A stretch of DNA of 35,799 nt. It comes from a virus. A program made the position numbers and the translations under genes. Shown here piece by piece: positions 1 to 35,799 of the stretch (positions are counted from its first letter, which is position 1; every line of letters begins with the position of its first letter). The stretch is taken from IMG/VR virus record IMGVR_UViG_3300045988_086486. The stretch is one strand, 5' to 3'. Under the pieces are notes generated by a model. That model worked only from the letters and a program-made list of their open reading frames with translations. It did not search any database and had not been told where the DNA came from.

Positions 1-99
1 CGGGTGTACACGTGGGGGGTGTGGTTGACGGCACAGAAAGGGGGCGTTTTTTGTGGCGACAAAGAAGGAGCTTACGAAAGAACAGAAGATCAAAAAAGA
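1..99. repeat. Terminal direct repeat, identical to 35701-35799 (circular closure or terminal redundancy)
   Basis: Direct comparison of the first and last 99 nt of the window shows they are identical. Confidence 0.95.
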
Positions 100-406
100 G
101 ATTGCCCGATTAAAGCGGGTTTTCAAAGACCTTGACAAAAACAAGTTGCAGACCGTGGAAAGCCTGATAAAAAACGCCGCGTTCATGGCCGTTTCGCTGG
201 AAGAGCTACAAGAAATCATCAACGCCGAAGGCTATGTTGTGGAGTACCAGAACGGCGAAAACCAGAAAGGCACGAAGCAGAGCGACGCGGTGAAAACCCA
301 TATAGCAATGACGAAAAACCATGCCGCAATCATTAAGCAGTTGACTGATCTTGTGCCGCCTGAAAAGAAAAAAGAAAGTAAATTGCAGGCGTTGAGGGAC
401 GAATAA
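53..406 (+). CDS. terS: Terminase small subunit (P27-like)
   Basis: 117-aa ORF with GTG start 8 nt after AAAGGGGG. It abuts and overlaps the large terminase start at 406. Size, charge and position are typical of small terminases. Confidence 0.7.
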   Translation: MATKKELTKEQKIKKEIARLKRVFKDLDKNKLQTVESLIKNAAFMAVSLEELQEIINAEGYVVEYQNGENQKGTKQSDAVKTHIAMTKNHAAIIKQLTDLVPPEKKKESKLQALRDE

Positions 407-2058
407 TGCCCTTTGCGAATTACATTTACGAATATTTTTCAGGTATTCAGAGCGGGAAATATACGGTTGGCAAATGGGTTCGGCTGATTTACGAAATCAT
501 CATAGCGGGACTTGAACGGGGCGAATATTTCTTCAATGCGAAGAAGGCAAACAAAGCGATCAAGTTTATAGAAAACTTCTGTCACCATTGCGAAGGCCGC
601 GAAGACCTTTTGAAACTGGAAGTGTGGCAGAAGGCTTGTGTTTCCGTTATCTTCGGGATCGTGGACGCGGACGGCTTGCGCGTCTTCCGTGAAGTGTTTA
701 TTGTCATAGGCCGGAAGAACGGCAAGACGCTTTTTGCGTCGGCCATTATCGCATATATGGCGTATCTTGATGGAGAATACGGCGCGAAAATATATTGCCT
801 TGCGCCGAAGCTGGATCAAGCGGCCATTGTTTACGATAACTTTTACCAGATGTTGAAGAAAGAACCGGAGCTTGCGGAGCTGGCGAAAAAGCGGCGTTCC
901 GATATTTACATAGAGGACACGAACACGGTTGTTAAGCCGCTGGCGTTCAATGCAAAGAAAAGCGACGGCTTCAACCCGCATTTGGTCGTCAATGATGAGG
1001 TTGCAAGCTGGCGCGGCGACGGTGGTTTGAAGCAATACGAGGTTATGAAATCCGCGCTTGGCGCACGGCGGCAACCGCTGATCCTGTCCATTTCCACGGC
1101 GGGATATGAGAACGACGGCATTTACGATGAATTGATGAAGCGAAGCACGGCTTTCTTGAAAGGCAACAGCAAGGAACGCCGCCTTTTGCCGTTCCTCTAC
1201 ATGATTGACGATGTGGAAAAATGGAACGATATTGAAGAGTTGAAGAAGGCAAACCCGAACATGGGCGTTTCCGTGTTCCCTGACTTCTTCCGCGAGGAAA
1301 TAGCGGTTGCGGAAATGTCCGCAAGCAAAAAGGCCGAATTCCTGACGAAGTATTGCAATATCAAACAGAATTCTTCTATTGCGTGGCTTGACGCGCACAT
1401 AGTAGAAGGCGCAACGGCAGAAATCACACTTGAAGACTTCCGGCATTCTTACGCCGTGGGCGGCATTGACCTTTCGCAGACAACAGACCTTACCGCGGCA
1501 ACCGTCATTGTGGAGCGCGGCGGCAAGCTATACGCGTTCACACAATTCTTTATGCCTGCAAACCGCGTCGAGCGGGCAACGGCGATCGACGGCGTGCCCT
1601 ATGACATATTTGTGAAAAAAGGCGTTGTTACCCTTTCCGGCGAAAACTATGTAGATTACAAAGATGTTTATAACTGGTTCGTCATGCTGAAAGAAAAATA
1701 TGAAATCTATGTGCTGAAAGTCGGGTATGACCGTTACAGCGCGCAATACCTGATTGACGACATGGCGGCATACGGCTTCCACATGGACGATGTTTTTCAG
1801 GGTGAAAACCTTGCGGGCGTGATCCGCGAGTTTGAAGGGATTTTGCTTGATGGCAATTTCAAAATACCGGATAACAGCTTGTTAAAGTCGCATTTCCTGA
1901 ATGTGGCCTTAAAGCACAACATGGAAACGCGCAAGTTCCGGCCTGTCAAGATTGAACAGCGGGCGCGGATCGACGGCTTTGTATCAGTCATTGACGCAAT
2001 GACCGTCCGGCAAAAATACTATAACGAAATCGGCGTAATGCTGAAAAATGCGGGGTGA
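406..2058 (+). CDS. terL: Terminase large subunit
   Basis: 550 aa with a Walker-A-like GRKNGKT motif. It lies immediately upstream of the portal gene and resembles Terminase_1-type proteins. Confidence 0.9.
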   Translation: MPFANYIYEYFSGIQSGKYTVGKWVRLIYEIIIAGLERGEYFFNAKKANKAIKFIENFCHHCEGREDLLKLEVWQKACVSVIFGIVDADGLRVFREVFIVIGRKNGKTLFASAIIAYMAYLDGEYGAKIYCLAPKLDQAAIVYDNFYQMLKKEPELAELAKKRRSDIYIEDTNTVVKPLAFNAKKSDGFNPHLVVNDEVASWRGDGGLKQYEVMKSALGARRQPLILSISTAGYENDGIYDELMKRSTAFLKGNSKERRLLPFLYMIDDVEKWNDIEELKKANPNMGVSVFPDFFREEIAVAEMSASKKAEFLTKYCNIKQNSSIAWLDAHIVEGATAEITLEDFRHSYAVGGIDLSQTTDLTAATVIVERGGKLYAFTQFFMPANRVERATAIDGVPYDIFVKKGVVTLSGENYVDYKDVYNWFVMLKEKYEIYVLKVGYDRYSAQYLIDDMAAYGFHMDDVFQGENLAGVIREFEGILLDGNFKIPDNSLLKSHFLNVALKHNMETRKFRPVKIEQRARIDGFVSVIDAMTVRQKYYNEIGVMLKNAG

Positions 2059-2066
2059 TTTGAAAA

Positions 2067-3302
2067 ATGGGAGTGTTTGAAACTATCTTCCGAAGGCCGC
2101 GGAACAACCTTGTTCCAACGGGCTACTTCAAAATGCTAAACGGGTACACGCCCGTTTTCACAAACGCGCCCGAAAGTGTGTACGAAATGGAGATCACGCG
2201 GGCGGCTATTCATTCATTCGCTACTTTTTGTAGCAAATTGAAGCCGGAAATTACGGGGAGCGCGAAAAAGCACCTTGAACGAACATTGCAGTTCAAGCCG
2301 AACCCGTTTCAAGACACGACAAAGTTTCTTTACAGGCTGGCGACAATCCTTGCCGTGAATAACACGGCTTTTATTGTGCCTCTTGAAGACGAATTCGGCG
2401 GCATAGCGGGTTATTATCCCCTATTGCCGCAGAATTGCGAGGTTTTAGAGGTCGGCGGCGCGCCCTTCTTGCGGTACACCTTTTCCAACGGACAGCGGGC
2501 GGCGATCGAGTTTGACCGCGTGGGGATTTTGACGCAATTTCAATATTCAGACGATTTTTTCGGAGAGGACAACCGCGCCTTGCGGCCAACAATGCAGTTG
2601 ATCCACGCGAATAATCAGGGCATTATAAACGGCGTTAAAAATTCGGCTTCGATCCGGTTCCTTGCCCGTATCGCTAACATGCTTTCGCCGGAGGACATAA
2701 AGAAGGAGCGGGAACGCTTCACCGAAGACAACCTTTCCGCGGACAATCAAAGCGGAATGATTATCTACGATCAGAAATTCGCAGATGTAAAACAGGTTGA
2801 TAGCAAGCCCTTCACCGTCAACGCGGTTCAAATGGGGCAGATTAACGAAAATGTGTTTAACTACTTCGGCACTTCGGCGGGGATCATTCAAAACAAATAC
2901 ACCGAAGACGAATGGAACGCGTATTACGAAGGGAAAATAGAGCCTTTCGCCCTGCAATTATCCCTTGTCATGTCAAACATGACCTTTACACCGCGGGAAA
3001 TCGCCCACGGAAACGCAATCGTGTTCACCGCGAACAGGCTTCAATACGCAAGCAATCAAACGAAGCTGAACATTTCAACACAGCTTTTCGATCGCGGGTT
3101 GCTGAACCGAAACGGCGTTATGGACATTTGGAACATGGCGCATGTGGAGGGCGGCGAAAAATACTATATCCGCAAGGAATACACCGAAGTTTCACAGCTT
3201 GGAAAGGAGGCGAACACAAATGCCAGTAATGAAGGATCGGGAATATCGGTCGATGGTGCTTCCGTTGACGGCGGAGGCGAAGAAGGCGACGAAGAGGTTT
3301 GA
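2067..3302 (+). CDS. Portal protein (HK97-type)
   Basis: 411 aa, located between terL and the prohead protease, with an acidic C-terminus. Synteny is typical. Confidence 0.85.
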   Translation: MGVFETIFRRPRNNLVPTGYFKMLNGYTPVFTNAPESVYEMEITRAAIHSFATFCSKLKPEITGSAKKHLERTLQFKPNPFQDTTKFLYRLATILAVNNTAFIVPLEDEFGGIAGYYPLLPQNCEVLEVGGAPFLRYTFSNGQRAAIEFDRVGILTQFQYSDDFFGEDNRALRPTMQLIHANNQGIINGVKNSASIRFLARIANMLSPEDIKKERERFTEDNLSADNQSGMIIYDQKFADVKQVDSKPFTVNAVQMGQINENVFNYFGTSAGIIQNKYTEDEWNAYYEGKIEPFALQLSLVMSNMTFTPREIAHGNAIVFTANRLQYASNQTKLNISTQLFDRGLLNRNGVMDIWNMAHVEGGEKYYIRKEYTEVSQLGKEANTNASNEGSGISVDGASVDGGGEEGDEEV

Positions 3303-3825
3303 CAGCGAATTCTATGTAGAAGGCTATGCAACCACCTTCAACAAGCCGTATCTTCTCTATGAGTTCGATGGGGTGCAATACTTTGAAGTCATAGACCGGA
3401 ACGCGCTTGTTGGCGCGGACATGTCCGATGTTATCATGCAATATAACCACGAAGGCAAGGTGCTTGCCCGACAATCGAATAAAACGCTTGGAATAGAGGC
3501 CGACGAAAGCGGCCTCTTTACTTTTGCCGATTTATCGAAAAGCCGTGCCGCACAAGACCTTTACGAAGAGATCAACAACGGCTTGATTACAAAAATGTCG
3601 TGGGCGTTCAAGGTTTTAGAAGACGCATACGACAGGGACACGCACACAAGAACCATTTTGAAGATCAAGAAGGTTTACGATGTTTCGGCGGTATCTTACC
3701 CCGCAAACAGCGATACCGAAATATCCGCGCGTTCTTTCTTCGACGGAGTGATTGAAGCAGAGAGGCGGGAGGCGTTAGCGCGGAAAGCACAGCTATTAAA
3801 ACTAAAAATCATGTTGGAGGTATGA
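3220..3825 (+). CDS. Prohead maturation protease (HK97 / S78-like)
   Basis: ATG at 3220 lies 10 nt after GGAAAGGAGG. The sequence from MPVMKDREYR onward resembles HK97-family prohead proteases. The longer ORF from 3142 overlaps the portal gene and is unlikely. Confidence 0.8.
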   Translation: MPVMKDREYRSMVLPLTAEAKKATKRFDSEFYVEGYATTFNKPYLLYEFDGVQYFEVIDRNALVGADMSDVIMQYNHEGKVLARQSNKTLGIEADESGLFTFADLSKSRAAQDLYEEINNGLITKMSWAFKVLEDAYDRDTHTRTILKIKKVYDVSAVSYPANSDTEISARSFFDGVIEAERREALARKAQLLKLKIMLEV

Positions 3826-3829
3826 CACT

Positions 3830-5038
3830 ATGAACAGATTACAGGAAATTGAAGCCCGCCTTGCCGCGATTGCGAACGAGATCGAGCAGAGAGGCGCGGA
3901 GCTGACCGAGGAGCAGTTGACCGCGTTTGAAACCGAAGTGAAAAATCTGAAAACCGAGCGGGCGGGGCTGATGGCCGCCGCCGAAAAGCGCAACAACCTT
4001 CTGAATTCCATTGCGGAGGGCAGAAGCGGCGGCGCGGTTGTCCGCACCTTCCCTTCCCCCTCTTCCCCCGCAGGCGGTGAACAGAGGGACGAAGCCGATC
4101 CGCTGGACAGCATGGAATATCGCCGCGCATTTATGGCATACGCCCTTCGCGGCACGCCTATTCCCGCAGAGTTCCGCACGGACGCTGTTTCCAAAACCGC
4201 GGACAATGGCGCGGTGATCCCGACAACCATTCTTAACCGGATCGTCGAGAAAATGGAGGCCGTGGGAATGATCCTTCCCCTTGTGACGCGCACCGCGTAC
4301 AAGGGCGGCGTTTCTATCCCTACTTCCAGCGCGAAGCCCGTTGCCTCTTGGGTAGCGGAAGGCGCAGGGAGCGACAAGCAGAAGAAGACCACGGGAAGCA
4401 TTACTTTTGCTTACCACAAGTTGCGTTGCGCCGTGGCCGTATCCCTTGAAGTGGACACAATGGCACTTTCGGCCTTTGAAAATACCCTTGTCAACAATGT
4501 TGTCGAGGCTATGACGAAGGCAACCGAACAGGCCATTGTATCCGGCACGGGTAGCGGACAGCCGAAGGGCATTCTTACCGAAACCCCGAACGAGGGGCAG
4601 AAGATCGAGAGCGACACGCCCACATACGAAGACCTTGTGAACGCCGAAGCCGCATTGCCGCAGGCATACGAAAACGGCGCGGTGTGGTGCATGGCAAAGA
4701 AAACCTTTATGCAGTATTACGGCCTTGTCGATGAAACCGGACAGCCCGTAGGCCGTGTGAATTACGGCATTGCAGGCAAGCCGGAACGCGCCTTGCTTGG
4801 CCGCCCCGTCATTTGTTGCGACTATGTGCCTTCCGTGGCAACCGCGGCGAAGGGCGGCGCGTATGCGTTCCTGTTCAACTTCAAGGACTATGTGCTGAAC
4901 ACCAATTACACCATGACCGTGAAGAAGTACGAGGACAACGACACGGACGACATGGTAACGAAGGCGATCATGCTTGTTGACGGCAAGGTGATTGACAAGA
5001 ATTCCCTTGTTGTCGTCGCAAAGGTCGCAGGCGCGTAA
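3830..5038 (+). CDS. Major capsid protein (HK97 fold) with N-terminal coiled-coil delta domain
   Basis: 402 aa. It has an N-terminal heptad-rich segment, then a conserved HK97-like core, and it follows the protease gene. Confidence 0.9.
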   Translation: MNRLQEIEARLAAIANEIEQRGAELTEEQLTAFETEVKNLKTERAGLMAAAEKRNNLLNSIAEGRSGGAVVRTFPSPSSPAGGEQRDEADPLDSMEYRRAFMAYALRGTPIPAEFRTDAVSKTADNGAVIPTTILNRIVEKMEAVGMILPLVTRTAYKGGVSIPTSSAKPVASWVAEGAGSDKQKKTTGSITFAYHKLRCAVAVSLEVDTMALSAFENTLVNNVVEAMTKATEQAIVSGTGSGQPKGILTETPNEGQKIESDTPTYEDLVNAEAALPQAYENGAVWCMAKKTFMQYYGLVDETGQPVGRVNYGIAGKPERALLGRPVICCDYVPSVATAAKGGAYAFLFNFKDYVLNTNYTMTVKKYEDNDTDDMVTKAIMLVDGKVIDKNSLVVVAKVAGA

Positions 5039-5055
5039 TTCGGGAGGGATAAACC

Positions 5056-5352
5056 ATGCTTGACAAGGTGAAAAACGCCTTACGCGTAAAAACGGCGGCT
5101 TTCGACGATGAAATACAAGACCTGATCGACGCTTGCAAAGCGGATTTGCGCCTTGTCGGTGTGAATGTTCCGGAGGATACGCCCGCCGAAGGCAGAGAGG
5201 CCGCGGCGGGCGATCCCCTTATTACGCGGGCGATTGTCCTTTACGCAAAGGCAAACTTCGGATATTCCGAAGACAGCGAGAAATACCGCGCGGCCTATGA
5301 TTACTTGAAATGTTCTTTAAGTTTGGCGGGTGATTATCATGCGTTGGGGTGA
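5056..5352 (+). CDS. Head-tail connector (gp6-like)
   Basis: 98 aa, directly after the capsid gene, with typical size and composition. Confidence 0.6.
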   Translation: MLDKVKNALRVKTAAFDDEIQDLIDACKADLRLVGVNVPEDTPAEGREAAAGDPLITRAIVLYAKANFGYSEDSEKYRAAYDYLKCSLSLAGDYHALG

Positions 5353-5710
5353 TGAAATTACCTTGATCGCGCAGAAGCCGCCCGACGAAGCGGTAAACGA
5401 AAACGGGTTCCAGAATGAGCCGGAAGAAGTGCGGAAATCCATTTTTTGCAATGTGAAATCCGCAGGTTATTCCGAGTTCTACAAGGCCGCGCAAGCGGGC
5501 TTTCAAGTGGAATTGAAGGTTGATGTTTACACGGAAGAATACGAGGGGCAACAGGCCGCGGAGCTGAACGGGAAGCGGTACAGGGTTTTGAAAACCTATG
5601 TCAACAAAAGCGGAGAAATTACCGAATTGACGCTTTCCGATCTTCCGGTCGAAAAAAGCGAAGAGCCGGACAGCGGCGCGGAAGGAGGCGGCGGCAATGG
5701 CGCGGTTTGA
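5330..5710 (+). CDS. Head closure / head-tail adaptor protein
   Basis: About 123-126 aa (an alternative ATG is at 5339). The segment RKSIFCNVKS..YSEFY..AQAG resembles head-tail joining proteins. Synteny fits. Confidence 0.6.
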   Translation: MIIMRWGDEITLIAQKPPDEAVNENGFQNEPEEVRKSIFCNVKSAGYSEFYKAAQAGFQVELKVDVYTEEYEGQQAAELNGKRYRVLKTYVNKSGEITELTLSDLPVEKSEEPDSGAEGGGGNGAV

Positions 5711-6104
5711 AGTATCCGGAATTGAAGCGGCGCAAGAAGCGTTTTTGCGCCGGAGCGAGCGGGCGGCGAAGGCCGTTCCGAAGATGTTAAAAGCTGGCGG
5801 CGCGGTGCTTGTGAAAGCCGAACAGGAGGAAATACGGCGCACATTTACAAGTAACCGTGTTACTGGCGATCTTGCAAAATCTATCAAATGCACCGCCGTA
5901 AAGAAGCGGGGTTCGGGGCAATGCGTGGAAGTGTACCCGCACGGGAAAAACCGCCGCGGGGAGCGGAACGCAACCGTTGGTTTTGTCCACCAGTACGGGC
6001 GAACCAACATGCCCGCGCGCCCGTGGTTCACGCGTTCGCACCAGAAGGCAACGCCGGAAGTTCAAGCGGCTATGCGGCAGGCATGGGAGGACGAACAGGA
6101 ATGA
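5697..6104 (+). CDS. HK97 gp10-like tail-attachment protein
   Basis: 135 aa. The N-terminus MARFEVSG..., the motif HQYGRTNMPARPW, and synteny all fit. Confidence 0.65.
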   Translation: MARFEVSGIEAAQEAFLRRSERAAKAVPKMLKAGGAVLVKAEQEEIRRTFTSNRVTGDLAKSIKCTAVKKRGSGQCVEVYPHGKNRRGERNATVGFVHQYGRTNMPARPWFTRSHQKATPEVQAAMRQAWEDEQE

Positions 6105-6445
6105 TAGATACAGTTGACCGCCTGTTAAAATCCACGCTTGACGCGCTTTGCCCGAATGTGGCGCGCCTCTTCTTCCGCGGGAAGGCTGGTACATATATCA
6201 CATATCAGCTTGTTTCTTCGGAAGATATGGCCGCCGCAGACGACGAAACGCACGGTACGGAATACACATACAGGGTTGATATTTACTCGAAACGCGATTA
6301 TATCGCCCTTTTGCGCCGTGCGAAGCAAGCGTTGAAGGCGGCGGGCTTTTACGGGCTTGTAATTGATCCGGAAGTGTACGAGAAGGACACAGGGTTTTAC
6401 CATGTCCCGATTGAAGCAAAATATTACGAACAAACGGAGGTATAA
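6101..6445 (+). CDS. Tail completion / terminator-like protein
   Basis: The ATG at 6101 overlaps the stop of the preceding gene (ATGA). The gene lies just before the major tail gene. The longer ORF from 5888 is an out-of-frame overlap. Confidence 0.45.
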   Translation: MIDTVDRLLKSTLDALCPNVARLFFRGKAGTYITYQLVSSEDMAAADDETHGTEYTYRVDIYSKRDYIALLRRAKQALKAAGFYGLVIDPEVYEKDTGFYHVPIEAKYYEQTEV

Positions 6446-6450
6446 AAACT

Positions 6451-7014
6451 ATGGCAACTATTGGTTTGCGCGATCTTTACCGTGCGCCGATTACGGTTGA
6501 AGAGAGCGGCGAAGAGAAATACGGAACGCCCGTGCGCATGGCGAAGGCCATTAGTGCGGAAATGTCCGTAGAGGTAGCGGAAGCGATCCTTTACGCAGAC
6601 GACGGCGCGGACGAAGTGGTAAAAGAATTCGTTTCCGGAGAGCTGACACTGAATGTAAATGATCTTCTGCCTGCTGATCTTGCGGCCATTTTGGGACAGA
6701 CGCAGGACGACGATCAGGTTGTATATGCGGGAGAAAACGACGATCCCCCGTATATGGCAATCGGCTTCCGCGCAAAGAAAGCGAACGGAATGTATAAATA
6801 CATTTGGCTTTACAAGGTGAAGTTCGCTATTCCTTCGGAGAGTTACCAGACGAAGGGCGATAGTATCGAATTCACCACGCCGGAGATCACAGGGCAGTTT
6901 ATCAAGCGGCCTGACGGCCTTTGGAAAGCGGAGCATGTGGCACTTCCCACAGAAACCGCGGCGCAAGGCTGGTTTACGAAGGTTCGTGAACAGAACAACA
7001 CTTCGGGCGGCTAA
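6451..7014 (+). CDS. Major tail protein (phi13 / TP901-1-like)
   Basis: 187 aa. The N-terminus MATIGLRDLYRAPI... is typical of this family, and the gene is followed by a hairpin and the chaperone genes. Confidence 0.8.
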   Translation: MATIGLRDLYRAPITVEESGEEKYGTPVRMAKAISAEMSVEVAEAILYADDGADEVVKEFVSGELTLNVNDLLPADLAAILGQTQDDDQVVYAGENDDPPYMAIGFRAKKANGMYKYIWLYKVKFAIPSESYQTKGDSIEFTTPEITGQFIKRPDGLWKAEHVALPTETAAQGWFTKVREQNNTSGG

Positions 7015-7056
7015 TTCTGGCCGCCTGTCACAAAACAAAATATGAAAAGGAGGCAC

Positions 7057-7089
7057 GGGGAAGCCCTTTGACGGGGCTTCCCCTATTTT
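7057..7089 (+). terminator. Hairpin plus short T-run after the major tail gene
   Basis: GGGGAAGCCC (7057-7066) pairs with GGGCTTCCCC (7074-7083), followed by TATTTT. Confidence 0.5.
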
Positions 7090-7092
7090 GTT

Positions 7093-7485
7093 ATGAGTGC
7101 GATTAAAGACGGGCGTTTGCCGATCGTCCTTGATAAAGAACGGCATTTGCTGTTTTCCCTGAATGTCATTGACGAAATGCAAGACAAATTCGGGGGCTTT
7201 GACAAGCTGGCCGAAATGCTGAAAGGCAAAGACGGCATTAAAAATCTTCGCTGGCTTCTTACCCTGCTTCTGAATGAGGGCGCAGACGACGGCGAAGAGC
7301 AGTTGACCGAAAAACAGGTAGGAAAAATGATCCACACAGGCAACTTCAACGAGGTTAAAACCGCGATTTTCAAGGCGTTTGCAATGGGAAACAGCGGCAC
7401 AACGGAGCCGCCGCAGGACGATGAAGACGACGAACCGGAATATGCGGAAGAAGAGAGAAAAAACGCACAGGCGGGCAAGGAGTAA
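7093..7485 (+). CDS. Tail assembly chaperone (gpG-like)
   Basis: 130 aa with an acidic C-terminus, located between the major tail and tape measure genes. Confidence 0.75.
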   Translation: MSAIKDGRLPIVLDKERHLLFSLNVIDEMQDKFGGFDKLAEMLKGKDGIKNLRWLLTLLLNEGADDGEEQLTEKQVGKMIHTGNFNEVKTAIFKAFAMGNSGTTEPPQDDEDDEPEYAEEERKNAQAGKE

Positions 7486-7667
7486 TAGACCTTGCCCGCC
7501 TGCTTTATATCGGCGTTACGCTTCTACACTGGCCGGAACGCGAAGTGTGGCGCATGACACCGTATAAAATCCTTGCTTTGTTCCGAATTCACAGAGAATT
7601 CAATCCGGATCGCTTCAAACCGGAGGAAAAAGAAGCGGACATTGACGATGTGTTAGGGGGGTTATAA
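7093..7667 (+). CDS. Tail assembly chaperone, -1 frameshift-extended form (gpGT-like)
   Basis: After the A_AAA_AAC site, the -1 frame stays open to the TAA at 7665-7667, abutting the tape-measure GTG at 7668. It encodes ...LARLLYIGVTLLHWPEREVWRMTPYKILALFRIHREFNP... Confidence 0.65.
7458..7464 (+). promoter_or_regulatory. -1 programmed frameshift slippery heptamer A_AAA_AAC
   Basis: It matches the X_XXY_YYZ pattern in the zero frame of 7093..7485, 21 nt before that frame's stop. Confidence 0.65.
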
Positions 7668-10600
7668 GTGGCCGGAAAAGAAGACCAGATCAAAACCGAA
7701 ATTGCCGTTGACGGCGAACAGGAATACAAGAAGGCTTGTAAAGAAATCGACGCTTCTTTGAAGGCCATTGCGTCCGAAATGAAGGTTGTTTCGGCAACTT
7801 TCGAGGGGAACGCCGACAGCATAGAGGCAATGACCGCGAAGCAAGATGTTTTGAACAAGCGGCTTGAAGAGCAGAAAAAGAAGGTTGCCGAAGCGGAAGC
7901 CGCCTTGAAAAAGTATCAGGACGCGGGGCAAGGGACTTCCGAAGCGGCTAAAAAGATGGAAACAAACCTGAATTACGCCCGCGCCGCAATGATTAAAACG
8001 GAAAACGAGATCAGAAACCTTGACGCAGGATTAGAAGAGGCGCGCAACGCTTCAAACGATTTTTCGGACGGCTTGGAGGATATTTCACAGGAAGCCGAAA
8101 GCACAGGCGGCGCGCTGGACGGATTGGGCGGCAAAGTTTCTTCCGTAGCTGGCGCGCTTGGAACAGGTTTGAAAACGATCGGCGTAGGCGTGGCCGCAAT
8201 TGGAACGGCTATGGTTGCGGGGATCGGGTACGCCGTGGGCTTCGCTGATGAAGTCAAAGGCGCAATGAACGATTTTGAAGCGTCAACAGGCATTGCGGAG
8301 GCCGCCGCGAACGGCTTTGAAGACGCAATGTTGCGTATCTACAACAACAACTTCGGGGAGAACATGGACGATATAGCCGCGTCAATGGCAACCGTGGCGC
8401 AGACTTCCGGCGAAGTTGATCCGACGAAAATTGAAGAGCTGACACAAAACGCTTTGATGTTGCGCGATACATTCGGCTTTGATATTCAAGAGCAAATGCG
8501 CGCCGTCAATATGCTTATGGATCAGTTTGGGCTATCTGGTGAAGAGGCGTTCAACCTGATTGCGCAGGGAGCGCAAAACGGCCTTGATAAAAACGGGGAT
8601 TTGCTGGACAGTATCAACGAATATTCCGTGCATTTCAAGTCGTTAGGGCTGGACGCGGAAGACATGTTCAACAGCTTTGCAAACGGCGCGGACGCTGGCA
8701 CCTTTTCCGTTGACAAGCTGGGCGACGCGGTAAAGGAATTCGGGATCAGGGTTAAAGACGGATCAGACGGCACAATGCAGGCATTCAAGGATATAGGCTT
8801 GAACGCCGATGAAACCGCGGCGGCCTTTGCCGCAGGTGGGGAGCAGGCCGCGAAAGCCTTTGACGATGTGACAACCGCCCTTTTCGCAATGGACGATCCT
8901 TTAGCGCAGAATACCGCGGGCGTGGCCTTGTTCGGTACGATGTGGGAAGATTTGGGCGTTGAAGGTATGCAGGCGTTGACGAACCTTAACGGGGAGATCA
9001 GCACCACAACCGACGCGCTTTCCAAAATCAACGCCGTTAAATATGACGACTTCGGTTCCGCTATGTCGGGGCTTGGCCGCGTGCTGAAAACGAATTTTGT
9101 TCTTCCGATTGGCGAAGAAGCGTTGCCCGCCCTTTCTGATTTTGTCAACGAGCTTTCGGCGGGCGCAGCTTCCGCGAACGGCGATATTTCCAAAATGTCC
9201 GACACCTTCGGGACAGCCCTTGCGGGGCTGATTGAAGACTTTTCGACAATCCTTCCGCAAGTAACGGACTTTGCAACCGAAATTGTGTTAGGACTGGTCG
9301 ATGGGCTTGTAGCAAGCCTACCACAGATCACAACGGCGGCGGTGGACATGATAACCGCGCTTGTGCAAGGGCTGGTTGCCGCGCTTCCGGCGATTGCGCA
9401 GGCCGCAACACAAATTCTTCTTGCCCTGATTGACGGGTTGATCGCCGCCCTTCCCCTGCTTGTCGAAGGCGCGTTGCAAATTGTCCTTGCGCTGGCAAAC
9501 GGGATCGGACAGGCGTTGCCGCAGTTGTTACCGAAAATCGTTGAAGTGGTCGTTGCTATGGTGCAAACGCTGGTTGAAAATATCCCTATGCTGATCGACG
9601 CGGCGTTGCAGTTAATAACAGGGCTTGCGCAAGGGCTGATTGCCGCGATCCCCGTTCTGATTGCGGCCATTCCACAGATTATTACAAGCCTTGTCGAAAA
9701 TCTGCTTGCCTCTATCCCGCAGATCATTCAAGCGGGAATTGACCTATTAACCGCGCTGATCGACGCGTTGCCGCAGATTATCGAAACCATTGTTACAGCT
9801 ATTCCGCAGATTATCGACGGAATTGTAACGGCGGTGATCGGGAGCATTCCGCAGATCGTGCAAGCCGGAATTGATTTGCTGGTTGCGCTTATTCAGGCGT
9901 TGCCGCAGATCATTCAAACCATTGTACCCGCGATCCCGCAGATTGTGGGCGCGTTGGTGAACGCCGTTGTTTCCAATATCCCGCAGATCATTCAAGCGGG
10001 CGTTCAACTATTCGTTTCCCTGATCCAAAACCTTCCGACAATTATTGCCGAAATCGTGAAGGCAGTTCCGCAGATTGTAACGGGTATCGTGCAGGCGTTC
10101 GGAAGCCTTGCATATCAGATCGTAGAGATCGGCGGCAATATTGTTTCCGGCATTTGGCAGGGTATCCAGAACGCCGCGGGCTGGTTGTGGGATCAGGTAA
10201 CGGGCTTCTTTGGCGGCATTGTGGACGGTATCAAGAATTTTCTTGGCATTCATTCCCCTTCAACGGTTTTCGCTGACATTGGCGGCAACATGGCCGCGGG
10301 CGTTGGCGAGGGCTTCGGCGGCGGTATGGATACCGTTTCCGCGGACATGCAGGGCGCAATGGGGAGCGCGGGCACACTTACAGCACAAGAAGCCGTGCAA
10401 GCCGTAAACGATGGCATTATAGCGAATATCGGCGCGCTTGACGGCGCGGTATCGGCCATTGTCGAGCGGGTAACAGCAGGGCTTACAGCGCAGGCGGCGC
10501 GCCTTAATCAGATCGGCGTTGACATGACGAAGTATATTGCTTCCGGCATGACAACGGGAACGCCGAATATTACAAACATTATCCCGCAGATCGTCCAGTC

Positions 10601-11183
10601 GATTATTACCGCCTTCACCGCGCAACAACCGAAGTTCACCGCGGCGGGCGTTGATATTGACAAGGCCATAGCGTCCGGCATGGTGCAGGGCACACCGCAG
10701 ATTACGGCAAAAATCCCGCAGATCATACAGTCGATTTTAACGACGATCAACGGGTTTGTATCGCAGTTCACGGCGGCGGGTGAAGAAATGGTGCGCGGTA
10801 TCTGGCAGGGCTTTCAAAATATGTCGGGGTGGCTGGAAAGCAAAGTGCGTTCTATGATGCGGTCGATTGTGGCCGCCGTAGAAGCGGAAATGCAGATTGC
10901 TTCCCCGTCGAAGGTATTTGCAGGGATCGGCGCATACATGGCCGAAGGTTTAGGCGAAGGCTTCGCCCGTGAAATGCAGAATGTTGAAAAGACAATCCGC
11001 AGGGCGACGGCTTCAACCGTTCCGGAGCCGCAAAGACCGTCCGGAAGGATCAGCAGGAACGACAACGCCGCCCGCGGCGTGCAAGTGGTTCAAAATATCT
11101 ATGCGAACGAAACAAGCTATGCACAACAACAGCGCGAGGCGGCAAAGCAATTCCGCTTGATTGCACGGGAGGTTATGGGCTGA
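7668..11183 (+). CDS. Tape measure protein
   Basis: 1171 aa. It has an N-terminal coiled coil and a long Ala/Ile/Gln-rich internal region with repeated (A/L)IPQI(I/V) motifs (about 9700-10100). Synteny fits. Confidence 0.9.
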   Translation: MAGKEDQIKTEIAVDGEQEYKKACKEIDASLKAIASEMKVVSATFEGNADSIEAMTAKQDVLNKRLEEQKKKVAEAEAALKKYQDAGQGTSEAAKKMETNLNYARAAMIKTENEIRNLDAGLEEARNASNDFSDGLEDISQEAESTGGALDGLGGKVSSVAGALGTGLKTIGVGVAAIGTAMVAGIGYAVGFADEVKGAMNDFEASTGIAEAAANGFEDAMLRIYNNNFGENMDDIAASMATVAQTSGEVDPTKIEELTQNALMLRDTFGFDIQEQMRAVNMLMDQFGLSGEEAFNLIAQGAQNGLDKNGDLLDSINEYSVHFKSLGLDAEDMFNSFANGADAGTFSVDKLGDAVKEFGIRVKDGSDGTMQAFKDIGLNADETAAAFAAGGEQAAKAFDDVTTALFAMDDPLAQNTAGVALFGTMWEDLGVEGMQALTNLNGEISTTTDALSKINAVKYDDFGSAMSGLGRVLKTNFVLPIGEEALPALSDFVNELSAGAASANGDISKMSDTFGTALAGLIEDFSTILPQVTDFATEIVLGLVDGLVASLPQITTAAVDMITALVQGLVAALPAIAQAATQILLALIDGLIAALPLLVEGALQIVLALANGIGQALPQLLPKIVEVVVAMVQTLVENIPMLIDAALQLITGLAQGLIAAIPVLIAAIPQIITSLVENLLASIPQIIQAGIDLLTALIDALPQIIETIVTAIPQIIDGIVTAVIGSIPQIVQAGIDLLVALIQALPQIIQTIVPAIPQIVGALVNAVVSNIPQIIQAGVQLFVSLIQNLPTIIAEIVKAVPQIVTGIVQAFGSLAYQIVEIGGNIVSGIWQGIQNAAGWLWDQVTGFFGGIVDGIKNFLGIHSPSTVFADIGGNMAAGVGEGFGGGMDTVSADMQGAMGSAGTLTAQEAVQAVNDGIIANIGALDGAVSAIVERVTAGLTAQAARLNQIGVDMTKYIASGMTTGTPNITNIIPQIVQSIITAFTAQQPKFTAAGVDIDKAIASGMVQGTPQITAKIPQIIQSILTTINGFVSQFTAAGEEMVRGIWQGFQNMSGWLESKVRSMMRSIVAAVEAEMQIASPSKVFAGIGAYMAEGLGEGFAREMQNVEKTIRRATASTVPEPQRPSGRISRNDNAARGVQVVQNIYANETSYAQQQREAAKQFRLIAREVMG

Positions 11184-12061
11184 TGGCAAAGAAAATCGAA
11201 AAGCTGATTTATACGAATGAGCGTGGGGAAAGTATCACCTTTTCCCACGCTTCTATTTTTCACACAAACGAGGTTAGCGGCCTTTCCGATGTGCGCAACG
11301 AGATTTACAGCATTAACAGCATGGGACAGGACGGCGACACCTATTTAGGCAACCGCATTCAATCCCGCGAAATTGAGATTGTCGGAAGTATCAGGGAGCG
11401 GGACAAGGACAGAATGCGGGATTACCGAAGGCAAATGAACCGCGTGTTGAACCCGCAGTATTCCGCGACGCTGACATACGAATACGGCGACTTCCGGCGC
11501 GTGATTGATTGCAAGATCGACAACGCGCCAGCCTTCACGCGGAAGGCTATTTTTCAGGACTTCACAATACAGCTTCTTTGCCTTAATCCGTTTTGGAGAA
11601 AAGAGGCAAAGACGCGGGACGATATAGCGACATGGATCGGCGGCCTTGAATTTCCCGTTGAAATCCCCCTTGCGGAAGGTTGGGAAATCGGGTATAGACA
11701 GCCTTCCTTGATCGTGAATGTCTACAACGAAGGTGATGTGCAAGCGGGTATTCGCGTAGAGTTCCGCGCGCTTGGCGTTGTCAAAAATCCTTCCCTTTTG
11801 AATGTGGACACACAGGAGTTTATAAAGCTAAATATAACGCTTCAAGCTGGCGACATTTTGAGTGTATCCACGGGATACGGGGAAAAAGAAGTAACATTGC
11901 AACGCGACGGCGTGACTTCTGACGCGTTCCGTTATCTTGATGTGGACAGCACATATTTTCAACTTTCGGTCGGTGATAACCTTTACAGGTATTCCGCGGA
12001 AGAAAATCTTGAAAATCTGGAAGTATCCATTTATCACGACGATCTTTATTTGGGGGTGTGA
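11183..12061 (+). CDS. Distal tail protein (Dit, siphovirus tail component)
   Basis: 292 aa. The start overlaps the TMP stop (ATGA), and the position is canonical. Confidence 0.7.
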   Translation: MAKKIEKLIYTNERGESITFSHASIFHTNEVSGLSDVRNEIYSINSMGQDGDTYLGNRIQSREIEIVGSIRERDKDRMRDYRRQMNRVLNPQYSATLTYEYGDFRRVIDCKIDNAPAFTRKAIFQDFTIQLLCLNPFWRKEAKTRDDIATWIGGLEFPVEIPLAEGWEIGYRQPSLIVNVYNEGDVQAGIRVEFRALGVVKNPSLLNVDTQEFIKLNITLQAGDILSVSTGYGEKEVTLQRDGVTSDAFRYLDVDSTYFQLSVGDNLYRYSAEENLENLEVSIYHDDLYLGV

Positions 12062-12064
12062 CGA

Positions 12065-13180
12065 ATGGAGCTATATATTTATGACCGCGACATGATATTG
12101 CACGGCGTAATTGATGAAATCAATTCGTTAATCTGGACGCGGCGGTATTGGTCGGCGGGCGAATTCAAGTTGCTTGTGCCATTCACGAACAAGCATGTTT
12201 CCCTTCTGGTAAAAAACAACCTGATAATGAAGCGTGGGGATACCGAGGCGGCAGAAATCAGGTATGTTCACATTAGCAAGAATTCGCAGGGGCTTGAAGA
12301 AATCGAAGTGCAAGGAAAGTTTATCACGCAATGGATCGGGAAGCGCATTGTACGCGATCAGATCGCCGCAACGAGCGGGACGCAGGATATTTTATACCGG
12401 ATTATCCGCGAAACGGTCGTTTCCCCGAAAGTGGCCGCCCGCGCGATCCCGAATGTCTTAATTGATCCCACAGACGAAGACACCAGAAGCGGGAAAATAG
12501 ACTATACTTCCGAAGCCTTCACAAACGCCCTTCTTGCCGTGGAAACCGCGGCGAAAGCGGCAAAATTGGGCTTCCGGTTGCGAACCGATGTGAAGACCGG
12601 AAAGCACTATTTCAGTGTGTATAAAGGCCGCGATTTGACCGCAGACCAAACCGAAAACCCGCCGTGCATTTTTTCACAGGAATTCGACAATATAACGGAA
12701 CAGGAATACACGAACAGCATTGAAAACCTGAAATCAACGGCTTATGTGGGCGGCGAAGAAGCCGAACCGCGCGTTGTGGCCGAAGTTGGCGGCGGCGCGA
12801 CTGGCCTTGACCGTGAAGAAGTCTTTGTGAACGCAACGGACATTACGAAGAAGTACACCAACGAAAACGACGAAGAGATCACGCGCACCGATGAAGAATA
12901 TTTAGCCTGCCTTGAAGAACGCGGCGCGTCGGAGCTGGAACAATACGCTGAAACATTGAGCTTTTCCAGCACGATCAACACGCACGCGAATTTGAAGTAC
13001 AGGGAAGATTACGACTTGGGCGATCGCGTGACATGCGTTAATAAACGATGGGGTATAAAAATCAATGTCCGGATAACAGAGGTTGCGGAAACCTATCAAC
13101 AGAACATGGAGGAAATAGACATTACTTTCGGGGAGAGCTTGCCCGCCTTGATTACACAGATCAGGCAAATTACAAAGTAA
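12065..13180 (+). CDS. Tail-associated / baseplate hub-like protein (Gp37-like N-terminus)
   Basis: 371 aa. The N-terminus MELYIYDRDM..LIWTRRYWSAGEFKL resembles siphovirus Gp37-like minor structural proteins. Synteny fits. Confidence 0.55.
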   Translation: MELYIYDRDMILHGVIDEINSLIWTRRYWSAGEFKLLVPFTNKHVSLLVKNNLIMKRGDTEAAEIRYVHISKNSQGLEEIEVQGKFITQWIGKRIVRDQIAATSGTQDILYRIIRETVVSPKVAARAIPNVLIDPTDEDTRSGKIDYTSEAFTNALLAVETAAKAAKLGFRLRTDVKTGKHYFSVYKGRDLTADQTENPPCIFSQEFDNITEQEYTNSIENLKSTAYVGGEEAEPRVVAEVGGGATGLDREEVFVNATDITKKYTNENDEEITRTDEEYLACLEERGASELEQYAETLSFSSTINTHANLKYREDYDLGDRVTCVNKRWGIKINVRITEVAETYQQNMEEIDITFGESLPALITQIRQITK

Positions 13181-13192
13181 AGGGGTGCAAAT

Positions 13193-14083
13193 ATGGAAAA
13201 ATCGAGCTTTTTTAATAGCGTTTCCGGCGATCGTGTGTACCGCGCGGAGGAATGGGCAGAATACTTCGCTTCTTTTATCGGAAACGGCGTGTTCCCCGTC
13301 CCTTCTACAAGCCTTCAAGTGGTAGCGGGTTCAGGAATGGCCGTAGCCGTGAAAACGGGAAAAGCATGGATCAACGGATATTTTTATTACAACACAAGCG
13401 ATTTGCCCGTAACGCTGGCAACCGCGGACGGCGTGTTGAACCGCATTGACCGAATTGTTGTACGGTGGGATTTGACCGAACGCAAAATTTCCGTTGCGGT
13501 GAAGTCTTCCGCGCCTGCAACTTCCCCCGTCGCCCCTGCTTTGCAGAGGGACGCGGACGCATACGAATTGTGTCTTGCCGATGTGCTTGTAGGCGCAGGC
13601 GTTACGGCCATTTCACAGGCGAACATAACGGATCGCCGCCTTGATGGTTCCTTGTGCGGCGTGGTTGCGGGCGTGGTGGATCAGATAGACACCGACGCAT
13701 TCAACGCGCAACTTGAAGCGTGGTTTGCTGACTATAAGGAAATGAGCGTTGATGAATTCAACGATCTTGTTTCCTATATGGAGAGTTTGGAGCTTTTGGG
13801 CGATCAGCAGTACGCCGCCCTTGAAGCCTACATGAACGACTTTAAGGCCGACGCGGAAAACGACTTCAACGCATGGTTCGCAACCTTACAAAATGTCCTT
13901 GACGAAGACACCGCGGGGCATTTGCTGAACCTGATCCAGAACAACACAGCGCGAATTGAAATGCTGGAAGCCGTGCTTTTCAATGACATTACAACAAACC
14001 CGTTCTTGATCCTCTTTGACGATTTGGACGGCGTGACCGCAACGGGCGTTTGGAACGCGGCGTTGCAACGGATAGAATGTTGA
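13193..14083 (+). CDS. Putative tail fibre / receptor-binding structural protein
   Basis: 296 aa. The N-terminus SFFNSVSGDRVYRAEEWAEYFASFIGNGVF recurs in phage fibre-like proteins. It is the last structural gene before the DGR. Confidence 0.45.
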   Translation: MEKSSFFNSVSGDRVYRAEEWAEYFASFIGNGVFPVPSTSLQVVAGSGMAVAVKTGKAWINGYFYYNTSDLPVTLATADGVLNRIDRIVVRWDLTERKISVAVKSSAPATSPVAPALQRDADAYELCLADVLVGAGVTAISQANITDRRLDGSLCGVVAGVVDQIDTDAFNAQLEAWFADYKEMSVDEFNDLVSYMESLELLGDQQYAALEAYMNDFKADAENDFNAWFATLQNVLDEDTAGHLLNLIQNNTARIEMLEAVLFNDITTNPFLILFDDLDGVTATGVWNAALQRIEC

Positions 14084-14308
14084 CGCGGTGCGCCTGCAAG
14101 GGCGCGGAATTGTCGTGCATTATCGGGAATATCTTCACAGAGCTTCGCCCGCCGTGCGACATGTGCGGCGGCGAGGCGGTGACAATCCACGGGATCACGC
14201 CCACAGGCCACGAAGCAACCATAACTTTGACGGCGGCGGGCTTTGATTTTGAGGGGTGCGCGGAAGATACCGCGCTTTTGCAGAGGATCAGGAAGGCAAG
14301 GTGCATTT

Positions 14309-14713
14309 ATGCAGGGACAAGAGAGGGAACGCAAAGAGCCGTCCGAATTCAATGTGATTGTGAAGGCGAAAGACCTTGTAAAGCATACCTTCACGATCAC
14401 GAACAGCACGGAGCGTTACCCGAAAAAATACCGTTTTACGCTGGTGAACCGCATACAGGAAAAAGCGGTTGATATTTACGAAATGACGCTTGAAGCGAAC
14501 GAATTAGATTTGCGGCAAGCGGACGAACACAGACAACGGCAGAGGCTACAAGCAAAGGCGTTGACCTATTGCAAGGAGCTTCTATTTTTTATAGAGCTTT
14601 CGCAGGAAATGGGCTTTATTTCTATGAAGAGTTGCGAATATTGGTCGAAACTTGCCCTTGAAGTAAAGTACATGATCGCCGCGTGGAAGAAGCGGGACAA
14701 AGCGAGAGTATAA
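14309..14713 (+). CDS. avd: DGR accessory variability determinant (Avd, four-helix-bundle type)
   Basis: 134 aa, basic and predicted helical (FNVIVKAKDLVKHTFTIT..RYPKKYRFTLVNRIQEKAVDIYE). It lies directly upstream of the TR and RT. Confidence 0.8.
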   Translation: MQGQERERKEPSEFNVIVKAKDLVKHTFTITNSTERYPKKYRFTLVNRIQEKAVDIYEMTLEANELDLRQADEHRQRQRLQAKALTYCKELLFFIELSQEMGFISMKSCEYWSKLALEVKYMIAAWKKRDKARV

Positions 14714-14767
14714 AAACCGTTTGGGGAACGCCTTGTAGGTTTTCTTTTCGCCTTCTGCCCGCCCCGC

Positions 14768-14868
14768 CGCCGAATTCCGGCAACTCGTACAATGTGCGCA
14801 ATGTCAACACTTCGGGGGCATTGAACAACAACAACGCGTACAACGGCAACAGGGGCGTGCGTCCGCTT
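14768..14868 (+). repeat. DGR template repeat (TR), 101 bp with 27 adenines
   Basis: It aligns without gaps to 16801-16901 and, over 14791-14868, to 30492-30569. It reads as AAY-rich codons (NSGNSYNVRNVNTSGALNNNNAYNGNRGVRPL). Confidence 0.9.
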
Positions 14869-15039
14869 CGGTGGATCACTCGATCGAGTAGGCCACAGGC
14901 CGAAAGCAATGTACCACCATCAAAGGAAGGCGTTTCCCGTCCCCTGCTATCCACAGCGGGGACAAATACAGGATTGCCGATACCGGAGCATTGCCCGCAG
15001 GCATGGCCGAGGTTATACACGGCAAGGAGATTTTTTGAC

Positions 15040-16002
15040 ATGACCGACTTTGAAAAAGTCTATAATTTTGAAAACCTATACCGCGCGTACCGGAAGGCGC
15101 GCCGCGGCAAAAGGTGGAAAGGAGCGGCGGCGAAGTTTGAAGTTAATTTGCTGGAAGCCCTGAACCTGTTAAGCGTGCAGTTACAGAGCCATACATACCG
15201 GCTTTCGCCCTACAACACATTCAAGGTTTACGAACCGAAAGAACGGGTTGTAATGTCGAACAGCTACAAAGACAAGGTTGTGCAACATGCGCTTTGTGAT
15301 AATGTACTTGAACCGAGGGTGCGAAGCACCTTCATAAAAGACAATTACGCTTCACAGGTTGGAAAAGGAACGCACTTCGGCCTTGAACGGCTGGAAGGGT
15401 TTATGCGGAGGTTTTACCGTGTACGAGGTGTTGACGGTTGGGTATTGAAATGCGACATATCAAAGTATTTCTATAATATCAAGCACGACGCGTTAAAATC
15501 CTTAATCCGCAAGTATATTTCCGATCCGGATTGTCTTTGGTTGCTGGATATGATAATAGACAGCACCGAAGGCAATGTAGGAATTCCGATCGGCAACCAG
15601 TCTTCACAAATATTCGCCCTTCTCTATCTTTCTTCGCTGGATCACATGGTAAAAGAGAAGTTAGGCATAAAATTTTATGGCCGATACATGGACGATTTTT
15701 ATTTGATCCACGAAGATAAAGAATATTTGCGCTATTGCTGGAAGGAGATTGAAATACATGTAAACGAATTAGGGCTTTCGCTGAATGCGAAAACAAATAT
15801 TTACCCGTTGAAAAACGGAATTGATTTTTTGGGCTTCCATTCGTATTTGACCGAAAGCGGCGCGGTGATCCGCAAGGTGCGCCGGAAGTCAAAGAACAAC
15901 GCCCGCCGCCGTTTAACCAAAATGCGCGGGTTGCTGGAAACTGGAAAAATCACGCCGGAAAAGGTGGAACAATCTTATAAAAGCTGGCGCGGCCACGCGT
16001 AG
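15040..16002 (+). CDS. DGR reverse transcriptase
   Basis: ATG at 15040. The N-terminus (NLYRAYRKARRGKRWK), the motif IPIGNQSSQ, the catalytic YMDDF, and the size of about 320 aa are all typical of DGR RTs. Confidence 0.93.
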   Translation: MTDFEKVYNFENLYRAYRKARRGKRWKGAAAKFEVNLLEALNLLSVQLQSHTYRLSPYNTFKVYEPKERVVMSNSYKDKVVQHALCDNVLEPRVRSTFIKDNYASQVGKGTHFGLERLEGFMRRFYRVRGVDGWVLKCDISKYFYNIKHDALKSLIRKYISDPDCLWLLDMIIDSTEGNVGIPIGNQSSQIFALLYLSSLDHMVKEKLGIKFYGRYMDDFYLIHEDKEYLRYCWKEIEIHVNELGLSLNAKTNIYPLKNGIDFLGFHSYLTESGAVIRKVRRKSKNNARRRLTKMRGLLETGKITPEKVEQSYKSWRGHA

Positions 16003-16127
16003 AAGGGGAATTGCTATCACCTGATCCGGAACATGGATCAGCATTACAACAAATTATTCGGGCAGTACGCCGTCGCGGGAAACCGTGGCGGCGTTGCTGT
16101 TTCCGAAGAAAAGGAGGAAGGCAAAGA

Positions 16128-17861
16128 ATGTCGAAAAAGTTAAGCACGCTTGGCGTGGGAACAACCTTTGAAGTGCCCGTAAAGTCGGCTTATCGGTCGT
16201 TCTTGGGTGATTATGTCGTTTTCAAAATGGCAGACAAAAACCATTCGGGCTATCCGTCCGGAGCTATTACCCTGATTACCGACAAGATCATAGCGTTGCT
16301 TTGTTCCGACGCAAAAGAGCCAAACAACAGCGACAGCAACCGGAGAAGCTACGGCAACAACAGGCACATTCATTCCAATATCCTTCAATGGCTGAACAGT
16401 AACGCCGCGGCGGGAAAATGGTACAGCGCGAAGCACGGGCAGGACGCGCCGCCGTCAAGCGCGAATGTATGGGACAATGTAAACCCCTATGACACATGGG
16501 CGGGGTTCCTTGCTATGCTTGACGACGATTTTGTAGCGGCACTTATGACAACCACGCTTACCGTTGCAAAAAATACCGTTACGGACGGCGGGAGCTATGA
16601 AACCTTCACCGCAAAAATGTTCCTTGCAAGCACAACGGAAGTTGGGCTTGCAAACGAAAACGGGATTGCAGAGGGTTCAAAGCTGGCCTTGTTCAGCGAC
16701 AACACAAGCCGCCTTGCCTATTGTACGCAAGCGGCCATTGACAAAAGTAATTACGGGAGCGATCCGACGACTTCGCAGGCGTGGTATTGGTGGCTTCGCA
16801 CGCCGTATTCCGGCAACTCGTACTATGTGCGCTATGTCTACACTTCGGGGGCATTGGGCAGCTACAACGCGTACTACGGCTACTGGGGCGTGCGTCCGCT
16901 TTGTAATTTGAAATCTGATATTTTGGTATCTGATAACAAAAACAGCCGCGGAAACTATGAATTCCAGTGGAACACCGCACCGAGCGCGCCGGACGGAATT
17001 TCCGTGCCGGAAAGCTGTTACAGCACGCAAAACATAACCGTAACATGGGGAGCTTCCACCGATCCGGACGGCGACGCGATCACCTATGTTCTGGAACGGT
17101 CGGTGAATAACGGGAGCTACACGAAAGTAACGGAAACCGCCGCCCGCACCTTTACGGAAGTCGTTTCTACAAGTTGGAACACGATCAAATACCGCGTGAA
17201 GGCGCGGGACACCTACGGGAACGAAAGTGCGTATGTGACTTCTTCCGCGGTTCCCGTAATTCACAATCAACCGCCCGTCATTTCCGGACAAAACGCCGAT
17301 CTTGGAACGAAAAGCGGCGACTTCTCTTACAAGTACACCGTGACCGATCCGGACGGTGACACGGTGACAGTGGTTGAAAAGGTGGACGAAACCATCTTGC
17401 GGAGCTACACGCCCACGCTTGGAGAAGAAAACACGATGAATGTTACGGGGCACGACTTCACCGCCCTTTCCAACGGCGCGCACGCAATCACCATTACCGC
17501 AACGGACACCGTGGGAAATAAAGCGGTGCGCACGCTGACCTTCACAAAACAGATCAGCGGATTTGTTATCACGCTGGCCGCACCGCTGGAAGCGCAGGCA
17601 CAGCCCACGCGCGCAAATGTGAAAGTAACGCGGGAAATTCCAGCGGGCGCAACTTTCAAAGTTGAGGCAACAAACAATCCGTTTGATCCTTCCCCCGCGT
17701 GGGAGGATTGCACAAATGCCGTAATTCAGGGCGTGGCGCATGTCTTCGAGAACACAATAAACACCGCCGTTAAATTCGGCATGAATATTCGGGTAACGGT
17801 GGAGCGCGGCGACGCTATTTCCGCGTGTTGGGTATCTTCGATCGGGGGTAATTTTGAATGA
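16128..17861 (+). CDS. DGR target protein 1: N-terminal variable ligand-binding domain (DUF6273-like), then FN3-like and Ig-like modules
   Basis: ATG at 16128 lies after AAGGAGG. It contains VR1. The segment SAPDGISVP..ITVTWGASTDPDGDAITYVLERS..YRVKARDTYGNES looks like FN3. A second beta-rich module (VTDPDGDTVTV) follows. Confidence 0.85.
   Translation: MSKKLSTLGVGTTFEVPVKSAYRSFLGDYVVFKMADKNHSGYPSGAITLITDKIIALLCSDAKEPNNSDSNRRSYGNNRHIHSNILQWLNSNAAAGKWYSAKHGQDAPPSSANVWDNVNPYDTWAGFLAMLDDDFVAALMTTTLTVAKNTVTDGGSYETFTAKMFLASTTEVGLANENGIAEGSKLALFSDNTSRLAYCTQAAIDKSNYGSDPTTSQAWYWWLRTPYSGNSYYVRYVYTSGALGSYNAYYGYWGVRPLCNLKSDILVSDNKNSRGNYEFQWNTAPSAPDGISVPESCYSTQNITVTWGASTDPDGDAITYVLERSVNNGSYTKVTETAARTFTEVVSTSWNTIKYRVKARDTYGNESAYVTSSAVPVIHNQPPVISGQNADLGTKSGDFSYKYTVTDPDGDTVTVVEKVDETILRSYTPTLGEENTMNVTGHDFTALSNGAHAITITATDTVGNKAVRTLTFTKQISGFVITLAAPLEAQAQPTRANVKVTREIPAGATFKVEATNNPFDPSPAWEDCTNAVIQGVAHVFENTINTAVKFGMNIRVTVERGDAISACWVSSIGGNFE
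16801..16901 (+). repeat. DGR variable repeat 1 (VR1)
   Basis: 101 bp aligned to the TR. By hand alignment there are 11 mismatches, all at TR adenines, and no mismatch at a non-A position. Confidence 0.9.
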
Positions 17862-18388
17862 GCGTAACATACAGGCCGGACAAGCCAAACGAAACAGAGG
17901 AATTGAAGAAGGAAGTTGAAACTGTGAAGGCGGCGGGCGAAAGCACCGCCGCCCTTCTTTCCCTTTCTTTCAAAGCGCAGATTGTCGCAGACCGCGCCGC
18001 GGGAACGAACGCGATTACCGATGAAATGATCCTTGCGTCAACGGATATTGTGGATTATCCGGAGTATCAGGACAACCACGAATACAAGACAAAAGGCGAA
18101 ATTATCAGGTACGACGGCCTTTATTATGAAATCGTCGCGCCGCACACTTCCAACGCCGCCGCGTATCCCGTGCAAACCACCTTTGCATATTACCGCCTTG
18201 TCGAGCTGGAACACGCGGGGACGCTTGACGATCCGATACCATATCCGGAAACCGCGGGGATCGTCGTAAATGTGGTTGAGGGGCTTTATTACAGCTACAA
18301 AGGCGCGGTATATCTGGCGAAGGCCGATATGCCGAATTGCGTTTACCCGCCCGACACGGCGGGTTTGTGGCAATGGGAAAAGGTGTAA
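17858..18388 (+). CDS. Hypothetical tail-module protein with two carbohydrate-binding-like (CBM5/12-like) repeats
   Basis: 176 aa. The start overlaps the target-1 stop (ATGA). The repeats are GEIIRYDGLYYEIVAPHTS..P and GLYYSYKGAVYLAKADMPN...W.W. Confidence 0.45.
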   Translation: MSVTYRPDKPNETEELKKEVETVKAAGESTAALLSLSFKAQIVADRAAGTNAITDEMILASTDIVDYPEYQDNHEYKTKGEIIRYDGLYYEIVAPHTSNAAAYPVQTTFAYYRLVELEHAGTLDDPIPYPETAGIVVNVVEGLYYSYKGAVYLAKADMPNCVYPPDTAGLWQWEKV

Positions 18389-18401
18389 AGGTGGTGAAAG
18401 C

Positions 18402-18695
18402 ATGGAACAGATTTTAACGGTACTTTCGGCGGTTAGTACGGTTTGCGCAATTGCCTTCGGCTATGCCGCCTTCGCCCGCAATAAGAAGAGCGACACAGCG
18501 AACGAAGCAAAGAGCGACGCAACGGTATTAACAGAGATCGGATATATCAAAGGCGGCATTGATGATATTAAGGCTGAACAGCGGGAACAACGGAAGACAA
18601 ACACGGAGTTTGTGGAACGGCTTGTTGCCGTTGAAGCGTCCGCAAAGCAGGCGCACAAGCGAATTGACACGCTGGAACGCGCACACGAAGAATAA
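18402..18695 (+). CDS. Membrane-anchored coiled-coil protein (possible holin-associated, XhlA-like)
   Basis: ATG at 18402. It has one N-terminal TM helix (ILTVLSAVSTVCAIAFGYAAF), then a charged helical region, and it lies just before the endolysin gene. Confidence 0.4.
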   Translation: MEQILTVLSAVSTVCAIAFGYAAFARNKKSDTANEAKSDATVLTEIGYIKGGIDDIKAEQREQRKTNTEFVERLVAVEASAKQAHKRIDTLERAHEE

Positions 18696-18715
18696 TAGCG
18701 AAGGAGCGAAAAACA

Positions 18716-19723
18716 ATGGCAGTTATGAAAGCAAGTGAATTTGTTGCGAAACTGAAAGATGTTGCGCAGAATTACAAAACCCTTTATGTCATGGGGTGCT
18801 TTGGCGCGCCCCTGACGGGCGGCAATGTATCGCGGTATTGCAATAACCACGCATACAACAAGCAGGCCGCCCGAACGAAGATGATTAAGGCCGCCGCAAA
18901 CCAGAACCCGCCTGTTTTCGGGTTCGATTGCGTATGCCTGATTAAAGGCATTTTGTGGGGCTGGCGCGGCGACGCGTCCAAAACCTACGGCGGCGCGTCC
19001 TATGCCGTGAACGGCGTTCCGGATATTGGCGCGGATACCATGATTACAAAGTGCAAGGGCGTTTCAACCAACTTTTCCAATGTGGAGGTTGGCGAAGCCC
19101 TTTGGTGTAGCGGGCATATCGGTGTTTATATCGGCGGCGGGCTGGCCGTGGAGTGTTCCCCCGCCTTTGAAAACGATGTGCAGATCACGGCAGTTAAAAA
19201 CATGGGGACAAAGAGCGGGTATAACGCCCGCACATGGACGAAGCACGGCAAACTTCCCTATATCGAATACGACAACGCCGCCCCCGTTCAGCCGGACAAG
19301 CCGGACACCGGAGCGGGCGCAGGCGGCGCAATCAAGGCCGGAAGCGTCGTGCGTGTGAAGCAGGGCGCGAAGACCTACACGGGCGGCGGGCTGGCCTCTT
19401 TCGTGTATGAACGCGATCATGTCGTTTCGGAGCTGAACGGCGATCGCGCCGTTATCACCTACGGCGGCGTAACCGTGGCCGCCGTGCGCGTTTCCGATCT
19501 TGTTCTTGCAGATGGAAGCGGCACGGGCGGCACAATCAAGGCCGGAAGCGTCGTGCGCGTAAAGCAGGGCGCGAAGACCTACACAGGCGGCGGGCTGGCC
19601 TCTTTCGTGTATAGCCGCGATCATGTCGTTTCGGAGCTGAACGGCGATCGTGCCGTTATCACCTACGGCGGCGTGACCGTGGCCGCCGTGCGCGTTTCCG
19701 ATCTCACGCTTGTAAAGGAGTAA
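18716..19723 (+). CDS. Endolysin: NlpC/P60- or CHAP-like cysteine peptidase with two C-terminal cell-wall-binding repeats
   Basis: Cys (FDCVCLIKG) and His (GHIGVYIGG) motifs, a tandem pair of about 60-aa repeats, and location next to the holin gene. Confidence 0.8.
   Translation: MAVMKASEFVAKLKDVAQNYKTLYVMGCFGAPLTGGNVSRYCNNHAYNKQAARTKMIKAAANQNPPVFGFDCVCLIKGILWGWRGDASKTYGGASYAVNGVPDIGADTMITKCKGVSTNFSNVEVGEALWCSGHIGVYIGGGLAVECSPAFENDVQITAVKNMGTKSGYNARTWTKHGKLPYIEYDNAAPVQPDKPDTGAGAGGAIKAGSVVRVKQGAKTYTGGGLASFVYERDHVVSELNGDRAVITYGGVTVAAVRVSDLVLADGSGTGGTIKAGSVVRVKQGAKTYTGGGLASFVYSRDHVVSELNGDRAVITYGGVTVAAVRVSDLTLVKE
19322..19705 (+). repeat. Tandem near-identical 180-bp repeats (19322-19501 and 19526-19705, period 204 bp) encoding the endolysin binding modules
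   Basis: By eye, only a handful of nucleotide differences separate the two copies. Confidence 0.85.
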
Positions 19724-19765
19724 CAAATATAAACACCGACAAAAAAGAAAGCGAGGCTTTGAAAA

Positions 19766-20212
19766 ATGGATAACATGGTAATTGTTCTTGTGGTTGTGGC
19801 CGTCGTCGCGGTCGTTTTCGTGGGGCTGATCGTGCTGATCCCCTATCTGGTAAAGAAGGGGATCAATGTTTCCGGCGTATTGACCGGAACGACAACCGTT
19901 CTTGACACCGCGGATCATGTGGTCGATACCCTGCAAGAGTTCTTCCCCGAAGTTCCCGTAATCACTGTTATTGACAAGGTGATCGGGTGGGCGCAGAAGG
20001 CGACAGAAGCCGCCGAACAGCTCTATAAAACAAGCAAAATTGAAGAGGGACAGCGCAAGGAAGAGGCAACAAAACTTGTCTATCAGTTTATCGAAGCGGC
20101 GGGAATTGAAATCGACGACGATTTGAAGAAGATTGTTGACGGTGCGATCGAAGCCGCCGTTTTTGCGCTTCCGAAGACGCATACCGATACAGCGCAAGCC
20201 CTGAATACCTAA
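19766..20212 (+). CDS. Holin, LL-H-like family
   Basis: An N-terminal TM helix followed by a helical region (AAEQLYK...GQRKEEATKLV..IEAAGIEIDDD..IEAAV) typical of LL-H-type holins. Confidence 0.7.
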   Translation: MDNMVIVLVVVAVVAVVFVGLIVLIPYLVKKGINVSGVLTGTTTVLDTADHVVDTLQEFFPEVPVITVIDKVIGWAQKATEAAEQLYKTSKIEEGQRKEEATKLVYQFIEAAGIEIDDDLKKIVDGAIEAAVFALPKTHTDTAQALNT

Positions 20213-20298
20213 TTGCCATTGCGCCGCGCGCGGGTTTACTCCTTTACCGCCCGCGGCTTGATGGAGGCGGCGGCCACAAGCCGCCCGCCTGATACACG

Positions 20299-20340
20299 AA
20301 GCCCCCGCTTCCGCTGAACTGCGGCGGCGGGGGCTTATTT
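20299..20340 (+). terminator. Hairpin after the holin gene
   Basis: AAGCCCCCGCTTCCGC pairs with GCGGCGGCGGGGGCTT (16-bp stem with 2 mismatches, 6-nt loop), followed by ATTT. Confidence 0.5.
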
Positions 20341-20360
20341 CATTACGGGAGGTTTTACGC

Positions 20361-20876
20361 ATGAGTGAACAGAGAAAAACCACAGGCACGCGCAAGCGCG
20401 CGCCGAAGAAGGATACAGAGAACAAAACCACGCGCACGCGGAAAAAGGTTGCCGAAGAGCAGGCCGCGCCCGTCCAGCAGAACGAGGAAGCCGCGCCCGT
20501 CCAGCAGAACGAGGAAGCCGCGCCGGATAGCGTGAAGGCCGAAGAGGAACAAACCGCCCGTGCGCCGGAACAGATGGCGGGAAAATCGGAGCATGACGGC
20601 GAAAAGCCGGAACAGACACCGCCCGCGGCGGGTTCCTTTGAGGTTGCCCGCGTGCTGAAAGTGACAAAACCCCTTATGCGCGGCGACGATGTGAAGGCGT
20701 TGCAAACGGCCTTGATCGAACGGAATTACCATTGCGGCACCAACGGAGCCGATGGGACATACGGAAGGTTGACAGCTTACGCCGTGCGGTGCTTTCAAGC
20801 GTCAAAAGGCTTGATTGTCAACGGGCGCGCGGACAGGTACACGATCGCCGCGCTTGGCGGTACATGGAAAGAGTAA
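20361..20876 (+). CDS. Peptidoglycan-binding-domain (PG_binding_1-like) protein with a basic, low-complexity N-terminus
   Basis: The C-terminus LMRGDDVKALQTALIERNY..GADGTYGRLTAYAVRCFQASKGLIVNGRAD matches the PG-binding repeat pattern. I saw no catalytic domain. Confidence 0.65.
   Translation: MSEQRKTTGTRKRAPKKDTENKTTRTRKKVAEEQAAPVQQNEEAAPVQQNEEAAPDSVKAEEEQTARAPEQMAGKSEHDGEKPEQTPPAAGSFEVARVLKVTKPLMRGDDVKALQTALIERNYHCGTNGADGTYGRLTAYAVRCFQASKGLIVNGRADRYTIAALGGTWKE
20463..20525 (+). repeat. 27-bp tandem repeat, about 2.3 copies (encodes AAPVQQNEE)
   Basis: GCCGCGCCCGTCCAGCAGAACGAGGAA is repeated head to tail. Confidence 0.8.
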
Positions 20877-20888
20877 CAGAATATAGAG

Positions 20889-20932
20889 AAGCCCCCACGC
20901 TGGCCGCTTAATGGCTGGCGTGGGGGCTTTTT
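20889..20932. terminator. Bidirectional terminator between convergent genes
   Basis: A stem of about 15-17 bp (AAGCCCCCACGCTGGCC / GGCTGGCGTGGGGGCTT, with 2 G-U pairs), followed by TTTTT on the + strand. Confidence 0.65.
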
Positions 20933-20947
20933 GTCGTTTTACGGGGT

Positions 20948-21598
20948 TTACTCATTCCGGAAACGCAATGTTATTTCCGCGCCATAGTTCCGGCCTTCGC
21001 CGCCGCCGTAAACCTCTATGTTTACGATCCCGTCGAGGCGTGAAAAATTGTCGTTCACATACGAAACATATTCGGCGGGAATATTCCCGATTTGATCGCC
21101 GTTGACATATACACCGAAAGCGGGCTTGCCTTCCCATTCTTCCCGTTGCAAAGTCAATTCCATTGTGCCCTTGTCGAAAGGTTCGTCTTTGAAGTGGATT
21201 TTGCGCAAAATGGTTTGACGGCTTTTGCGCCCGTTCTTGAAGGTAACGCCCGCAACCTTCACGGAAAGAAATTCAAAAGCGGGCTTTGCTTCGGAAGCCG
21301 GAGCGGGTGCGGCGGCTTCTGCTTTCGCAGGCCGCGGATCGGCGGCGGGTGTAACATGTGCGGTTGTATCTGCTTTAGGAGCAGGCGCGGCGGCCTCTTT
21401 CGGTTCCGTCGTGGCCGCGGGTGGTTCTTTCTTTGGTTCAGGCCGCGCGGCCTTTTTTCGCAAGCCAATAAAAAACAGCGCGGCGGCAATCACAATCCCA
21501 CAAACGCCCGCCCCTATATCGCCTTCGACAAATAGCGGGATTGAAGAAATAAGGAACAGCGCACCAACGCCCCACAGGATCAACACAGTTTTTTTCAT
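20948..21598 (-). CDS. Membrane-anchored HIRAN-like domain protein (lysogeny-module moron)
   Basis: This is the only convincing minus-strand gene. An AAAGGAG RBS precedes it. It has two N-terminal TM helices, a Pro/Ala/Lys-rich linker, and a C-terminal segment FLSVKVAGVTFKNGRKSRQTIL...LQREEWEGKPAFGVYVNGDQIGNIPAEY resembling HIRAN. Confidence 0.6.
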   Translation of the reverse strand: MKKTVLILWGVGALFLISSIPLFVEGDIGAGVCGIVIAAALFFIGLRKKAARPEPKKEPPAATTEPKEAAAPAPKADTTAHVTPAADPRPAKAEAAAPAPASEAKPAFEFLSVKVAGVTFKNGRKSRQTILRKIHFKDEPFDKGTMELTLQREEWEGKPAFGVYVNGDQIGNIPAEYVSYVNDNFSRLDGIVNIEVYGGGEGRNYGAEITLRFRNE

Positions 21599-21666
21599 AG
21601 TTTGAATAACTCCTTTCGTGTGCTTAAATTATGGCAACGAGGGAAGAATACTTTTCGTATTCTGAC

Positions 21667-21701
21667 CTTTAACACAATTATGCAGGCTTTTTGTGTTAAA
21701 G
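21667..21701. promoter_or_regulatory. Perfect 11-bp inverted repeat (CTTTAACACAA N13 TTGTGTTAAAG), candidate operator
   Basis: The arms at 21667-21677 and 21691-21701 overlap the -10 and -35 of the minus-strand promoter. Confidence 0.5.
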
Positions 21702-21705
21702 TCAA
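21677..21705 (-). promoter_or_regulatory. Minus-strand promoter TTGACT-17-CATAAT for the HIRAN-like gene
   Basis: The reverse complement of 21700-21705 is TTGACT and of 21677-21682 is CATAAT, with a 17-nt spacer. Confidence 0.5.
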
Positions 21706-21753
21706 GAAAAGTGCTGATGTTTAGCACAACGAGAGGGGCGCGGGTGATCGTGG

Positions 21754-22002
21754 GTGAAGATATACGACTATAAAGGCCGGAAGAATATATGCGGCGACAG
21801 AGTGCGGGAAGCACGGCAAAAGAAGCGGTTTACACAAGAGGCGTTAGCCGCGAAACTGCAAATTGAAGGCGTGACGATGGAGCGGGACAGCCTTTCAAGA
21901 ATTGAGATCGGAACACGGTTTGTTACCGATTATGAATTGAAAGTGCTTGCTAAAGTGTTGGGCGTGTCCCCTCTTTGGTTGCTTGACGATGAAAACGAAT
22001 GA
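21754..22002 (+). CDS. XRE-family helix-turn-helix regulator (CI/Cro-like)
   Basis: 82 aa with a GTG start. It carries the classic HTH_3 pattern (RVREARQKKRFTQEALAAKLQIEGVTMERDSLSRIEIG.R). Confidence 0.8.
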   Translation: MKIYDYKGRKNICGDRVREARQKKRFTQEALAAKLQIEGVTMERDSLSRIEIGTRFVTDYELKVLAKVLGVSPLWLLDDENE

Positions 22003-22030
22003 AGCGGCGGGAATTTCCCGCCGCTTTTGC
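22002..22030 (+). terminator. Intrinsic terminator after the first XRE gene
   Basis: AAGCGGCGGGA / TCCCGCCGCTT forms an 11-bp stem with a 3-nt loop, followed by TTGCTATTTTT. Confidence 0.6.
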
Positions 22031-22060
22031 TATTTTTCGCAATTATTTTTTGAAAAGCTA

Positions 22061-22089
22061 TTGACTTTATACGGCAAATGCCGTATAAT
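22061..22089 (+). promoter_or_regulatory. Near-consensus promoter TTGACT-17-TATAAT with an embedded 22-bp palindromic operator
   Basis: -35 at 22061-22066 and -10 at 22084-22089. The palindrome TTATACGGCA-AA-TGCCGTATAA spans 22067-22088 with perfect 10-bp arms. Confidence 0.65.
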
Positions 22090-22161
22090 AAAATCACAGG
22101 CAAGGGGAAGCCGAGTAAAACGAAAGGAGAAGACAACACCACCGGAAAGGGGGTGCGAAGA

Positions 22162-22278
22162 TTGACCGAAGAGCAAATAAAAGAACTGCTTGAACTTCTT
22201 AAAAAGGCTTTGGAGAGTGAAACGGTGGAGCGTATCACAATCAGCATAAAGCCAAACAAGAAGAACAAACAGTCCTAA
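22162..22278 (+). CDS. Small hypothetical protein (about 38 aa)
   Basis: The tracked ORF's ATG at 22078 sits inside the promoter/operator, so a downstream start is more plausible (TTG 22162 or GTG 22153, after GAAAGGGGG). The predicted peptide is helical (EEQIKELLELLKKALE). Confidence 0.3.
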   Translation: MTEEQIKELLELLKKALESETVERITISIKPNKKNKQS

Positions 22279-22358
22279 CAGATACGGTGGCGGGTATCCC
22301 CGCCCGTTGCCTTTATTATAACCGATAAAACGCGAAAATGTCAAGGGAGGTTCGGCGC

Positions 22359-22628
22359 GTGGATATTAGCGTTAAAATAGCATATAGAAACGAGAAATTG
22401 CAGGCCGCGCGGCTGGCGGCTGGTATGTCACAATCACAGCTTGCGGCGGCGGCGGGAATTTCCGTGCGTATCCTGCAAGACTACGAAAGAGGCGCGCGGG
22501 ATATTAACGGGGCAAAGTTGGCGACACTATTAAAAATTTGCAACGCCCTTGAATGTAGCTTGCGGGATATTCTCACCGATCCGGCCACGCTGGAAGGGCT
22601 GGACGAATACGACAAAAGAAGGAGTTAA
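22359..22628 (+). CDS. Second XRE-family HTH regulator
   Basis: GTG at 22359 lies 8 nt after AGGGAGG (an alternative ATG is at 22338). HTH_3 pattern: LQAARLAAGMSQSQLAAAAGISVRILQDYERG.R. Confidence 0.75.
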   Translation: MDISVKIAYRNEKLQAARLAAGMSQSQLAAAAGISVRILQDYERGARDINGAKLATLLKICNALECSLRDILTDPATLEGLDEYDKRRS

Positions 22629-22638
22629 TTTCAGGCGC

Positions 22639-22666
22639 AGGGGGCGGGAAACCGCCCCTTGTTTTT
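22639..22666 (+). terminator. Intrinsic terminator (GAAA-loop hairpin plus T-run)
   Basis: GGGGCGG GAAA CCGCCCC, followed by TTGTTTTTG. Confidence 0.65.
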
Positions 22667-22686
22667 GTTTATAGGGGGCGTGGAGC

Positions 22687-23730
22687 ATGGGGCATTGTTT
22701 TAGCCATTTGACAAAGGCAGACCGTTACAAGATCGAAGCGTTATTGAATAACGGCCATTCGGCAAAGGAGATCGCCGCGGAAATTCATGTGCATATCAGC
22801 ACTATTTACCGCGAAGTAAAACGCGCCCGCATGGTTCACCGTAATTCGGATTGGACGGAGGAAGAAAGGTATAATCCGGACGAAGCACACAGGCGATACC
22901 GTGAAAACCTTTCGGCAAAAGGCGCGCCGCTGAAAATTGGCCGTGATTACGCCCTTGCGGAATATCTGGAAAGAAAAGTGCTTGAAGAAGGCCGATCCCC
23001 CGCCGCCGCACTTGCCGACATTGCTTTAGAGGGGCTGGAATTCAAAACCACAATTTGCACAAGCACCTTTTACGGCTACATAACAAAGGGTGTGTTTCTT
23101 ATGCTGACAAACAAGGATTTGCCGGAAAAGGCAAAACGAAAGCGGAAATATCGCAAAGTGAAGACGGCCAAACGCGCCCCACGCGGGAAGAGCATAGAAA
23201 AACGCCCCGCCGAAGTGGAGGGGCGCGAAGTCTTCGGACATTGGGAAATGGATACCGTTTACAGCGGGAAGCAGACTTCAAAGAAAGCCCTTCTTGTGCT
23301 GACGGAGCGGAAGACGCGACAAGAAATTATAGAGCGTATGCCGGATCGGACGGAGGAAAGCACCATAAAGGCACTTGACCGTATAGAACGGCGGTTCGGC
23401 GCGCTATTCCGCAAAGTGTTCAAAACGATCACCGTTGATAATGGCGGGGAATTCTCCAATGTGGAAAGGTTGGAACAATCCGTGATCCGAAAGGGAAAGC
23501 GGACACGCTTTTACTATTGTCACCCGTACAGCAGTTTTGAACGGGGATCAAACGAAAACCAAAATAGAATGATACGGCGGCGATACCCTAAAGGAACAGA
23601 CTTCGGGAAGGTATCAACCGCCGCAATAAAGAACCTTGAACAATGGATCAATAACTATCCGCGTGAAATATTGGGCTGGAAAACTTCTGCAATGTGCTTC
23701 CGAGAATGCCTTGACGCGCTATTAAAATAA
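22687..23730 (+). CDS. IS30-family DDE transposase
   Basis: 347 aa. It has an N-terminal HTH (AKEIAAEIHVHISTIYREVKR) and DDE-region motifs GHWEMDTV, ITVDNGGEF and ERGSNENQNRMIRR. Confidence 0.88.
   Translation: MGHCFSHLTKADRYKIEALLNNGHSAKEIAAEIHVHISTIYREVKRARMVHRNSDWTEEERYNPDEAHRRYRENLSAKGAPLKIGRDYALAEYLERKVLEEGRSPAAALADIALEGLEFKTTICTSTFYGYITKGVFLMLTNKDLPEKAKRKRKYRKVKTAKRAPRGKSIEKRPAEVEGREVFGHWEMDTVYSGKQTSKKALLVLTERKTRQEIIERMPDRTEESTIKALDRIERRFGALFRKVFKTITVDNGGEFSNVERLEQSVIRKGKRTRFYYCHPYSSFERGSNENQNRMIRRRYPKGTDFGKVSTAAIKNLEQWINNYPREILGWKTSAMCFRECLDALLK
22687..23730 (+). mobile_element. IS30-like element core (transposase ORF only; terminal inverted repeats not identified)
   Basis: I found no convincing IR pair in 22629-22686 versus 23731-23892 by eye, so the element boundaries are unresolved. 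Confidence 0.35.
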
Positions 23731-23756
23731 ATTTTCAATTTTTTTCGCATTTACTA

Positions 23757-23785
23757 TTGACATTTGCGGGTGTGGGTTGTAATAT
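23757..23785 (+). promoter_or_regulatory. Promoter-like TTGACA-17-TAATAT
   Basis: -35 at 23757-23762 and -10 at 23780-23785. Confidence 0.5.
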
Positions 23786-23786
23786 T

Positions 23787-23848
23787 AAATGCGAAAGGAA
23801 ACGAATTCCCCCGAACGGGAATTACGAACCTTCCGCATTTATTTTTTT
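23787..23848 (+). terminator. Long compound hairpin plus T7 tract (terminator or attenuator)
   Basis: The outer stem pairs AAATGCGAAAGG (23787-23798) with CCTTCCGCATTT (23829-23840). The inner stem pairs AATTCCC with GGGAATT. T7 runs 23842-23848. Confidence 0.6.
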
Positions 23849-23892
23849 ATACCACAAACCACGATAAACCGCAATAGAAACGGGGTGAAGAC

Positions 23893-24144
23893 ATGGCGGG
23901 AAATTATAGGTATCTGGATTTTGAGGATCGAAAGAAGATCGAGGCGTGGCACGCCCGCGGGGATCGCCCGCTTGAAATCGCCGCGCGACTTGGCGTGCAT
24001 ACCGCGACGATCTACCGCGAATTGCAACGAGGCTATACCGGAGAAGCGGACGCGGCGCAACGCGAGATTTACAGCGCGGAGCGGGCGCAAGCGGTGGTTC
24101 GGGAAAACTTCAAGCGCAGAGGGCGAAGAAGTGTAAACCAATAA
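23893..24144 (+). CDS. Stand-alone IS30-type N-terminal HTH protein (transposase-derived regulator or remnant)
   Basis: 83 aa. LDFEDRKKIEAWHARGDRPLEIAARLGVHTATIYRELQRG parallels the N-terminus of the upstream transposase, but it is diverged and lacks a DDE domain. Confidence 0.6.
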   Translation: MAGNYRYLDFEDRKKIEAWHARGDRPLEIAARLGVHTATIYRELQRGYTGEADAAQREIYSAERAQAVVRENFKRRGRRSVNQ

Positions 24145-24164
24145 CGACGAAAGGGTTGTTTATC

Positions 24165-24353
24165 ATGATCTATACGCTTGAAAAGCGGCACGAATTCGGC
24201 GGCGGGACAATGACAACACATTGGGAAGTTCGCAGTTATACGCATGTAACGAAGATCGGCGTGTATGCAGGCGGGAAAACCTTGAAAAGCGGAACAAAGC
24301 CGGAATGCGAAAAGTTTTGCAGGATCAAAGGAATTAAACCGGAAGTGCGATAA
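24165..24353 (+). CDS. Hypothetical protein
   Basis: ATG at 24165 lies 9 nt after GAAAGGG. 62 aa. Confidence 0.35.
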   Translation: MIYTLEKRHEFGGGTMTTHWEVRSYTHVTKIGVYAGGKTLKSGTKPECEKFCRIKGIKPEVR

Positions 24354-24372
24354 AACACGGGAGGTTTTAACG

Positions 24373-24573
24373 GTGACTAATTTTGAAAAGCTGACGCAAT
24401 CCCCCGCGGGGCTTGGGGCATTCCTTCGGGGATTGCCGATTTTAGAAGGGCCGTGGGACGACGAATTTCACAAACGGTATTGCCGGAAGTGCCCTTCTAC
24501 GGATTGCACATATTGTCCGCATGAAAAATTCCGGAATAATCCGGAATGGTGGTTAAACCTAAAAGCACGATAG
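24373..24573 (+). CDS. Hypothetical Cys-rich small protein
   Basis: 66 aa, with a GTG start after GGGAGG. It has a CxxCxxxxCxxC pattern (CRKCPSTDCTYCP). Confidence 0.45.
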   Translation: MTNFEKLTQSPAGLGAFLRGLPILEGPWDDEFHKRYCRKCPSTDCTYCPHEKFRNNPEWWLNLKAR

Positions 24574-24596
24574 GCGCGAAAGGAGCTATTCAAACT

Positions 24597-24776
24597 ATGT
24601 TGATGAAATATGCCGCGATCGTGACTTACACAGACGGGAGCAAAACAGGCGCAACCATAGAGGCACAAAGCGCGGCTAAAGCGTGGAATAAAATATTGAA
24701 TTTGTTTAATCCGGAAACCATATCAGGAATTGAGGTTGCCGCGATATTGGCAGAAGAAAGGGAGTGTAAAGCGTGA
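24597..24776 (+). CDS. Hypothetical protein
   Basis: ATG at 24597 is preceded by the conserved cassette GCGAAAGGAGCTATTCAAACT. Confidence 0.45.
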   Translation: MLMKYAAIVTYTDGSKTGATIEAQSAAKAWNKILNLFNPETISGIEVAAILAEERECKA

Positions 24777-25597
24777 ATTTAGTTTCTTTTGGCGGCGGTA
24801 CGAATAGCACCGCAATGATTATCGGCATGTATCTTCGGAAAATTCCGATTGATCTTATTATCTTCGCAGGCACAGGCGCAGAACAGCCGCACACCTACAA
24901 ATTTATAGAACAGTTCAACGCATGGTTAATAAATCACGGCTTGCCGGAGATCACAACGGTTTACACAACGGATAAAGAGGGCAACCGCCTTTTCCTTGAA
25001 GCGGAATGTTTTGAGCGCAAGACGCTTCCGGCAATCGCTTTCGGGTTTAAGACCTGTTCGCAAAAATATAAAATTCGCCCTACGGAAAAGTTTTTGAACA
25101 ATAACGCGGCATGTAAAGCGGAATGGGCGGCGGGGCGAAAAATTATAAAGTTTATCGGATACGACGCAGGCGAAACACGAAGAGTTCAACACGGCGAGGC
25201 GGCGAACGAACAAAACAAGAAAATTGAAAACCGTTACCCGCTCTATGAATGGGGGTGGGATCGCGCGGAATGCGTGCGTGTGATCCAGCGGGCAGGGCTT
25301 CCGCTTCCTGCAAAATCAAGTTGCTATTTCTGTCCTTCCATGAAGAAGAAGGAAATTCAAGCCCTTTGGGAACAATTCCCTGATCTATTTCAAAAAGCGG
25401 TAGAAATTGAGCGAAACGCCGCAGAAAATTTGAAAACGGCGAAGGGGCTTGGCCGTTCGTGGGCGTGGGGCGACTATTACGCGGAATTTATGCGGGCAAA
25501 GGAGTTTGAAGAAGCGCAAATTTCCTTCGATCAATTATTTCCGGAAACAAAGGGCGGTTGCTTATGTGGTGCGCCGTGTGGTTGCTATGACGGATAA
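24773..25597 (+). CDS. PAPS-reductase-like PP-loop (adenine nucleotide alpha-hydrolase) protein with a C-terminal Cys cluster
   Basis: It has an SFGGGTNS PP-loop near the N-terminus, CYFCP, and a terminal CLCGAPCGC. 274 aa. Confidence 0.7.
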   Translation: MNLVSFGGGTNSTAMIIGMYLRKIPIDLIIFAGTGAEQPHTYKFIEQFNAWLINHGLPEITTVYTTDKEGNRLFLEAECFERKTLPAIAFGFKTCSQKYKIRPTEKFLNNNAACKAEWAAGRKIIKFIGYDAGETRRVQHGEAANEQNKKIENRYPLYEWGWDRAECVRVIQRAGLPLPAKSSCYFCPSMKKKEIQALWEQFPDLFQKAVEIERNAAENLKTAKGLGRSWAWGDYYAEFMRAKEFEEAQISFDQLFPETKGGCLCGAPCGCYDG

Positions 25598-26231
25598 ACA
25601 GACTATGAGCCGCAGACGCAAGCCGCGCCGCCGTTCGCCCCTTCCCTTCCTGCTTCTGGCCGTGGCGGTTGTCGGGTGCGCCTTCGCCGTAGCGGTTGCG
25701 GCAGTGGTTCCGATGGAGGCCGACAGCCCCGGCGGGCAGGATCAAGCGTTCCCCGCGCCTACGCTTGAAGAGGCCGAGCGGGACAAGCTGGACGCACCCG
25801 CGGCGGCAACGCCGACACATACGCCCGCCCCATACATACCGGACGAAGCGGAAGTTGAAATGCTGGCGCGCCTGATATGGGGCGAAGCCCGCGGCATTCC
25901 TTCGGATATGCACAAAGCGGCGGTTGTGTGGTGCGTCCTGAACCGCGTTGACGCGGAAGGCTGGCCGGACACCGTGGCCGAAGTAGTAACACAGCCGCAC
26001 CAATTCGCCGGATATTCGCCGGACTATCCGGCAACAGAGGAATTCAAGGCGATTGCCGCCGATGTGCTGATACGGTGGGAGCGGGAAAAACGGGAAGGCG
26101 GCGAGGTTGGCCGCGTCCTTCCCGCTGAATATGTCTTCTTCACGGGTGATGGAGAAGTAAACCATTTCCGGACGGAATACGAAGGCGGCATGTTTTGGGA
26201 TTGGAGCTTGAAAAATCCATACAGCAGTTAA
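25587..26231 (+). CDS. Cell-wall hydrolase (SleB / Hydrolase_2-like) with an N-terminal signal anchor
   Basis: ATG at 25587. It has a TM helix (LPFLLLAVAVVGCAFAVAVAAVV), then EMLARLIWGEARG..AVVWCVLNRV...QPHQF, which is typical of SleB-like domains. Confidence 0.7.
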   Translation: MTDKQTMSRRRKPRRRSPLPFLLLAVAVVGCAFAVAVAAVVPMEADSPGGQDQAFPAPTLEEAERDKLDAPAAATPTHTPAPYIPDEAEVEMLARLIWGEARGIPSDMHKAAVVWCVLNRVDAEGWPDTVAEVVTQPHQFAGYSPDYPATEEFKAIAADVLIRWEREKREGGEVGRVLPAEYVFFTGDGEVNHFRTEYEGGMFWDWSLKNPYSS

Positions 26232-26252
26232 GCGAAAGGAGCTATTCAAACT

Positions 26253-26573
26253 ATGTCGAAGCAGAAGCAGGACAAGCGGGGCGGCGGCTGGCAGTTCCCC
26301 CGCCCGATCGAAATTATCAAGTGCAAAGAGGGCAACAAAGAATACATGAAGGAACGCCCCGCACGCAAGCCTTACGGAAGGATCGTCAAGGTGTGCGAAT
26401 TCAGCCTTGAAGCCGTCGCAGAGTTTGGCGACGACGACGCGCGGACGGTGTGGAGGCTGGCAAAGCGGGCGGCGCGCGACTTCTTGCGGGTATCGTGGAT
26501 CAATACGGCCATTGTAACCGCCGCGAAAACCGATCGCCCTTATATGGCCGTGATTGTTTACGGCAAATATTAA
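26253..26573 (+). CDS. Hypothetical protein
   Basis: 106 aa. The ATG is preceded by the conserved cassette GCGAAAGGAGCTATTCAAACT. Confidence 0.5.
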   Translation: MSKQKQDKRGGGWQFPRPIEIIKCKEGNKEYMKERPARKPYGRIVKVCEFSLEAVAEFGDDDARTVWRLAKRAARDFLRVSWINTAIVTAAKTDRPYMAVIVYGKY

Positions 26574-26586
26574 GGGGGCGGCGGGA

Positions 26587-26931
26587 ATGTCAAACAAAGC
26601 GGAGCTTTTGAAGAAAATAAAAGCTCTTGCCGATCGGGGCGTTGACGGAGAGCGCGAGAGCGCACAAACCCTTCTTGCCCGCCTGATGGAGCAATACGGG
26701 ATCAGCGAAACCGAGATTGAAGAGGAACGCCGCGAAACAGCATGGTTCCCTTACAGTCAAGAAACCGAACGGCGGTTGTTGAACCAGATCATTTATATGG
26801 TGACAGGTGCGGGCGGCTTCGGGTGCGTTGGCGAATATAGCGGGCGCAAGCGAAAAAGATGGGGACGGAATGCACCGCCGCGGAACGGTTGGAAATCGAA
26901 GCGAATTACGCCTTTTTCAAAGAGGCAATGA
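26587..26931 (+). CDS. DUF2786-like protein, N-terminal part (frame changes near an A5 run at 26853-26857)
   Basis: ATG at 26587. KKIKALADRG..ERESAQTLLARLMEQYGI matches the DUF2786-like helical motif. The last ~24 aa are basic and low-complexity, suggesting an out-of-frame tail. Confidence 0.5.
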   Translation: MSNKAELLKKIKALADRGVDGERESAQTLLARLMEQYGISETEIEEERRETAWFPYSQETERRLLNQIIYMVTGAGGFGCVGEYSGRKRKRWGRNAPPRNGWKSKRITPFSKRQ

Positions 26932-27128
26932 AGAAAGAGCTTGAAATATTTTATTCAGCATTCGCAAGCAAAAACAATCTTTTCCCGCCCGCCGACAAAG
27001 TGAAGCCGCGAAGCATTGAAGAGCTTTCGCCGGAAGAAAAATCCTACTATGCGAAAGTGGGGTTGATGGCCGAAGGCATGGAGCGGCACACATTACGCAA
27101 GGCCATTGCCGCGGGCGAAACCGAGTAA
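26859..27128 (+). CDS. Hypothetical protein, or the C-terminal part of the split DUF2786-like gene
   Basis: This ORF is in the -1 frame relative to 26587. That frame opens only 6 codons before the ATG at 26859. The sequence looks protein-like (ERLEIEANYAFFKEAMKKELEIFY). Confidence 0.5.
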   Translation: MGTECTAAERLEIEANYAFFKEAMKKELEIFYSAFASKNNLFPPADKVKPRSIEELSPEEKSYYAKVGLMAEGMERHTLRKAIAAGETE

Positions 27129-27141
27129 AGGAGGATCACAC

Positions 27142-27438
27142 ATGCAAAGAGCTATTCAAAACACACAGGCGGCCACGCGCCGCCGTTCCCGCCCTCTTCG
27201 GGTAGCGGGAAGCACATTGACGGCGAATGTTGCCTTTACCGTCCTGAAATACGCCGCCCTTACCGCGGCGGGCGTTCTTCTCTTCCGTTGGGGGCAGGGG
27301 TACGCCCTTGCCGAACGCGGATACGAGGCGATCGGCGGTGAAGCGTTGCTTTTAGGGTTGCCGCTGTTCTGGTATCTGACGGAAACCACGATCCGCGATA
27401 CCGTGCGGGACTTCCGGAAGGGAGGCCGCCGCAAATGA
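27142..27438 (+). CDS. Hypothetical membrane protein
   Basis: ATG at 27142 lies after AAAGGAGG. Two hydrophobic helices are present. Confidence 0.45.
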   Translation: MQRAIQNTQAATRRRSRPLRVAGSTLTANVAFTVLKYAALTAAGVLLFRWGQGYALAERGYEAIGGEALLLGLPLFWYLTETTIRDTVRDFRKGGRRK

Positions 27439-28097
27439 AGATAAAGAGCATTGCCGCGATATGCAAGAAAAACAAACAGGTTGTTTTATTCAACCGATAC
27501 AGCGATAGCGGCACAATATCGCAGTACATAGGCGACGGAAACGCGGTTTACCCTATTTCCGGCCTTCCGGAGCTGGACGAAGAAAGCATTTTAACGATCT
27601 TCGATGTGCCGGAGAAACAGCGCGAAGACTGGCTTGTGCGGTATCGTGACATTCCGGAGGGGATCAGCTTCGAGGACACCGACGCAACCGAAAAGATCAT
27701 TGAACAAGGCAACCTTTCGATTGTGTATAGCGGAAAGACCTTGAAGCCCTTGCAGACACGCCGCGGGCTGGTTTTCATCGAAAGCCGCTATTTGTCGCCC
27801 GTTTCAGATGTGCTTGATGTGTTGGAGCTTTACGAGCGGGTAACGCCTTTCGGTGCGCCGTATATCGTGGCAAAAGCGGGCTTTCTGCTTCAAGCGGTAA
27901 TTATGCCGTGTGATGTTATAAGCGCGCAATTCGTCCAACGCCTGCAAGAGCTGACACGGCAATGCGCCGTTTCTCTTGACCTTCGGGAACAGGAGCGGGA
28001 GCGGCAGGCCGCCGCAGAGAGCGCGGGGCAATTCAAGGTTGATCCGGAAACGGGGGCAATCATTGAACCGGAAAGCGAGGCGGGCGACGATGATTAG
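27435..28097 (+). CDS. Hypothetical protein (acidic C-terminus)
   Basis: 220 aa. The start overlaps the preceding stop (ATGA). I recognised no motif. Confidence 0.55.
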   Translation: MKIKSIAAICKKNKQVVLFNRYSDSGTISQYIGDGNAVYPISGLPELDEESILTIFDVPEKQREDWLVRYRDIPEGISFEDTDATEKIIEQGNLSIVYSGKTLKPLQTRRGLVFIESRYLSPVSDVLDVLELYERVTPFGAPYIVAKAGFLLQAVIMPCDVISAQFVQRLQELTRQCAVSLDLREQERERQAAAESAGQFKVDPETGAIIEPESEAGDDD

Positions 28098-28380
28098 GAC
28101 GCAGAGGCATTCCCGCTTTGTGCTGATGTCGCTTGATGAAATCCGCGCCACGCGGGACATTGTATTGCAGACGGAGGAAACGAAAAGCAATTTTTCCGGA
28201 TCGGGCAAAACGGTTTATATTTGCGAAGTTGTGCGCCCTTGCGATTATCAAAAGGAAACGGACACCGCCGCGGACAAGCTGGCCGCAGAGATCGAGCGGG
28301 TAAACGCCGACAACCGCGCCTTGCGCCGGAAGGTTGAACGCCTTGAACGAGAATTACAGAAAGCGAGGGCGGGCGCATGA
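28090..28380 (+). CDS. Hypothetical protein with a C-terminal coiled coil
   Basis: The ATG at 28090 overlaps the preceding gene's end. The C-terminus is AEIERVNADNRALRRKVERLERELQKA. Confidence 0.45.
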   Translation: MIRTQRHSRFVLMSLDEIRATRDIVLQTEETKSNFSGSGKTVYICEVVRPCDYQKETDTAADKLAAEIERVNADNRALRRKVERLERELQKARAGA

Positions 28381-28832
28381 ACAAGGCTTTGTTATCCTCT
28401 AAAAATATGTGCTGGTGTACGCCGCAAGACTTCTTCGACAAGCTGAACGAAGAATTTTCCTTCACGCTGGACGCGGCGGCCACAGACAAAACGGCAAAAT
28501 GCCCGCTATATTTCACGCCGGAAACGGACGGGCTTAAATCCTCTTGGAAGGTTGCGGGGGGGGGTACAGTATTTTGCAATCCCCCGTATGGGCGCGAAAT
28601 CGGCAAGTGGGTTCAAAAGGCATACGAAGAGGCGCAGGCCGGAACGCCGATTGTTCTTCTTATTCCAGCGCGTACCGATACAAGCTATTTCCACGATTTT
28701 ATATACCACAAAGCGGAAATTCGCTTTATTCGTGGGCGGCTTCGGTTTACGGACGACGACGGCAACGCCGCCGATCCCGCGCCCTTCCCCTCTATGCTGG
28801 TGATTTATAACGGAAAGGCGGTGAAATCGTGA
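28377..28832 (+). CDS. Phage DNA N6-adenine methyltransferase (Dam-type)
   Basis: 151 aa. W.TPQDFFD.L..EF.F.LDAAA is followed by the catalytic NPPY motif. Confidence 0.85.
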   Translation: MNKALLSSKNMCWCTPQDFFDKLNEEFSFTLDAAATDKTAKCPLYFTPETDGLKSSWKVAGGGTVFCNPPYGREIGKWVQKAYEEAQAGTPIVLLIPARTDTSYFHDFIYHKAEIRFIRGRLRFTDDDGNAADPAPFPSMLVIYNGKAVKS

Positions 28833-28996
28833 AATACAAGGTTTGCGATCGGCGCGGAAGTCACCTTGACTATGGCGAAACATGCGAATGCGTGAAAGAG
28901 GCCGAACAGGAAGAGAGGGTGCGCAATGCTGAAAATCAGAAGGATCAAAACAGACAAGTTCAAAACCGCGGCGTTTTGGATCGAAAAGCGGGATAA
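28829..28996 (+). CDS. Small Cys-containing protein (VKYKVCDRRGSHLDYGETCEC...)
   Basis: 55 aa. The GTG overlaps the methyltransferase stop (GTGA). This N-terminal C..(C/R)G..LD.GE.C.C pattern recurs in Firmicute phages. It is below the ORF-track length cutoff. Confidence 0.4.
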   Translation: MKYKVCDRRGSHLDYGETCECVKEAEQEERVRNAENQKDQNRQVQNRGVLDRKAG

Positions 28997-29128
28997 CGAA
29001 TACATAGCGTGCCGAACGCTTGTAAATGCCCTTTTGGGTATTGCTTCCACTTCTATTATGAGCAGAGGGCAAGAGGCGTTGAAAAAGGCGTATGAAACGC
29101 GCCGAATTTGAAAGGAGCAGTTCAGACG

Positions 29129-29512
29129 ATGGAAAAACAGGGATTGAACGAGCTTGCCGCGGCGGTACATGAAAATGCCGTTGCGCATGGCTGGTGGGAG
29201 CAGGAACGGGAATTGCCCGAAATCCTTATGCTTTGCGTTTCGGAGCTTGCGGAGGCTTTGGAAGAGTACCGCGCCGGAAAGCCGAACATTTATTACAATG
29301 TCGAAGGCGAAGAAATACTTTATGCGGACGGGGAGGCGTGCGAAAAGCACGAGCGGCGCAAGCCGGAAGGCGTGGCGGTGGAATTGGCCGATTGCATGAT
29401 CCGCATTCTGGACTATTGCGGGCACGCCGGAATTGATATTGAAGAGGCAATACGGATCAAGCACGAATACAACAAAACCCGCCCATATCGTCACGGCGGG
29501 AAGAAATGTTGA
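29129..29512 (+). CDS. MazG-like nucleotide pyrophosphohydrolase
   Basis: ATG at 29129 lies after GAAAGGAG. Motifs: HGWW...SELAEALEEYR...ELADCMIRILDY...K..YN..RPYRHGGK. Confidence 0.75.
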   Translation: MEKQGLNELAAAVHENAVAHGWWEQERELPEILMLCVSELAEALEEYRAGKPNIYYNVEGEEILYADGEACEKHERRKPEGVAVELADCMIRILDYCGHAGIDIEEAIRIKHEYNKTRPYRHGGKKC

Positions 29513-29886
29513 CCGCGGGAGCGGGGCGGCTGGTATCGCCCTTTGCAAATGATCCGTTCGCGTTGGTTGCACTGGCCTTCAAGAACCTTTACCCCGAACG
29601 GGAATACGCGGCCTATTTTGCGCCGGAGGTAGAAGACGGAAGCGGCGGCGCGGCTTGCGGGGTGACAACCTTTCCGGAAGACGGATCGCCGCCCGTTGTG
29701 GAGGTATCCGGAGAAATCCCCATTGCGGCAGGCGTTGAAATATTCGCGCACGAATTGGCGCATGTCGCCACGCCGGAAGATCGGGAGCATGGCGAAGCGT
29801 GGAAGGCCGCCTTTGACCGGATTTTTGAGGAATACAACCGGATCGCGCAAGACCTTTTCGGGGAAGGCGGCGAAGAACCATGCTGA
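29506..29886 (+). CDS. Small HExxH-motif protein (putative metallopeptidase-like)
   Basis: 126 aa containing FAHELAHV. The stop overlaps ATG 29880 of the next ORF. Confidence 0.45.
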   Translation: MLTAGAGRLVSPFANDPFALVALAFKNLYPEREYAAYFAPEVEDGSGGAACGVTTFPEDGSPPVVEVSGEIPIAAGVEIFAHELAHVATPEDREHGEAWKAAFDRIFEEYNRIAQDLFGEGGEEPC

Positions 29887-30038
29887 ACGAGCGGGAGCAG
29901 GCCGCACACGATCCCACGATTGCAGAAACGGCGCAGGGGCTTTCCCTTGCGTTTGAAAAATTGAAAGCCGATATATCACAATCACGCGCCGCCCGCTTTG
30001 TGTTGGCGGTGCTGGAAAAATTGAAAGGAGCTATTCAA

Positions 30039-30956
30039 ATGGAAAAGACTTTGAAAACCGGAAAGATCGGACAGTTTGGTGCAGAAAGCCGCGTTACATA
30101 CGGCGGTGTGAAGTGGGTTGTGCTGGACGCACGCCCGAATATGTCGCTTTGTCTTGCGGAAGATGTGTTGAAGGACGAAAACGGCGAAGTTCGGTACATG
30201 GCTTTCGACACGGACAATAAGAACGATTTTGCCGCCTCTTCCGTCCGCGCTTTCCTGAACGGTGATTTTCTGGAAGAGCTGGCCGCCGCGGGTGCGGACA
30301 AAGAAGCGTTTGTGCCGATCGTCCTTGACCTGACTTCCGACGACGGTTTAGACGATTACGGCACGGACAGCGCAAAGATCGGGCTTATCACGGATCAGAT
30401 GTACCGCGCATTCCACAAAATCATTCCGAAAGCGTCGGAAGACTATTGGACTTGTACCCCGTTTTCAACCGAGCGGAACGGCTATAAAAGTTTTGTGCGC
30501 CATGTCGGCGCTTCGGGGGCGTTGCTCAACAGCGACGCGTACATCGGCCGCGGGGGCGTGCGTCCGCTTTGCGCTCTGAAATCTGATATTTTGGTATCTT
30601 ATGACGAAGGAGAAGTGAACGAGCGCAAGCCGTCGTTCGGTGAAATGATCGGGAAAGCCCTTGCGGAAGGGCTGAACAAGGCCATTTTTGGGGAAGACGA
30701 AGAGCCGAAGGGCATTCTTGCCGAAGCGGAGGCGCAGGCCGCCCGCGAAAAGGAGCAGGAAGACGAAGACCAGAAACGCGCGGACGCGGTGGACATGATG
30801 AAGCACATTGCCGCCGCCTTCGATATTCCGGCCACAATCGGAGAAGGCAAACAGGAAGAGCAGGAAAAAGAAGCAAAACAGCTTTTCGGCTGGTATTCGG
30901 AGCTGAAAAAGGCCGGATTTACCGACGCGCAGGCGTTCGAGCTTATCAAGGGATAA
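30039..30956 (+). CDS. DGR target protein 2 (DUF6273-like variable domain plus acidic helical C-terminal tail)
   Basis: ATG at 30039 is preceded by the conserved cassette GAAAGGAGCTATTCAA. An in-frame alternative start at 29880 overlaps the upstream stop. The gene contains VR2, and its domain end (SGAL..A..G..GVRPLC.LKSDILVS) is shared with target 1. Confidence 0.8.
   Translation: MEKTLKTGKIGQFGAESRVTYGGVKWVVLDARPNMSLCLAEDVLKDENGEVRYMAFDTDNKNDFAASSVRAFLNGDFLEELAAAGADKEAFVPIVLDLTSDDGLDDYGTDSAKIGLITDQMYRAFHKIIPKASEDYWTCTPFSTERNGYKSFVRHVGASGALLNSDAYIGRGGVRPLCALKSDILVSYDEGEVNERKPSFGEMIGKALAEGLNKAIFGEDEEPKGILAEAEAQAAREKEQEDEDQKRADAVDMMKHIAAAFDIPATIGEGKQEEQEKEAKQLFGWYSELKKAGFTDAQAFELIKG
30492..30569 (+). 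repeat. DGR variable repeat 2 (VR2)
   Basis: 78 bp align without gaps to TR 14791-14868. By hand alignment there are 15 mismatches, all at TR adenines, and all non-A positions are identical. Confidence 0.88.
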
Positions 30957-30962
30957 CAGAAA

Positions 30963-30989
30963 AGGCCGCCCCGCACGATGGGGCGGCCT
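30963..30989. terminator. GC-rich hairpin after target 2
   Basis: AGGCCGCCCC / GGGGCGGCCT forms a 10-bp stem with a 7-nt loop. There is no T-run on the + strand, so function is uncertain. Confidence 0.35.
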
Positions 30990-31028
30990 ATCCCCTATAC
31001 ATTATATATAAGAAAGGACGGGTTCAAA

Positions 31029-31172
31029 ATGACGGCATTTGAATTTATGGTTGCCGCCTTTTATGCGCTTGTCGGCGTGGTTTGCCTTTCCGTGGCGGTT
31101 GTGATCGTGTATGCCGTTGTGGTAGGCATTTATAGAGGATTGAAAGGCGGTGGACACCGTGGCAGAAAATAA
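31029..31172 (+). CDS. Small single-pass membrane protein
   Basis: 47 aa with a hydrophobic core (FMVAAFYALVGVVCLSVAVVIVYAVVVGI) and a basic tail. Confidence 0.35.
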   Translation: MTAFEFMVAAFYALVGVVCLSVAVVIVYAVVVGIYRGLKGGGHRGRK

Positions 31173-31569
31173 AACCTTCAACGAAGAAGCCCTTGTTGAA
31201 ATGGCGCACACGATGGGTTTTGACCTTGCGCACGCGTGCGCGGCGGCGGCTGACGCATTCGCCCGCGGCGTGGCCGATGGCTTCGCCGCCTATGCGCAAG
31301 AGCTGGCCGCCGAAAACGGCGGCGTTGAGCTGGTACACGATGGAGAAGACGAAGAACCGGAGTTGAAAACGGATATTCAGGATTGCCGCCGTTGCTGGTG
31401 CGATACATGCGGCAAGTTGGAAGAGTGCAAAAAGCACCGCGACGGCACACAGCCGGACGGCTTGCGCCCGCTTCCGTGTATCGGGTGCGTGAACGGCCTT
31501 CGGTTCAAGCCGAAGGAAGAAGAGCCTTGCGAAGAGTACACGGAGGCCGCGGGCTTTAATAACGGATAG
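31150..31569 (+). CDS. Hypothetical protein with a Cys-rich C-terminus
   Basis: About 139 aa with a GTG start. It has an acidic middle, then CRRCWCDTCGK..C....CIGC. Confidence 0.45.
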   Translation: MDTVAENKTFNEEALVEMAHTMGFDLAHACAAAADAFARGVADGFAAYAQELAAENGGVELVHDGEDEEPELKTDIQDCRRCWCDTCGKLEECKKHRDGTQPDGLRPLPCIGCVNGLRFKPKEEEPCEEYTEAAGFNNG

Positions 31570-31577
31570 AAAAGAAG

Positions 31578-31608
31578 AAGGCGGCTTGCGTTGCCTGCAA
31601 GCCGCCTT
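31578..31608 (+). terminator. Hairpin after 31150..31569
   Basis: AAGGCGGCTTGC / GCAAGCCGCCTT forms a 12-bp stem with a 7-nt loop. The T-run is weak (TTTC). Confidence 0.45.
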
Positions 31609-32007
31609 TCCCCCTTCGCGTCGCCGCGAAAAGAGCTATTCAAACTAACGACAGTATAACACCGCGGCGGCAGAATGTCAAGAAACGCCGGAACACGGCG
31701 TATTACGGGCTTGTAATGGGTATTAACACATGGACGGAAAAGCAGAATTCCGGAAGTGCTGGTTTGTATTCAATTCCCCGTCGCCTGCTTTATCAGGATC
31801 ACGGAGGCGGCAAGCTGTCAAGGGTGCGACAGCACCGCGAAAGCGGCTTGCCCTTGATGGGTTGTTGCCGGAGTGATAGAAGCAGGAAAGGCGGCGGGGA
31901 TAAATGCAAACCTTCCGGCCTTGCGTGTTCAATTCCTTTGAGCCTGCTTCCCCCTTTAGGGGGACGGGAGGGGGTGAAACCTTTACCACGAGCAGGGAGG
32001 AAACAAC

Positions 32008-32922
32008 ATGCCGTACAACAGCGCAAAATATGAATTCCTCTTTGACCTTTCCGGAGAGAACACCGAAAGGGCGTTTGATCGGTTCCGGCACAGGAATGTT
32101 TTTCGTTATCGTACCCGCACGATCAAGGCGGGAAATGTGCTTGAAGTTGAGATATTCCCGATATGGAACACGCAAAACGAGGTTCGAGAGGCAAAGAAGC
32201 ACACAACACGGGAAGCACAAAAGAACCTGAATGACAAAAACGCAAAAAAGAAGTTCATTCGGAAGATCAATGCGAATTTCACGGAAGAAGACCTTTGCGT
32301 AACGCTGACATATTCAAACGGCTTTGTTCCGGACGAAGAGCAGGCGCGCCGCGATATTCGGAATTACCTTCGCAGGGTGCGGGAGTATCGCCGGAAGAAT
32401 GGCCTTCCAGAATTGAAATACGCCTATGTGATCGAGTTCGGCGGGAAAGATGGGCGGCGCAAGCGTGTTCACCACCATGTCATTATGTCCGGCATGGATC
32501 GGGACAAAGCCGAAGCCCTTTGGAATGGCCGCGGGTATGCAAACGCCCGCCGCCTGCAACCGGACGATTACGGATTAGAAGCCCTTGCGCGCTATATGAC
32601 GAAGGAGCCGAACGGCGGCAAACGGTGGGCGGCAAGCAAAAACCTTGTTGATCCGAAAATCACGGAGGCCGACACTAAAATAAGCCGCCGCAAGGTGGAG
32701 CAGATGGCCGAAGACTTCGAGGCGAAACCCGCCGCGATCTTCGCTGCGCTTTTCCCTGAATACAGCTTCAACGAATGCGCCGTGCGGTATTCGGATTTTG
32801 TGGCAGGCGCGTACATATACGCAAAATTACACCGGAAGGCCGCGCCGCCGCAGAAGCAGAAAAAGAAACGGAGGGTACGCAATGAACACAACGGAAATGA
32901 TGGTAATTTGCCGCGAAGTTGA
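32008..32922 (+). CDS. HUH-superfamily rolling-circle replication initiator (Rep)
   Basis: Motif 1-like CVTLTY, HUH motif RVHHHVIM, and Tyr motif ALARYMTKE. 304 aa with a basic C-terminus. Confidence 0.7.
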   Translation: MPYNSAKYEFLFDLSGENTERAFDRFRHRNVFRYRTRTIKAGNVLEVEIFPIWNTQNEVREAKKHTTREAQKNLNDKNAKKKFIRKINANFTEEDLCVTLTYSNGFVPDEEQARRDIRNYLRRVREYRRKNGLPELKYAYVIEFGGKDGRRKRVHHHVIMSGMDRDKAEALWNGRGYANARRLQPDDYGLEALARYMTKEPNGGKRWAASKNLVDPKITEADTKISRRKVEQMAEDFEAKPAAIFAALFPEYSFNECAVRYSDFVAGAYIYAKLHRKAAPPQKQKKKRRVRNEHNGNDGNLPRS

Positions 32923-33145
32923 CCGCGCAACGGGCAAAATAGCGGTTTACCGGATTGAAACCGAAGTAACCGAAAGTCTGATTTTCAAATTGAGGCTTCG
33001 CGCACGCCTGAACCCCGAATTGCAATACTTTGTCACGACAAAAGCGCATTATGAAGGCTTCGGGGATACGATCACGGCGGTTTTGAAGCGAAGAACCGTA
33101 ACGCCCGCGGCCATTGCACGCGTTGGCGGGATCGTCCAGCTTTGA
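32882..33145 (+). CDS. Hypothetical protein
   Basis: ATG at 32882 lies after ACGGAGGG and overlaps the end of rep. Confidence 0.45.
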   Translation: MNTTEMMVICREVDRATGKIAVYRIETEVTESLIFKLRLRARLNPELQYFVTTKAHYEGFGDTITAVLKRRTVTPAAIARVGGIVQL

Positions 33146-33158
33146 GGGGGTGCGCGCG

Positions 33159-33437
33159 GTGGTAGAAAATCCAGAGATTGGCGGGCAATATTGGTTTGTT
33201 ACGGACATTTGGGAACGCTTCTGCCCTGTCCCCGTGACAATCGTTGCCGTGAACGAAGAATACGGCGCATTCCTTGTCCGTTGGGATATTGGCGAAAGCG
33301 AATACTTCGAGCAATACGAAGGCGTGTGGCCGAACGAGCTATACGAAACACGGGCAGGCGCGGCGGCAGAATGTCGAAGAAGAAACGCCTTGCCGTGTGG
33401 ATATGCGGAAAAGGCGGTGAATTATCTTGAAGAATAA
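33159..33437 (+). CDS. Hypothetical protein
   Basis: GTG at 33159 lies 8 nt after GAGGGGG. The start is uncertain (33114-33159). Confidence 0.4.
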   Translation: MVENPEIGGQYWFVTDIWERFCPVPVTIVAVNEEYGAFLVRWDIGESEYFEQYEGVWPNELYETRAGAAAECRRRNALPCGYAEKAVNYLEE

Positions 33438-33825
33438 CGCCCCTTCCCTTCCGGTTCCAACGGAGAGCGTGGAACAACAATGCCTTTTCAGGTGGGCGGC
33501 ATTTCAAAGCGGGCGTTTCCCTGAATTGGCGTTGCTTTACCATGTGCCGAACGGCGGGAGCCGGAAGAAAGCAGAGGCCGGACGCTTCCGCGCCGAAGGC
33601 GTGAAGGCGGGTGTGCCGGATTTGTGCTTGCCCGTCGCCCGCGGCGGTTTTCACGGCCTTTACATAGAGCTAAAGCGGCAGAAAGGCAGTAAAACAAGCG
33701 ACGATCAAAAAGCGTGGTTGTCAAACCTTGAAAAACAAGGCTATTTTGTGGCCTTGTGCAAAGGGTGGGAGGCCGCCGCAAAGGTAATTACAGAGTATTT
33801 GACAATGGGAGGCGAAGAAGGTTGA
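33427..33825 (+). CDS. VRR-NUC domain nuclease
   Basis: ESVEQQCLFRWA....PNGG....AG.F.AEGVKAGVPDL.....G..GLYIELK matches the PD-(D/E)xK VRR-NUC pattern. Confidence 0.85.
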   Translation: MKNNAPSLPVPTESVEQQCLFRWAAFQSGRFPELALLYHVPNGGSRKKAEAGRFRAEGVKAGVPDLCLPVARGGFHGLYIELKRQKGSKTSDDQKAWLSNLEKQGYFVALCKGWEAAAKVITEYLTMGGEEG

Positions 33826-33851
33826 AAAAGAAGCGGTTTTTGAAGCTGGTT

Positions 33852-34277
33852 ATGTCTTACGGTATCCAGCGGGACAAAGCGGCGCGCATGGCCGCCCGCG
33901 TTGGCAAATTCGGATCGTATGAAGCCCTGTTTTTGTCTTTGCGCCCGTCGCTGGCATTCTGGCAGATGGGCGCGGCGGTGCGCAAGGCTGGCCGGACGAT
34001 CCGGCAGGCCGCCCGCGCTTTTGGCGATATGTTCGCCGCAATGGGGACAGCCCTTGCCGCCTGCTTTTCCCCTGCTTTGCGCGGGTATGTTGACGACGCG
34101 AAGGAGCGGGAACAGAAACAAGCGGATTTTTCGGCGGCGGGAAATGTGTTCTTGCCGTCAACGCATGAAATCATAGCGGGCGCACAGCCCGAAGAGGAAA
34201 ACACCGCGGCGCGTTGGTGGGTAAAGACACCGAACCCGAATTACAGCAAGCCGCAGGCAGAAGAAAGGCAGGGTTAA
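33852..34277 (+). CDS. Hypothetical protein
   Basis: ATG at 33852 (an alternative TTG at 33822 overlaps the upstream stop). I recognised no family. Confidence 0.4.
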   Translation: MSYGIQRDKAARMAARVGKFGSYEALFLSLRPSLAFWQMGAAVRKAGRTIRQAARAFGDMFAAMGTALAACFSPALRGYVDDAKEREQKQADFSAAGNVFLPSTHEIIAGAQPEEENTAARWWVKTPNPNYSKPQAEERQG

Positions 34278-34279
34278 AC

Positions 34280-34510
34280 ATGGCGAAAATGTCTATGCGG
34301 GTGATTTTGAAGAGCGGTGCGGAATTTACGGTGAAATGCGATAAATTCACGCTGGAAAGAAACGGGCTTGAGCAGGTGACGGGATACAATATCAGCGGGA
34401 TCACCGAAAACAAGCCCGTATATCTGGATTTTGACGAAGTGGCCGCAATCGTCCGCGTGTTGTCGGACGAAGCGGACGCGCCGCCCGAAGATGGCGGCAA
34501 CGAAGAGTAA
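34280..34510 (+). CDS. Hypothetical protein
   Basis: ATG at 34280. 76 aa. Confidence 0.45.
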   Translation: MAKMSMRVILKSGAEFTVKCDKFTLERNGLEQVTGYNISGITENKPVYLDFDEVAAIVRVLSDEADAPPEDGGNEE

Positions 34511-34531
34511 ACGGAAAGCGAGGGTTCAGAC

Positions 34532-35158
34532 ATGGGCAAGAAAAAAACGGGCTTGATTACCGACGAAGTGCGGGAGCTGATAAACGAGGTTGCGCGGGAA
34601 ACCGCTTCTATGGCCTATATTGACGGCATGGGCGGCGAAGTAAATTATTTCCGCGCAATGGAAAGTTTGCTTTTTAATTATAAAAAGCTGGCCGCGCTGG
34701 TGGCCGATTATGAAGCCTATACACATGTGGAGCTTCAAGGCCGAAGCGCGAGTATTTCAAGCTATTCCCCTTCGAGCGGGTACACATACCGCACGGAGGA
34801 AGATATACTTGAAGAAATGAAGCGGGATAAAATCATATCTTACCACAGGACGCGGGCACGCTTTGAAGAGATTGACCGCGTTGTAAAGCTGTTTGCAGAG
34901 CGAAAAGAATTCCATGTAATCCGCATGTATTACTTTGGGGAGGACGCACAGGGCAACGAGCGTCCGGCAGGCGCGGAGCCGTACACATGGGAAGCCATAG
35001 CCGCAGAGCTGGAAGGAATGGGACTGATCCGCGACGCAAAGAGCGCGCGCAGATGGCGAAACAAAATCGTGAATGACATGGCCGTGTGCATGTTCGGCAA
35101 GCCCGCGGCGGTTGGCGTGGGTACATACCGGAAGGAGCGGGACAAAGCAACGGATTAA
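34532..35158 (+). CDS. Putative late-gene transcription regulator with a sigma-70 region-4-like HTH (ArpU/RinA-like)
   Basis: The C-terminus HVIRMYYFG....YTWEAIAAELEGMGLIRDAKSARRWRNKIVNDMA has the sigma r4 pattern. The gene lies immediately upstream of the packaging operon. Confidence 0.5.
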   Translation: MGKKKTGLITDEVRELINEVARETASMAYIDGMGGEVNYFRAMESLLFNYKKLAALVADYEAYTHVELQGRSASISSYSPSSGYTYRTEEDILEEMKRDKIISYHRTRARFEEIDRVVKLFAERKEFHVIRMYYFGEDAQGNERPAGAEPYTWEAIAAELEGMGLIRDAKSARRWRNKIVNDMAVCMFGKPAAVGVGTYRKERDKATD

Positions 35159-35173
35159 AACAGGCCGAAAAAT

Positions 35174-35195
35174 GCCCGTTTCGCGCCCGTTTCGC
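35174..35195 (+). repeat. Tandem 11-mer GCCCGTTTCGC x2 abutting the -35 region
   Basis: The copies are at 35174-35184 and 35185-35195, followed by a partial GCCC. Confidence 0.7.
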
Positions 35196-35199
35196 GCCC

Positions 35200-35228
35200 T
35201 TGTGTGTACCGTCCATATATGCTATAAT
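35200..35228 (+). promoter_or_regulatory. Putative late promoter TTGTGT-17-TGcTATAAT (extended -10)
   Basis: Weak -35 at 35200-35205 and consensus -10 at 35223-35228, with TG at 35220-35221. Confidence 0.5.
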
Positions 35229-35268
35229 TATTACGCTGATTAAATGCAAATAAACAGCACACTTCACA

Positions 35269-35302
35269 AGCCTTCGCGGGTTCGCCCGTGAGGGCTTTTT
35301 TT
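35269..35302 (+). terminator. Strong intrinsic terminator (12-bp stem, UUCG loop, T7) between the promoter and the HNH/terminase genes
   Basis: AGCCTTCGCGGG TTCG CCCGTGAGGGCT, then TTTTTT. I checked the pairs individually: 10 Watson-Crick and 2 G-U. Confidence 0.7.
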
Positions 35303-35326
35303 ATTGTCCGAAAGGAGGCGGCAGGC

Positions 35327-35644
35327 GTGAAGGCATGGGCTGAACAGTTCTACAATTCGGACGCGTGGCGCGCGTGTCGTGAAGGCTTCTTGCAATCGAA
35401 GGGTTATCTTTGCGAACGATGTTCCACGCCCGACAATCCGGTTGTTGCGAAGATCGCACACCACAAAATCTATTTGACGAAGGAGAATATAAACAATCCG
35501 TACATTACGCTTTCATGGGATAACTTGGAGGCACTTTGTCAAGATTGCCACAACAAGGAACACCACAGAGGCGAACGGAAGAAGCGTTATTCTTTCGACG
35601 CAAACGGCAATCTTGTATATCCCCCCCATTCGCCGCCGAATTAG
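35327..35644 (+). CDS. HNH endonuclease (packaging-associated)
   Basis: GTG at 35327 lies after AAAGGAGG. It has C..C....HH......N....NL..LC..CHN..H, and it sits directly before terS across the circular junction. Confidence 0.85.
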   Translation: MKAWAEQFYNSDAWRACREGFLQSKGYLCERCSTPDNPVVAKIAHHKIYLTKENINNPYITLSWDNLEALCQDCHNKEHHRGERKKRYSFDANGNLVYPPHSPPN

Positions 35645-35700
35645 GGAGGGCGAAACACCGAGGGCGGGAGGTTAAAAAAACTCCGCAGGCGCGCGCATAA

Positions 35701-35799
35701 CGGGTGTACACGTGGGGGGTGTGGTTGACGGCACAGAAAGGGGGCGTTTTTTGTGGCGACAAAGAAGGAGCTTACGAAAGAACAGAAGATCAAAAAAGA
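35701..35799. repeat. Second copy of the 99-bp terminal repeat
   Basis: Identical to 1-99. Confidence 0.95.

Follow-up and report, generated by a model that had tools for sequence, protein, structure and literature searches.

A stretch of viral DNA of 35,799 nucleotides (IMG/VR record IMGVR_UViG_3300045988_086486, referred to here, at its full length, as the window) encodes a reverse transcriptase (RT) situated between two closely similar repeats. The locus raises the questions of whether it is a diversity-generating retroelement (DGR), which proteins such an element rewrites and whether it is still at work in this genome. The reading to which we assign a probability of about 0.9 is a DGR of the nd12/tentaclin type in a temperate siphovirus-like phage, about 35.7 kb in size, of gut Oscillospiraceae. 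Two binding proteins are rewritten by the DGR at adenine-templated positions. The principal features are given below.

14309-14713, plus strand: avd-like gene, 134 aa, pI 9.3
14768-14868, plus strand: template repeat (TR), 101 nt with 27 A; 11 AAY codons when read in the frame of the target
15040-16002, plus strand: DGR RT, truncated, 320 aa, with IGNQSSQ at aa 184 and YMDD at aa 216
16128-17861, plus strand: target 1, tentaclin-type, 577 aa, N-terminal DUF6273 followed by Ig/FN3-like domains
16801-16901, plus strand: VR1, encoding aa 226-258 of target 1, where the DUF6273 domain has its C-terminal end
29880-30956, plus strand: target 2, 358 aa, with a DUF6273-type C-terminal segment, in the replication/early module
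30494-30569, plus strand: VR2, 76 nt, matching TR 14793-14868

The original prediction had aligned TR and VR1 by hand over 101 bp without gaps and had counted 27 adenines in the TR. Both are confirmed by program alignment, the repeat finder returning an ungapped pair of 101 nt with 89% identity. A scripted comparison agrees exactly with the eleven mismatch positions listed earlier (16806, 16824, 16833, 16839, 16857, 16858, 16861, 16863, 16875, 16881 and 16884), and tabulation by TR base places all of them opposite adenines, with 0 differences at C, G and T positions (11/11 on A, hypergeometric P = 8.2e-8). The changes fall at codon positions 1 or 2 in 11/11 cases in the frame of the target, which starts at ATG 16128. 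Read in this frame the TR translates to PNSGNSYNVRNVNTSGALNNNNAYNGNRGVRPL, the AAY-rich reading proposed before; the location of the adenines within AAY codons brings about 1.7e15 protein variants of VR1 and about 1.2e11 of VR2 within reach without stop codons.

VR2, absent from the original prediction, is located 13.7 kb away in the replication module and differs from the TR at 13 positions, 13/13 of them TR adenines (P = 5.1e-10). The element is therefore not limited to 14309-17861 as had been proposed, since VR2 occupies 30494-30569. The earlier description of the DGR as complete fits only in part, in view of this further remote target and of a private nonsense codon that cuts the RT.

Related VRs were located by their flanks alone and each was compared with its own TR. 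At 26 related loci VR1 differs from the TR at 339 of 660 A sites (51.4%), as against 2/783 C (0.26%), 2/732 G (0.27%) and 7/451 T sites (1.6%), and 53 VR2s located by their flanks carry 509 changes at A sites and 0 at other sites. The suggestion that polymorphism be sought in populations is thus answered by a comparison between genomes, in which related loci vary mainly at TR-A sites (51% vs 0.3-1.6%). The TR is nearly invariant in the relatives, 40 of 48 cores being identical, and the related VR cores are distinct in 41/41 cases for VR1 and 69/71 for VR2. Divergence of the VRs from their closest relatives amounts to 11-14% per nt, compared with a background of 1.3-2.1%.

Private bases of the TR serve as natural markers of transfer. 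A14820, a private TR base of the window, occurs in 0/45 TRs, 0/42 VR1s and 0/53 VR2s of the relatives and is also present in the VR1 of the window. Its copying to VR1 would imply very recent homing in the lineage of the window, in which DGR activity appears to be recent. In the Pseudoflavonifractor prophage four private non-A bases of the TR are present in VR1 and VR2 alike. These comparisons point to a flow of information from TR to VR and to diversification restricted to A sites at the level of the lineage.

The closest solved relative of the RT is PDB entry 8ub7_A (E = 4.9e-42, 147 bits), identified by its sequence, which is 100% identical to brt from Bordetella phage BPP-1; group II and retron-type RTs score at most 54 bits (E about 1e-13) against the RT of the window. 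The equivalents of R74 and I181 of bRT are kept in the alignment to 8ub7_A. The RT also belongs to phrog_1423 (E = 3.5e-127) and matches Pfam RVT_1 (E = 1.1e-14). The NCBIfam group II, retron, Drt and Abi models are all far under their cut-offs for this RT (group_II_RT_mat 103 of 300 bits, retron_St85 39 of 235, Drt3a 66 of 200). Both hallmarks claimed for the ORF 15040-16002, IGNQSSQ and YMDD, are present, and the proposed profile check favours a DGR-RT, with the bRT of BPP-1 as the best match and non-DGR models below cut-off. An exact-sequence look-up of the RT returned the source contig only. The small basic gene preceding the TR is Avd-like, as had been surmised: it matches phrog_3206, 'Avd protein of DGR' (E = 1.2e-27), and has full-length matches below cut-off to NCBIfam DivGenRetAVD (E = 2.4e-11, 43.9 bits, cut-off 80 bits) and Pfam bAvd (E = 4.4e-7). 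A search of PDB by sequence gave no match to Avd.

The RT ORF as delimited earlier, 15040-16002, needs correction since it stops at a nonsense codon found in no relative.

16000-16002, plus strand: private in-frame TAG, TCG to TAG by C to A at 16001, ending the RT 47 codons early
16003-16143, plus strand: continuation of the RT frame, KGNCYHLIRNMDQHYNKLF..., the conserved thumb end, untranslated barring read-through of the TAG

The codon is a sense codon in 86/87 related sequences, TCG in 56, and in all 86 the RT frame runs on to about 367 aa; the nearest relative differs by 2 nt across 15040-16140 and has an RT of 367 aa. The continuation, which overlaps the start of target 1, is conserved in all relatives and is homologous to the C-terminus of bRT, QWADTHNLFTWMEEQY. 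According to the cryo-EM study of the Bordetella DGR, the thumb contacts the primer duplex and an RNA 'Thumb Ring'. As the TAG removes the conserved thumb end, current DGR activity is doubtful here, and the DGR is probably impaired or inactive in this genome. Recoding or suppression of the TAG was considered and rejected; the window has no tRNA genes, and hence no suppressor tRNA, and with code 11 none of the other genes is broken.

The alternative that survives best, which we regard as tenable though less probable, is that the same DGR is fully functional, either because the TAG is a minority allele or an error of sequencing or assembly, or because the RT of 320 aa is still active. The assembly is a metagenomic consensus, one base separates the TAG from the codon of a relative that hardly differs elsewhere in the RT, every catalytic motif is encoded 5' of the TAG and the private base A14820 has been copied into VR1. 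These points have to be weighed against a frame that is open in 86/87 relatives, the conservation of the lost segment, a part of the thumb, from these phages to the bRT of BPP-1, and a window with neither a suppressor tRNA nor signs of TAG recoding.

The sequences around the TR are predicted to form a series of paired RNA elements.

14723-14734, plus strand: 5' strand of a 12-bp RNA duplex, GGGGAACGCCUU, pairing with spacer 14927-14938
14869-15039, plus strand: spacer RNA from TR to RT, with several paired elements
14870-14874 with 14914-14918, plus strand: GGUGG:CCACC duplex of the spacer
14891-14901, plus strand: small hairpin of the spacer
14921-14929, plus strand: invariant CAAAGGAAG, in 52/54 distinct sequences
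14927-14938, plus strand: 3' strand of the 12-bp duplex, in the spacer
14942-14961, plus strand: spacer hairpin
14974-15025, plus strand: long interrupted stem-loop of the spacer

Pairing was counted on an alignment for the 42 pairs of this structure, with slid partners and 500 shuffles as controls. The structure is 93.8% paired, compared with 40-48% with slid partners, and has 16 pairs with compensatory changes against 0-5 in the slid controls; 0/500 shuffles reach the observed values. For the 12-bp duplex, 98.7% of cells are paired in 52 distinct relatives and four pairs show compensatory changes (UA/AU 11, AU/GC 11, CG/UA 3). Folding of the spacer as a single sequence is no better than shuffles (z = -0.78), and the case for the RNA structure is thus a comparative one only. 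The 12-bp duplex is, by analogy, the likely counterpart of the 'cPRT Stop' avd:Sp duplex of BPP-1, and the RNA elements appear to match those of BPP-1 by order and topology only. An Avd-binding stem of about 9-11 bp was sought directly 3' of the TR and not found, a 3-bp hairpin only being present. No Rfam family, including intron RNA and retron ncRNA, is matched anywhere in the window, and promoter and terminator scans gave signals that do not exceed the shuffled expectation.

It is highly improbable that TR, VR1 and VR2 are paralogous repeats kept by recombination and subject to an adenine-biased mutation unrelated to the RT, with the RT belonging to a retron, a group II intron or a defence system: the top RT model of NCBIfam is that of group II intron RT/maturase (E = 1.3e-29), but it scores 103, far short of its 300-bit threshold, in a collection that appears to be without a DGR-RT model, the score of the RT against bRT is about three times as high as with any RT of group II or retron type, the non-coding copy (the TR) is invariant and the coding copies vary only where it has A, private TR bases recur in the cognate VRs, the elements flanking the TR covary as in DGR RNA, and Rfam offers no match to intron RNA or retron ncRNA. 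The DGR interpretation put forward earlier is in turn backed by the adenine-only mismatches, the bRT-like RT, the Avd-like gene and the A-restricted variation in relatives.

Target 1 is assigned to Pfam DUF6273 over aa 48-263 (E = 7e-36) and matches phrog_10993 at full length (E = 2.9e-196). Sub-threshold matches to Big_9 and Big_13 cover aa 380-473, and aa 370-494 resemble a tail-fibre chain in PDB (E = 1.3e-5). The protein shares 68% identity with the tentaclin of nd12 (nd12_tgt1), collinear over the full length, and carries VR1, as a tentaclin does, in its N-terminal DUF6273 domain, putatively C-lectin-like (aa 226-258 of 577). In the nd12 report (PMC10743442), tentaclins are described with a C-terminal 'anchor' Ig domain that has a seven-residue consensus. 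The C-terminal 100 residues of target 1 are highly similar to those of nd12_tgt1, and membership of the tentaclins would follow from this orthology. The assignment of the locus to a tail module is borne out by position only; the PHROGs label of the target 1 family is 'Hoc-like head decoration'.

Target 2, for which an alternative start at M54 (nt 30039) gives 305 aa, matches phrog_9958 (E = 6.9e-48) and Pfam DUF6273 over aa 185-235 (E = 8.5e-8). It is surrounded by genes for a Dam methylase, a pyrophosphatase and a replication initiator, and it has the equivalent place in nd12. The profile-profile alignment with the tentaclin's N-terminal domain covers the 50-residue VR segment only, and the C-terminus is a conserved helical region with no Ig anchor. 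A search with the family profile found no solved relative, and structure prediction from a 25-sequence alignment gave a mean pLDDT of 43.8. It seems unlikely, although conceivable, that target 2 is a diversified non-structural binder, expressed with early/replication genes or from the prophage, and not a virion receptor-binding protein; if true, what it acts on could, for example, be a host factor or a defence component that varies.

The two VRs also have a common 3' flank.

16902-16931, plus strand: 3' flank of VR1, candidate IMH-like element, TGTAATTTGAAATCTGATATTTTGGTATCT, not in the TR
30570-30599, plus strand: 3' flank of VR2, TGCGCTCTGAAATCTGATATTTTGGTATCT, common with the VR1 flank

The GC-rich end GGGGCGTGCGTCCGC is common to TR and VRs, and the flanks diverge beyond it. 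Within the VR1 flank 29 nt show no variation among 39 distinct sequences, and an unbroken run of 23 nt is the same in the VR2 flank and missing from the TR. The shared flank also encodes a conserved protein segment, KSDILVS; its conservation may reflect a DNA signal or a constraint on the protein, and synonymous sites do not tell the two apart in a family of such close relatives. A search for hairpins and cruciforms 3' of VR1 and VR2 yielded nothing beyond palindromes of 6 nt and a weak AT stem that is not kept in nd12, and neither VR is followed by a GC-rich inverted repeat, unlike BPP-1. The 23-nt flank without a cruciform may be another kind of target-recognition signal than the IMH and hairpin of BPP-1.

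A mechanism can be proposed in which the folding steps are supported by the sequences only and the later ones are drawn by homology from BPP-1. The RNA, running from the end of avd through the TR and the spacer, would fold with two pairings to the spacer, one of 12 bp made by sequence upstream of the TR and one made by the 5 nt directly 3' of the TR, with further hairpins downstream in the order of the BPP-1 RNA. RT and Avd would bind this DGR RNA, and cDNA synthesis would be primed from the spacer beside the short duplex, so that it would begin at the 3' edge of the homology between TR and VR. The RT would misincorporate opposite template adenines, and the cDNA would replace VR1 in the tentaclin gene and VR2 13.7 kb away, the flank common to both VRs and missing from the TR marking the recipients.

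The closest known systems are nd12 and nd12-like phages, whose DGR with 'tentaclins' was described by Baykov et al. 2023 (GenBank OR777946, PMC10743442). That account gives, for phages nd4 and nd12, avd-TR-RT-tentaclin together with a small DUF6273 target at a distance and, for nd12, two targets, a VR located in the C-lectin-like domain at the N-terminus and variation at A sites among related genomes. The order avd, TR, RT and tentaclin with VR1 in its 5' half is identical in the window, a second small DUF6273 target is located about 12-14 kb downstream (target 2 is 40% identical to nd12_tgt2), mismatches are adenine-only in nd12 as well, the spacer is conserved and a similar 3' flank motif follows both nd12 VRs. 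The window represents a separate phage species, at 74-80% nucleotide identity in 42% of the region compared; it differs in the TR sequence, in about 30 extra nt that separate the upstream strand of the duplex from the TR, in a longer target 2 with an N-terminal extension and an acidic insert, and in the private nonsense codon of the RT.

Large and small DUF6273 targets in which the VR lies at the domain's C-terminal end are also found in the Faecalibacterium prophages Lelie and CP11, in which one DGR serves two variable regions and variation was demonstrated through comparison of cognate genomes (PMC11792537). The host genus there is Faecalibacterium, whereas the near-identical prophages of the window are found in Pseudoflavonifractor, Ruthenibacterium and an uncultured Ruminococcaceae MAG, and megablast of the window against the phage collection gave no match to Lelie or CP11. 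The architecture of avd-TR-RT-tentaclin with a remote small DUF6273 target is thus already in print (PMC11792537, PMC10743442). The RNA structure, the marker transfer and the Oscillospiraceae hosts come from the present analysis and do not figure in the consulted passages of PMC10743442.

BPP-1 (mtd-avd-TR-brt) shares with the window a homologous RT, Avd and adenine-specific mutagenesis, as well as an RNA with upstream:spacer duplex, TR-3':spacer duplex, hairpin, A-rich single strand and long stem-loop in the same order. The target of the window is 3' of the RT and that of BPP-1 upstream; the window has two targets, one of them remote; its VR lies in the middle of a multidomain protein and that of BPP-1 at the C-terminus; DUF6273 takes the place of the Mtd-type target domain; its VRs have no GC-rich cruciform 3' of them; and the TR/VR homology ends just before the short duplex, compared with inside the duplex in BPP-1. 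The original remark that avd-TR-RT-target is the less common order is in line with a survey: 60.2% of its cassettes are VR-TR-RT or VR-VR-TR-RT, and of its VRs 87% are found at the end of the target gene (PMC11661182).

As a DGR the locus is ordinary, gut phages being rich in DGRs. It ties the two-target tentaclin phage group to cultured Oscillospiraceae hosts, and natural cases of marker transfer indicate that a single TR supplies both targets. The RNA layout known from cryo-EM in Bordetella is kept in a distant phage of Bacillota, as covariation suggests. The truncation of the RT thumb, one base away from a wild-type relative, could serve as a natural test of the need for the C-terminal helix, and a prophage 96-99% identical in Pseudoflavonifractor sp. 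Marseille-P3106 makes experiments feasible.

The phage genome encodes a diversity-generating retroelement (DGR) with two targets, comprising the following features of the window.

14309-14713, Avd-like gene
14768-14868, template repeat (TR)
15040-16002, reverse transcriptase (RT) ORF
16128-17861, target 1, a tentaclin-type gene
16801-16901, variable repeat of target 1 (VR1)
29880-30956, target 2
30494-30569, variable repeat of target 2 (VR2)

The TR and VR1 have been aligned by a repeat finder over 101 nt without gaps at 89% identity. A scripted comparison places each of the 11 mismatches opposite an adenine of the TR, at exactly the positions listed in the original prediction, which needed no correction. 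The TR is composed of 27 A, 30 C, 27 G and 17 T; by chance, 11 mismatches would fall exclusively on A with a probability of 8.2e-8. In the frame of target 1 (ATG at 16128, 577 aa) the TR translates as PNSGNSYNVRNVNTSGALNNNNAYNGNRGVRPL, with 11 AAY codons; 26 of its 27 adenines and all 11 of the VR1 changes occupy codon position 1 or 2. Among the VR1 sequences of relatives the first A of the AAY codons is replaced by all three other bases, while the second is rarely changed to C (0-2 of 42 per site). The same bias is noted for nd4- and nd12-like phages in the tentaclin paper (PMC10743442), and it could stem from a property of the RT or from selection against Thr, Pro and Ala codons.

The RT matches the Pfam family RVT_1. 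Among solved structures it comes closest to 8ub7_A (E = 4.9e-42), while a group II RT reaches 1.5e-13 and a retron-type RT 3.5e-13; the 8ub7_A chain is 100% identical to the brt product (bRT) of Bordetella phage BPP-1. The equivalents of R74 and I181 of bRT are retained in EPKER and GIPIGNQSSQ, as read from the 8ub7_A alignment. All group II, retron, Drt and Abi RT models of NCBIfam score far under their cut-offs. The basic, Avd-like protein of 134 aa encoded upstream of the TR matches phrog_3206, 'Avd protein of DGR' (E = 1.2e-27). Its further matches to the Avd models of NCBIfam and Pfam do not reach the cut-offs. The adenine-only mismatches, the RT nearest to bRT and the Avd-like gene thus bear out the identification of a real DGR.

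Target 1 has a DUF6273 domain at residues 48-263 (7e-36) followed by Ig-like regions, and it matches phrog_10993 along its full length. The assignments available for these DGR targets, 'Hoc-like head decoration' (PHROG) and 'receptor-binding protein' (proposed in print), are both putative. Directly 3' of the tentaclin gene, and overlapping its stop codon, is encoded a 176-aa protein (17858-18388) with a sub-threshold match to the carbohydrate-binding family CBM_5_12 (E = 6e-5); the protein could serve the tentaclin as a partner or chaperone. A GC-rich stem of 12 bp with a GAAA loop (ACGCCGTCGCGG GAAA CCGTGGCGGCGT, 16067-16094) is situated just upstream of the ribosome-binding site of target 1, within the region that codes for the RT tail in relatives. 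Three related loci (L150, L151 and L156) show a comparable stem, and the nd12-like phages are without the region that bears it. It may serve as a terminator or a translational coupling element.

The original prediction described a single target. Its VR1-bearing gene is real, but a scan of the window with the TR pattern, all adenines masked, has revealed a third copy, VR2, which lies inside target 2. VR2 differs from TR 14793-14868 at 13 positions, all 13 of them TR adenines (P = 5.1e-10). Target 2 matches phrog_9958, and DUF6273 is matched by its last third only; its best protein match represents 7,293 distinct sequences clustered at 90% identity. The first 53 codons (29880-30038) are limited to the close family of the window and more distant homologues start at the equivalent of M54 (MEKTLKTGKIG...), so by this comparison the true start may be 30039.

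After the common GC-rich end GGGGCGTGCGTCCGCTT the TR continues as CGGTGGATCAC, unlike VR1 and VR2, which both read TG-N5-TGAAATCTGATATTTTGGTATCT. The 3' flanks of VR1 and VR2 are identical over 23 consecutive bases in two genes that are otherwise unalignable. This common flank is a candidate homing signal on the evidence of sequence, and it also codes for the conserved residues KSDILVS. No cruciform was found 3' of VR1 or VR2 in the window, with nd12 compared.

In some contigs, such as the related locus L012 (72-444; IMGVR_UViG_3300029127_000058), the 5' part of target 2 is fused to TR-spacer-RT. Predicted proteins of 549 aa (P0063-P0070) and of 541-542 aa (P0008, P0013, P0017 and P0018) are far longer than target 2 and match only its N-terminal two-thirds; judging from their lengths alone, the C-terminal part would come from a tentaclin. 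These hybrids are likely to be assembly chimeras across the 76-101-nt TR/VR repeats, genuine recombination being the less probable explanation.

The best match in the phage collection is the gut phage nd12 (OR777946), with 74-80% identity over 42% of the region. Its order of avd, TR, RT and a 579-aa target is identical to that of the window, with a 297-aa second target 12 kb downstream, and its TR/VR mismatches (14 and 15) are adenine-only. Target 1 shares 68% identity with the first nd12 target over the full length and target 2 shares 40% with the second. Baykov et al. (PMC10743442) describe two-target DGRs of gut phages in the same arrangement, in which the VR is in the 5' part of a gene encoding an N-terminal C-lectin-like DUF6273 domain and then Ig domains ('tentaclins'), together with a small DUF6273 protein as the other target and variation at A sites between related genomes. 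Faecalibacterium prophages with large and small DUF6273 targets and two VRs are also known (PMC11792537). The architecture is therefore already published, and the window adds another representative. In a survey (PMC11661182) 60.2% of cassettes are of the VR-TR-RT or VR-VR-TR-RT type and 87% of VRs have a terminal position, which agrees with the earlier remark that the order avd-TR-RT-target is less common.

A search with the A-masked TR pattern has identified 22 viral, 109 metagenomic and 8 genomic loci, whose cores were sorted by 3' flank. The TR cores hardly vary, 40 of 48 being identical, whereas 41 of 41 VR1 cores and 69 of 71 VR2 cores are distinct. As the masked pattern imposes a match at non-A positions, the VRs were relocated by flanking anchors alone, and VR1 was compared with its own TR in the 26 loci carrying both.

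Differences between VR1 and its own TR, by TR base
A: 339 of 660 sites differ (51%)
C: 2 of 783 sites differ (0.26%)
G: 2 of 732 sites differ (0.27%)
T: 7 of 451 sites differ (1.6%)

The 53 VR2 sequences located by flank have 509 changes at A sites and none elsewhere. Divergence of the VRs from their closest relatives is 11-14% per nucleotide against a background of 1.3-2.1%. These comparisons argue that the DGR was active recently within the lineage of the window.

The RNA structure around the TR was evaluated as an explicitly stated set of pairs counted over 52 distinct sequences (avd 3' part, TR and spacer) from relatives with RTs 69-100% identical. Pairing is found in 93.8% of cells, and sliding the partners by 1-3 columns lowers this to 40-48%; compensatory changes occur in 16 pairs (0-5 in slid controls) and the covariation score is 0.165, compared with at most 0.061. 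None of 500 shuffles reached the observed value on four of five measures, and 2 of 500 did on the fifth. The elements are as follows.

14723-14734 with 14927-14938, 12-bp duplex of the region upstream of the TR with the spacer, 98.7% paired, 4 covarying pairs
14870-14874 with 14914-14918, 5-bp duplex of post-TR bases with the spacer, 99.6% paired, 2 covarying pairs
14891-14893 with 14899-14901, 3-bp hairpin, 99.4% paired, 1 covarying pair
14942-14961, hairpin, 81.7% paired, 2 covarying pairs
14974-15025, long interrupted stem-loop, three segments 87.8-98.7% paired, 7 covarying pairs

An invariant CAAAGGAAG lies 3' of the 5-bp duplex. The order of short duplex at the TR 3' end, upstream:spacer duplex, hairpin, A-rich single strand and long stem-loop corresponds to the BPP-1 RNA by topology only. 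Such elements were also predicted in 207 other DGRs by the BPP-1 cryo-EM study, so the layout is a confirmation and not a discovery. The 9-11-bp Avd-binding stem directly after the TR was not found in the window RNA. By analogy with BPP-1, cDNA would be initiated adjoining 14869, the end of TR/VR homology. The window lineage has about 30 extra nt (14735-14767) separating the upstream duplex strand from the beginning of TR/VR1 homology, a gap of about 4 nt in nd12-like phages. If the upstream duplex halts cDNA synthesis here as it does in BPP-1, the product would end in a 3' tail unmatched in the VR.

In relatives the RT frame runs about 30-47 codons beyond WRGHA (…KGNCYHLIRNMDQHYNKLF…) and overlaps the start of target 1. 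Codon 321 in the window is TAG. Its equivalent is a sense codon in 86 of 87 related sequences (TCG in 56), the sole other TAG being that of the source contig itself. The nearest relative, locus L142, encodes 367 aa and differs by two bases across 15040-16140, one of them C-to-A at 16001. The homologous C-terminal segment of bRT is QWADTHNLFTWMEEQY; it forms the end of the thumb, which touches the primer duplex and spacer RNA as a subdomain of the enzyme. No tRNA genes were found in the window, and its genes use TAA, TGA and TAG as ordinary stops. The TAG is most simply read as a nonsense mutation of recent origin, or else as an assembly error in a single base. An impaired RT in this genome is considered somewhat probable (about 0.6). 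The DGR, described as complete in the original prediction, was recently active in this lineage, and its RT ends at a private, possibly disabling stop.

The exact terminal direct repeat of 99 nt (1-99 and 35701-35799) has the overlap signature of a k=99 assembler. Together with the corresponding ENA metagenome contig of 35,717 bp it establishes a circularly closed phage genome of about 35.7 kb. The genome encodes, in order, terminase, portal, major head protein, tape measure, Dit, a Sipho_Gp37-type tail protein and a structural protein, followed by the DGR cassette, a small protein, endolysin, regulators, an IS30-like DDE transposase and replication genes. Target 2 lies outside the structural module, next to genes for a Dam methylase, a pyrophosphatase and a replication initiator. 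The endolysin gene (18716-19723) contains a 185-nt tandem duplication (19316-19500 and 19520-19704, 94% identity) encoding two copies of a C-terminal module of about 60 aa, probably for cell-wall binding. Loci 96-98.7% identical to the window in a Ruthenibacterium MAG, an uncultured Ruminococcaceae MAG and the isolate Pseudoflavonifractor sp. Marseille-P3106, whose prophage encodes an intact RT, indicate a temperate phage of Oscillospiraceae. The sole integrase candidate is the DDE transposase (22687-23730), which combines HTH_38 with rve and matches phrog_4646 'transposase' (E = 2e-137). The gene is also present in nd12, where its annotation reads IS30 family transposase; either this enzyme integrates the phage or both genomes bear an insertion sequence.

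Natural markers trace the transfer of sequence. The TR of the window has a private A14820, which is G in 45 of 45 related TRs, 42 of 42 VR1s and 53 of 53 VR2s. It is present in the window's own VR1, a copy that shows homing shortly before the nonsense change in the RT, and VR2 has G. Among relatives, in 9 of 10 cases a private T or C at two former A sites of the TR is also carried by the cognate VR1, and four private non-A bases (G, C, T, G) in the TR of the Pseudoflavonifractor prophage all recur in both VR1 and VR2. Sequence thus flows between the TR and both targets and, as far as these alignments tell, VR variation is confined to sites where the own TR retains A.

In two related loci, L140 (Pseudoflavonifractor sp. 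Marseille-P3106, LT827124; 5978-6053) and L054 (10137-10212), the TR has 4-6 A-to-N substitutions clustered 3'. The identical bases are present in VR2 of the same genome, and in VR1 fully in one case and partly in the other. Either mutagenised cDNA homes occasionally into the TR or the TR is converted by a VR; each would erode the adenines open to diversification.

Follow-up and report, generated by a model that had tools for sequence, protein, structure and literature searches.

The transposase gene and its surroundings

The window, by which we mean the whole stretch of 35,799 nt analysed here, carries on its plus strand a gene for an IS30-family DDE transposase of 347 aa (22687-23730). The product matches the NCBIfam model NF033563 ("IS30 family transposase") with 231.7 bits against a cut-off of 80 and contains the Pfam domains HTH_38 and rve. 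The residues D189, D251, and E290 are unchanged across ten homologs with 61-82% identity, and the earlier note was right to describe an intact IS30-type enzyme with a full set of DDE residues. The gene is shorter than that note implied, since its stop codon lies at 23728-23730 and not at 23892; positions 23731-23892 are intergenic. A search of solved structures with the transposase as query gave no match. The following plus-strand gene (23893-24144) encodes an 83-aa protein, which had been described as homologous to the IS30 HTH only, and indeed HTH_38 is its sole domain and it shows 37% identity to residues 1-79 of the transposase (E 4e-11). An exact-protein look-up of this HTH-only paralog returned no record.

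Two XRE-type regulators and a minus-strand gene had also been reported in this lysogeny-type region, and all three are present. The first regulator (21754-22002, plus strand, 82 aa; Pfam HTH_31 and HTH_3) is kept 5' of the transposase gene in relatives, and the second (22338-22628, plus strand; Pfam HTH_3 and HTH_26) is given in the public assembly as an 89-aa protein starting at 22359, while the minus-strand gene is a predicted ORF at 20948-21598. Between the two regulators, a motif search found a copy of the end motif described below, in right-end orientation (22033-22054, plus strand; TTTTTCGCAATT), and directly after it lies a promoter-like site, TTGACT-17-TATAAT (22061-22089, plus strand), which agrees with the consensus at 11 of 12 positions in a promoter scan. 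This site is likely to serve as the promoter of a unit made up of a 38-aa ORF, the second XRE regulator, and the transposase gene. In the gap between the last two genes, a terminator scan placed a terminator-like hairpin of 11 pairs, 8 of them G-C, with a T-run (22637-22672, plus strand; TTTTGTTTAT after the stem).

The assembly is circular: the last 99 bp of the window (35701-35799) repeat 1-99, which leaves a unit of 35,700 bp. Tailed-phage genes are present for TerL, portal, capsid, protease, tape measure, Dit, tail endopeptidase, and a PG-binding lysis protein; packaging is represented by genes for HNH, the small terminase, and the large terminase, and there is a gene for a rolling-circle-type Rep. 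In agreement with the earlier note, a scan of 52 ORFs, which took in every large plus-strand gene and the ten largest ORFs of the minus strand, gave no Pfam domain of a tyrosine or serine recombinase. A megablast of 21500-25000 against deposited phages, Faecalibacterium phage FP_Lagaffe included, gave no match.

Termini and integrated copies of the element

Two imperfect inverted repeats of 28 nt lie abutted between the transposase gene and the HTH-only gene. The right repeat (IRR; 23741-23768, plus strand) contains the core TTTCGCATTT at 23743-23752 and an outward-facing -35 box, TTGACA, at 23757-23762, and it ends in the tip at 23768. The left repeat (IRL; 23771-23798, plus strand) opens with the tip TGTGGG at 23771 and contains a -10 box, TAATAT, at 23780-23785 and the core AAATGCGAAA at 23787-23796. 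The common 10-nt core stands 16 nt from each tip. Taken literally, the earlier note was therefore right that the transposase gene has no flanking inverted repeats, but repeats do exist, both of them on the same side of the gene. The end motif occurs four times in the window, against 0.08 copies expected by chance: at the two tips, in a hairpin arm at 23829-23850, and in the copy at 22033-22054 mentioned above. A 40-nt palindrome at 23771-23856 was also considered as the end pair and rejected, because the centre of symmetry is at 23769/70 and the palindrome is the left-end hairpin.

The tips are separated by a 2-nt spacer (23769-23770), which is GG here and differs among otherwise near-identical phage genomes. 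At least 16 types of circle junction were found in other samples by a search that permitted spacers of 0-6 nt; the spacer was exactly 2 nt in each of them (AA, AC, AG, AT, CC, CG, CT, GA, GG, TG, or TT), and the rest of the arrangement was kept. Such a 2-nt spacer is a hallmark of IS30 and argues for a circle made by the transposase.

Following the suggestion of the earlier note, the ends of integrated prophages were located relative to the transposase gene. BLAST homology of integrated copies begins at 23771 and stops at 23768/9. Seven aligned contexts agree up to ...TTGACATTTKSS and diverge right after it, and left junctions across many host contexts all open with TGTGGGTTG. The right junction is 38 bp past the transposase stop codon and the left one 122 bp before the start of the HTH-only gene, so that in the integrated prophage the transposase gene faces outward at the right edge and the HTH-only gene comes first after the left end, facing inward. 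The prophage order is left end (23771), HTH-only gene, early and replication genes, packaging, head, tail, lysis, XRE regulators, transposase, and right end (23768). In window coordinates, the left part of this unit runs on the plus strand from 23771 to 35799, covering the early genes and those for replication as far as the packaging genes, and continues at position 1; the right part (1-23768, plus strand) holds terminase, head, tail, a DGR, lysis, regulators, and transposase.

In a cultured isolate, Pseudoflavonifractor sp. Marseille-P3106, the prophage is 98.4% identical and has 23771 as its very first position; integrated copies of the window's phage, at 93-98% identity, occupy five loci. 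In Oscillibacter valericigenes, a prophage has a 74%-identical transposase at its edge, adjoining the host genes recJ-relA-pgi. The scan of the genome collection covered at least 120 loci, and all counts given here are samples; at least 63 distinct left flanks and at least 70 distinct right flanks were collected, making up more than 100 host contexts, and some bacterial genomes hold several copies. Each of the matched flank pairs listed (at least 11; two have both flanks on a single contig, and two come from one Acutalibacter intestini isolate) has a target duplication of exactly 15 bp. A 69.8-kb contig carries both ends without a matching duplication.

The target of insertion is recognisable in the flanks. 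Counted from the tip, the consensus of 62 left flanks has TTGACA at positions 27-32 and TATAAT at positions 50-55, and 38 of the 62 are promoter-like in this register, as against 0-1 at eight shifted registers. Insertion is oriented: the left end comes to lie 26 bp upstream of a host -35 box, that of a sigma-70-type promoter firing away from the prophage. With 38 of the 62 flanks passing, this preference is strong but not absolute. No tRNA gene was found in a tRNA scan of the junction loci, where a tRNA-like sequence at the edge of one locus is cut by the contig end.

These junctions bear directly on the two readings that the earlier note had left side by side. According to the first, the phage has some other way of integrating and was hit by an ordinary insertion sequence of the IS30 family, and the HTH-only gene is what remains of one. 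In line with that account, the enzyme is a full-length protein typical of its family and has a truncated paralog close by; however, a motif search of the window found no left repeat 5' of the transposase gene, where the upstream copy at 22033-22054 has right-end orientation, and both ends are abutted 3' of the gene instead of surrounding it. In addition, the prophage-host junctions coincide with these very ends in more than 100 contexts, the 52 ORFs scanned hold no other recombinase, and the arrangement of XRE gene, transposase gene, and end is maintained in relatives whose transposases are 55-74% identical. No empty site lacking the transposase was seen among the relatives examined, and what moves is the whole genome. 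An apparent insertion of ~400 bp in the transposase gene of relatives, taken from IMG/VR matches spanning 1437 bp, was rejected, since the match runs into the HTH paralog. We consider a landed insertion sequence highly improbable. The second reading, in which the DDE enzyme is the integration function of the phage, is supported because the junctions of integrated copies fall at these ends (23768/23771) and matched pairs carry the 15-bp duplication; the transposase would accordingly act as the integrase and excisionase of the phage.

The authors of the IScream phages (PMC12823448) interpret their phages as composite-transposon-like, and applied to the window this would mean that two IS30 copies bracket the phage, that the inward one decayed to the HTH-only gene, and that the outer ends mobilise everything between them. 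The placement of the genes agrees with such a bracket, the HTH-only gene standing behind the left end like the 5' part of an IS transposase gene and the full transposase gene standing before the right end, and the two are paralogs in the same orientation. On the other hand, each extremity has one inverted repeat and a motif search of the window found no inner repeat pairs that would delimit separate IS copies; the element therefore behaves mechanistically as one IS with 35 kb of cargo. Mini-elements of 2.5 kb with the same two ends, whose cargo is only the HTH-only gene, two XRE genes, and the transposase gene, also speak against it. A composite transposon may still describe the evolutionary origin of the element; as a present mechanism it adds nothing over the single-unit model, and we find it improbable here. 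The window fits a single unit, and judging from its termini and junctions the whole 35.7-kb siphovirus-like genome of this gut phage is very probably one IS30-type transposable unit of the IScream/Lagaffe kind.

Putative junction promoter, left-end hairpin, and a possible switch

When the two ends are joined, they form a putative promoter (Pjunc; 23757-23785, plus strand), TTGACA-17-TAATAT, which scores 10/12 in the promoter scan. Its -35 box comes from the right end and its -10 box from the left end, and no spacer length other than 2 nt would place them 17 bp apart. All junction types (at least 16) keep this arrangement, while in integrated copies none of the 63 left flanks listed supplies a -35 box (at least 5/6 match) from the host side. 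Pjunc would thus have promoter activity in the circular form only.

Downstream of the -10 box lies a conserved terminator-like structure (23786-23848, plus strand), which consists of a hairpin at 23786-23841 and a T7 run at 23842-23848 and is a putative insulator of the left end. Within the arms of the hairpin the end motif occurs twice, as inverted copies. The left-end segment that contains the hairpin (23771-23895, 125 nt) folds with -35.7 kcal/mol (z -4.6), and the 56-nt hairpin alone with -22.7 kcal/mol (z -6.2). A consensus fold on a MAFFT alignment gave a partial stem because of indels, and single-sequence folding was therefore used; a hairpin followed by a T-run was found in all 33 distinct left ends, each sequence being folded alone. 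The inner stems vary between lineages, with the pairing preserved. An HTH gene lies directly behind the left end in Lagaffe and in the mini-elements as well.

By analogy with the IS30 paradigm, the transposase would join both ends via a 2-base bridge taken from the flanking host DNA, and the resulting circle with abutted ends would be the substrate for the next integration. The anatomy of the ends suggests that the circle junction builds a promoter from which the HTH-only gene and the early genes of the plus strand are read. While the genome is integrated, the junction promoter would be split and the hairpin with its T-run would stop read-through from outside, so that formation of the circle would itself turn on the early genes. 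The HTH-only paralog, a candidate regulator or directionality factor in the earlier note, most likely binds the common AAATGCGAAA motif, which recurs at the two ends, in the hairpin arm, and ahead of the putative internal promoter, and its binding would modulate either the action of the transposase or these promoters.

Packaging would proceed from an HNH/terminase-type site near position 1 and not from the integrated state. A Mu-like lifestyle, with lytic growth relying on replicative transposition by the DDE enzyme and with headful packaging from integrated copies, would share with this phage a DDE/rve-fold enzyme, many insertion sites, and several copies in some genomes. Nevertheless, the assembly closes as a unit-length circle with its ends joined and the same junction was assembled in many samples; the HNH gene with the small and large terminase genes is as in cos-type phages, and the cos site of Lagaffe has been mapped (PMC5883640). 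A rolling-circle-type Rep gene is present and no MuB-like ATPase was seen, and we give this lifestyle practically no credence.

Returning to the circle as the transposition intermediate, we put forward tentatively, as something possible and not as the probable state of affairs, that the abutted ends serve both as the substrate of integration and as a master switch of the phage. The early promoter would exist in the circle only, the early operon of the prophage would be promoterless and shielded, and circles made by the transposase would trigger lytic development without a classical repressor-operator at that promoter; promoter targeting in a 26-bp register and the 15-bp duplication would both be new for the IS30 family, and each virion genome would keep a 2-nt record of its last integration site.

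Relation to known elements and significance

A tailed phage in which an IS30 transposase replaces the integrase is already published (Lagaffe, 2018, PMC5883640; IScream, PMC12823448), and because such phages are known, we regard the window as a new member. The IScream phages (Wirbel, Hickey et al., Nature 2025, PMC12823448; preprint 10.1101/2025.05.09.652943) are prophages of gut Clostridia that lack integrases of the tyrosine and serine types. They have a full-length, outward-facing IS30 transposase at one end and, at the opposite end, a truncated IS30-like ORF whose product is catalytically dead, and they occur in many host contexts and in a circular form, which is DNase-protected in Blautia hansenii (PMC12823448). 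The window shares with them that no integrase was found, the outward IS30 transposase, the truncated paralog, the many contexts, and the circular form. Phages of the IScream/Lagaffe type are recognised by a transposase within 1 kb of one prophage end, and here that distance is 38 bp. The window can be described as a 35.7-kb siphovirus-like member of the IScream kind, in which virion production is documented for Lagaffe (PMC5883640) and the Blautia hansenii phage (PMC12823448) only. The main texts of the IScream paper and preprint do not mention end inverted repeats, a target site, a target duplication, a promoter, or a minicircle, and neither the Lagaffe nor the IScream paper speaks in its main text of the termini, the spacer, the 15-bp duplication, promoter targeting, or a junction promoter.

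For Faecalibacterium phage FP_Lagaffe (Lagaffevirus; MG711461), Cornuault et al. (2018; PMC5883640) describe an integrase of the IS30 type, virions, a cos site, and flanking direct repeats. The product of its gene annotated as "integrase, IS30 transposase family" is 55% identical to the transposase of the window, and an HTH gene follows. Both genomes contain a DGR and have a similar order of holin, minus-strand ORF, small ORFs, and transposase gene. Past the stop codon, Lagaffe shows the same abutted-end motif as the window (...TTTCGCATTTACTCTTGAC... / ...TAATATTAAATGCGAAAGG), again followed by a hairpin and a T-run; because 33 nt separate its cores (34 in the window), its promoter spacing is 16 bp. 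Lagaffe is a 48-kb phage of the myovirus type, whereas the window is a 35.7-kb siphovirus-like genome.

IS30 of Escherichia coli moves by copy-out, paste-in through a circle with 2-bp spacing and a strong Pjunc promoter (PMC9333248), which reminds us of the window's element in the transposase family, the imperfect terminal inverted repeats, the 2-bp-abutted circle, and the junction promoter built from two ends, predicted in our case. The two differ in the target duplication, which is 2 bp in IS30 (2-3 bp in the family) and 15 bp in the window's element, and in the target, since IS30 prefers near-palindromic hot spots or its own ends and the window's element prefers sigma-70-type promoters. Unlike IS30, the latter carries a whole phage as cargo, and its predicted junction promoter reads into the HTH-only paralog and the phage genes instead of into the transposase gene.

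The TnGBS, ISLre2, and ISKra4 elements encode Mutator-like DDE transposases (PMC3942029). The TnGBS type resembles the window in that a DDE transposase stands in place of the integrase of a large element; however, its transposase family (IS256/Mutator-like) is unrelated, its distance is 15-17 bp as against the 26 bp of the window's element, and its members are conjugative elements and ISs, not phages. Another comparison is offered by ICE6013 of Staphylococcus aureus, which uses an IS30-like transposase as its recombinase and has a circular form. ICE6013 makes a short duplication and is a conjugative element, not a phage.

What is added here to the known phages is an anatomy at base-pair level (ends, spacer, 15-bp duplication, target, and a predicted circle-only promoter) that gives a testable mechanism. 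An IS30 transposase acting as integrase would explain the entry of such phages into many sites and hosts in the gut, and a target just upstream of host promoters would be a safe harbour for them. The end features provide rules for finding prophage borders that standard tools miss and predict effects on adjacent host promoters. They also suggest a minimal system of two ends plus a transposase that may be able to carry more than 35 kb of cargo.

Transposase and ends of the mobile unit

The ORF at 22687-23730 scored 231.7 bits against the NCBIfam IS30 model (cut-off, 80 bits) and carries HTH_38 and rve domains. Its D189, D251, and E290 residues are unchanged in homologs as distant as 61% identity, which agrees with the description of an intact IS30 DDE transposase in the earlier note. 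The gene does not extend to 23892, the end implied by that note, but stops at 23730, and 162 intergenic bases follow. The next ORF (23893-24144) contains HTH_38 as its sole domain and aligns to transposase residues 1-79 with 37% identity; this is the HTH-only paralog described in the earlier note. No tyrosine or serine recombinase domain was found in the 52 ORFs scanned, including the ten longest minus-strand ORFs, again as first noted. The original observation is real. Transposase homologs are plentiful in Oscillospiraceae and other Clostridia.

Two genomes of Oscillibacter valericigenes have a 74%-identical transposase copy as the final prophage gene, with the host recJ, relA, pgi, and dtd genes beginning 177 bp beyond it. 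Seven contexts aligned 3' of the stop codon all carry ...TTTTTTTCGCATTTACT(A/C)TTGACATTT and three further bases, beyond which they diverge; three of these contigs have an identical transposase with three different flanks, and a fourth ends at the exact divergence point. This alignment places the right tip at 23768. Because all left junctions, which were collected from many contexts by searching IMG/VR with the sequence just past the right tip, begin with TGTGGGTTGTAATATT, the left tip is 23771. By BLAST, a prophage of the cultured isolate Pseudoflavonifractor sp. Marseille-P3106 (98.4% identity to the window) starts exactly at 23771, and the matches of three right-junction loci end at 23768/9, which answers the earlier question of where integrated copies end relative to 22687-23892. 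As imperfect inverted repeats, the ends have a common core, AAATGCGAAA, 16 nt from either tip.

The two ends are separated by GG in the window, and by AA, AC, CC, GG, or TT in near-identical phage contigs from other samples. In other lineages, with left tips CGCGCC, GGCGGC, CGTAGG, TGCAAA, and CGCGGC, the spacer is AG, AT, CT, GA, CG, TG, or TT. It was exactly two bases long in 16/16 junction types in a search that permitted zero to six. In the IS30 pathway the transposase joins both tips through a 2-base bridge, giving circle ends "abutted via a 2-bp spacing" (PMC9333248), and the 2-nt spacer of the window is the hallmark of this pathway. By analogy with the IS30 paradigm, the two bases would originate from the host flanks.

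Insertion sites and target preference

Pooling IMG/VR loci with a scan of species-representative genomes gave at least 63 distinct left flanks and at least 70 distinct right flanks. At least 11 left/right pairs share terminal bases, and the shared stretch was 15 bp in every one (11/11). Two of these pairs are on single contigs, and two are within one Acutalibacter intestini isolate, which therefore has two copies at different sites. The earlier note had left two readings, that an IS landed in the phage or that the DDE enzyme is the phage's own integration function. Judging from the prophage junctions at 23768/23771, found at many sites and with paired 15-bp duplications, the second reading is correct.

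At least two copies of such phage ends per isolate genome, at different sites, were seen in A. intestini M00204 (L150, L153, L157, and L182) and Neglectibacter sp. X58 (L147, L159, and L189), each matched pair having its own 15-bp duplication. One 69.8-kb contig (IMGVR_UViG_3300045988_027025; L114 and L070) carries both ends ~46 kb apart with no matching 15-bp duplication, and its left flank resembles the end of another phage gene. A rearrangement between copies, or insertion into a second prophage, could be the cause.

Reading outward from the tip, 62 left flanks gave a consensus that is A-rich at 18-22, with TTGACA at 27-32 and TATAAT at 50-55. In that register, 38/62 left flanks passed a simple test for a promoter, compared with 0-1 at eight shifted registers, and the mirrored motif was found in only 2/70 right flanks. 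By this left-side consensus and the rarity of the right-side motif, the phage inserts in one orientation, 26 bp 5' of the -35 box of sigma-70-type host promoters that fire away from it. In the Pseudoflavonifractor target (L180 3380-3490, minus strand), TTGACA-17-TATAAT is followed by a unit of ~100 nt, closed by an intrinsic terminator and convergent to a beta-eliminating-lyase-like gene; this unit may be a small RNA.

The same two ends also bound 2.5-kb mini-elements (L004 1-2888, L005, and L177) with only four genes: HTH-only, XRE, XRE, and transposase. One has a 15-bp duplication on its flanks and a site just upstream of a tRNA-like promoter. These elements are phage-derived IS-like remnants or else the ancestral form.

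Proposed junction promoter, hairpin, and HTH-only protein

The right end carries TTGACA at 6 nt from its tip and the left end TAATAT at 9 nt from its own; the 2-nt spacer between the ends gives a hexamer spacing of 17 bp, an arrangement retained in every lineage. In integrated copies, no host flank provided a -35 box of at least 5/6 for the left-end -10 (0/63) or a -10 of at least 5/6 for the right-end -35 (0/71). A promoter scan ahead of the HTH-only gene gave no further promoter-like site besides the putative junction promoter. Positions 23786-23841, immediately 3' of the -10 box, form a 56-nt hairpin that runs into seven T; the hairpin folds at -22.7 kcal/mol by itself (z -6.2), and the 125-nt segment containing it (23771-23895) at -35.7 kcal/mol (z -4.6). 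Such a hairpin is present in 33/33 distinct left ends, with an invariant outer stem and inner stems that vary by lineage with pairing kept. A strong junction promoter has been reported for IS30 (PMC9333248). We infer a switch in which the early operon would be transcribed from the junction promoter only in the circular genome: transcripts coming from outside would fold the complete hairpin and terminate, and those begun within its 5' arm, without the full hairpin, would read through.

In the window, as in the Faecalibacterium phage Lagaffe and the mini-elements, the HTH-only gene comes first after the left end. The window has four copies of the end motif where chance would give 0.08: one at either tip, one in the 3' hairpin arm (23829-23850), and one (22033-22054) just 5' of a promoter-like site ahead of a 38-aa ORF, XRE2, and the transposase. 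We hypothesize that the HTH-only protein, corresponding to the transposase's first HTH, might be a rival of the transposase for the motif sites or a regulator of the two promoters. A perfect consensus promoter on the minus strand (TTGACA-18-TATAAT, 22315-22344) overlaps the XRE2 start, and its transcript would run antisense to the 38-aa ORF; this promoter seems to belong to a divergent switch.

Genome layout and relation to known phages

Because the first 99 bases of the window equal its last 99, it is a circular assembly with a unit length of 35,700 bp; the public record of the same contig is a 35,717-bp k99 metagenome contig. Nearly all genes are on the plus strand, and domain searches identified there packaging and head genes (small and large terminase, portal, prohead protease, and major capsid) and tail genes (tape measure, Dit, and tail endopeptidase). 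A diversity-generating retroelement and then lysis genes follow. The lysogeny-type stretch consists of one minus-strand ORF, the two XRE-type regulators that had been noted earlier, the transposase, and the HTH-only gene. Early/replication genes encode a PAPS-reductase-like protein, a cell-wall hydrolase, Dam, a Rep of ORF2/G2P type (32008-32922), which suggests rolling-circle-type initiation, and VRR-NUC. They are followed by an HNH endonuclease gene (35288-35644) immediately 5' of the small terminase gene, an arrangement like that of cos-type HK97-like packaging modules.

The segment 24600-25616, with most of the PAPS-reductase-like gene (24773-25597), was unmatched by BLAST in six related loci (L180, L052, L056, L232, L161, and L063) that are otherwise 92-98% identical to the window, and appears from this comparison to be a variable cargo slot near the left end. 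L063 is a mosaic, with 96-98% identity in the left arm (23771-28825) but only 70-79% in the terminase region, indicating that the end and early module is swapped among different phage backbones.

The retroelement comprises a bAvd gene (14309-14713), a template repeat (14768-14868), a reverse transcriptase gene (3' end at 16002), and a variable repeat (16801-16901) within a DUF6273 tail protein, whose mismatches to the template all fall at template adenines (11/11). A further copy (30494-30569, 83% identical) inside another DUF6273 protein may be a second variable repeat. A tandem 185-nt duplication (19316-19704, 94% identity) within the ORF 18716-19723 was rejected as part of this retroelement; because its mismatches are not adenine-specific, it is a repeated protein module.

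Lagaffe was described with an 'atypical' IS30-family integrase, a cos site, virions, a diversity-generating retroelement, and flanking direct repeats (Cornuault et al., 2018; PMC5883640). Its integrase is 55% identical to the window transposase, and its genome likewise has the abutted-end motif, the hairpin, and the HTH gene downstream. Prophage clusters with IS30 transposases were listed previously (Jiang et al., 2017), and the class was later named 'IScream phages' in a study that found 1,780 candidates by searching a gut virus catalogue and showed a DNase-protected circular form in Blautia hansenii (Wirbel, Hickey et al., Nature 2025; PMC12823448). The window has all sequence-level features that define this class. 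Since this kind of phage is already described, the window is an additional member. In neither the Nature paper nor its preprint does the main text refer to phage-end inverted repeats, target sites or their duplication, promoters, or minicircles, and our literature search found no follow-up paper on IScream phages. Oriented promoter targeting, with insertion 15-17 bp upstream, is known for TnGBS, ISLre2, and ISKra4 (PMC3942029), whose transposases belong to a family unrelated to the IS30 type of the window; no report of it in the IS30 family was found in the literature searched. What is added here, from sequence comparison, is the base-pair anatomy of these phages and their target rule, together with the proposed junction-promoter switch.

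Follow-up and report, generated by a model that had tools for sequence, protein, structure and literature searches.

The window, that is, the whole stretch of phage DNA analysed here (35,799 nt), carries a single diversity-generating retroelement (DGR). Its accessory protein Avd is encoded at 14309–14713 on the plus strand and matched phrog_3206 "Avd protein of DGR" (1.2e-27); the Pfam match of Avd to bAvd (4.4e-7) was under the gathering score. The TR is located at 14768–14868 (+) and contains 27 adenines. It has its counterpart over 101/101 nt in VR1 and, for its 3′ 78 nt (14791–14868), in VR2. The DGR reverse transcriptase (RT) is encoded at 15040–16002 (+), with matches to Pfam RVT_1 (1.1e-14) and phrog_1423 (3.5e-127). 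Target 1 (T1) is located at 16128–17861 (+) and is of the tentaclin type, comprising an N-terminal DUF6273 domain followed by Ig-like domains. Its Pfam matches were DUF6273 (7.1e-36) and, weakly, Big_9 and Big_13, and it matched phrog_10993 over the full length (2.9e-196). VR1 is located in T1 at 16801–16901 (+), offset from the TR by +2033, and its mismatches are confined to TR adenines.

The second gene, target 2 (T2), is located at 30039–30956 (+). It encodes 305 aa, with a DUF6273-type domain of about 190 aa followed by an acidic helical tail of 115 aa. The first-pass annotation had placed this gene among early and DNA-metabolism genes, behind a ribosome-binding cassette shared with them, and the gene context and the cassette were confirmed. 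Pfam and PHROGs searches identified Dam (28377–28832), a MazG-like pyrophosphatase (29129–29512), a SprT-like HExxH protein (29506–29886, weak match) and Rep (32008–32922). The cassette GAAAGGAGCTATTCAAA is present in 8 copies against 0.09 expected, all of them between 21.6 and 31.7 kb and only at genes of the non-structural block. The 17-nt cassette of T2 (30023–30039, +) ends at its ATG. A sigma-70-like promoter candidate (23757–23785, +; TTGACA-17-TAATAT, 10/12, a consensus match only) heads the gene block whose last gene is T2. Directly 3′ of the T2 stop, the transcription unit ends at a G+C-rich hairpin (30963–30989). Its score in the terminator scan was obtained for the minus strand (10 pairs, 9 of them G-C), and no T-run follows it on the plus strand. 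The minus-strand ORFs at 31.0–31.6 kb and 21.9–22.3 kb had zero family matches. PADLOC, applied to T2 and its neighbours, matched only a PAPS-reductase-like protein to SspD and gave no match for T2.

The start at 30039 was the only T2 start common to all relatives. Upstream of it, an in-frame extension of 53 codons (29880–30038, +) is absent from homologues at 55–68% identity, and it is probably not part of the conserved T2 protein. The ATG at 29880 was ruled out as the conserved start: distant homologues begin with MEK, and the equivalent region of the related genome L009 is unrelated sequence with in-frame stops. At this position, phage nd12 (OR777946.1; Baykov et al. 2023) has a full DUF3310 domain (2.7e-17). 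The extension in the window may be a truncated DUF3310 remnant, as judged by visual comparison because the window and nd12 extensions aligned poorly. The T2 neighbourhood recurs in nd12, nd4 (OR777945.1; Baykov et al. 2023), Toutatis and two further lineages at 55–57% identity.

VR2 is located at 30492–30569 (+) and encodes residues 152–177 of T2. The exact alignment of this segment with TR 14791–14868 is ungapped, with 78 columns, 22 TR adenines and 15 mismatches. The divergence proved to be restricted to adenines, as the first-pass annotation had stated: 15/15 mismatches fall on TR-A and 56/56 non-A bases are identical (hypergeometric P = 3.9e-11 for the mismatches). The alignment thus contains none of the non-A mismatches that the annotation had named as evidence against its claim. 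An independent repeat search of the window joined the TR, VR1 (16826–16940) and VR2 (30494–30608) in one three-copy family and counted a single TR family. VR1 and VR2 are read in a common frame, in which the TR adenines lie at codon positions 1 and 2 (AAY codons); 26 of the 27 occupy position 1 or 2 in both frames, and the exception occupies position 3. The distance of 13.7 kb originally reported is correct for the spacing of VR1 and VR2 (13,668 nt) and incorrect for that of VR2 and the RT. VR2 is offset by 15,701 nt from the TR, and the RT stop is 14.0 kb from the T2 start.

The G+C-rich 3′ segment GGGGCGTGCGTCCGCTT is common to the TR, VR1 and VR2, and beyond it the TR and the VRs diverge. 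The sequence that follows VR2 (30570–30601, +) is shared with VR1 and missing from the TR. The two VR flanks have an identical run of 23 nt, TGAAATCTGATATTTTGGTATCT, and the motifs AAATCT and TTGGTATC were invariant, synonymous sites included, in 6/6 genes (window, nd12, L035 and L037). This flank is a candidate target-recognition (IMH-like) element. A conserved stable stem, as in the G+C-rich hairpin/cruciform of BPP-1, was not found 3′ of the VRs: the VR2 flank had z = −0.02, the nd12 flanks had z > 0, and the VR flanks contained inverted repeats of 6–7 nt only. A downstream hairpin or cruciform is not universal among DGRs.

The first-pass annotation had proposed that VR2 should vary at A sites and vary wherever VR1 does, and this was borne out among related assembled genomes, that is, at the level of lineages and not of reads from one population. 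Among 14 IMG/VR relatives, 21/22 TR-A columns of VR2 vary against 1/56 non-A columns (P = 9e-17). At the one A column that stays constant, the TR of the relatives has G. VR1 was variable at A sites in 9 genomes of the same set. The mean fraction of A sites changed was 0.48 in VR2 and 0.51 in VR1, and changes to C were the rarest substitution class in both. In four relatives (L004, L008, L010 and L011), the TR-derived tract of VR2 reaches further 5′, to about 30473, and the junctions differ, a sign of separate retrohoming events. Clustered at 90% identity, T2 belongs to a group of 7293 distinct sequences. The exact T2 sequence was found on 1 contig, and those of the MazG-like protein, the SprT-like protein, Dam, Rep and Avd were found on at least 1000 contigs each.

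These data bear on whether VR2 is still rewritten. The likeness to the TR could be a relic of shared DUF6273 ancestry or of a single old conversion, with rewriting since ceased. One site fits this reading: A14820 is private to the TR of this genome (G in the TR of 10/10 relatives), and VR1 has A there and VR2 has G, so VR2 may not have been rewritten since the TR changed. In cultures of phage Lelie, moreover, reads showed no variation at the VRs (PMC11792537). At the lineage level, the relic reading is contradicted by the A-column variation and the junction data: VR2 differs in nearly every related genome with changes only in A columns, several distinct 5′ junctions occur and the cluster is large. 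Against it, too, all non-A bases are identical with the TR, and BLASTP aligns nothing else of T1 and T2; we consider it very improbable. The chance that VR2 arose by assembly, through reads mis-joined across the repeat, is negligible. Chimeric public contigs do exist; L021 joins the 5′ part of T2 to the TR and RT, P0079 combines the T2 N-domain with a tentaclin C-terminus, and P0078 combines T2 with TerL. Against an artefact, the intact T2 gene with its own flanks is present in 13 independent IMG/VR contigs and thousands of cluster members, the gene occurs in nd12 and other published genomes, and a 99-nt terminal repeat closes the window on itself. VR2 is thus very probably a genuine, currently active second target of the single DGR of this prophage.

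The T2 protein matched phrog_9958 (6.9e-48) and Pfam DUF6273 (8.5e-8, C-terminal part of the model only), the latter being its sole Pfam match. As noted in the first pass, it shares the end of its variable domain with T1: residues 136–187 of T2 and 221–268 of T1 are 56% identical (BLASTP, E 6e-14), and no BLASTP alignment was obtained beyond that end. Pfam and PHROGs likewise gave zero Ig or FN3 matches for T2; the tentaclin of the window is T1, not T2. Secondary structure prediction, at low confidence, gave a beta-rich region (residues 1–190) followed by five helices. The long acidic helical tail described earlier was recovered as 115 aa with a net charge of −11, its helices resting on the same low-confidence prediction, and it contains the highly conserved motif RAxAVDMMKHIAAAFDIPATI. 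A word-indexed search with the tail returned just fragments of T2 itself. A full HMMER scan of 1.84 billion representatives gave 12 matches, all of the T2 family, and no other domain architecture with this tail. The T2 sequence, read by eye, has neither a signal peptide nor a membrane segment. An 8-residue patch is all that the tail has in common with the capsid protein of the phage; it is a curiosity and was not taken as evidence of capsid association.

AlphaFold2 was run on full T2 with 28 aligned sequences and on the N-domain with 57. Both models were poor, with a mean pLDDT of about 63 and values below 50 in the VR half. Foldseek searches with these poor models found nothing in the PDB at E ≤ 0.001 and marginal matches in BFVD, including a DUF6273 protein at E 2e-2. 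A PDB profile search with the T2 family alignment matched only IgA protease 9qa6, marginally (E 1.3e-3). Mtd was not matched to T2 in this profile search or in either Foldseek run with the poor models. A search with the family profile gave no more distant relatives among the 120 sequences listed. Since our own models were poor, a C-type-lectin-like fold of T2 is suggested by the partial Pfam DUF6273 match and by published models; the DUF6273 domain of nd12 target2 has been reported as C-type-lectin-like (PMC10743442).

We propose that the RT, aided by Avd, copies the TR transcript into cDNA with misincorporation opposite template adenines. This cDNA would replace two homologous tracts, VR1 in the RT-adjacent tentaclin gene and VR2 in trans at the remote locus. 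The VR-specific flank, missing from the TR, may mark both loci as acceptors, and the 5′ junction of VR2 would be resolved by short homology at a position that is not fixed. T2 is the counterpart of nd12 target2, with a single DUF6273 domain, the VR near the C-terminal end of this domain, and the family-specific acidic helical tail after it. Such a protein may act as a binding module of variable specificity.

Where T2 acts can be read in different ways. The literature proposes an adhesin or receptor binder, released or attached to the virion, and published authors favour a receptor-binding role for the small DUF6273 target; we give this role for T2 close to an even chance. A role outside the virion is a tentative possibility. 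The early timing and non-virion binding suggested in the first pass were read from gene position, and in the form then proposed, T2 would be a hypervariable intracellular binder made with early or accessory genes for counter-defence, host takeover or superinfection exclusion. This form is rather unlikely, and its evidence is mainly one of gene neighbourhood. In all lineages examined, the T2 homologue is a gene of the non-structural block. The order in the window is Dam, MazG-like, SprT-like, T2 and Rep, and nd12 target2 is likewise placed; the nd4 homologue adjoins genes for DNA polymerase III, SSB and DnaC, and that of Toutatis has methyltransferases on one side and Rep on the other and precedes antiterminator Q. 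In L035 and L037, Dam, MT-A70 and a Lar restriction-alleviation gene are directly upstream. The slot just 5′ of T2 is a hotspot of gene replacement: depending on the genome, it is filled by SprT-like, by Lar, by a protein of 184 aa or by a Cys-rich peptide. Downstream of T2 comes a transcriptional regulator, followed by HNH and terS, that presumably controls late genes. An intracellular binder is further consistent with the ribosome-binding cassette common only to genes of the T2 block, with a T2 that has no Ig anchor domain and a tail without homologues outside the family, and with the cytoplasmic DGR-diversified C-lec sensors known in cellular DGRs (PMC10907252). Against it, all function-tested phage DGR targets are virion surface proteins, the same TR serves the clear adhesin T1, and T2 has zero PADLOC matches. 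The case for it consists of position and the ribosome-binding cassette. The T2 block also holds a cell-wall hydrolase domain and is therefore not purely one of DNA metabolism.

A more specific proposal is that T2 is no virion protein, is made together with the early, anti-restriction and replication genes, and serves as a phage "antibody" against variable host defence or competitor-phage proteins, with the conserved tail motif coupling the bound target to a constant partner. Its placement in five divergent lineages beside methyltransferases, Lar, SprT-like and Rep genes would then reflect function and not accident; we hold this proposal to be unlikely. It is improbable that T2 is expressed from the prophage as a lysogenic-conversion factor or as a sensor for defence or exclusion, with selection acting on the lysogen and not in infection. 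The phage is temperate: proteins of the neighbouring genes were found on bacterial contigs of up to 3.3–3.7 Mb, with source names including Agathobaculum, Intestinimonas and Flavonifractor, and L035 contains a prophage–host junction. The promoter candidate at the head of the block is of a near-consensus sigma-70 type, and a related tentaclin has been reported to be expressed and diversified in lysogeny (bioRxiv 10.64898/2026.05.08.723808). Expression in the lysogen is opposed by the multi-gene block with replication-type genes, which would normally be repressed in a lysogen, by a T2 sequence that by eye has neither signal peptide nor membrane segment, and by the PADLOC result.

T2 as a virion adhesin would be an ordinary second receptor binder with an unusual gene location; T2 as a protein acting outside the virion would extend phage DGR biology beyond host recognition. 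The functional question is why several phage genera have a hypervariable binding protein among the core genes of their non-structural block. The present lineage is a well-documented addition to the small set of phage DGRs that act on a remote second gene, and its carrier is a prophage that is very abundant in gut bacteria of the Oscillospiraceae type, with neighbouring genes on at least 1000 contigs. It provides natural evidence of two loci rewritten about equally from one cDNA source with variable 5′ junctions, and it draws attention to a sequence 3′ of the VR as a candidate acceptor signal. Remote DGR targets are under-counted, because the largest DGR survey is by design blind to them (PMC8144416).

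The first pass had implied that a remote second target is rare or new, which did not stand, as the design of one TR with two targets has already been published for related gut phages. In nd4 and nd12, a single TR serves a tentaclin and a remote small DUF6273 protein (Baykov 2023, PMC10743442), and the same arrangement is known in Lelie and CP11 (PMC11792537). In Toutatisvirus, 17,480 nt separate the TR from the second VR, and the gene with this VR, the small DUF6273 target, is a core gene found in 98.8% of Toutatisvirus genomes (bioRxiv 10.1101/2024.10.15.618418). Baykov et al. (2023) named the arrangement a "cassette" without discussing the non-structural location (PMC10743442).

The closest known systems are nd12 and nd4. 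Like the window, both use one TR for two genes, an RT-adjacent tentaclin and a small DUF6273-only protein with flanking helices, and the tail motif AVDMMKHIAAA(F/W)DI is common to their target2 and T2. By tblastn, T2 was 39.5% identical to target2 of nd12 (2e-39) and 38.6% to that of nd4 (5e-33). In both, as in the window, VR2 is shorter than VR1 at the 5′ end, and the VR codes for the end of the domain; VR2 of nd12 is offset by +14,100 from the TR. Synteny with nd12 covers terL through TMP, Avd-TR-RT-tentaclin, the lysis genes, an IS30-like transposase and target2. The two phages differ in that target2 is only 39.5% and the RT 74% identical and the TR sequence is not the same. The N-terminal fusion of nd12 target2 is a full DUF3310, whereas the window has the 53-codon extension only, and the tail is longer in the window than in nd12 and nd4.

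The Faecalibacterium phages Lelie, Toutatis and CP11 also have their second VR in a small DUF6273 protein distant from the TR. In Toutatis, this small DGR target lies among methyltransferase and Rep genes, and in CP11, A-site variation was reported at both VRs (PMC11792537). They differ from the window in that their targets have about 31% identity to T2, in the domain only, and do not have the conserved tail motif; they are of other phage genera with larger genomes (53–55 kb). The archetypal phage DGR target, Mtd of BPP-1, resembles the present system in the adenine-specific transfer from TR to VR, in a related RT (34% identity to Brt) and, according to the literature, in a VR at the C-terminal end of a C-lec-type domain. 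Mtd, however, is a single cassette-adjacent target at a trimeric tail-fibre tip and has an N-terminal beta-prism and beta-sandwich, which T2 does not have. The T2 gene belongs to a non-structural block and is 15.7 kb away from the TR. The cellular DGRs of Treponema denticola, cyanobacteria and multicellular bacteria likewise combine one TR with distant VRs in trans (PMC4891356, PMC7517822, PMC10907252), and certain of their targets are the cytoplasmic C-lec sensor proteins mentioned above. They are chromosomal elements with unlike target architectures, whereas the DGR described here is carried by a phage of 35.7 kb.

The window comprised a phage genome of approximately 35.7 kb that is complete and closes into a circle, and a repeat search showed bases 1–99 recurring at 35701–35799. 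The diversity-generating retroelement (DGR) genes Avd (14309–14713) and reverse transcriptase (RT, 15040–16002) flanked the template repeat (TR). They were followed by target 1 (T1, 16128–17861), a tentaclin-type gene with DUF6273 and Ig-like domains that matched phrog_10993 over its full length. The remote target 2 (T2, 30039–30956, 305 aa) matched phrog_9958 (6.9e-48) and the C-terminal part of the Pfam DUF6273 model (8.5e-8). Exact ungapped alignment of the TR (14791–14868) with the variable repeat of T2 (VR2, 30492–30569) covered 78 columns with 22 TR adenines. All 15 mismatches fell on TR adenines and 56/56 non-A bases were identical (P = 3.9e-11, hypergeometric), as the first-pass annotation had counted from the sequence. 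The variable repeat of T1 (VR1, 16801–16901) paired with a longer TR stretch (14768–14868), again with A-only mismatches, and an independent repeat search placed TR, VR1 and VR2 in a single family of three copies. Both targets read the repeat in the same frame, and in each the TR adenines stood at the first or second codon position, apart from one at the third. VR2 was offset by 15,701 nt from the TR, and the T2 start lay 14.0 kb from the RT stop; the 13.7 kb previously given as the distance from the RT is the VR1–VR2 spacing.

Sequence variation among relatives indicated that VR2 is an active remote target. In an in-register alignment of 14 IMG/VR contigs encoding the T2 protein at 87–98% identity, 21 of 22 VR2 columns at TR adenines were variable, many with three or four alleles, against 1 of 56 non-A columns (P = 9e-17), so the A-restricted heterogeneity that the first-pass annotation had proposed looking for was found in public assemblies. 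Outside the VR, 86/814 columns were variable, nearly all biallelic and four triallelic. The fraction of A sites changed was 0.48 in VR2 and 0.51 in VR1, and substitutions to C were the rarest class at both. In four relatives (L004, L008, L010 and L011), TR-derived sequence reached further 5′ in VR2, displacing T2's own codons. Their 5′ junctions lay at differing points, which implies that these tracts arose in separate events of retrohoming, resolved variably at the 5′ end. At 90% identity, the cluster containing T2 held 7293 distinct sequences. The window's T2 sequence occurred in exact form on 1 contig, and its MazG-like, SprT-like, Dam, Rep and Avd sequences each did so on at least 1000.

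The sole invariant VR2 A column was TR 14820, where the TR of the relatives has G (10/10). The window TR carries a private G-to-A change at this codon-position-3 site; its counterpart is A in VR1 (16853) and G in VR2 (30521), as in VR2 of 13/13 relatives. The private base acts as a natural marker: VR1 was rewritten after it arose in the TR, and VR2 may not have been rewritten since. Since VR1 copied the private A and VR2 still has G, this is weak evidence that rewriting in this genome was more recent at VR1 than at VR2. Joins across the repeats were also seen: in contig L021 (1–300) the T2 5′ flank runs into unmutated TR and then RT, in protein P0079 the T2 N-domain is joined at the VR to tentaclin Ig domains, and in P0078 T2 is joined to TerL. 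Chimeric assembly across repeats probably accounts for these joins, or they may reflect real VR/TR recombination.

The G+C-rich end GGGGCGTGCGTCCGCTT was common to TR, VR1 and VR2, and TR and VR sequences diverged immediately after it. The VR1 and VR2 flanks were identical over 23 nt. Six genes were compared: both targets of the window, both targets of the published gut phage nd12, and T2 of the related contigs L035 and L037. These are only 39–57% identical as proteins; the AAA TCT and TTG GTA TC codons were invariant at synonymous sites, and adjacent codons drifted. By analogy with the IMH of BPP-1, the VR 3′ flank may be a nucleotide-level acceptor element. No conserved hairpin followed this candidate element.

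The conserved T2 start was the ATG at 30039, directly behind a 17-nt cassette GAAAGGAGCTATTCAAA. A longer ORF from 29880 was rejected as the conserved form: MEK is the N-terminus in homologues at 55–68% identity, and the stretch contains in-frame stops in one close relative. The 53-codon in-frame extension (29880–30038) looks by eye like a truncated DUF3310 remnant, although it aligned poorly with the extension of nd12, in which a complete DUF3310 (2.7e-17) is fused to target2. The slot immediately before T2 differed in content between close relatives. In P0009, P0014, P0020 and P0128, the extension stretch is entered in frame by read-through from differing upstream genes, and region 31285–31536 of contig L034 was noted together with it.

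T2 had no Ig domain, and its 115-residue tail had a net charge of −11 and was helical by low-confidence prediction. BLASTP aligned T1 and T2 only over the 52 C-terminal residues of the domain (56% identity). The earlier description of a protein without Ig modules, with an acidic tail and sharing the end of its variable domain with T1, was upheld. A lectin-like fold was not confirmed by two structure predictions, both weak, and Foldseek with these models gave no significant match. Among 1.84 billion representative proteins scanned, no relatives of the tail were found outside the T2 family, and a PADLOC scan gave no T2 match. The tail motif RAxAVDMMKHIAAAFDIPATI (30747–30830, residues ~237–264) hardly differed between the window and nd12 target2, at an overall identity of 39.5%. 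Because it is almost unchanged, the motif suggests a conserved partner and resembles a docking peptide. The tail patch NKAIFGEDEEPKGILAE (30690–30740) resembles QAIVSGTGSGQPKGILTE in the major capsid protein of this phage (4520–4580), and 16 nucleotides are identical. The variants P0029 and P0031 have AIVSGTGSGQPKGIL here, exactly as in the capsid, and this patch scores above the Pfam Phage_capsid threshold. Short-patch recombination between the T2 and capsid genes may lie behind it.

PHROG and Pfam scans gave the gene order terS, terL, portal, protease, capsid; tape measure, Dit, minor tail genes; Avd-TR-RT-T1; endolysin, holin; and a Cro/CI-type HTH gene with an IS30-like transposase. Next comes a block, with a sigma-70-like promoter at its head (23757), that encodes PAPS-reductase/SspD-like, cell-wall hydrolase domain, Dam, MazG-like and SprT-like proteins and T2, followed by a G+C-rich hairpin (30963–30989). 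Small ORFs, Rep, VRR-NUC, a transcriptional regulator and HNH precede terS again. The scans bore out the annotated neighbourhood of Dam, MazG-like, HExxH (SprT-like) and Rep genes, and from its position T2 would be early. The ribosome-binding cassette noted earlier as common to T2 and other early genes occurred in 8 copies against 0.09 expected, confined to the non-structural third (21.6–31.7 kb). The sites were 21601 (minus strand), 24578, 26234, 27144, 29110, 30023, 31012 and 31628 (range 21601–31644). The copies could act as a common signal for translational control or RNA processing.

Gene order around target2 in nd12 was as in the window. The T2 homologue adjoins DNA polymerase III, SSB and DnaC genes in nd4, another gut phage. 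In the Faecalibacterium phage Toutatis it has methyltransferases on one side and Rep on the other, and antiterminator Q lies downstream of it. In two lineages at 55–57% identity it follows Dam and precedes Rep, and in one of them MT-A70 and a Lar restriction-alleviation gene also lie ahead of it.

The PAPS-reductase-like protein (24773–25597) matched the PADLOC model SspD (1.8e-22), which suggests a DNA-modification or anti-restriction function within the block that also holds Dam and T2. On the minus strand of 30963–31700, a near-consensus promoter (31681–31653, 11/12 matches, with TG) is followed by terminator-like hairpins at 31608–31578 and 30989–30963. No recognisable protein lies between these hairpins, so the unit could specify a short RNA, antisense or regulatory, that runs convergent to T2. 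The IS30-like DDE transposase (22687–23730; HTH_38 and rve; phrog_4646, 2e-137) occupies the expected place of an integrase, as in nd12. It may serve as one, because the phage was found as a prophage in multi-megabase contigs. The endolysin gene (18716–19723) contains two tandem 185-nt copies (19316–19704, 94% identity), probably duplicated cell-wall-binding repeats, and the tape-measure gene contains multiple degenerate 33–44-nt direct repeats (CCGCAGATCAT...) at 9300–10750.

The functional hypothesis for T2 is the only part of the case with high potential interest. Phage DGR targets are as a rule virion surface proteins. This rule favours T2 as a virion-attached or released adhesin, to which we give slightly less than an even chance, as its consistent non-structural placement and the shared cassette argue against it. 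The same placement and the cassette common to the block speak for a non-virion role during infection, which goes against the rule and which we consider rather unlikely. A role expressed in the lysogen appears improbable.

Two-target DGRs have been described previously. Phages nd4 and nd12 have one TR each and two diversified genes: "tentaclin", with an N-terminal C-lec-like DUF6273 and Ig domains, and "target2", a small DUF6273-only protein with flanking helices, whose VR2 is shorter (Baykov et al. 2023, PMC10743442). In the Faecalibacterium prophages Lelie and CP11, the DUF6273 targets are of a large and a small type, and both VRs of CP11 vary at A sites (2024, PMC11792537). In Toutatisvirus, a core gene (98.8% of genomes) carries the second VR, at a distance of 17,480 nt from the TR, and genomes without the DGR still have both targets (2024 preprint, 10.1101/2024.10.15.618418). 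Remote targets were undetectable in the survey of Roux et al. 2021 (PMC8144416). The authors of these DGR papers suggest a receptor-binding role, and the non-structural location of the second target is undiscussed in them. Phage nd12 is syntenic with the window (RT 74% and target2 39.5% identical), and we located its TR, with VR1 at +1987, VR2 at +14,100 and A-only mismatches. The arrangement in the window therefore belongs to the already published two-target kind and is not a new kind.

Follow-up and report, generated by a model that had tools for sequence, protein, structure and literature searches.

A predicted rolling-circle replication-control region in a temperate tailed phage, comprising a probable origin, a predicted small RNA gene and an accessory structured cassette

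In rolling-circle plasmids the double-strand origin (dso) is often located upstream of rep, Rep is controlled by antisense RNAs of ~80 nt, and the lagging-strand origins are orientation-specific, Rep-independent, interchangeable cassettes of ~160 nt that are folded (PMC5703833; PMC5714925). The region analysed here, positions 31570–32007 of a viral DNA of 35,799 nt (the window; IMG/VR record IMGVR_UViG_3300045988_086486), is the gap between a plus-strand ORF ending at 31569 and the rep gene starting at 32008. It would control the replication, in rolling-circle mode, of a temperate tailed phage of gut Oscillospiraceae, and it is made up of three elements rather than one: a small RNA gene, a probable origin and an accessory cassette (Table 1). 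As in the pC194/pUB110 (Rep_1) and pMV158/pE194 (Rep_2) plasmids, an HUH Rep with a single catalytic Tyr is encoded just downstream of a putative origin, in which a palindrome is joined by a conserved (here candidate) nick word: CTTGATA in pC194 and CTTGTAA in the present phage. Also shared with rolling-circle plasmids are a short terminated counter-transcript of ~80 nt (predicted here) and a large folded element, specific in orientation, that behaves as an exchangeable cassette (PMC5703833; PMC5714925). Overall the region would be a rolling-circle control region of plasmid-like type. Unlike in the plasmids, the replicon is a 36-kb tailed temperate phage, the Rep is a member of PF23343/phrog_3584 and of neither Rep_1 nor Rep_2, the small RNA is encoded beyond the origin instead of across the rep translation start, and the cassette follows directly on the 3' side of the putative nick. 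No sequence similarity to the plasmid origins ssoA, ssoU, ssoT and ssoW was established in a comparison covering only the G4 and ssiA mini-hairpin words. We regard it as an evenly balanced proposition that the three-part layout (dso, small RNA and a cassette with a single-strand initiation, or ssi, role) follows the arrangement found in the control regions of small rolling-circle plasmids.

The predicted small RNA resembles RNAI of pSK41 and of pT181 in its length of ~80 nt, single-stranded 5' tail, two stem-loops and intrinsic terminator; those RNAs target a long rep leader at a place far upstream of the ribosome-binding site (PMC5703833). Such an action is putative here and depends on read-through; there is no homology with these RNAs, and the origin here lies between the antisense gene and rep. 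The cassette resembles the ssi signals of G4, phiX174 (ssi/pas), RSF1010 (ssiA) and pAMbeta1 (ssiA), strand-specific folded DNAs that are used by the host primase or primosome, and its apex words are those of G4 (GCGAAAGC) and RSF1010 ssiA (CCGAAGG) (PMC13037366). Like these signals, the cassette would lie on the strand that is displaced, a short way downstream of where leading-strand synthesis starts. The pAMbeta1 ssiA and the ColE1 pas site are also found at this place. Homology to the ssi signals does not extend beyond the mini-hairpin words, and the cassette differs from them in being much longer (a hairpin of 150–190 nt plus a 3' domain) and G.T-rich, with a putative priming role. A further parallel is provided by the Ff phages, in which a terminator, complementary-strand priming hairpins and the gpII nick site are packed into an intergenic region of ~500 nt upstream of the initiator gene, gene II, and the Rep family name REP_ORF2-G2P links the present Rep to gpII. 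Ff are, however, ssDNA phages with a complementary-strand origin 5' of the nick and a packaging hairpin, and no sequence similarity is seen.

Many indels among relatives are not multiples of three, indicating that it is non-coding, and a 105-aa ORF (31716–32033) was rejected as coding on account of frame-breaking indels. The plus strand of the whole interval folds with -195.3 kcal/mol (z = -7.26 relative to shuffles), compared with z = -3.99 for the minus strand. An earlier note, made from the letters of the window, had described the interval as non-coding and strongly structured, which agrees with these results. The Rfam scan that it had suggested gave no match at the gathering threshold in the whole window (Rfam 15 covariance models); with a permissive threshold, the interval and a large-apex version gave only matches with E above 1. 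A phage-database DNA search with the interval returned two weak partial matches only. Inspection of relatives shows that a 17-nt complementarity between 31601–17 and 31879–95 is not kept; it probably arises from the repeated occurrence of the GGCGGC word.

Table 1. Positions of predicted and candidate features of the interval and of the downstream gene
Feature	Position	Strand	Details
Predicted small RNA, ~78 nt	31569–31646	-	11-nt 5' tail, stem-loop 1, terminator stem-loop, U-tail
Stem-loop 1 of predicted small RNA	within 31569–31646	-	CUCUUUUCGCG-GCGA-CGCGAAGGGGG
Predicted intrinsic terminator hairpin of small RNA	31578–31608	-	12-bp perfect stem, 7-nt loop
T-run after terminator hairpin	31577–31568	-	CTTCTTTTCT
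Predicted sigma-A type promoter of small RNA	31653–31681	-	TTGACA-17-TGnTATACT
Promoter -35	31681–31676	-	TTGACA; 17-nt spacer
Promoter extended -10	31661–31660	-	TG
Promoter -10	31658–31653	-	TATACT
Degenerate "orphan" copy of RBS-ATG cassette	31626–31647	+	On the minus strand, 5' end of the small RNA
Origin hairpin	31686–31700	+	CGCCG-GAACA-CGGCG; DNA fold; position kept in relatives
Invariant core, candidate Rep nick and recognition site (dso)	31707–31727	+	GGGCTTGTAATGGGTATTAAC
Accessory cassette, ~250 nt	31761–32002	+	Between core and rep ribosome-binding site
Long imperfect hairpin of cassette	31761–31912	+	Basal helix 31761–70/31903–12
Inner helices of long hairpin	within 31761–31912	+	CCCCGTCGCC/GGCGGCGGGG; CCTGCTT/AAGCAGG; ATCAC/GTGAT; GGCGGCAA/TTGTTGCC; TCAAGGG/CCCTTGA
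Apical mini-hairpin	31826–33	+	GCGACAGC; in tandem with next
Apical mini-hairpin	31837–44	+	GCGAAAGC; in tandem with GCGACAGC
3' domain of cassette	31925–32002	+	Second repeat copy, C5-TTTA-G5 hairpin, G-run; RNAalifold helices 6–8
TTCCTTT	31933–39	+	Can pair with rep Shine-Dalgarno GGAGGAA (31996–32002)
C5-TTTA-G5 hairpin	31950–63	+	Length covaries in relatives
Further G-run	31965–73	+	In 3' domain of cassette
HUH rolling-circle Rep	32008–32922	+	PF23343, E 1.7e-12; phrog_3584 "replication initiation protein", E 2.7e-77

Candidate double-strand origin and Rep

The sequence adjoining the origin hairpin contains 16–19 invariant nucleotides (word CTTGTAATGGGTATTA). The hairpin itself varies in sequence, and a GC-rich stem-loop was present in each of nine relatives compared; in all lineages inspected such a variable GC hairpin lies 3–7 nt upstream of the core. 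The exact 16-mer of the core occurs in at least 120 IMG/VR contigs, and 108 of 127 exact matches have a same-strand Rep homolog downstream within 512 nt (median 70 nt). The 19 matches lacking a Rep include 13 that are truncated, three chance coding matches and one more (L236) without the hairpin context. Linkage of the core to HUH Reps extends down to 29% Rep identity, and the core is conserved where the rep DNA no longer aligns. It is present in the cultured phage PhiS63, a variant occurs in phiSM101, and the group-2 elements, whose Rep is 25% identical, have a correspondingly altered core, GGCCTTGTAAATAAGTAAGG. In the window the core is single-copy, even with three mismatches allowed. A unique, conserved and rep-linked sequence with an adjacent hairpin, as found at 31686–31727, has the properties of a dso, and we consider the core likely to be one. 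The earlier note had also proposed a dso close to the HUH Rep; this is well supported, and its probable place is here, rather than at the CTTGAT at 31853 that the note had singled out. The GC skew, another check proposed there, has no inflection at the interval and is uninformative on the origin.

Among 66 diverse core-linked Reps, H155, H157 and Y196 are 100% invariant. The His-hydrophobic-His of motif II and the catalytic Tyr of motif III of HUH initiators are thereby conserved, and the motif I sequence V-T-L-T-Y is present. A Rep 100% identical to that of the window is encoded in a lysogen, Pseudoflavonifractor sp. Marseille-P3106 (LT827124). With its HUH motif and one catalytic Tyr, this Rep would be the protein that acts on the core. 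We infer that it recognises the hairpin together with GGGCTTGTAATGGGTATTAAC and nicks the plus strand within the invariant word. The nick consensus of pC194 and phiX174 is CTTGATA, cut as CTTG/ATA, and the circovirus-type consensus is TAGTATTAC, with a TATTAC site. The core contains CTTGTAA (6/7 to CTTGATA) and GTATTA(A/T)C, neither of which is an exact match to these consensuses. The cut position is ambiguous because the core reads CTTGTAA, not CTTGATA, and because GTATTA(A/T)C resembles the circovirus-type TATTAC; by analogy with pC194 and phiX174, the cut is probably after CTTG. It would leave a 3'-OH for the host polymerase, and the plus strand would be displaced. A small hairpin within the core (ATTAC-GGGCTT-GTAAT) was dropped for lack of conservation among relatives. 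Rep had no match in a PDB sequence search, and the window ORFs that were scanned yielded no helicase, primase or loader.

Reps of phrog_3584/PF23343 are widespread in phages of gut and rumen Clostridia and of lactobacilli, and they occur in PhiS63, phiSM101, Toutatis, Arawn and hundreds of metagenomic contigs. No description of an origin for this Rep family was found in the literature, and the region is unannotated in the records inspected. The 16-base origin word and the conserved divergent promoter described below together provide a practical marker for annotating these phages, and could be of use in building replicons for genetically difficult gut anaerobes.

Predicted small RNA gene on the minus strand

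The hairpin at 31578–31608 had been called terminator-like. Its perfect stem is real, and its T-run is on the minus strand, only TTTCCCCC following the hairpin on the plus-strand side; it is therefore predicted to terminate a leftward RNA. Searches for promoters and terminators, which used home-made patterns, identified a sigma-A type promoter facing this terminator, matching the consensus at 11 of 12 positions in addition to the TG. This minus-strand promoter is absent from the account in the earlier note. Promoter and terminator together define a predicted small RNA gene, which would explain both the terminator-like hairpin and the region of the "orphan" ribosome-binding-site (RBS) cassette.

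Among distinct relatives having GTCAA, 56 of 59 keep TTGAC[AT]-17-TGnTAnAnT, and the promoter is found at a fixed distance of 33–38 nt from the core, with drift in the spacer sequence; it is also present in the cultured phage PhiS63. A terminator follows 63–81 nt after the promoter in 34 of the 38 distinct relatives for which a terminator was found, and this distance holds in lineages of unrelated sequence too. The predicted RNA folds with -39.5 kcal/mol (z = -4.63). Its terminator stem is conserved, with one CG/UA covariation, and stem-loop 1 covaries from CGCG/CGCG to CACG/CGTG and in L043 contains a G.U that is valid on the minus strand only. The minus-strand ORF over the region is interrupted by stops in relatives. 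On the basis of these sequence features the small RNA is likely to be transcribed. The orphan RBS cassette is real: GAGCTATTCAAACTA has eight matches in the window compared with 0.64 expected, the copies at 21598 (minus strand), 24583 and 26239 are true RBS and ATG sites, and the copy in the interval reads AAAGAG and is without an ATG.

An RNA of 50–150 nt with its own promoter and intrinsic terminator, as predicted here, is typical of a counter-transcript. The small RNA would be perfectly antisense to read-through transcripts from the upstream operon toward rep, and it is most likely a counter-transcript that limits the supply of Rep. Positions 31569–31646, to which it is antisense, are part of the rep mRNA only if upstream transcription reads through, a dependence that arises because the rep promoter has not been located. 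The RNA is no member of the Rfam ctRNA families, the best being ctRNA_p42d with 15.8 bits against a threshold of 50 (E 2.9), matched by the terminator hairpin only. It is a matter of speculation that the 5' end of the ~78-nt RNA is also antisense to the identical translation-start cassettes of several phage genes; the gene-start targets are kept at this level because the antisense matches hold only in the close relatives L257 and L266 and not in L270. The hairpin 31578–31608 could also terminate plus-strand transcripts heading to rep. Together with the cassette, the predicted small RNA offers an entry point to copy-number control by a tailed phage having only a plasmid-type initiator, and to how such a phage starts complementary-strand synthesis.

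Structure and possible roles of the accessory cassette

The long hairpin of the cassette has z = -7.66 as RNA and -5.98 as DNA on the plus strand, compared with -4.89 and -4.49, respectively, on the minus strand. Among relatives, 96.8% of cells are paired relative to 50–62% in slid controls, 12 pairs change on both sides, and none of 500 shuffles reaches such covariation. G.U combinations number 110 and A.C combinations 6, so that the pairing is specific to the plus strand. Covariation in relatives, suggested as a check in the earlier note, accordingly bears out the structured cassette; the structured RNA that the note had offered as an alternative is genuine as a structure, which may act as RNA or as single-stranded DNA. 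Two of the folds drawn there gave way in the comparison. The outer stem GGCAAG/CTTGCC of a three-way junction is not conserved (GGCGCGG in three relatives) and is used neither by the minimum free energy fold nor by covariation; the supported fold pairs TCAAGGG (31818–24) with CCCTTGA (31851–57) and is capped by GCGACAGC and GCGAAAGC. A long-range helix between 31879–91 and 31935–50 competes with 31880–86:31783–89, which is kept in 18–19 of 19 sequences, and is not conserved in L013 or group 2. The C5-TTTA-G5 hairpin is real, its length changing in step in relatives (C6-GAA-G6 in one of them).

The apex of the long hairpin contains words of a known class. GCGNAGC, GCGNNAGC or CCGAAGG is found on the plus strand of 44 of 45 non-redundant cassettes and on the minus strand of none of the 45, compared with 19% of shuffles, and the variants among cassettes switch between GCGAAAGC, GCGAAGC and CCGAAGG. 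Such words form extra-stable DNA mini-hairpins at the G4 complementary-strand origin and at RSF1010 ssiA; GCGAAAGC (G4) and CCGAAGG (RSF1010 ssiA) occur at ssi priming sites, and r(GCGAAAGC) is much less stable than its DNA form (PMC13037366). A large folded structure (~150 nt or more) under selection, a structure specific to one strand and one orientation (which concerns structure and not activity), independence of the type of Rep and a patchy, cassette-like distribution are all as expected for an ssi. We tentatively read the cassette as a single-strand (lagging-strand) initiation signal. The long hairpin would be read as the single plus strand, the strand displaced first after nicking; capped by mini-hairpins resistant to SSB, it would be where the host primase/primosome or RNA polymerase starts complementary-strand synthesis. 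In the rep mRNA, the same sequence could also mask the Shine-Dalgarno (SD) sequence via TTCCTTT.

The main rival, which we regard as possible though rather doubtful, is that the cassette (31761–32002) acts as RNA, being a leader that regulates the downstream gene in cis. In this view TTCCTTT of the 3' domain would sequester the SD, and alternative pairings would come from the long hairpin together with the duplicated TTCAATTCC...CCTGCTT segments. A switch between them might be operated by a protein or, as for pSK41 or pT181, by the antisense RNA encoded upstream. There is precedent in pSK41 RNAI, an antisense RNA of ~83 nt that induces SD sequestration from ~100 nt upstream (PMC5703833). The pairing is rich in G.U and specific to the plus strand, and among the four folds the one as RNA has the strongest z-score. 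The cassette always abuts the ribosome-binding site, ~17–22 nt from the G-run, and the TTCCTTT:SD pairing is kept in 96% of cells and in two different gene contexts; the changes in this helix are one-sided only, however, and any purine-rich SD pairs with a CU-rich run. The window clade has two CCTGCTT and two AGCAGG copies, but the alternative pairing is not kept in L013 or group 2. No plus-strand promoter was found by pattern search inside the interval, including between core and cassette, and the absence of an Rfam match likewise argues against a leader RNA. The apical 2-bp-stem words GCGNAGC, GCGNNAGC and CCGAAGG are very stable in DNA and weak in RNA, and their variants stay within the DNA class. 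In addition, the cassette precedes unrelated genes (rep, or a zinc-ribbon ORF and then portal), yet it always follows a core.

Some observations run against reading the cassette as an ssi. The usual placement of plasmid ssos makes them the last to be displaced, whereas the cassette follows closely on the 3' side of the putative nick. G.U pairs make up 13–20% of the pairing and include an invariant tandem G.U, which is more typical of RNA than of DNA hairpins. Finally, the cassette always ends at a ribosome-binding site with whose SD TTCCTTT can pair, a feature that only the RNA reading explains. A sequence in the descending arm, TTGATG-17-TGaTAGAAG, is promoter-like and was not adopted because of the G at the key -7 position.

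Distribution of the cassette and remaining alternatives

The cassette is absent from most relatives that carry the core, including L016, a close relative (Rep 79% identical), L020 and L026; L016 and L260 are natural deletions, and in L019 and L045 the position is taken by a gene. Since most relatives manage without the cassette, it is not essential. It is found 81–84% identical in small integrative elements with a Rep of 25% and a TerL of 36% identity and a different downstream gene, a sign that these phages exchange genetic material with small capsid-encoding elements of the same hosts. Wherever present, it lies only 40–63 nt 3' of a core and in one orientation. More tentatively than the initiation role itself, we propose that the cassette represents an undescribed class of structured, strand-specific elements that pass between tailed phages and the small integrative, satellite-like elements of Oscillospiraceae that encode a capsid, with the neighbouring ~78-nt RNA as the phage counter-transcript. 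The class would be either a new type of lagging-strand origin for dsDNA phages whose HUH Rep is plasmid-like or a new motif of cis-regulatory RNA, the same tentative weight applying to the two jointly.

The core, rather than being a nick site, might be a transcription signal that controls rep, such as an operator or a promoter for a phage-specific factor. It is always upstream of rep on the same strand and beside the divergent promoter, and the phage encodes a phrog_36 transcriptional regulator. This is nevertheless improbable: by manual check of spacing the core does not fit a sigma-A -35/-10 layout, its single copy means that it is no reused promoter, 16 invariant bases across Reps down to 29% identity are typical of HUH nick sites and not of operators, and it changes along with the Rep lineage in group 2 and phiSM101.

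That the cassette is a selfish or neutral insertion, a MITE-like palindrome spread by recombination that has no function for the phage, is very improbable. Its patchy occurrence, the direct repeats on its flanks (TTCAATTCC), the natural deletions and its exchange among elements that are unrelated would suit such an insertion, but it occupies one kind of site in one orientation, compensatory changes maintain its helices, its strand asymmetry is strong, and neither the window nor the rest of the ~2 Mb of loci fetched contains another copy.

Scarcely credible, and already largely refuted by the comparative sequence data, is the origin drawn in the earlier note, with Rep nicking CTTGAT (31853–58) and 25-nt repeats (31766–90 and 31925–49) as Rep-binding iterons: motif and repeats exist at these coordinates upstream of an HUH Rep, but most relatives with this Rep family, L016 included, lack the segment entirely, elements whose Rep is 25% identical share it, and CTTGAT is no conserved nick motif because it is base-paired in a conserved helix and reads CTCTTTA in the group-2 copies. 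The direct repeat as such is real, with 76% identity between the copies, and is kept in all module-bearing relatives; it belongs to the accessory cassette and does not represent iterons of this Rep family.

An nhmmer profile search of the ~2 Mb of fetched loci revealed no diverged cassettes beyond those already known. The minus-strand matches in this search are due to the hairpin matching its own reverse complement.

The replicon and the interval upstream of rep

The window represents the complete genome of a tailed temperate phage, with portal, tape-measure, and lysis genes and, at its right end, an HNH gene; nearly all genes lie on the plus strand. Identical or near-identical prophages are found in Oscillospiraceae (Pseudoflavonifractor sp. 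Marseille-P3106, Ruthenibacterium, Acutalibacter, and Neglectibacter). The Rep protein matches PF23343 REP_ORF2-G2P (E 1.7e-12) and phrog_3584 'replication initiation protein' (E 2.7e-77), and because H155, H157, and Y196 are invariant in 66 diverse relatives it is an HUH rolling-circle initiator. No helicase, primase, or helicase loader was found among the window ORFs scanned. The sole recombinase noted among these ORFs is the phrog_4646 'transposase'. Genes for a PAPS-reductase-like protein (24773-25597) and for a DNA methyltransferase (28377-28832) are located in the early region.

The interval is non-coding, with indels of 1, 5, 17, and ~50 nt between relatives. Its plus strand folds at -195.3 kcal/mol (z -7.26 vs shuffles), and the minus-strand fold is weaker (z -3.99). 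GC skew is monotonic and uninformative for origin mapping. Related loci (L-numbers) were collected via Rep from viral, genome, and metagenome collections (130) and via DNA words (~150), and conservation along the interval was mapped by BLAST with sub-segments. Conservation is uneven: the left 175 nt are conserved in all close relatives, a ~30-nt core persists even where rep DNA is no longer alignable, and the structured right-hand 250 nt are limited to some lineages. The interval is comprised of three elements: a predicted small RNA gene, a probable origin, and an accessory cassette. The heptamer AGGCGGC occurs in 3+1 copies in 438 nt compared with 0.56 per kb window-wide; one pair makes the terminator stem of the small RNA gene, and the other pair is located in the long-hairpin arms of the cassette.

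Coordinates of features in the window and of group-2 elements sharing the cassette
Feature	Position	Strand	Remarks
Large terminase	406-2058
Recombinase	22687-23730		phrog_4646 'transposase', E 2e-137
139-aa ORF	31150-31569		left border of 438-nt gap
Small RNA gene, predicted	31569-31681	-	promoter + terminator
Probable double-strand origin (hairpin + core)	31686-31727	+
Accessory structured cassette	31761-32002	+
Promoter-like element	31854-31882		descending arm of long hairpin; TTGATG, 17 nt, TG-a-TAGAAG
rep	32008-32922		right border of 438-nt gap
AGGCGGC	31579, 31805, 31889	+	plus 31601 (-)
Translation-start cassette CGAAAGGAGCTATTCAAACTATG	21598-21612 (-), 24583-24597, 26239-26253		weaker copies 3790, 27149, 30028
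Group-2 elements	L250 2775-8942; L251 1-13360		also L253-256, L258-260, L262, L264, L265
Further group-2 elements	L269, L271-273, L276-279, L281

A predicted minus-strand small RNA gene and a probable double-strand origin

The minus strand contains TTGACA-17 nt-TG-n-TATACT, an 11/12 match and the sole strong promoter-like site in 1.6 kb. TTGAC[AT]-17-TGnTAnAnT is kept in 56 of the 59 distinct sequences having GTCAA near the core, at a fixed distance of 33-38 nt from the core and with a spacer whose sequence drifts among relatives. Where a terminator was found (38 distinct sequences), the predicted RNA measures 63-81 nt in 34, and the promoter-terminator distance is nearly constant, including in lineages of unrelated sequence (L045, L098, L106/107, L110, L122, L137/169, L144, and L184). 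In other lineages an ORF may stand in place of the terminator. The window RNA is predicted to fold into an 11-nt tail and two stem-loops (z -4.63). Stem-loop 1 covaries (CGCG/CGCG to CACG/CGTG) and has a G·U pair valid on the minus strand only, the terminator stem shows one CG/UA switch, and a minus-strand ORF over the gene is broken in relatives. Both the terminator-like hairpin (31578-31608) and the orphan ribosome-binding-site cassette of the earlier note are present, the former with a 12-bp stem and, on the minus strand alone, a T-run behind it, the latter upstream of the core; given the promoter and terminator data, they correspond to the 3' end and the 5' end, respectively, of the small RNA gene, whose presence and transcription we predict with fairly high confidence.

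In size and shape the RNA resembles the plasmid counter-transcript pSK41 RNAI, which spans ~83 nt, has two stem-loops behind a 5' tail, and acts ~100 nt upstream of the RBS (PMC5703833); it matched none of the Rfam ctRNA families. Its putative target is the rep transcript. The RNA would pair with read-through transcripts and limit Rep, its promoter abutting the origin hairpin. CGAAAGGAGCTATTCAAACTATG, an identical 22-23-nt translation-start cassette, lies upstream of several phage genes, and since the predicted 5' end of the small RNA is its near-perfect antisense (one G·U), trans-regulation of these genes is conceivable. This translation-start cassette is found at gene starts in the close relatives L257 and L266 and not in L270. 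In L012 (~2585-2660) and L013 (~2585-2658) the copy 5' of the core retains an ATG opening a 23-codon ORF, absent from the window, that stops at the TAA of CTTGTAA.

Across an alignment of 41 distinct relatives, a GC-rich hairpin keeps its stem although its bases vary freely; 3-7 nt further on comes the near-invariant GGGCTTGTAATGGGTATTA(A/T)C. The window contains one copy of this core, also when up to three mismatches are permitted, and the exact word occurs in at least 120 IMG/VR contigs. Among the 127 core matches listed, 108 have a same-strand Rep homolog downstream, at a distance of -56 to 512 nt (median 70) and with Rep identity down to 29%. The 19 matches without Rep comprise 13 truncated by the locus end, 3 chance matches in coding sequence, 1 (L236) without hairpin context, and 2 that look genuine. 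The chance matches (L142, L221, and L235) place the 16-base word in unrelated coding sequence, encoding ...ALVMGIM...; word search alone thus yields a few false origins. In the cultured Clostridium perfringens phage PhiS63 (L283 1395-1440) the core lies ~60 nt upstream of rep, and in phiSM101 (L282 1395-1440) a core variant lies ~60 nt before the annotated replication initiation gene. The upstream GTCAA is present in both, and the region is unannotated in both records. The distant Rep lineage of group 2 (25% identity), a set of small integrative elements, has an altered core, GGCCTTGTAAATAAGTAAGG, likewise behind a hairpin.

Being ultra-conserved, single-copy, hairpin-adjacent, linked to an HUH Rep, and variable with the Rep lineage, the core has the profile of a nick and recognition site (PMC5714925, PMC5703833). 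On this sequence evidence the hairpin and core probably constitute the double-strand origin. The core sequence was not found in the searchable literature, and it does not fit a sigma-A promoter. The cut may fall at CTTG/TAAT, by analogy with pC194 and phiX174, or within GTATTA(A/T)C, which resembles the circovirus-type site.

Distribution and fold of the accessory cassette

The cassette occurs in the window clade, L012/L108, L013, L017/42/43/46/89, and L110 (Rep 57%), always 40-63 nt 3' of the core and in one orientation. The 25-nt direct repeat reported earlier is present in the window, and L016, which lacks the cassette, has one copy instead of two. Most other relatives lack it as well and have the core 25-100 nt from the start codon with an unstructured spacer, and in L019 and L045 a gene replaces it. 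Word search also located the cassette in group 2, where the order is serine integrase, repressors, HUH Rep, core variant, cassette, 44-codon zinc-ribbon ORF, portal, protease, major capsid, HNH, TerS, and TerL. Rep and TerL are 25% and 36% identical to those of the window, compared with 81-84% for the cassette arms. The cassette therefore travels with a core, not with a particular Rep or downstream gene. Group-2 contigs cluster at 13.8-18.3 kb. The fetched parts contain no tail genes, and the elements may be capsid-forming and satellite-like, from Oscillospiraceae. In a 3-kb metagenome contig (L090 1100-1503), a group-2 rep 3' end, core variant, and long hairpin (100% identical to L250) adjoin the 3' domain and Rep of the window type (99-100% identical), reflecting either real recombination via the cassette that both share or a chimeric assembly. 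L260 (906-1135) has the long-hairpin interior deleted between two GGCGGCG words, with the basal stem and 3' domain kept.

The fold was evaluated on a 19-sequence alignment (A2) with slid-partner controls and 500 shuffles. Pairing holds in 96.8% of cells (50-62% with slid partners) and 12 pairs show changes on both sides (1-5 in controls), values reached by 0/500 shuffles. The basal helix and the inner helix covary, and several middle helices are sequence-invariant. G·U outnumbers A·C by 110 to 6 in the long hairpin and 62 to 2 in the 3' domain, and pairing is strongly one-stranded, the plus strand exceeding the minus strand under RNA and DNA parameters. The previously described C5-TTTA-G5 hairpin is real and belongs to the 3' domain; its C-run and G-run change length in step across relatives, and a further G-run accompanies it. 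Comparative data do not support the outer stem of the proposed three-way junction, the CTTGAT nick core, and the long-range helix, and an Rfam scan for a structured RNA returned zero meaningful matches.

The cassette apex varies between lineages. In the window it is short and carries the tandem 8-mers GCGACAGC and GCGAAAGC; L012 has GCGAAGC and CCGAAGG, L043 has GCGAAGC twice, and in L110 and group 2 the apex is a larger three-way structure with GCGAAAGC still inside. A mini-hairpin word is found on the plus strand in 44 of 45 non-redundant cassettes and on the reverse strand in 0/45; 19% of shuffles contain one. These words are those of the extraordinarily stable DNA mini-hairpins. In the complementary-strand origin of phage G4, GCGAAAGC is found where primase starts, CCGAAGG is part of RSF1010 ssiA, hairpins of this kind bind SSB poorly, and r(GCGAAAGC) melts at 39 C (PMC13037366).

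Possible roles of the cassette

We tentatively favor, at somewhat below even probability, a cassette acting as a single-stranded DNA signal. Rep would nick the plus strand at the core and host polymerase would extend from the nick. The cassette, the first DNA displaced, would snap into the long hairpin with SSB-resistant tips, letting host enzymes begin complementary-strand synthesis or load the replicative helicase. Single-strand origin and initiation elements are Rep-independent, orientation-specific, and cassette-like (PMC5703833, PMC5714925), behavior shared by the phage cassette. The main rival, an RNA leader masking the RBS, would suit the G·U content and the position of the cassette, which always ends at an RBS. 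It would also suit the second repeat copy in the 3' domain, where TTCCTTT is predicted to pair with the Shine-Dalgarno sequence of the next gene, whatever that gene is (96% of cells, changes one-sided only). This role is somewhat less probable than the first: the apical hairpins are of DNA type, no upstream plus-strand promoter was found, and the cassette is linked to the core and not to any one gene. Both roles are mutually compatible because mRNA and displaced strand share one sequence.

An origin upstream of rep, a ~80-nt counter-transcript, and an exchangeable folded single-strand element are laid out here as in rolling-circle plasmids, in a tailed phage of 36 kb whose Rep belongs to a different family. 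Small RNA, origin, and cassette are all known as kinds of element; individually they match no curated family, no description of them was found in the searchable literature, and the cassette is the part that could be a new class.

The promoter-like element in the long hairpin has identical spacing in all cassette variants (TTGATT, TTTACG, or TTGAAG; TAAAAG) and recalls single-stranded-DNA promoters, but carries G at the critical last -10 position. In the group-2 3' domain (L250 ~4795-4820, plus strand) GGGAGGGGCGGAGGGGTGGG fits the canonical four-tract G-quadruplex motif; in the window counterpart three G-runs lie close together and the fourth is distant.
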